A DNA stretch of 21,772 bases from Macrostomum lignano (GCA_002269645.1 NIVC01000652.1:381245-403016); one strand, 5' to 3'; shown: positions 1 through 21,772, counted from the first letter of the stretch. The notes: generated from the letters alone by a model not told the origin. Made by a program: numbers and translations.

Positions 1-832
1 CATACGGGGTACTGTAAGTACAATATACAATATCTGTATTTCACGTAGGTTCTACCAGGATGTAAATTTAGCAGGAATTTACCACAATGCATCGTGTGTT
101 ACATGCAGTCCAGCAAGAATTGCTTTGCGGAGCAAGACAAGGCCATCAACCGTCAACATGCACATGCAGTAGAGGCATGTAAGACGGATGTCATCGAATT
201 CTTGGACTATGCAGTTTTCTGAGTATAACGTACTCAACCGATGGTAGCCAAATCAAATCGATTGTATTTGTCCCGTACTGCACGCATTATTTTTCTTATA
301 CTAAAATCTACAAATTACTAAGGTCTTACTAAAATCACGCGATGCAGTATCATGCAATGCACCAAAGTTGTACGTACATGTATACCAGGCAATATCTACG
401 AAAATTAGAAAAAATTAAAACAAATGATAAAAAAAACAAAAACCTTTGGAATTTCAATAAAACTTGTACTTAAAGTTTCAAAAATATTCCGATAGCAACC
501 AGCAAAGAAAAAACGTTGGAAAAGCAACTTATTGGCAGACAGAAGTTCGGCAGAAAACGCAGATCGACTTCAAATTTGACCGCGTCCAAACATTCCTGTC
601 GAGTTTTGCTGCAATTCAAATCGAAAAACAGGCTGTAGGAACTCAGCTAGCGGGATAGTCAGTAGGAATCGATTTTATTCGATTTAATTTTTTTCTGCTC
701 AGAACTTTTCGAATAAAAAGACATAATTCTCTTTCCGGTACTTTAAGCTAGCTCGTAAACAACTTCAGTCTCAGAAACACAACAGTGAATCGATCAACTG
801 GAACAATCTGCAACTGCCGACAACTGCGGAAA

Positions 833-1143
833 ATGAGACTTGCGTCAGTGGCATTCATTTTGCTCACCCTCAGCTTGGATGCCACCAGCGGAAAGACGAC
901 AGCGGAATATGGGCAACGAAACCCAAGAGATGGTGGCGCTGCAGCTGGTGGCGCTGCAGCTGGTGGCGCCGATGGGGCCCTGCTCAAACGTGAAACTTTC
1001 GCCAACTTGAAAGACAAACTGCCAAAAACTGTGACGCAACAGTTTTTGCGAAATATTTTTAAACGAAGAAAAGCCTCCTAACAGCACGGTGCCTGGAGTC
1101 CAGCGAACTCGCGTGTCCAGACTTTCGATGCACTCTAGAAAAG
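833..1143 (+). CDS. N-terminal segment: signal peptide MRLASVAFILLTLSLDATSG, a Gly/Ala linker, then a Cys-containing stretch with uncertain frame
   Basis: The first ATG of ORF 785..1081 is at 833 and gives a basic-hydrophobic-small-residue leader. A second frame (1069-1236) reads TKKSLLTARCLESSELACPDFRCTLEK, so the true frame after about position 975 is unresolved. Confidence 0.5.
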
Positions 1144-4100
1144 GTTACAAAGTTTTTTTTTTCTCAACTTAGTCGTCACAAAAAGAAAACTATGCAAAAT
1201 GCAAACTATACCTTGAAAAACGGTATTTGCAAACCTTAATTGTCACAAAGAGTGCACTGACTGCGATAAACCATACGACAGTATGGCCTGCAAAGAGTGT
1301 CGCAACGTCAAAATCAATATCACCAACTTTTGATGATAAAAAAGGTAGCCAAAGATATGACTGTATACCAAGGTGTCCCGTAGGCCATCAAAAAAGCGTG
1401 ACAACAAGTAACCTCTGCGTGCCATGCCCTGCTGGAAGCTACAAATACCAAGAAGGAAATCAAAACTGCATTGTCTGCAACCCAGGAACATTCAGCTCTT
1501 ACAGCACGAGTGGCATAACGGCATGCACCAGTGCCCGGCAGGAAGCATTGCTGACCGAGCCGGGTTAAGCGCCTGCACTAAGTGTCCACCGGGTAGCTTC
1601 GCCAACAAGAAGGGGTCCAAGGAATGCACCAAGTGTCCTGCTGGAAGCGTGTGTACAACGGCGCCTCCGAGCCGACCAAGTGCAAGGCGGGAACGTTTGC
1701 GATCGCCGGATCTAGCAAGTGTACACCGAGTCCACCGGGATCATTCGTCGACAAGACTGGCTCGACAAGCGCTAAACCGTGTCCTGCAGGCACGTGGAGC
1801 GGTAAAGGCGCGGCCGCGTGTACGAACTGCGAGCCTGGAACAATCTCAACTGTCGGCTCTTCGGCATGCACCCAGTGCCCGGCAGGAAGCATTGCTGACC
1901 GAGCCGGGTTAAGCGCCTGCACTAAGTGTCCACCGGGTAGCTTCGCCAACAAGAAGGGGTCCAAGGAATGCACCAAGTGTCCTGCTGGAAGCGTGTGTAC
2001 CAACGGCGCCTCCGAGCCGACAAGTGCAAGGCGGGAACGTTTGCGATCGCCGGATCTAGCAAGTGTACACCGAGTCCACCGGGATCATTCGTCGACAAGA
2101 CTGGCTCGACAAGCGCTAAACCGTGTCCTGCAGGCACGTGGAGCGGTAAAGGCGCGGCCGCGTGTACGAACTGCGAGCCTGGAACAATCTCAACTGTCGG
2201 CTCTTCGGCATGCACCCAGTGCCCGGCAGGAAGCATTGCTGACCGAGCCGGGTTAAGCGCCTGCACTAAGTGTCCACCGGGTAGCTTCGCCAACAAGAAG
2301 GGGTCCAAGGAATGCACCAAGTGTCCTGCTGGAAGCGTGTGTACCAACGGCGCCTCCGAGCCGACCAAGTGCAAGGCGGGAACGTTTGCGATCGCCGGAT
2401 CTAGCAAGTGTACACCGAGTCCACCGGGATCATTCGTCGACAAGACTGGCTCGACAAGCGCTAAACCGTGTCCTGCAGGCACGTGGAGCGGTAAAGGCGC
2501 GGCCGCGTGTACGAACTGCGAGCCTGGAACAATCTCAACTGTCGGCTCTTCGGCATGCACCCAGTGCCCGGCAGGAAGCATTGCTGACCGAGCCGGGTTA
2601 AGCGCCTGCACTAAGTGTCCACCGGGTAGCTTCGCCAACAAGAAGGGGTCCAAGGAATGCACCAAGTGTCCTGCTGGAAGCGTGTGTACCAACGGCGCCT
2701 CCGAGCCGACCAAGTGCAAGGCGGGAACGTTTGCGATCGCCGGATCTAGCAAGTGTACACCGAGTCCACCGGGATCATTCGTCGACAAGACTGGCTCGAC
2801 AAGCGCTAAACCGTGTCCTGCAGGCACGTGGAGCGGTAAAGGCGCGGCCGCGTGTACGAACTGCGAGCCTGGAACAATCTCAACTGTCGGCTCTTCGGCA
2901 TGCACCCAGTGCCCGGCAGGAAGCATTGCTGACCGAGCCGGGTTAAGCGCCTGCACTAAGTGTCCACCGGGTAGCTTCGCCAACAAGAAGGGGTCCAAGG
3001 AATGCACCAAGTGTCCTGCTGGAAGCGTGTGTACCAACGGCGCCTCCGAGCCGACCAAGTGCAAGGCGGGAACGTTTGCGATCGCCGGATCTAGCAAGTG
3101 TACACCGAGTCCACCGGGATCATTCGTCGACAAGACTGGCTCGACAAGCGCTAAACCGTGTCCTGCAGGCACGTGGAGCGGTAAAGGCGCGGCCGCGTGT
3201 ACGAACTGCGAGCCTGGAACAATCTCAACTGTCGGCTCTTCGGCATGCACCCAGTGCCCGGCAGGAAGCATTGCTGACCGAGCCGGGTTAAGCGCCTGCA
3301 CTAAGTGTCCACCGGGTAGCTTCGCCAACAAGAAGGGGTCCAAGGAATGCACCAAGTGTCCTGCTGGAAGCGTGTGTACCAACGGCGCCTCCGAGCCGAC
3401 CAAGTGCAAGGCGGGAACGTTTGCGATCGCCGGATCTAGCAAGTGTACACCGAGTCCACCGGGATCATTCGTCGACAAGACTGGCTCGACAAGCGCTAAA
3501 CCGTGTCCTGCAGGCACGTGGAGCGGTAAAGGCGCGGCCGCGTGTACGAACTGCGAGCCTGGAACAATCTCAACTGTCGGCTCTTCGGCATGCACCCAGT
3601 GCCCGGCAGGAAGCATTGCTGACCGAGCCGGGTTAAGCGCCTGCACTAAGTGTCCACCGGGTAGCTTCGCCAACAAGAAGGGGTCCAAGGAATGCACCAA
3701 GTGTCCTGCTGGAAGCGTGTGTACCAACGGCGCCTCCGAGCCGACCAAGTGCAAGGCGGGAACGTTTGCGATCGCCGGATCTAGCAAGTGTACACCGAGT
3801 CCACCGGGATCATTCGTCGACAAGACTGGCTCGACAAGCGCTAAACCGTGTCCTGCAGGCACGTGGAGCGGTAAAGGCGCGGCCGCGTGTACGAACTGCG
3901 AGCCTGGAACAATCTCAACTGTCGGCTCTTCGGCATGCACCCAGTGCCCGGCAGGAAGCATTGCTGACCGAGCCGGGTTAAGCGCCTGCACTAAGTGTCC
4001 ACCGGGTAGCTTCGCCAACAAGAAGGGGTCCAAGGAATGCACCAAGTGTCCTGCTGGAAGCGTGTGTACCAACGGCGCCTCCGAGCCGACCAAGTGCAAG

Positions 4101-7100
4101 GCGGGAACGTTTGCGATCGCCGGATCTAGCAAGTGTACACCGAGTCCACCGGGATCATTCGTCGACAAGACTGGCTCGACAAGCGCTAAACCGTGTCCTG
4201 CAGGCACGTGGAGCGGTAAAGGCGCGGCCGCGTGTACGAACTGCGAGCCTGGAACAATCTCAACTGTCGGCTCTTCGGCATGCACCCAGTGCCCGGCAGG
4301 AAGCATTGCTGACCGAGCCGGGTTAAGCGCCTGCACTAAGTGTCCACCGGGTAGCTTCGCCAACAAGAAGGGGTCCAAGGAATGCACCAAGTGTCCTGCT
4401 GGAAGCGTGTGTACCAACGGCGCCTCCGAGCCGACCAAGTGCAAGGCGGGAACGTTTGCGATCGCCGGATCTAGCAAGTGTACACCGAGTCCACCGGGAT
4501 CATTCGTCGACAAGACTGGCTCGACAAGCGCTAAACCGTGTCCTGCAGGCACGTGGAGCGGTAAAGGCGCGGCCGCGTGTACGAACTGCGAGCCTGGAAC
4601 AATCTCAACTGTCGGCTCTTCGGCATGCACCCAGTGCCCGGCAGGAAGCATTGCTGACCGAGCCGGGTTAAGCGCCTGCACTAAGTGTCCACCGGGTAGC
4701 TTCGCCAACAAGAAGGGGTCCAAGGAATGCACCAAGTGTCCTGCTGGAAGCGTGTGTACCAACGGCGCCTCCGAGCCGACCAAGTGCAAGGCGGGAACGT
4801 TTGCGATCGCCGGATCTAGCAAGTGTACACCGAGTCCACCGGGATCATTCGTCGACAAGACTGGCTCGACAAGCGCTAAACCGTGTCCTGCAGGCACGTG
4901 GAGCGGTAAAGGCGCGGCCGCGTGTACGAACTGCGAGCCTGGAACAATCTCAACTGTCGGCTCTTCGGCATGCACCCAGTGCCCGGCAGGAAGCATTGCT
5001 GACCGAGCCGGGTTAAGCGCCTGCACTAAGTGTCCACCGGGTAGCTTCGCCAACAAGAAGGGGTCCAAGGAATGCACCAAGTGTCCTGCTGGAAGCGTGT
5101 GTACCAACGGCGCCTCCGAGCCGACCAAGTGCAAGGCGGGAACGTTTGCGATCGCCGGATCTAGCAAGTGTACACCGAGTCCACCGGGATCATTCGTCGA
5201 CAAGACTGGCTCGACAAGCGCTAAACCGTGTCCTGCAGGCACGTGGAGCGGTAAAGGCGCGGCCGCGTGTACGAACTGCGAGCCTGGAACAATCTCAACT
5301 GTCGGCTCTTCGGCATGCACCCAGTGCCCGGCAGGAAGCATTGCTGACCGAGCCGGGTTAAGCGCCTGCACTAAGTGTCCACCGGGTAGCTTCGCCAACA
5401 AGAAGGGGTCCAAGGAATGCACCAAGTGTCCTGCTGGAAGCGTGTGTACCAACGGCGCCTCCGAGCCGACCAAGTGCAAGGCGGGAACGTTTGCGATCGC
5501 CGGATCTAGCAAGTGTACACCGAGTCCACCGGGATCATTCGTCGACAAGACTGGCTCGACAAGCGCTAAACCGTGTCCTGCAGGCACGTGGAGCGGTAAA
5601 GGCGCGGCCGCGTGTACGAACTGCGAGCCTGGAACAATCTCAACTGTCGGCTCTTCGGCATGCACCCAGTGCCCGGCAGGAAGCATTGCTGACCGAGCCG
5701 GGTTAAGCGCCTGCACTAAGTGTCCACCGGGTAGCTTCGCCAACAAGAAGGGGTCCAAGGAATGCACCAAGTGTCCTGCTGGAAGCGTGTGTACCAACGG
5801 CGCCTCCGAGCCGACCAAGTGCAAGGCGGGAACGTTTGCGATCGCCGGATCTAGCAAGTGTACACCGAGTCCACCGGGATCATTCGTCGACAAGACTGGC
5901 TCGACAAGCGCTAAACCGTGTCCTGCAGGCACGTGGAGCGGTAAAGGCGCGGCCGCGTGTACGAACTGCGAGCCTGGAACAATCTCAACTGTCGGCTCTT
6001 CGGCATGCACCCAGTGCCCGGCAGGAAGCATTGCTGACCGAGCCGGGTTAAGCGCCTGCACTAAGTGTCCACCGGGTAGCTTCGCCAACAAGAAGGGGTC
6101 CAAGGAATGCACCAAGTGTCCTGCTGGAAGCGTGTGTACCAACGGCGCCTCCGAGCCGACCAAGTGCAAGGCGGGAACGTTTGCGATCGCCGGATCTAGC
6201 AAGTGTACACCGAGTCCACCGGGATCATTCGTCGACAAGACTGGCTCGACAAGCGCTAAACCGTGTCCTGCAGGCACGTGGAGCGGTAAAGGCGCGGCCG
6301 CGTGTACGAACTGCGAGCCTGGAACAATCTCAACTGTCGGCTCTTCGGCATGCACCCAGTGCCCGGCAGGAAGCATTGCTGACCGAGCCGGGTTAAGCGC
6401 CTGCACTAAGTGTCCACCGGGTAGCTTCGCCAACAAGAAGGGGTCCAAGGAATGCACCAAGTGTCCTGCTGGAAGCGTGTGTACCAACGGCGCCTCCGAG
6501 CCGACCAAGTGCAAGGCGGGAACGTTTGCGATCGCCGGATCTAGCAAGTGTACACCGAGTCCACCGGGATCATTCGTCGACAAGACTGGCTCGACAAGCG
6601 CTAAACCGTGTCCTGCAGGCACGTGGAGCGGTAAAGGCGCGGCCGCGTGTACGAACTGCGAGCCTGGAACAATCTCAACTGTCGGCTCTTCGGCATGCAC
6701 CCAGTGCCCGGCAGGAAGCATTGCTGACCGAGCCGGGTTAAGCGCCTGCACTAAGTGTCCACCGGGTAGCTTCGCCAACAAGAAGGGGTCCAAGGAATGC
6801 ACCAAGTGTCCTGCTGGAAGCGTGTGTACCAACGGCGCCTCCGAGCCGACCAAGTGCAAGGCGGGAACGTTTGCGATCGCCGGATCTAGCAAGTGTACAC
6901 CGAGTCCACCGGGATCATTCGTCGACAAGACTGGCTCGACAAGCGCTAAACCGTGTCCTGCAGGCACGTGGAGCGGTAAAGGCGCGGCCGCGTGTACGAA
7001 CTGCGAGCCTGGAACAATCTCAACTGTCGGCTCTTCGGCATGCACCCAGTGCCCGGCAGGAAGCATTGCTGACCGAGCCGGGTTAAGCGCCTGCACTAAG

Positions 7101-10100
7101 TGTCCACCGGGTAGCTTCGCCAACAAGAAGGGGTCCAAGGAATGCACCAAGTGTCCTGCTGGAAGCGTGTGTACCAACGGCGCCTCCGAGCCGACCAAGT
7201 GCAAGGCGGGAACGTTTGCGATCGCCGGATCTAGCAAGTGTACACCGAGTCCACCGGGATCATTCGTCGACAAGACTGGCTCGACAAGCGCTAAACCGTG
7301 TCCTGCAGGCACGTGGAGCGGTAAAGGCGCGGCCGCGTGTACGAACTGCGAGCCTGGAACAATCTCAACTGTCGGCTCTTCGGCATGCACCCAGTGCCCG
7401 GCAGGAAGCATTGCTGACCGAGCCGGGTTAAGCGCCTGCACTAAGTGTCCACCGGGTAGCTTCGCCAACAAGAAGGGGTCCAAGGAATGCACCAAGTGTC
7501 CTGCTGGAAGCGTGTGTACCAACGGCGCCTCCGAGCCGACCAAGTGCAAGGCGGGAACGTTTGCGATCGCCGGATCTAGCAAGTGTACACCGAGTCCACC
7601 GGGATCATTCGTCGACAAGACTGGCTCGACAAGCGCTAAACCGTGTCCTGCAGGCACGTGGAGCGGTAAAGGCGCGGCCGCGTGTACGAACTGCGAGCCT
7701 GGAACAATCTCAACTGTCGGCTCTTCGGCATGCACCCAGTGCCCGGCAGGAAGCATTGCTGACCGAGCCGGGTTAAGCGCCTGCACTAAGTGTCCACCGG
7801 GTAGCTTCGCCAACAAGAAGGGGTCCAAGGAATGCACCAAGTGTCCTGCTGGAAGCGTGTGTACCAACGGCGCCTCCGAGCCGACCAAGTGCAAGGCGGG
7901 AACGTTTGCGATCGCCGGATCTAGCAAGTGTACACCGAGTCCACCGGGATCATTCGTCGACAAGACTGGCTCGACAAGCGCTAAACCGTGTCCTGCAGGC
8001 ACGTGGAGCGGTAAAGGCGCGGCCGCGTGTACGAACTGCGAGCCTGGAACAATCTCAACTGTCGGCTCTTCGGCATGCACCCAGTGCCCGGCAGGAAGCA
8101 TTGCTGACCGAGCCGGGTTAAGCGCCTGCACTAAGTGTCCACCGGGTAGCTTCGCCAACAAGAAGGGGTCCAAGGAATGCACCAAGTGTCCTGCTGGAAG
8201 CGTGTGTACCAACGGCGCCTCCGAGCCGACCAAGTGCAAGGCGGGAACGTTTGCGATCGCCGGATCTAGCAAGTGTACACCGAGTCCACCGGGATCATTC
8301 GTCGACAAGACTGGCTCGACAAGCGCTAAACCGTGTCCTGCAGGCACGTGGAGCGGTAAAGGCGCGGCCGCGTGTACGAACTGCGAGCCTGGAACAATCT
8401 CAACTGTCGGCTCTTCGGCATGCACCCAGTGCCCGGCAGGAAGCATTGCTGACCGAGCCGGGTTAAGCGCCTGCACTAAGTGTCCACCGGGTAGCTTCGC
8501 CAACAAGAAGGGGTCCAAGGAATGCACCAAGTGTCCTGCTGGAAGCGTGTGTACCAACGGCGCCTCCGAGCCGACCAAGTGCAAGGCGGGAACGTTTGCG
8601 ATCGCCGGATCTAGCAAGTGTACACCGAGTCCACCGGGATCATTCGTCGACAAGACTGGCTCGACAAGCGCTAAACCGTGTCCTGCAGGCACGTGGAGCG
8701 GTAAAGGCGCGGCCGCGTGTACGAACTGCGAGCCTGGAACAATCTCAACTGTCGGCTCTTCGGCATGCACCCAGTGCCCGGCAGGAAGCATTGCTGACCG
8801 AGCCGGGTTAAGCGCCTGCACTAAGTGTCCACCGGGTAGCTTCGCCAACAAGAAGGGGTCCAAGGAATGCACCAAGTGTCCTGCTGGAAGCGTGTGTACC
8901 AACGGCGCCTCCGAGCCGACCAAGTGCAAGGCGGGAACGTTTGCGATCGCCGGATCTAGCAAGTGTACACCGAGTCCACCGGGATCATTCGTCGACAAGA
9001 CTGGCTCGACAAGCGCTAAACCGTGTCCTGCAGGCACGTGGAGCGGTAAAGGCGCGGCCGCGTGTACGAACTGCGAGCCTGGAACAATCTCAACTGTCGG
9101 CTCTTCGGCATGCACCCAGTGCCCGGCAGGAAGCATTGCTGACCGAGCCGGGTTAAGCGCCTGCACTAAGTGTCCACCGGGTAGCTTCGCCAACAAGAAG
9201 GGGTCCAAGGAATGCACCAAGTGTCCTGCTGGAAGCGTGTGTACCAACGGCGCCTCCGAGCCGACCAAGTGCAAGGCGGGAACGTTTGCGATCGCCGGAT
9301 CTAGCAAGTGTACACCGAGTCCACCGGGATCATTCGTCGACAAGACTGGCTCGACAAGCGCTAAACCGTGTCCTGCAGGCACGTGGAGCGGTAAAGGCGC
9401 GGCCGCGTGTACGAACTGCGAGCCTGGAACAATCTCAACTGTCGGCTCTTCGGCATGCACCCAGTGCCCGGCAGGAAGCATTGCTGACCGAGCCGGGTTA
9501 AGCGCCTGCACTAAGTGTCCACCGGGTAGCTTCGCCAACAAGAAGGGGTCCAAGGAATGCACCAAGTGTCCTGCTGGAAGCGTGTGTACCAACGGCGCCT
9601 CCGAGCCGACCAAGTGCAAGGCGGGAACGTTTGCGATCGCCGGATCTAGCAAGTGTACACCGAGTCCACCGGGATCATTCGTCGACAAGACTGGCTCGAC
9701 AAGCGCTAAACCGTGTCCTGCAGGCACGTGGAGCGGTAAAGGCGCGGCCGCGTGTACGAACTGCGAGCCTGGAACAATCTCAACTGTCGGCTCTTCGGCA
9801 TGCACCCAGTGCCCGGCAGGAAGCATTGCTGACCGAGCCGGGTTAAGCGCCTGCACTAAGTGTCCACCGGGTAGCTTCGCCAACAAGAAGGGGTCCAAGG
9901 AATGCACCAAGTGTCCTGCTGGAAGCGTGTGTACCAACGGCGCCTCCGAGCCGACCAAGTGCAAGGCGGGAACGTTTGCGATCGCCGGATCTAGCAAGTG
10001 TACACCGAGTCCACCGGGATCATTCGTCGACAAGACTGGCTCGACAAGCGCTAAACCGTGTCCTGCAGGCACGTGGAGCGGTAAAGGCGCGGCCGCGTGT

Positions 10101-13100
10101 ACGAACTGCGAGCCTGGAACAATCTCAACTGTCGGCTCTTCGGCATGCACCCAGTGCCCGGCAGGAAGCATTGCTGACCGAGCCGGGTTAAGCGCCTGCA
10201 CTAAGTGTCCACCGGGTAGCTTCGCCAACAAGAAGGGGTCCAAGGAATGCACCAAGTGTCCTGCTGGAAGCGTGTGTACCAACGGCGCCTCCGAGCCGAC
10301 CAAGTGCAAGGCGGGAACGTTTGCGATCGCCGGATCTAGCAAGTGTACACCGAGTCCACCGGGATCATTCGTCGACAAGACTGGCTCGACAAGCGCTAAA
10401 CCGTGTCCTGCAGGCACGTGGAGCGGTAAAGGCGCGGCCGCGTGTACGAACTGCGAGCCTGGAACAATCTCAACTGTCGGCTCTTCGGCATGCACCCAGT
10501 GCCCGGCAGGAAGCATTGCTGACCGAGCCGGGTTAAGCGCCTGCACTAAGTGTCCACCGGGTAGCTTCGCCAACAAGAAGGGGTCCAAGGAATGCACCAA
10601 GTGTCCTGCTGGAAGCGTGTGTACCAACGGCGCCTCCGAGCCGACCAAGTGCAAGGCGGGAACGTTTGCGATCGCCGGATCTAGCAAGTGTACACCGAGT
10701 CCACCGGGATCATTCGTCGACAAGACTGGCTCGACAAGCGCTAAACCGTGTCCTGCAGGCACGTGGAGCGGTAAAGGCGCGGCCGCGTGTACGAACTGCG
10801 AGCCTGGAACAATCTCAACTGTCGGCTCTTCGGCATGCACCCAGTGCCCGGCAGGAAGCATTGCTGACCGAGCCGGGTTAAGCGCCTGCACTAAGTGTCC
10901 ACCGGGTAGCTTCGCCAACAAGAAGGGGTCCAAGGAATGCACCAAGTGTCCTGCTGGAAGCGTGTGTACCAACGGCGCCTCCGAGCCGACCAAGTGCAAG
11001 GCGGGAACGTTTGCGATCGCCGGATCTAGCAAGTGTACACCGAGTCCACCGGGATCATTCGTCGACAAGACTGGCTCGACAAGCGCTAAACCGTGTCCTG
11101 CAGGCACGTGGAGCGGTAAAGGCGCGGCCGCGTGTACGAACTGCGAGCCTGGAACAATCTCAACTGTCGGCTCTTCGGCATGCACCCAGTGCCCGGCAGG
11201 AAGCATTGCTGACCGAGCCGGGTTAAGCGCCTGCACTAAGTGTCCACCGGGTAGCTTCGCCAACAAGAAGGGGTCCAAGGAATGCACCAAGTGTCCTGCT
11301 GGAAGCGTGTGTACCAACGGCGCCTCCGAGCCGACCAAGTGCAAGGCGGGAACGTTTGCGATCGCCGGATCTAGCAAGTGTACACCGAGTCCACCGGGAT
11401 CATTCGTCGACAAGACTGGCTCGACAAGCGCTAAACCGTGTCCTGCAGGCACGTGGAGCGGTAAAGGCGCGGCCGCGTGTACGAACTGCGAGCCTGGAAC
11501 AATCTCAACTGTCGGCTCTTCGGCATGCACCCAGTGCCCGGCAGGAAGCATTGCTGACCGAGCCGGGTTAAGCGCCTGCACTAAGTGTCCACCGGGTAGC
11601 TTCGCCAACAAGAAGGGGTCCAAGGAATGCACCAAGTGTCCTGCTGGAAGCGTGTGTACCAACGGCGCCTCCGAGCCGACCAAGTGCAAGGCGGGAACGT
11701 TTGCGATCGCCGGATCTAGCAAGTGTACACCGAGTCCACCGGGATCATTCGTCGACAAGACTGGCTCGACAAGCGCTAAACCGTGTCCTGCAGGCACGTG
11801 GAGCGGTAAAGGCGCGGCCGCGTGTACGAACTGCGAGCCTGGAACAATCTCAACTGTCGGCTCTTCGGCATGCACCCAGTGCCCGGCAGGAAGCATTGCT
11901 GACCGAGCCGGGTTAAGCGCCTGCACTAAGTGTCCACCGGGTAGCTTCGCCAACAAGAAGGGGTCCAAGGAATGCACCAAGTGTCCTGCTGGAAGCGTGT
12001 GTACCAACGGCGCCTCCGAGCCGACCAAGTGCAAGGCGGGAACGTTTGCGATCGCCGGATCTAGCAAGTGTACACCGAGTCCACCGGGATCATTCGTCGA
12101 CAAGACTGGCTCGACAAGCGCTAAACCGTGTCCTGCAGGCACGTGGAGCGGTAAAGGCGCGGCCGCGTGTACGAACTGCGAGCCTGGAACAATCTCAACT
12201 GTCGGCTCTTCGGCATGCACCCAGTGCCCGGCAGGAAGCATTGCTGACCGAGCCGGGTTAAGCGCCTGCACTAAGTGTCCACCGGGTAGCTTCGCCAACA
12301 AGAAGGGGTCCAAGGAATGCACCAAGTGTCCTGCTGGAAGCGTGTGTACCAACGGCGCCTCCGAGCCGACCAAGTGCAAGGCGGGAACGTTTGCGATCGC
12401 CGGATCTAGCAAGTGTACACCGAGTCCACCGGGATCATTCGTCGACAAGACTGGCTCGACAAGCGCTAAACCGTGTCCTGCAGGCACGTGGAGCGGTAAA
12501 GGCGCGGCCGCGTGTACGAACTGCGAGCCTGGAACAATCTCAACTGTCGGCTCTTCGGCATGCACCCAGTGCCCGGCAGGAAGCATTGCTGACCGAGCCG
12601 GGTTAAGCGCCTGCACTAAGTGTCCACCGGGTAGCTTCGCCAACAAGAAGGGGTCCAAGGAATGCACCAAGTGTCCTGCTGGAAGCGTGTGTACCAACGG
12701 CGCCTCCGAGCCGACCAAGTGCAAGGCGGGAACGTTTGCGATCGCCGGATCTAGCAAGTGTACACCGAGTCCACCGGGATCATTCGTCGACAAGACTGGC
12801 TCGACAAGCGCTAAACCGTGTCCTGCAGGCACGTGGAGCGGTAAAGGCGCGGCCGCGTGTACGAACTGCGAGCCTGGAACAATCTCAACTGTCGGCTCTT
12901 CGGCATGCACCCAGTGCCCGGCAGGAAGCATTGCTGACCGAGCCGGGTTAAGCGCCTGCACTAAGTGTCCACCGGGTAGCTTCGCCAACAAGAAGGGGTC
13001 CAAGGAATGCACCAAGTGTCCTGCTGGAAGCGTGTGTACCAACGGCGCCTCCGAGCCGACCAAGTGCAAGGCGGGAACGTTTGCGATCGCCGGATCTAGC

Positions 13101-16100
13101 AAGTGTACACCGAGTCCACCGGGATCATTCGTCGACAAGACTGGCTCGACAAGCGCTAAACCGTGTCCTGCAGGCACGTGGAGCGGTAAAGGCGCGGCCG
13201 CGTGTACGAACTGCGAGCCTGGAACAATCTCAACTGTCGGCTCTTCGGCATGCACCCAGTGCCCGGCAGGAAGCATTGCTGACCGAGCCGGGTTAAGCGC
13301 CTGCACTAAGTGTCCACCGGGTAGCTTCGCCAACAAGAAGGGGTCCAAGGAATGCACCAAGTGTCCTGCTGGAAGCGTGTGTACCAACGGCGCCTCCGAG
13401 CCGACCAAGTGCAAGGCGGGAACGTTTGCGATCGCCGGATCTAGCAAGTGTACACCGAGTCCACCGGGATCATTCGTCGACAAGACTGGCTCGACAAGCG
13501 CTAAACCGTGTCCTGCAGGCACGTGGAGCGGTAAAGGCGCGGCCGCGTGTACGAACTGCGAGCCTGGAACAATCTCAACTGTCGGCTCTTCGGCATGCAC
13601 CCAGTGCCCGGCAGGAAGCATTGCTGACCGAGCCGGGTTAAGCGCCTGCACTAAGTGTCCACCGGGTAGCTTCGCCAACAAGAAGGGGTCCAAGGAATGC
13701 ACCAAGTGTCCTGCTGGAAGCGTGTGTACCAACGGCGCCTCCGAGCCGACCAAGTGCAAGGCGGGAACGTTTGCGATCGCCGGATCTAGCAAGTGTACAC
13801 CGAGTCCACCGGGATCATTCGTCGACAAGACTGGCTCGACAAGCGCTAAACCGTGTCCTGCAGGCACGTGGAGCGGTAAAGGCGCGGCCGCGTGTACGAA
13901 CTGCGAGCCTGGAACAATCTCAACTGTCGGCTCTTCGGCATGCACCCAGTGCCCGGCAGGAAGCATTGCTGACCGAGCCGGGTTAAGCGCCTGCACTAAG
14001 TGTCCACCGGGTAGCTTCGCCAACAAGAAGGGGTCCAAGGAATGCACCAAGTGTCCTGCTGGAAGCGTGTGTACCAACGGCGCCTCCGAGCCGACCAAGT
14101 GCAAGGCGGGAACGTTTGCGATCGCCGGATCTAGCAAGTGTACACCGAGTCCACCGGGATCATTCGTCGACAAGACTGGCTCGACAAGCGCTAAACCGTG
14201 TCCTGCAGGCACGTGGAGCGGTAAAGGCGCGGCCGCGTGTACGAACTGCGAGCCTGGAACAATCTCAACTGTCGGCTCTTCGGCATGCACCCAGTGCCCG
14301 GCAGGAAGCATTGCTGACCGAGCCGGGTTAAGCGCCTGCACTAAGTGTCCACCGGGTAGCTTCGCCAACAAGAAGGGGTCCAAGGAATGCACCAAGTGTC
14401 CTGCTGGAAGCGTGTGTACCAACGGCGCCTCCGAGCCGACCAAGTGCAAGGCGGGAACGTTTGCGATCGCCGGATCTAGCAAGTGTACACCGAGTCCACC
14501 GGGATCATTCGTCGACAAGACTGGCTCGACAAGCGCTAAACCGTGTCCTGCAGGCACGTGGAGCGGTAAAGGCGCGGCCGCGTGTACGAACTGCGAGCCT
14601 GGAACAATCTCAACTGTCGGCTCTTCGGCATGCACCCAGTGCCCGGCAGGAAGCATTGCTGACCGAGCCGGGTTAAGCGCCTGCACTAAGTGTCCACCGG
14701 GTAGCTTCGCCAACAAGAAGGGGTCCAAGGAATGCACCAAGTGTCCTGCTGGAAGCGTGTGTACCAACGGCGCCTCCGAGCCGACCAAGTGCAAGGCGGG
14801 AACGTTTGCGATCGCCGGATCTAGCAAGTGTACACCGAGTCCACCGGGATCATTCGTCGACAAGACTGGCTCGACAAGCGCTAAACCGTGTCCTGCAGGC
14901 ACGTGGAGCGGTAAAGGCGCGGCCGCGTGTACGAACTGCGAGCCTGGAACAATCTCAACTGTCGGCTCTTCGGCATGCACCCAGTGCCCGGCAGGAAGCA
15001 TTGCTGACCGAGCCGGGTTAAGCGCCTGCACTAAGTGTCCACCGGGTAGCTTCGCCAACAAGAAGGGGTCCAAGGAATGCACCAAGTGTCCTGCTGGAAG
15101 CGTGTGTACCAACGGCGCCTCCGAGCCGACCAAGTGCAAGGCGGGAACGTTTGCGATCGCCGGATCTAGCAAGTGTACACCGAGTCCACCGGGATCATTC
15201 GTCGACAAGACTGGCTCGACAAGCGCTAAACCGTGTCCTGCAGGCACGTGGAGCGGTAAAGGCGCGGCCGCGTGTACGAACTGCGAGCCTGGAACAATCT
15301 CAACTGTCGGCTCTTCGGCATGCACCCAGTGCCCGGCAGGAAGCATTGCTGACCGAGCCGGGTTAAGCGCCTGCACTAAGTGTCCACCGGGTAGCTTCGC
15401 CAACAAGAAGGGGTCCAAGGAATGCACCAAGTGTCCTGCTGGAAGCGTGTGTACAACGGCGCCTCCGAGCCGACCAAGTGCAAGGCGGGAACGTTTGCGA
15501 TCGCCGGATCTAGCAAGTGTACACCGAGTCCACCGGGATCATTCGTCGACAAGACTGGCTCGACAAGCGCTAAACCGTGTCCTGCAGGCACGTGGAGCGG
15601 TAAAGGCGCGGCCGCGTGTACGAACTGCGAGCCTGGAACAATCTCAACTGTCGGCTCTTCGGCATGCACCCAGTGCCCGGCAGGAAGCATTGCTGATCGA
15701 GCTGGGTTAAGCGCCTGCACTAAGTGTCCACCGGGTAGCTTCGCCAACAAGAAGGGGTCCAAGGAATGCACCAAGTGTCCTGCTGGAAGCGTGTGTACGA
15801 ACGGCGCCTCCGAGCCGACCAAGTGCAAGGCGGGAACGTTTGCGATCGCCGGATCTAGCAAGTGTACACCGAGTCCACCGGGATCATTCGTCGACAAGAC
15901 TGGCTCGACAAGCGCTAAACCGTGTCCTGCAGGCACGTGGAGCGGTAAAGGCGCGGCCGCGTGTACGAACTGCGAGCCTGGAACAATCTCAACTGTCGGC
16001 TCTTCGGCATGCACCCAGTGCCCGGCAGGAAGCATTGCTGACCGAGCTGGGTTAAGCGCCTGCACTAAGTGTCCACCGGGTAGCTTCGCCAACAAGAAGG

Positions 16101-19100
16101 GGTCCAAGGAATGCACCAAGTGTCCTGCTGGAAGCGTGTGTACGAACGGCGCCTCCGAGCCGACCAAGTGCAAGGCGGGAACGTTTGCGATCGCCGGATC
16201 TAGCAAGTGTACACCGAGTCCACCGGGATCATTCGTCGACAAGACTGGCTCGACAAGCGCTAAACCGTGTCCTGCAGGCACGTGGAGCGGTAAAGGCGCG
16301 GCCGCGTGTACGAACTGCGAGCCTGGAACAATCTCAACTGTCGGCTCTTCGGCATGCACCCAGTGCCCGGCAGGAAGCATTGCTGACCGAGCTGGGTTAA
16401 GCGCCTGCACTAAGTGTCCACCGGGTAGCTTCGCCAACAAGAAGGGGTCCAAGGAATGCACCAAGTGTCCTGCTGGAAGCGTGTGTACGAACGGCGCCTC
16501 CGAGCCGACCAAGTGCAAGGCGGGAACGTTTGCGATCGCCGGATCTAGCAAGTGTACACCGAGTCCACCGGGATCATTCGTCGACAAGACTGGCTCGACA
16601 AGCGCTAAACCGTGTCCTGCAGGCACGTGGAGCGGTAAAGGCGCGGCCGCGTGTACGAACTGCGAGCCTGGAACAATCTCAACTGTCGGCTCTTCGGCAT
16701 GCACCCAGTGCCCGGCAGGAAGCATTGCTGACGAGCCGGGTTAAGCGCCTGCACTAAGTGTCCACCGGGTAGCTTCGCCAACAAGAAGGGGTCCAAGGAA
16801 TGCACCAAGTGTCCTGCTGGAAGCGTGTGTACCGAACGGCGCCTCCGAGCCGACCAAGTGCAAGGCGGGAACGTTTGCGATCGCCGGATCTAGCAAGTGT
16901 ACACCGAGTCCACCGGGATCATTCGTCGACAAGACTGGCTCGACAAGCGCTAAACCGTGTCCTGCAGGCACGTGGAGCGGTAAAGGCGCGGCCGCGTGTA
17001 CGAACTGCGAGCCTGGAACAATCTCAACTGTCGGCTCTTCGGCATGCACCCAGTGCCCGGCAGGAAGCATTGCTGACCGAGCCGGGTTAAGCGCCTGCAC
17101 TAAGTGTCCACCGGGTAGCTTCGCCAACAAGAAGGGGTCCAAGGAATGCACCAAGTGTCCTGCTGGAAGCGTGTGTACCAACGGCGCCTCCGAGCCGACC
17201 AAGTGCAAGGCGGGAACGTTTGCGATCGCCGGATCTAGCAAGTGTACACCGAGTCCACCGGGATCATTCGTCGACAAGACTGGCTCGACAAGCGCTAAAC
17301 CGTGTCCTGCAGGCACGTGGAGCGGTAAAGGCGCGGCCGCGTGTACGAACTGCGAGCCTGGAACAATCTCAACTGTCGGCTCTTCGGCATGCACCCAGTG
17401 CCCGGCAGGAAGCATTGCTGACCGAGCCGGGTTAAGCGCCTGCACTAAGTGTCCACCGGGTAGCTTCGCCAACAAGAAGGGGTCCAAGGAATGCACCAAG
17501 TGTCCTGCTGGAAGCGTGTGTACAACGGCGCCTCCGAGCCGACCAAGTGCAAGGCGGGAACGTTTGCGATCGCCGGATCTAGCAAGTGTACACCGAGTCC
17601 ACCGGGATCATTCGTCGACAAGACTGGCTCGACAAGCGCTAAACCGTGTCCTGCAGGCACGTGGAGCGGTAAAGGCGCGGCCGCGTGTACGAACTGCGAG
17701 CCTGGAACAATCTCAACTGTCGGCTCTTCGGCATGCACCCAGTGCCCGGCAGGAAGCATTGCTGATCGAGCCTGGGTTAAGCGCCTGCACTAAGTGTCCA
17801 CCGGGTAGCTTCGCCAACAAGAAGGGGTCCAAGGAATGCACCAAGTGTCCTGCTGGAAGCGTGTGTACGAACGGCGCCTCCGAGCCGACCAAGTGCAAGG
17901 CGGGAACGTTTGCGATCGCCGGATCTAGCAAGTGTACACCGAGTCCACCGGGATCATTCGTCGACAAGACTGGCTCGACAAGCGCTAAACCGTGTCCTGC
18001 AGGCACGTGGAGCGGTAAAGGCGCGGCCGCGTGTACGAACTGCGAGCCTGGAACAATCTCAACTGTCGGCTCTTCGGCATGCACCCAGTGCCCGGCAGGA
18101 AGCATTGCTGACGAGCGGGTTAAGCGCCTGCACTAAGTGTCCACCGGGTAGCTTCGCCAACAAGAAGGGGTCCAAGGAATGCACCAAGTGTCCTGCTGGA
18201 TATTTTTCTTCGACTTTGAATTCAATAGAATGCACCCCTAGTCCTGCTGGCTATTTTATAAATGGAGTCGGTTCGACCTCCTATAATCCTTGTCCCGTAG
18301 GCACCTGGAGTGGACTTGGTTCAAGTGCGTGTACTGCCTGCATCCCTGGATCATTTTCCTCGTCTGCTGGATCTTCTTCTTGCAGGCGATGTTCTCCTGG
18401 AACTTTTGCTAATTTAACGGCTCAAGTGAGTGCAAACCTTGTCCGCCTGGCAGATACAGCGGCCATAGCGGTGCCTCTTTGTGCGAGTTATGCAATGCAG
18501 GCAGCTGGAGCCGTTCGGGTGCTTTGTCCTGCCGCTTGTGCCCCAAGGGTCATTTTTCGCCTGCTGGATCAAGGCACTGCATTCAATGTTCGGGGGGCAC
18601 TTTTGCAGATCGGGAGGGCACCTCTAGCTGCACGATGTGCCCCCCTGGCAGCGTGGCTGAGGAGCCTGGCTCTACGCGTTGCAGTCTTTGCCGGGTAGGG
18701 CAATACGCGCCAAGCCCTGGTTCAGACAAATGCTTTGATTGTTTCCCTGGCTACTTCACGAACAAAACTGGTAGTAGCACCTGCACGCCTGCCCCCCTGG
18801 CACGCGATCCAGTATTCAGCGGGCTACCGAATGCATACAGTGCAACTTGGAGAACAATTTGTCATATCGATCTGGTATGAGCATATGCGACGAGTGCCCC
18901 GAGTTCGCCCCGACACTCACAAAATATAAATGTTATGGTGAGCTGATTTTATAAATTTATTTTCCGTTTTACTTTTTTGTAGTTAGCTTTTTGGGGACAT
19001 TGTCAACGACTTGACCTGACAGGAGTTTATTGCTAATCGAGCGTCACAAGTTGTGGCCTGAGGCAGTCCCTGTGCCAGTAGGACGGGATACCAGCTTTGG

Positions 19101-19602
19101 AGCTATTTTTAGACATCTGTTCGGGACGGTACTCATAATTTACTTATATTGGAACTTATAAAAACGTGAATAAAAATTATATCCACTTTCCCACCGACAT
19201 TTAGATCGAGTTAATACCGAGTGCTCTTCTAAAGACGGCATATCGAAAACGTGCAGGTATTCTATAGACTTGAATGTGTGGTCGTACGGAGTCGCTTACG
19301 CTGATGGTCCCGGGCGTGACTTTCTGTTTTACACGTTTTCGAAGACAGTTGATATAAAAAAGTTTCTTTTAATGGCAAAGTCAAACGCCAGAAGCAGCGC
19401 AGAGAACTTGAATTTCCGATGCCTGCCATCCGGCAAGGAGAAACACTTCCCAACGTTCAGGCGGTACAATAACTTTGAATGCGCGAATGCGCAAGCAATG
19501 GAGGTCACGCCGAAGCCATATCACAAGGTCATCATTATGAGTTGGCGTTTTTCTATAAAGAGTAGGCAAACGCCGTGCGAAACTGAGTATGCGCTGGATT
19601 AA
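833..19602 (+). CDS. Giant secreted cysteine-rich tandem-repeat protein, about 6,150 aa (composite model; main intron 18938-19204; several single-base indels must be corrected)
   Basis: ATG 833 is followed by a hydrophobic leader. CxxC/CPAG motifs continue through successive reading frames from about 1204 to 18937. The longest intact stretch is in ORF 1968..15710. The phase-1 donor G|GTGAG at 18938 joins in frame to the acceptor at 19204 and an open exon ending at TAA 19600-19602 with overlapping AATAAA. Confidence 0.7.
931..969 (+). repeat. 15-bp minirepeat (TGGTGGCGCTGCAGC x2.6) encoding GGAAA-GGAAA-GGA
   Basis: Read directly from the sequence. The unit length is a multiple of 3 and lies in the signal-peptide frame. 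Confidence 0.9.
1204..1518 (+). CDS. Furin-like (FU) Cys-rich repeat leading into the first CPAG modules; part of the giant gene
   Basis: Removing one T at 1236/1237 and one T at 1328-1331 gives NYTLKNGICKP-NCHKECTDCDKPYDSMACKECRNVKINITNF-DDKKGSQRYDCIPRCPVGHQKSVTTSNLCVPCPAGSYKYQEGNQNCIVCNPGTF. This fits the FU spacing CHxECxxC..C..C..CxxxCPxG..CxxC. Confidence 0.65.
1519..18200 (+). repeat. Coding tandem array, 345-bp unit x about 48.3, each unit a 115-aa module with 12 Cys (GCC2/GCC3- or ephrin-receptor-like CxxCPAG repeats)
   Basis: The marker TTGCGATCGCC occurs 48 times (1697, 2041, 2386...15151 at an exact 345-bp step, then 15495...17910). Unit protein: CTNGASEPTKCKAGTFAIAGSSKCTPSPPGSFVDKTGSTSAKPCPAGTWSGKGAAACTNCEPGTISTVGSSACTQCPAGSIADRAGLSACTKCPPGSFANKKGSKECTKCPAGSV. 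Confidence 0.98.
18201..18937 (+). CDS. Diverged, non-amplified CxxCPxG modules (about 245 aa) continuing the giant protein
   Basis: Reads CPAGYFSSTLNSIECTPSPAGYFINGVGSTSYNPCPVGTW... through ORFs 17910..18698 and 18479..18880. Adding one T near 18431 and one near 18790 makes it continuous to ...CDECPEFAPTLTKYKCY. Confidence 0.75.
18938..19204 (+). other. Putative spliceosomal GT-AG intron (267 nt, phase 1)
   Basis: Donor TATG|GTGAGC, AT-rich sequence after the donor, and acceptor ccactttcccaccgacatttag|. The splice gives TGT TAT G|AT CGA GTT (C-Y-D-R-V) in frame with no correction. Confidence 0.55.
19205..19602 (+). CDS. Putative terminal exon: a 132-aa non-repetitive domain of unknown identity
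   Basis: The frame is open from 19174 to TAA 19602 and includes ORF 19270..19602. It starts at the acceptor in the same phase as donor 18938. Confidence 0.55.
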
Positions 19603-19606
19603 TAAA
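19601..19606 (+). terminator. Candidate polyadenylation signal AATAAA overlapping the stop codon
   Basis: The sequence reads GAT TAATAAAAT and is followed by T-rich downstream sequence. Confidence 0.4.
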
Positions 19607-19838
19607 ATACACAAGACTTGAATGTATAATCAAAATTTTGATTTTGCCTTTCGAGTGAGTCACTCGCATTTTATACTGTGCTGCTAACGACCACCAAGGT
19701 CATACAACTTACAGATTTGGTTTATAGCTTGCACATTCGTGGGGACATTTAATGTGAAAGCGTTTAGTGGTGAAACAGTTCATCGAGGATCCCGACAGTA
19801 CGTTTGCACACGAGCAAATCCCACCGACATGTAGATCC

Positions 19839-20306
19839 TCAGAAAATCATGAAAATTATTTGCAAAGCTTCTGAACACTTCTGCACGCGTAGAATAATTC
19901 ATTCATGGTCGAGAGCCCCAAGGCACAAGAAACGGCGTGTTGGACACTTCAGGCCCCATCAGAAAATCATGAAAATTATTTGCAAAGCTTCTGAACAATT
20001 CTGCACGCGTAGAATTCATTCATGGTCGAGAGCCCCAAGGCACAAGAAACGGCGTGTTGGACACTTCAGGCCCCATCAGAAAATCATGAAAATTATTTGC
20101 AAAGCTTCTGAACACTTCCGCACGCGTAGAATTCATGCATGCGAGAGCCCAAGGCAGAAAAACCGGCGTGTTGGACACTTCAGGCCCCATCAGAAAATCA
20201 TGAAAATTATTTGCAAAGCTTCTGAACAATTCTGCACGAGTAGAATTCATGCATGCTGGAGAGCCTCAAGGCAGAAAAACCGGCGTGTTGGACACTTTAG
20301 GCCCCA
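19839..20306 (+). repeat. Four-copy tandem repeat with units of 120, 117, 114 and 117 bp
   Basis: TCAGAAAATCATGAAAATTATTTGCAAAGCTTCTGAAC starts at 19839, 19959, 20076 and 20190. ORF 19804..20328 stays open across all copies. Confidence 0.93.
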
Positions 20307-20626
20307 ATGCGCTCGTCACGTCTGCTAACACCTGCCATTTTTCATGCGAACATGGGTGTGGCCGGTGGATCTCGAGTCCGTTTGCCACTTCTTGTTATCG
20401 ATTGTCCAGTTTATGAAGTTTTAATTATATATTTAGTATAGGTGGATTACCTCCAAGGTTTCACTGACGTTTCTCACAATAGCACATGCGTATTGTTAAA
20501 ATTTGTTTCATGGAGGCTGGCTTACTTTACTCTACAATTCCGTCACAGGCCTTCCGTGTGCATGCCCTCGTTGTCTCTGTTTACTCTGTTTTCTCTCCCT
20601 GTCTAGGCCACAGATACAAAAATAAC

Positions 20627-21029
20627 TAGATGGGCCACTCAGGCACATACTTAGCAAAACAGCTTTCTACTTTCAGTTCAGTAGCAAAGAAGAATATAGA
20701 AGCTATTTTATAAAAAGGCAGTTTAAAATGACTGATAAGTTTAGAAGCCCACAGAAGACGTAAACAACTTGCTAATTGGTTCACCCATAATGTACATTGG
20801 CCACTGGAATGTACATGGCAGCTTTAGGCTGGAATTCGAGAACGGAAATAAAATTGGTGGGGGGGGCGGCGAGGGGTAGTGTGGTGTGGAAAGGCGCGGT
20901 TGAAAGGTTGAAGCTGGTGGGTAAGAGCCAATAAATTGAGCCTTGACTTTAAAACACATCAAAATGCTTGTTTAACTTACTACTGAACTGAAAGTAGATT
21001 ACACGCAAATGTGCTGAGTGGCCCATCTA
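20627..21029. mobile_element. MITE-like non-autonomous element of about 403 bp with imperfect terminal inverted repeats
   Basis: Left arm TAGATGGGCCACTCAGGCACAT...TCTACTTTCAGTTCAGTAGCAA (20627-20687) is the reverse complement of right arm TTACTACTGAACTGAAAGTAGA...ATGTGCTGAGTGGCCCATCTA (20977-21029). TA lies at both ends and there is no transposase ORF. Confidence 0.65.
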
Positions 21030-21605
21030 ATTCTATTATAGTCTCGTTCTTCTTATCTCTCTCTTTCGTTGCCTTCTGGCTAACTGGATAAATGCAAAAG
21101 CCGTGTATCAGGAGGCTCAATTGAGACGGTTTCAATGCCAATTTTGCTTGGTCTTTTAAATAATTTGAATCAGAAATGATATTTCGGTTCCGGAGTTTTA
21201 TTACTTTAGAGATATCCGGGGTGAAAGCATCTCATTGACGTCTGGAGTGTTAAGTGAGGTAAAAACCATTCAACACGAGTCCCGAGTAAAGCATATAAAT
21301 CATCTATTCAATCAACTAATGTGAATTTAGCTTTTCAATACAGACGCATATGTAATCATAAATTACTTTTACATGTAAGAAATAAAGTGAAGAGAGCAGG
21401 CAGAATTTGATTAATTTGTTTTTATAGAGAGAATCCAATCCAATCCAAAAAATCAATAATCGAACGCAAGTTCAGAGTAAGCAGGTTTGGGGCGCACAGG
21501 TCATGAGTTACCTGCACAGCTTATACCGCCAACTGCTAATAAGACACAGCGACAAGGAATTGCGTCATACTCGTGCGGGAATTCTCGGGCAGCATCGGGC
21601 CGGGC

Positions 21606-21772
21606 TCACTTCTTAGCCGCCGGCGGCGCCTTGCTGCCATAGAGAATGCGGTTCATCTGCGTGTTCTGCTCGTCCATCTTGGCGTTCGTCTTGTCCGTCT
21701 TCACCGACATTCGCTCCAGCTGCGAGTTCTGCCTGTCGATCTCGCCGCCCAGCCCATGGCCAGCTGCTTCAG
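21606..21772 (-). CDS. SNAP29: 3' end of a SNAP-25-family t-SNARE, SNAP-29-like (C-terminal Qc SNARE motif); partial, runs off the window
   Basis: The minus strand reads LKQLAM[+G]GLGGEIDRQNSQLERMSVKTDKTNAKMDEQNTQMNRILYGSKAPPAAKK*. The EIDxQN zero-layer Gln and the heptad pattern are typical of SNAP-25/29 second SNARE motifs. One G appears to be missing in the run near 21752-21756. Confidence 0.75.
   Translation of the reverse strand, partial: EAAGHGLGGEIDRQNSQLERMSVKTDKTNAKMDEQNTQMNRILYGSKAPPAAKK

What the first reader, a model, noticed from the sequence alone, without database searches (positions are those of the whole stretch)
833..19602. Candidate ~6,150-aa secreted protein with 48 near-identical disulfide modules in a single ~17-kb exon
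Seen in sequence: a 115-aa unit repeated about 48 times with no intron-like interruption, plus unique N- and C-terminal caps. Established: CxxCPxG chains (GCC2/GCC3- or ephrin-receptor-like) occur in extracellular proteins and in protist surface antigens, usually as diverged copies. Inferred: this is a long disulfide-locked filament for a matrix, cuticle, adhesive or coat, whose length is set by copy number. I do not recognise it as a named gene.
Basis: partly seen in the sequence, partly recalled or inferred. Interest (0 to 1): 0.8.

Follow-up and report, generated by a model that had tools for sequence, protein, structure and literature searches.

The report
Giant repeat-built secreted flatworm protein gene
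This is a gene of the flatworm Macrostomum lignano for a roughly 6,100-residue secreted, cysteine-rich protein made of 48 almost identical 115-residue units; published mass spectrometry shows it is made, although 13 single-base errors break its reading frame in this assembly.

Summary
The 345-bp tandem array is real: 1519-18200, 48.4 copies, of which 38 consecutive copies are 100% identical.

The window is not one open frame. The longest ORF is 4,589 codons. Thirteen single-base indels and two introns separate the ATG at 833 from the stop. Ten of the 13 indels fall on sites that differ between repeat copies or between two UniProt fragments. I read these as long-read consensus errors in a neopolyploid genome, not as pseudogene decay.

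The organism is Macrostomum lignano. UniProt fragments A0A1I8JM00 and A0A1I8H4D0 match the 3' end at 100% in blocks.

Two units fold with AlphaFold2 at pLDDT 95. The closest solved structure is the disulfide-ladder stalk of the Chlamydomonas mastigoneme filament protein Mst1.

Most likely this is a giant, basic, disulfide-laddered secreted rod. Its tissue and role are unknown. It is a new member of a known kind and of moderate interest.

The parts
833..1030 (+). Exon 1: ATG at 833 and a signal-peptide-like N-terminus (MRLASVAFILLTLSLDATSGK...). It contains a 15-bp tandem (931-969) encoding GGAAA repeats. In the window this frame runs on to a stop at 1078-1080.
   Evidence: Direct reading. The exon end at 1030 is inferred from a phase-0 donor ACT|GTGACG at 1031. 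No homologue was found for this part.
1031..1172 (+). Putative intron 1 (142 nt, GT..AG, with a T10 pyrimidine tract before the AG at 1171-1172).
   Evidence: Inferred only. It is the sole donor/acceptor pair that joins exon 1 in frame to the open frame 3 starting at 1173.
1173..1518 (+). N-terminal unique cap at the start of the giant exon. Frame 3 is open throughout. 1332-1518 encodes a diverged Ephrin_rec_like module (DDKKGSQRYDCIPRCPVGH...CNPGTFSSYSTSGITAC).
   Evidence: Pfam PF07699 at E 5.6e-7, 29.7 bits. An alternative Cys-rich reading of 1216-1332 needs three +1 shifts and gives only a weak Furin-like hit (E 0.13). This is unresolved.
1519..18200 (+). Tandem array of 48.4 copies of a 345-bp (115-aa) unit. 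Each unit has 12 Cys (about six CxxCPxG-type hairpin modules), 25% Ser+Thr and net charge +7.
   Evidence: TRF; unit alignment; Pfam Ephrin_rec_like 82 bits; AF2 pLDDT 95.4; unit peptides in published MS data.
2206..15315 (+). Core of the array: 38 consecutive units that are 100% identical in DNA.
15316..18200 (+). 3' edge units (u40-u48). They carry the only substitutions, C38T, C44T and C140G (unit coordinates), all synonymous third-codon positions. They also carry 7 of the 10 in-array indels.
   Evidence: The indels sit on the same three variable sites (P about 9e-12 by chance).
18201..18937 (+). C-terminal cap: about 245 aa of diverged Ephrin_rec_like modules, still within the giant exon. 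Two frame breaks lie in it, at about 18415 and 18787.
   Evidence: Pfam PF07699 at E 3e-34 after repair. UniProt fragments P0001/P0064 match at 100% in blocks.
18938..19204 (+). Intron 2 (267 nt, GTGAGC...TTTAG).
   Evidence: P0001 joins ...KYKCY|DRVNTEC... across it; splice sites read directly.
19205..19565 (+). Last exon: a roughly 120-aa non-repeat C-terminal domain with 4 Cys, no Pfam family and no hydrophobic anchor. The likely true end is ...KVIIMELAFFYKE with TAG at 19563-19565. A missing base at about 19541 makes the window read on to 19602.
   Evidence: Only three weak relatives among 1.84 billion representatives. The AF2 model is unusable (pLDDT 35).
19601..19606 (+). AATAAA polyadenylation-signal-like hexamer about 40 nt after the likely stop.
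   Evidence: Direct reading.

Best explanation

Gene layout:
- a signal-peptide exon;
- one giant exon of about 17.8 kb, with a short unique Cys-rich cap, 48 tandem 115-aa units and about 245 aa of diverged modules of the same kind;
- a last exon encoding a small domain of unknown fold.

Product (conceptual): about 6,100 aa, secreted, no membrane anchor, basic (+7 per unit), 10% Cys and 25% Ser/Thr in the repeat unit.

Shown:
- Each unit is a string of small disulfide-bonded beta-hairpin modules of the Ephrin_rec_like / TNFR-like type.
- A protein carrying this unit is translated.

Inferred:
- The units stack into a long, stiff, disulfide-laddered rod, like the cysteine-rich stalk of the Chlamydomonas mastigoneme protein Mst1. 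At about 11 A per disulfide rung, that is about 6-7 nm per unit and roughly 0.3 um in all.
- It serves as a structural, probably O-glycosylated, component of a gland secretion or surface coat.

The 13 frame breaks in this window are most likely consensus errors. They arise where reads from slightly different repeat copies or paralogous chromosome copies were merged, so that a variable base was dropped or written twice. They do not look like real mutations.

The near-perfect identity of the inner units reflects recent amplification or continuing unequal exchange, possibly sharpened by assembly polishing.
For: Array and unit.

Family: Pfam PF07699 at 82 and 117 bits.

Species and 3' gene structure: P0001 (UniRef100_A0A1I8JM00) and P0064 (A0A1I8H4D0) of M. 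lignano match 18005-19560 at 100% in blocks and span the intron.

Translation:
- PMC6410801 Dataset S1, sheet Pull_down_Trypsin_1, lists [RNA1310_6488_2] as 'GCC2 and GCC3', 951 aa.
- Its three high-confidence peptides are exact tryptic peptides of the unit.
- Coverage is 9.25%, which equals 88 of 951 residues, or two copies of each peptide. That is what a short-read transcript with a collapsed array would give.

Coding constraint: all three substitution sites in the array are synonymous (P about 0.015 under neutrality).

Frame breaks as artefacts:
- 8 of 10 in-array indels sit on those three variable sites, as 'neither allele' or 'both alleles' (P about 9e-12).
- The breaks at about 18787 and 19541 fall in the very codons (168 P/A, 329 I/M) where the two UniProt copies differ.
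- After 13 single-base repairs the frame is open for 6,044 codons.
- M. lignano is a neopolyploid. About three paralogous copies differ by 1.1% in coding sequence, 93% of read pairs map to multiple loci, and assemblies contain collapsed or mosaic sequences (PMC10733133).

Structure:
- AF2 on two units gives pLDDT 95.4 and pTM 0.77, all short hairpins.
- By sequence, the best PDB hit is Mst1 8tx1 at E 2.3e-46.
- By fold, Mst1 8wa2/9b4h at E about 4e-14, TM 0.67-0.73.
- The Mst1 cysteine-rich tandem is a spiral disulfide ladder with about 11 A spacing that gives the filament robustness (PMC10602792).

Precedent in the same worm: Mlig-ap2 has 46 long tandem repeats.
Against: - In the window as given, the frame is broken 13 times. 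Three breaks (about 1527, 2020, 18415) are not at known variable sites.
- This particular copy could be a decaying paralogue while another copy supplies the peptides.
- Translation evidence comes from one sheet of one pull-down, whose list also contains obvious bystanders such as myosin. PNA binding is therefore not shown.
- The protein was not found in the stored (truncated) parts of the footprint and tail datasets. No cap peptides were found.
- The N-terminal cap has no homologue anywhere. Its frame and its splice to exon 1 are inferred.
- The signal peptide is judged by eye; no predictor was available.
- The copy number and the 38 identical units cannot be checked without reads.
- Rod geometry and length come from analogy with Mst1; I could not measure the model.
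- Tissue and function are unknown.
Confidence: 0.75

Rival explanations
1. Decaying pseudogene or coding-derived satellite. One intact 345-bp unit of a dead gene was recently amplified, the frameshifts at the edges and in the caps are real, and this copy makes no product.
For: - There are 13 frame breaks in about 4 kb of edge and cap sequence, against none in the 13-kb core.
- A long ORF is expected from repeating any stop-free unit, and the minus strand has one too.
- The neopolyploid genome holds spare copies that could decay.
Against: - Exact unit peptides are detected by MS.
- The substitutions are all synonymous.
- Indels pile up on the variable sites as dropped or doubled alleles, which fits a technical signature better than mutation (P about 9e-12).
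- UniProt models from another assembly read through the same places in frame.
Confidence: 0.1
2. The gene is real but the array as drawn is an assembly construct. The true copy number and inter-copy variation differ materially from 48 copies with 38 identical ones, because reads within the array cannot be placed and polishing converges on the consensus.
For: - The core is perfectly identical while edges and flanks are error-rich.
- Indels at variable sites show that reads from different copies were merged.
- Published statements say M. lignano assemblies contain collapsed or mosaic sequences.
- The earlier assembly's gene models start inside the last unit.
Against: - Arrays of 46 long repeats are documented in this species, and parts of that gene were cloned and Sanger-sequenced (Mlig-ap2).
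- A 16.7-kb array is within the span of single long reads.
- This rival changes the length, not the nature, of the protein.
Confidence: 0.3
3. Membrane-bound variable surface antigen or receptor (Giardia VSP / ciliate immobilisation-antigen style, or ELAPOR/Eph-like) rather than a secreted structural rod.
For: The C-terminal cap gives a weak Giardia VSP match (E 1e-4, 21.7 bits, below the 31.4 cut-off). ELAPOR1 and TNFR matches appear.
Against: - No transmembrane or GPI-like hydrophobic tail appears in either possible C-terminus.
- No kinase, MRH or other receptor domain was found in the caps.
- The organism is an animal, not a protist.
- The copies are identical, not diversified.
Confidence: 0.05

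Closest known systems
Chlamydomonas reinhardtii mastigoneme protein Mst1 (PDB 8tx1, 8wa2, 9b4h), cysteine-rich tandem at residues about 1480-1780
   Same: It is the best sequence match (E 2.3e-46; unit residues 2-158 against Mst1 1610-1772) and the best fold match (E about 4e-14, TM 0.67-0.73) among solved structures. Both are an extracellular chain of Ephrin-receptor-CRD-like hairpins forming a ladder of disulfides that stiffens a filament.
   Different: Mst1 has nine Ig-like domains before the tandem and a hydroxyproline-rich polyproline-II helix after it. It has only about six diverged cysteine-rich domains and polymerises on algal cilia. The flatworm protein has none of those parts (Pfam finds only Ephrin_rec_like-type hits in the caps). 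It has 48 identical units and comes from an animal. Polymerisation is untested.
Macrostomum lignano adhesion proteins Mlig-ap1 and Mlig-ap2 (PMC6410801)
   Same: Same species. Both are giant secreted Cys-rich proteins with long arrays of near-identical tandem repeats (Mlig-ap2: 21 x 255 aa plus 25 x 221 aa). Like Mlig-ap1, the repeat region here is strongly cationic. This protein appears in the same study's PNA pull-down list.
   Different: It lacks vWD, TIL, LDL-receptor, TSP-1, C-type lectin and EGF domains and KR-rich regions. Its unit differs (115 aa, Ephrin_rec_like). It was not seen in the stored parts of the footprint and tail proteomes.
Animal Ephrin_rec_like / TNFR-like cysteine-rich domain proteins (Eph receptor CRD, ELAPOR1/2, SCUBE, SVEP1, TNFR superfamily)
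   Same: Same Pfam family and hairpin/disulfide module. ELAPOR1 (9vqm) matches at E about 2e-8 by sequence and 2e-5 by fold; TNFR and Eph CRDs match weakly.
   Different: Those proteins carry a few diverged modules within multidomain receptors or matrix proteins. Here there are about 300 modules as 48 identical units, with no receptor or other known domains.
Protist CXXC-rich surface antigens (Giardia VSP; ciliate immobilisation antigens with near-identical central repeats)
   Same: CxxC periodicity, and, from my own knowledge of ciliate antigens, very similar tandem central repeats.
   Different: The VSP match is below threshold, there is no membrane anchor, and the host is an animal.

Membership tests
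Ephrin_rec_like (Pfam PF07699, formerly GCC2_GCC3) repeat proteins | Profile match above Pfam's gathering score | tested here: met
   Two units score 82.3 bits, the C-cap 116.9 bits and the N-cap 29.7 bits, against a cut-off of 23.1.
Ephrin_rec_like (Pfam PF07699, formerly GCC2_GCC3) repeat proteins | Small disulfide-bonded beta-hairpin fold shared with Eph-receptor and TNFR cysteine-rich domains | tested here: met
   The AF2 model has pLDDT 95.4 and only short hairpins. Foldseek hits Mst1, ELAPOR1, TNFR and Eph CRDs. There is an even number of Cys (12) per unit.
Mastigoneme protein Mst1 family | Cysteine-rich Ephrin-CRD-like tandem forming a disulfide ladder | tested here: met
   E 2.3e-46 by sequence, TM 0.67-0.73 by fold; described in PMC10602792.
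Mastigoneme protein Mst1 family | Nine N-terminal Ig-like domains | tested here: not met
   Pfam scans of exon 1 and the N-cap find no Ig-like domain. The N-cap has no homologues.
Mastigoneme protein Mst1 family | C-terminal hydroxyproline-rich polyproline-II helix | tested here: not met
   The C-cap and last exon are not Pro-rich and have no such match.
Mastigoneme protein Mst1 family | Self-assembly into a filament on cilia | not testable with these tools
   Needs EM or localisation.
Flatworm duo-gland adhesive proteins (Mlig-ap1/ap2 type) | vWD / TIL / TSP-1 / LDL-receptor / C-type lectin / EGF domain set, or KR-rich regions | tested here: not met
   Only Ephrin_rec_like, NCD3G and TNFR-type matches; architecture as given in PMC6410801.
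Flatworm duo-gland adhesive proteins (Mlig-ap1/ap2 type) | Present in adhesive footprints and expressed in adhesive gland cells | tested here: inconclusive
   Unit and cap peptides and the transcript id are absent from the stored parts of Datasets S2 and S3, but those files are truncated. No in situ data were found.
Flatworm duo-gland adhesive proteins (Mlig-ap1/ap2 type) | Giant secreted protein with long near-identical tandem repeats | tested here: met
   48.4 x 115 aa, compared with 46 repeats in Mlig-ap2.
Giardia-type variant surface proteins | VSP profile match and C-terminal transmembrane anchor | tested here: not met
   PF03302 scores 21.7 bits against a cut-off of 31.4. There is no hydrophobic C-terminus.
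Non-coding satellite DNA | No coding constraint and no product | tested here: not met
   Exact unit peptides in MS data; all three variable sites are synonymous; strong domain match.

The most novel reading that the evidence does not exclude
The protein is an animal counterpart of the mastigoneme-type disulfide-ladder filament: a cationic rod about 0.3 um long, secreted by one of the PNA-positive glands of the worm (frontal, pharyngeal, adhesive or cement glands, or the antrum/eggshell). It would act as a so far unrecognised structural or cohesive component of flatworm adhesive or mucus. Its length would be set by a copy number that is kept perfectly homogeneous (38 identical 345-bp units) by ongoing unequal exchange in a neopolyploid genome.
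Probability: 0.15. Interest if true: 0.7.

Novelty: new member of a known kind. Interest (0 to 1): 0.45.

Why it matters
Macrostomum lignano is a laboratory model for bioadhesion, regeneration and sexual selection. Its two known adhesive proteins are also giant tandem-repeat proteins.

This gene is absent as a whole from public protein sets. Only two 337-aa fragments cover its 3' end, and the short-read transcript is collapsed to 951 aa. A roughly 6,100-aa, highly cationic, disulfide-laddered secreted protein has therefore gone unnoticed, although its peptides are already in a published dataset.

If it proves to be a gland or surface filament, it adds a component to models of flatworm secretions. 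It would also offer a very regular, modular, disulfide-stiffened rod for biomaterials work.

The locus is also a clear example of a technical problem. Long-read consensus in a polyploid genome drops or doubles bases at sites where copies differ. The resulting false frameshifts hide real genes from annotation.

Tried and rejected
- Minus-strand 4,538-codon ORF: rejected as a by-product of repetition. It has no significant Pfam match, and the peptides and domain match are on the + strand. Two of the three substitutions are silent in that frame too, so the synonymy test does not separate the strands.
- Homology search with exon 1 plus the N-cap: no hit at all.
- Look-up of the contigs that encode P0001 and the 4,580-aa window ORF: nothing on record.
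- Last-exon domain: no Pfam hit. Only three weak hits among 1.84 billion representatives. The best (E 1e-5) is a repeat protein with a Cu/Zn-SOD-like domain. AF2 with a 5-sequence alignment failed (pLDDT 35), so no fold search was run and the fold stays unknown.
- Identity with Mlig-ap1 or Mlig-ap2: rejected on domain content.
- Expression site: 'Macrostomum lignano' with 'ephrin', 'Macrostomum' with 'GCC2' and 'repeat', and 'RNA1310_6488' alone all return no paper. The id is absent from the eLife 2016 supplements. Cap peptides are absent from the stored PNAS supplements.
- Alternative Cys-rich reading of 1216-1332: only a weak Furin-like hit (E 0.13). Left unresolved.
- The 'intron' 18327-18608 used by the UniProt models: I regard it as a predictor's way around the frameshift at about 18415. 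The skipped stretch encodes regular Ephrin_rec_like modules.


Full report
**1. What is in the sequence**

Tandem Repeats Finder reports a single array at 1519-18200 with period 345 bp, 48.4 copies and 99% matches. I cut the array at a 21-nt anchor and aligned all units to their consensus. Units 2-39 (2206-15315; 38 copies, 13,110 bp) are identical to the last base. Every difference lies in the first two and the last nine units.

The array is 60.6% G+C and the flanks are 41-44%. One frame of the unit is stop-free and gives a 115-aa unit with these properties:
- 12 Cys;
- 29 Ser+Thr;
- 11 Lys + 1 Arg against 2 Asp + 3 Glu, so a net charge of +7.

So the repeat, its period, its copy number and its caps are real, and chance is not an issue.

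**2. The window is not one ORF**

The + strand is open only in pieces:
- frame 1, 1597-2254;
- frame 3, 1941-15708 (4,589 codons);
- frame 2, 15395-16742 and 16745-18134;
- frame 3, 17781-18696.

The minus strand has a 4,538-codon open frame as well. Repeating any stop-free unit gives a giant ORF, so ORF length is not evidence. The minus-frame product has no significant Pfam match.

Following the coding frame through the window takes 13 single-base repairs:
- eight in units u0-u47, at about 1527, 1655, 2020, 15453, 16731, 16832, 17522 and 17773;
- two in the partial last unit, at about 18112 and 18117;
- two in the C-terminal cap, at about 18415 and 18787;
- one in the last exon, at about 19541.

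After these repairs and removal of the intron 18938-19204, the frame is open for 6,044 codons from 1173 to a TAG at 19563-19565. Exon 1 (833-1030) can be joined in phase through a GT..AG interval at 1031-1172, which would give about 6,110 aa. That join is inferred.

**3. Are the frame breaks real?**

Three lines of evidence say most are not.

- (a) The only substitutions in the array are at unit positions 38, 44 and 140. All three are third-codon, synonymous changes (GAC>GAT, GCC>GCT, ACC>ACG). Eight of the ten in-array indels sit on exactly these three sites. Either the variable base is missing ('neither allele') or both alternatives are written side by side ('both alleles', for example ACCG at 16832 and the extra T at 17773). 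If an indel could fall anywhere in the unit, the chance of this is about 9e-12.
- (b) Two UniProt fragments from another M. lignano assembly (P0001, P0064) read through the 18112/18117, 18787 and 19541 sites in frame. The breaks at 18787 and 19541 fall in the very codons where those two copies differ from each other (168 P/A, 329 I/M). The window string is what remains if the variable base is deleted.
- (c) M. lignano is a neopolyploid. It has about three paralogous copies per locus, differing by 2.2% overall and 1.1% in coding sequence. 93% of read pairs map to multiple loci, and its assemblies are described as containing collapsed or mosaic sequences (PMC10733133).

Merging reads from slightly different copies during long-read consensus is known, from general experience with such assemblies, to drop or double bases at the differing sites. 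The perfectly uniform core offers no such sites, which explains why it is error-free while the edges and caps are not.

Three breaks (about 1527, 2020, 18415) are plain homopolymer-length changes with no known variant. The possibility that this particular paralogue is decaying cannot be excluded without reads.

**4. Whose gene it is**

A search with the repaired C-terminal cap returned a 337-aa 'Ephrin_rec_like domain-containing protein' of Macrostomum lignano (P0001 = UniRef100_A0A1I8JM00, with sister entry A0A1I8H4D0). It matches the window at 100% in blocks from 18005 to 19560.

It also suggests the true C-terminus ...KVIIMELAFFYKE.

The model starts inside the last repeat unit. It skips 18327-18608 as an 'intron'. 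That stretch encodes regular modules and contains the break at about 18415, so I take the skip to be a predictor's work-around.

The next-best relatives of the unit are only 31-36% identical (Chlorella, metagenomes). The N-terminal cap has no relative at all. No public protein covers the array.

**5. Family and fold**

Pfam results:
- PF07699 Ephrin_rec_like (formerly GCC2_GCC3): two units at E 2e-23 (82 bits, cut-off 23.1), the C-cap at E 3e-34, the N-cap at E 6e-7;
- overlapping matches to NCD3G and to TNFR-type (TNFR_ELAPOR1_6th, TNFR_c6) models.

AlphaFold2 on two tandem units with an 18-sequence alignment gave mean pLDDT 95.4 and pTM 0.77. The model consists only of short beta-hairpins.

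Against the PDB:
- The best sequence match is the Chlamydomonas mastigoneme protein Mst1 (8tx1; E 2.3e-46; unit residues 2-158 against Mst1 1610-1772), followed by ELAPOR1.
- Foldseek agrees: Mst1 8wa2/9b4h at E about 4e-14 and TM 0.67-0.73, ELAPOR1 at about 2e-5, and TNFR and Eph cysteine-rich domains more weakly.

In Mst1 this tandem is described as similar to the Eph-receptor cysteine-rich domain. It forms a spiral ladder of disulfides about 11 A apart that gives the extracellular filament its robustness (PMC10602792).

By analogy, six disulfides per unit would give about 6-7 nm per unit and about 0.3 um for 48 units. This is inference; I could not measure the model. The protein is not a member of the Mst1 family, because the Ig-like domains and the polyproline helix are absent.

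**6. It is translated**

That peptide is already published. Dataset S1 of Wunderer et al. 2019 (PMC6410801) holds peanut-agglutinin lectin pull-downs from M. lignano. Its sheet Pull_down_Trypsin_1 lists protein [RNA1310_6488_2], annotated 'Pfam: GCC2 and GCC3, score 148.1', 951 aa, pI 8.7. It has three high-confidence peptides:

| Peptide | XCorr |
|---|---|
| cPAGSVcTNGASEPTK | 4.42 |
| TGSTSAKPcPAGTWSGK | 3.97 |
| AGTFAIAGSSK | 2.75 |

All three are exact tryptic peptides of the unit. The stated coverage, 9.25%, equals 88 of 951 residues. That is two copies of each peptide, as expected for a short-read transcript in which the array collapsed to about two units between the caps.

This shows that a transcript and a protein carrying this unit exist. 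It does not show specific PNA binding:
- the same list contains myosin;
- the entry appears once in the stored text;
- the protein and its cap peptides were not found in the stored, truncated parts of the footprint and tail datasets.

PNA labels the adhesive, pharyngeal and frontal (types 1, 2, 4) glands, the antrum, developing eggs and sometimes the cement glands (PMC4890501). That is the list of candidate tissues if the binding is real. I found no expression-site data.

**7. What it most likely is and does**

Shown:
- It is a M. lignano gene whose unit is translated.
- It has a signal-peptide-like start (by inspection) and no membrane anchor in either possible C-terminus.
- It has 48 units of a known extracellular disulfide module.

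Inferred: the product is a very long, stiff, cationic, probably O-glycosylated rod that serves as a structural or cohesive element of a secretion or coat. The same worm makes Mlig-ap1 (cationic, cohesive) and Mlig-ap2 (46 long tandem repeats) on the same design principle. This protein shares none of their domains.

Rivals are a decaying paralogue or satellite (about 0.1), a real gene with a mis-drawn array (about 0.3, compatible with the main reading) and a membrane antigen or receptor (about 0.05).

**8. Novelty and verdict**

The domain family is well known, giant tandem-repeat secreted proteins are known in this very species, and fragments of this gene and its peptides are already in public data, though uncharacterised. 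The full architecture is new: about 6,100 aa, 48 units of which 38 are identical, a unique orphan N-cap and a C-terminal domain of unknown fold. So is the link to the mastigoneme-type disulfide ladder.

I rate it a new member of a known kind, with interest about 0.45. The most useful practical outcome is the list of 13 positions where the assembly probably needs correction, together with a target for in situ and RNAi work.

Noticed in passing
window 21607-21772, minus strand: The end of a neighbouring gene runs off the window. It encodes ...EIDRQNSQLERMSVKTDKTNAKMDEQNTQMNRILYGSKAPPAAKK*, which matches the C-terminal SNARE motif of SNAP-25 in the PDB (E about 7e-4).
   Followed up: partly
window 19839-20306: A 117-bp tandem repeat, 4 copies, 91-93% identical, sits about 270 bp downstream of the gene's likely stop. 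Its function is unknown. The 174-aa 'ORF' at 19804-20328 is probably another repeat artefact.
   Followed up: no
window 20619-21037: Nested inverted repeats (20619-20642/21014-21037 at 88% and 20666-20687/20977-20998 at 95%) bracket about 290-370 bp. This is a hairpin or MITE-like element in the intergenic region.
   Followed up: no
window 931-969: A perfect 15-bp tandem (TGGTGGCGCTGCAGC x 2.6) lies inside exon 1 and encodes GGAAAGGAAAGG just after the signal peptide.
   Followed up: no
window 1216-1332: Frame 3 is open here. Three successive +1 shifts (frame 3 to 1 to 2 to 3, at homopolymers A5, TT and T4) would instead give a cysteine-rich reading, ...NGICKPNCHKECTDCDKPYDSMACKECRNVKINITNF..., with a weak Furin-like match (E 0.13). 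Frame 2 ends in three consecutive stop codons at 1331-1339. Which reading is real is unresolved.
   Followed up: partly
window 1519-18200 versus the caps: The array is richer in G+C (60.6%; GC3 63%) than the unique coding parts of the same gene (GC3 28-57%) and the flanks (41-44%). GC-biased gene conversion in a frequently recombining array is one possible cause. This was not tested.
   Followed up: no
window 19207-19542 (last exon): The C-terminal domain has no Pfam family. Its only relatives among 1.84 billion representatives are three weak hits. The best is a multi-repeat protein with Cu/Zn-superoxide-dismutase-like domains, sharing T-x-C...W-x-Y-G...F-x-L...R. The AF2 model was unusable (pLDDT 35).
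   Followed up: partly
PMC6410801 Dataset S1 (not in the window): Several other 'GCC2 and GCC3' proteins (for example RNA1310_25452 and RNA1310_1237.1) appear in the same PNA pull-down sheet. Secreted Ephrin_rec_like proteins may therefore be a recurrent, possibly O-glycosylated, class in this worm.
   Followed up: no
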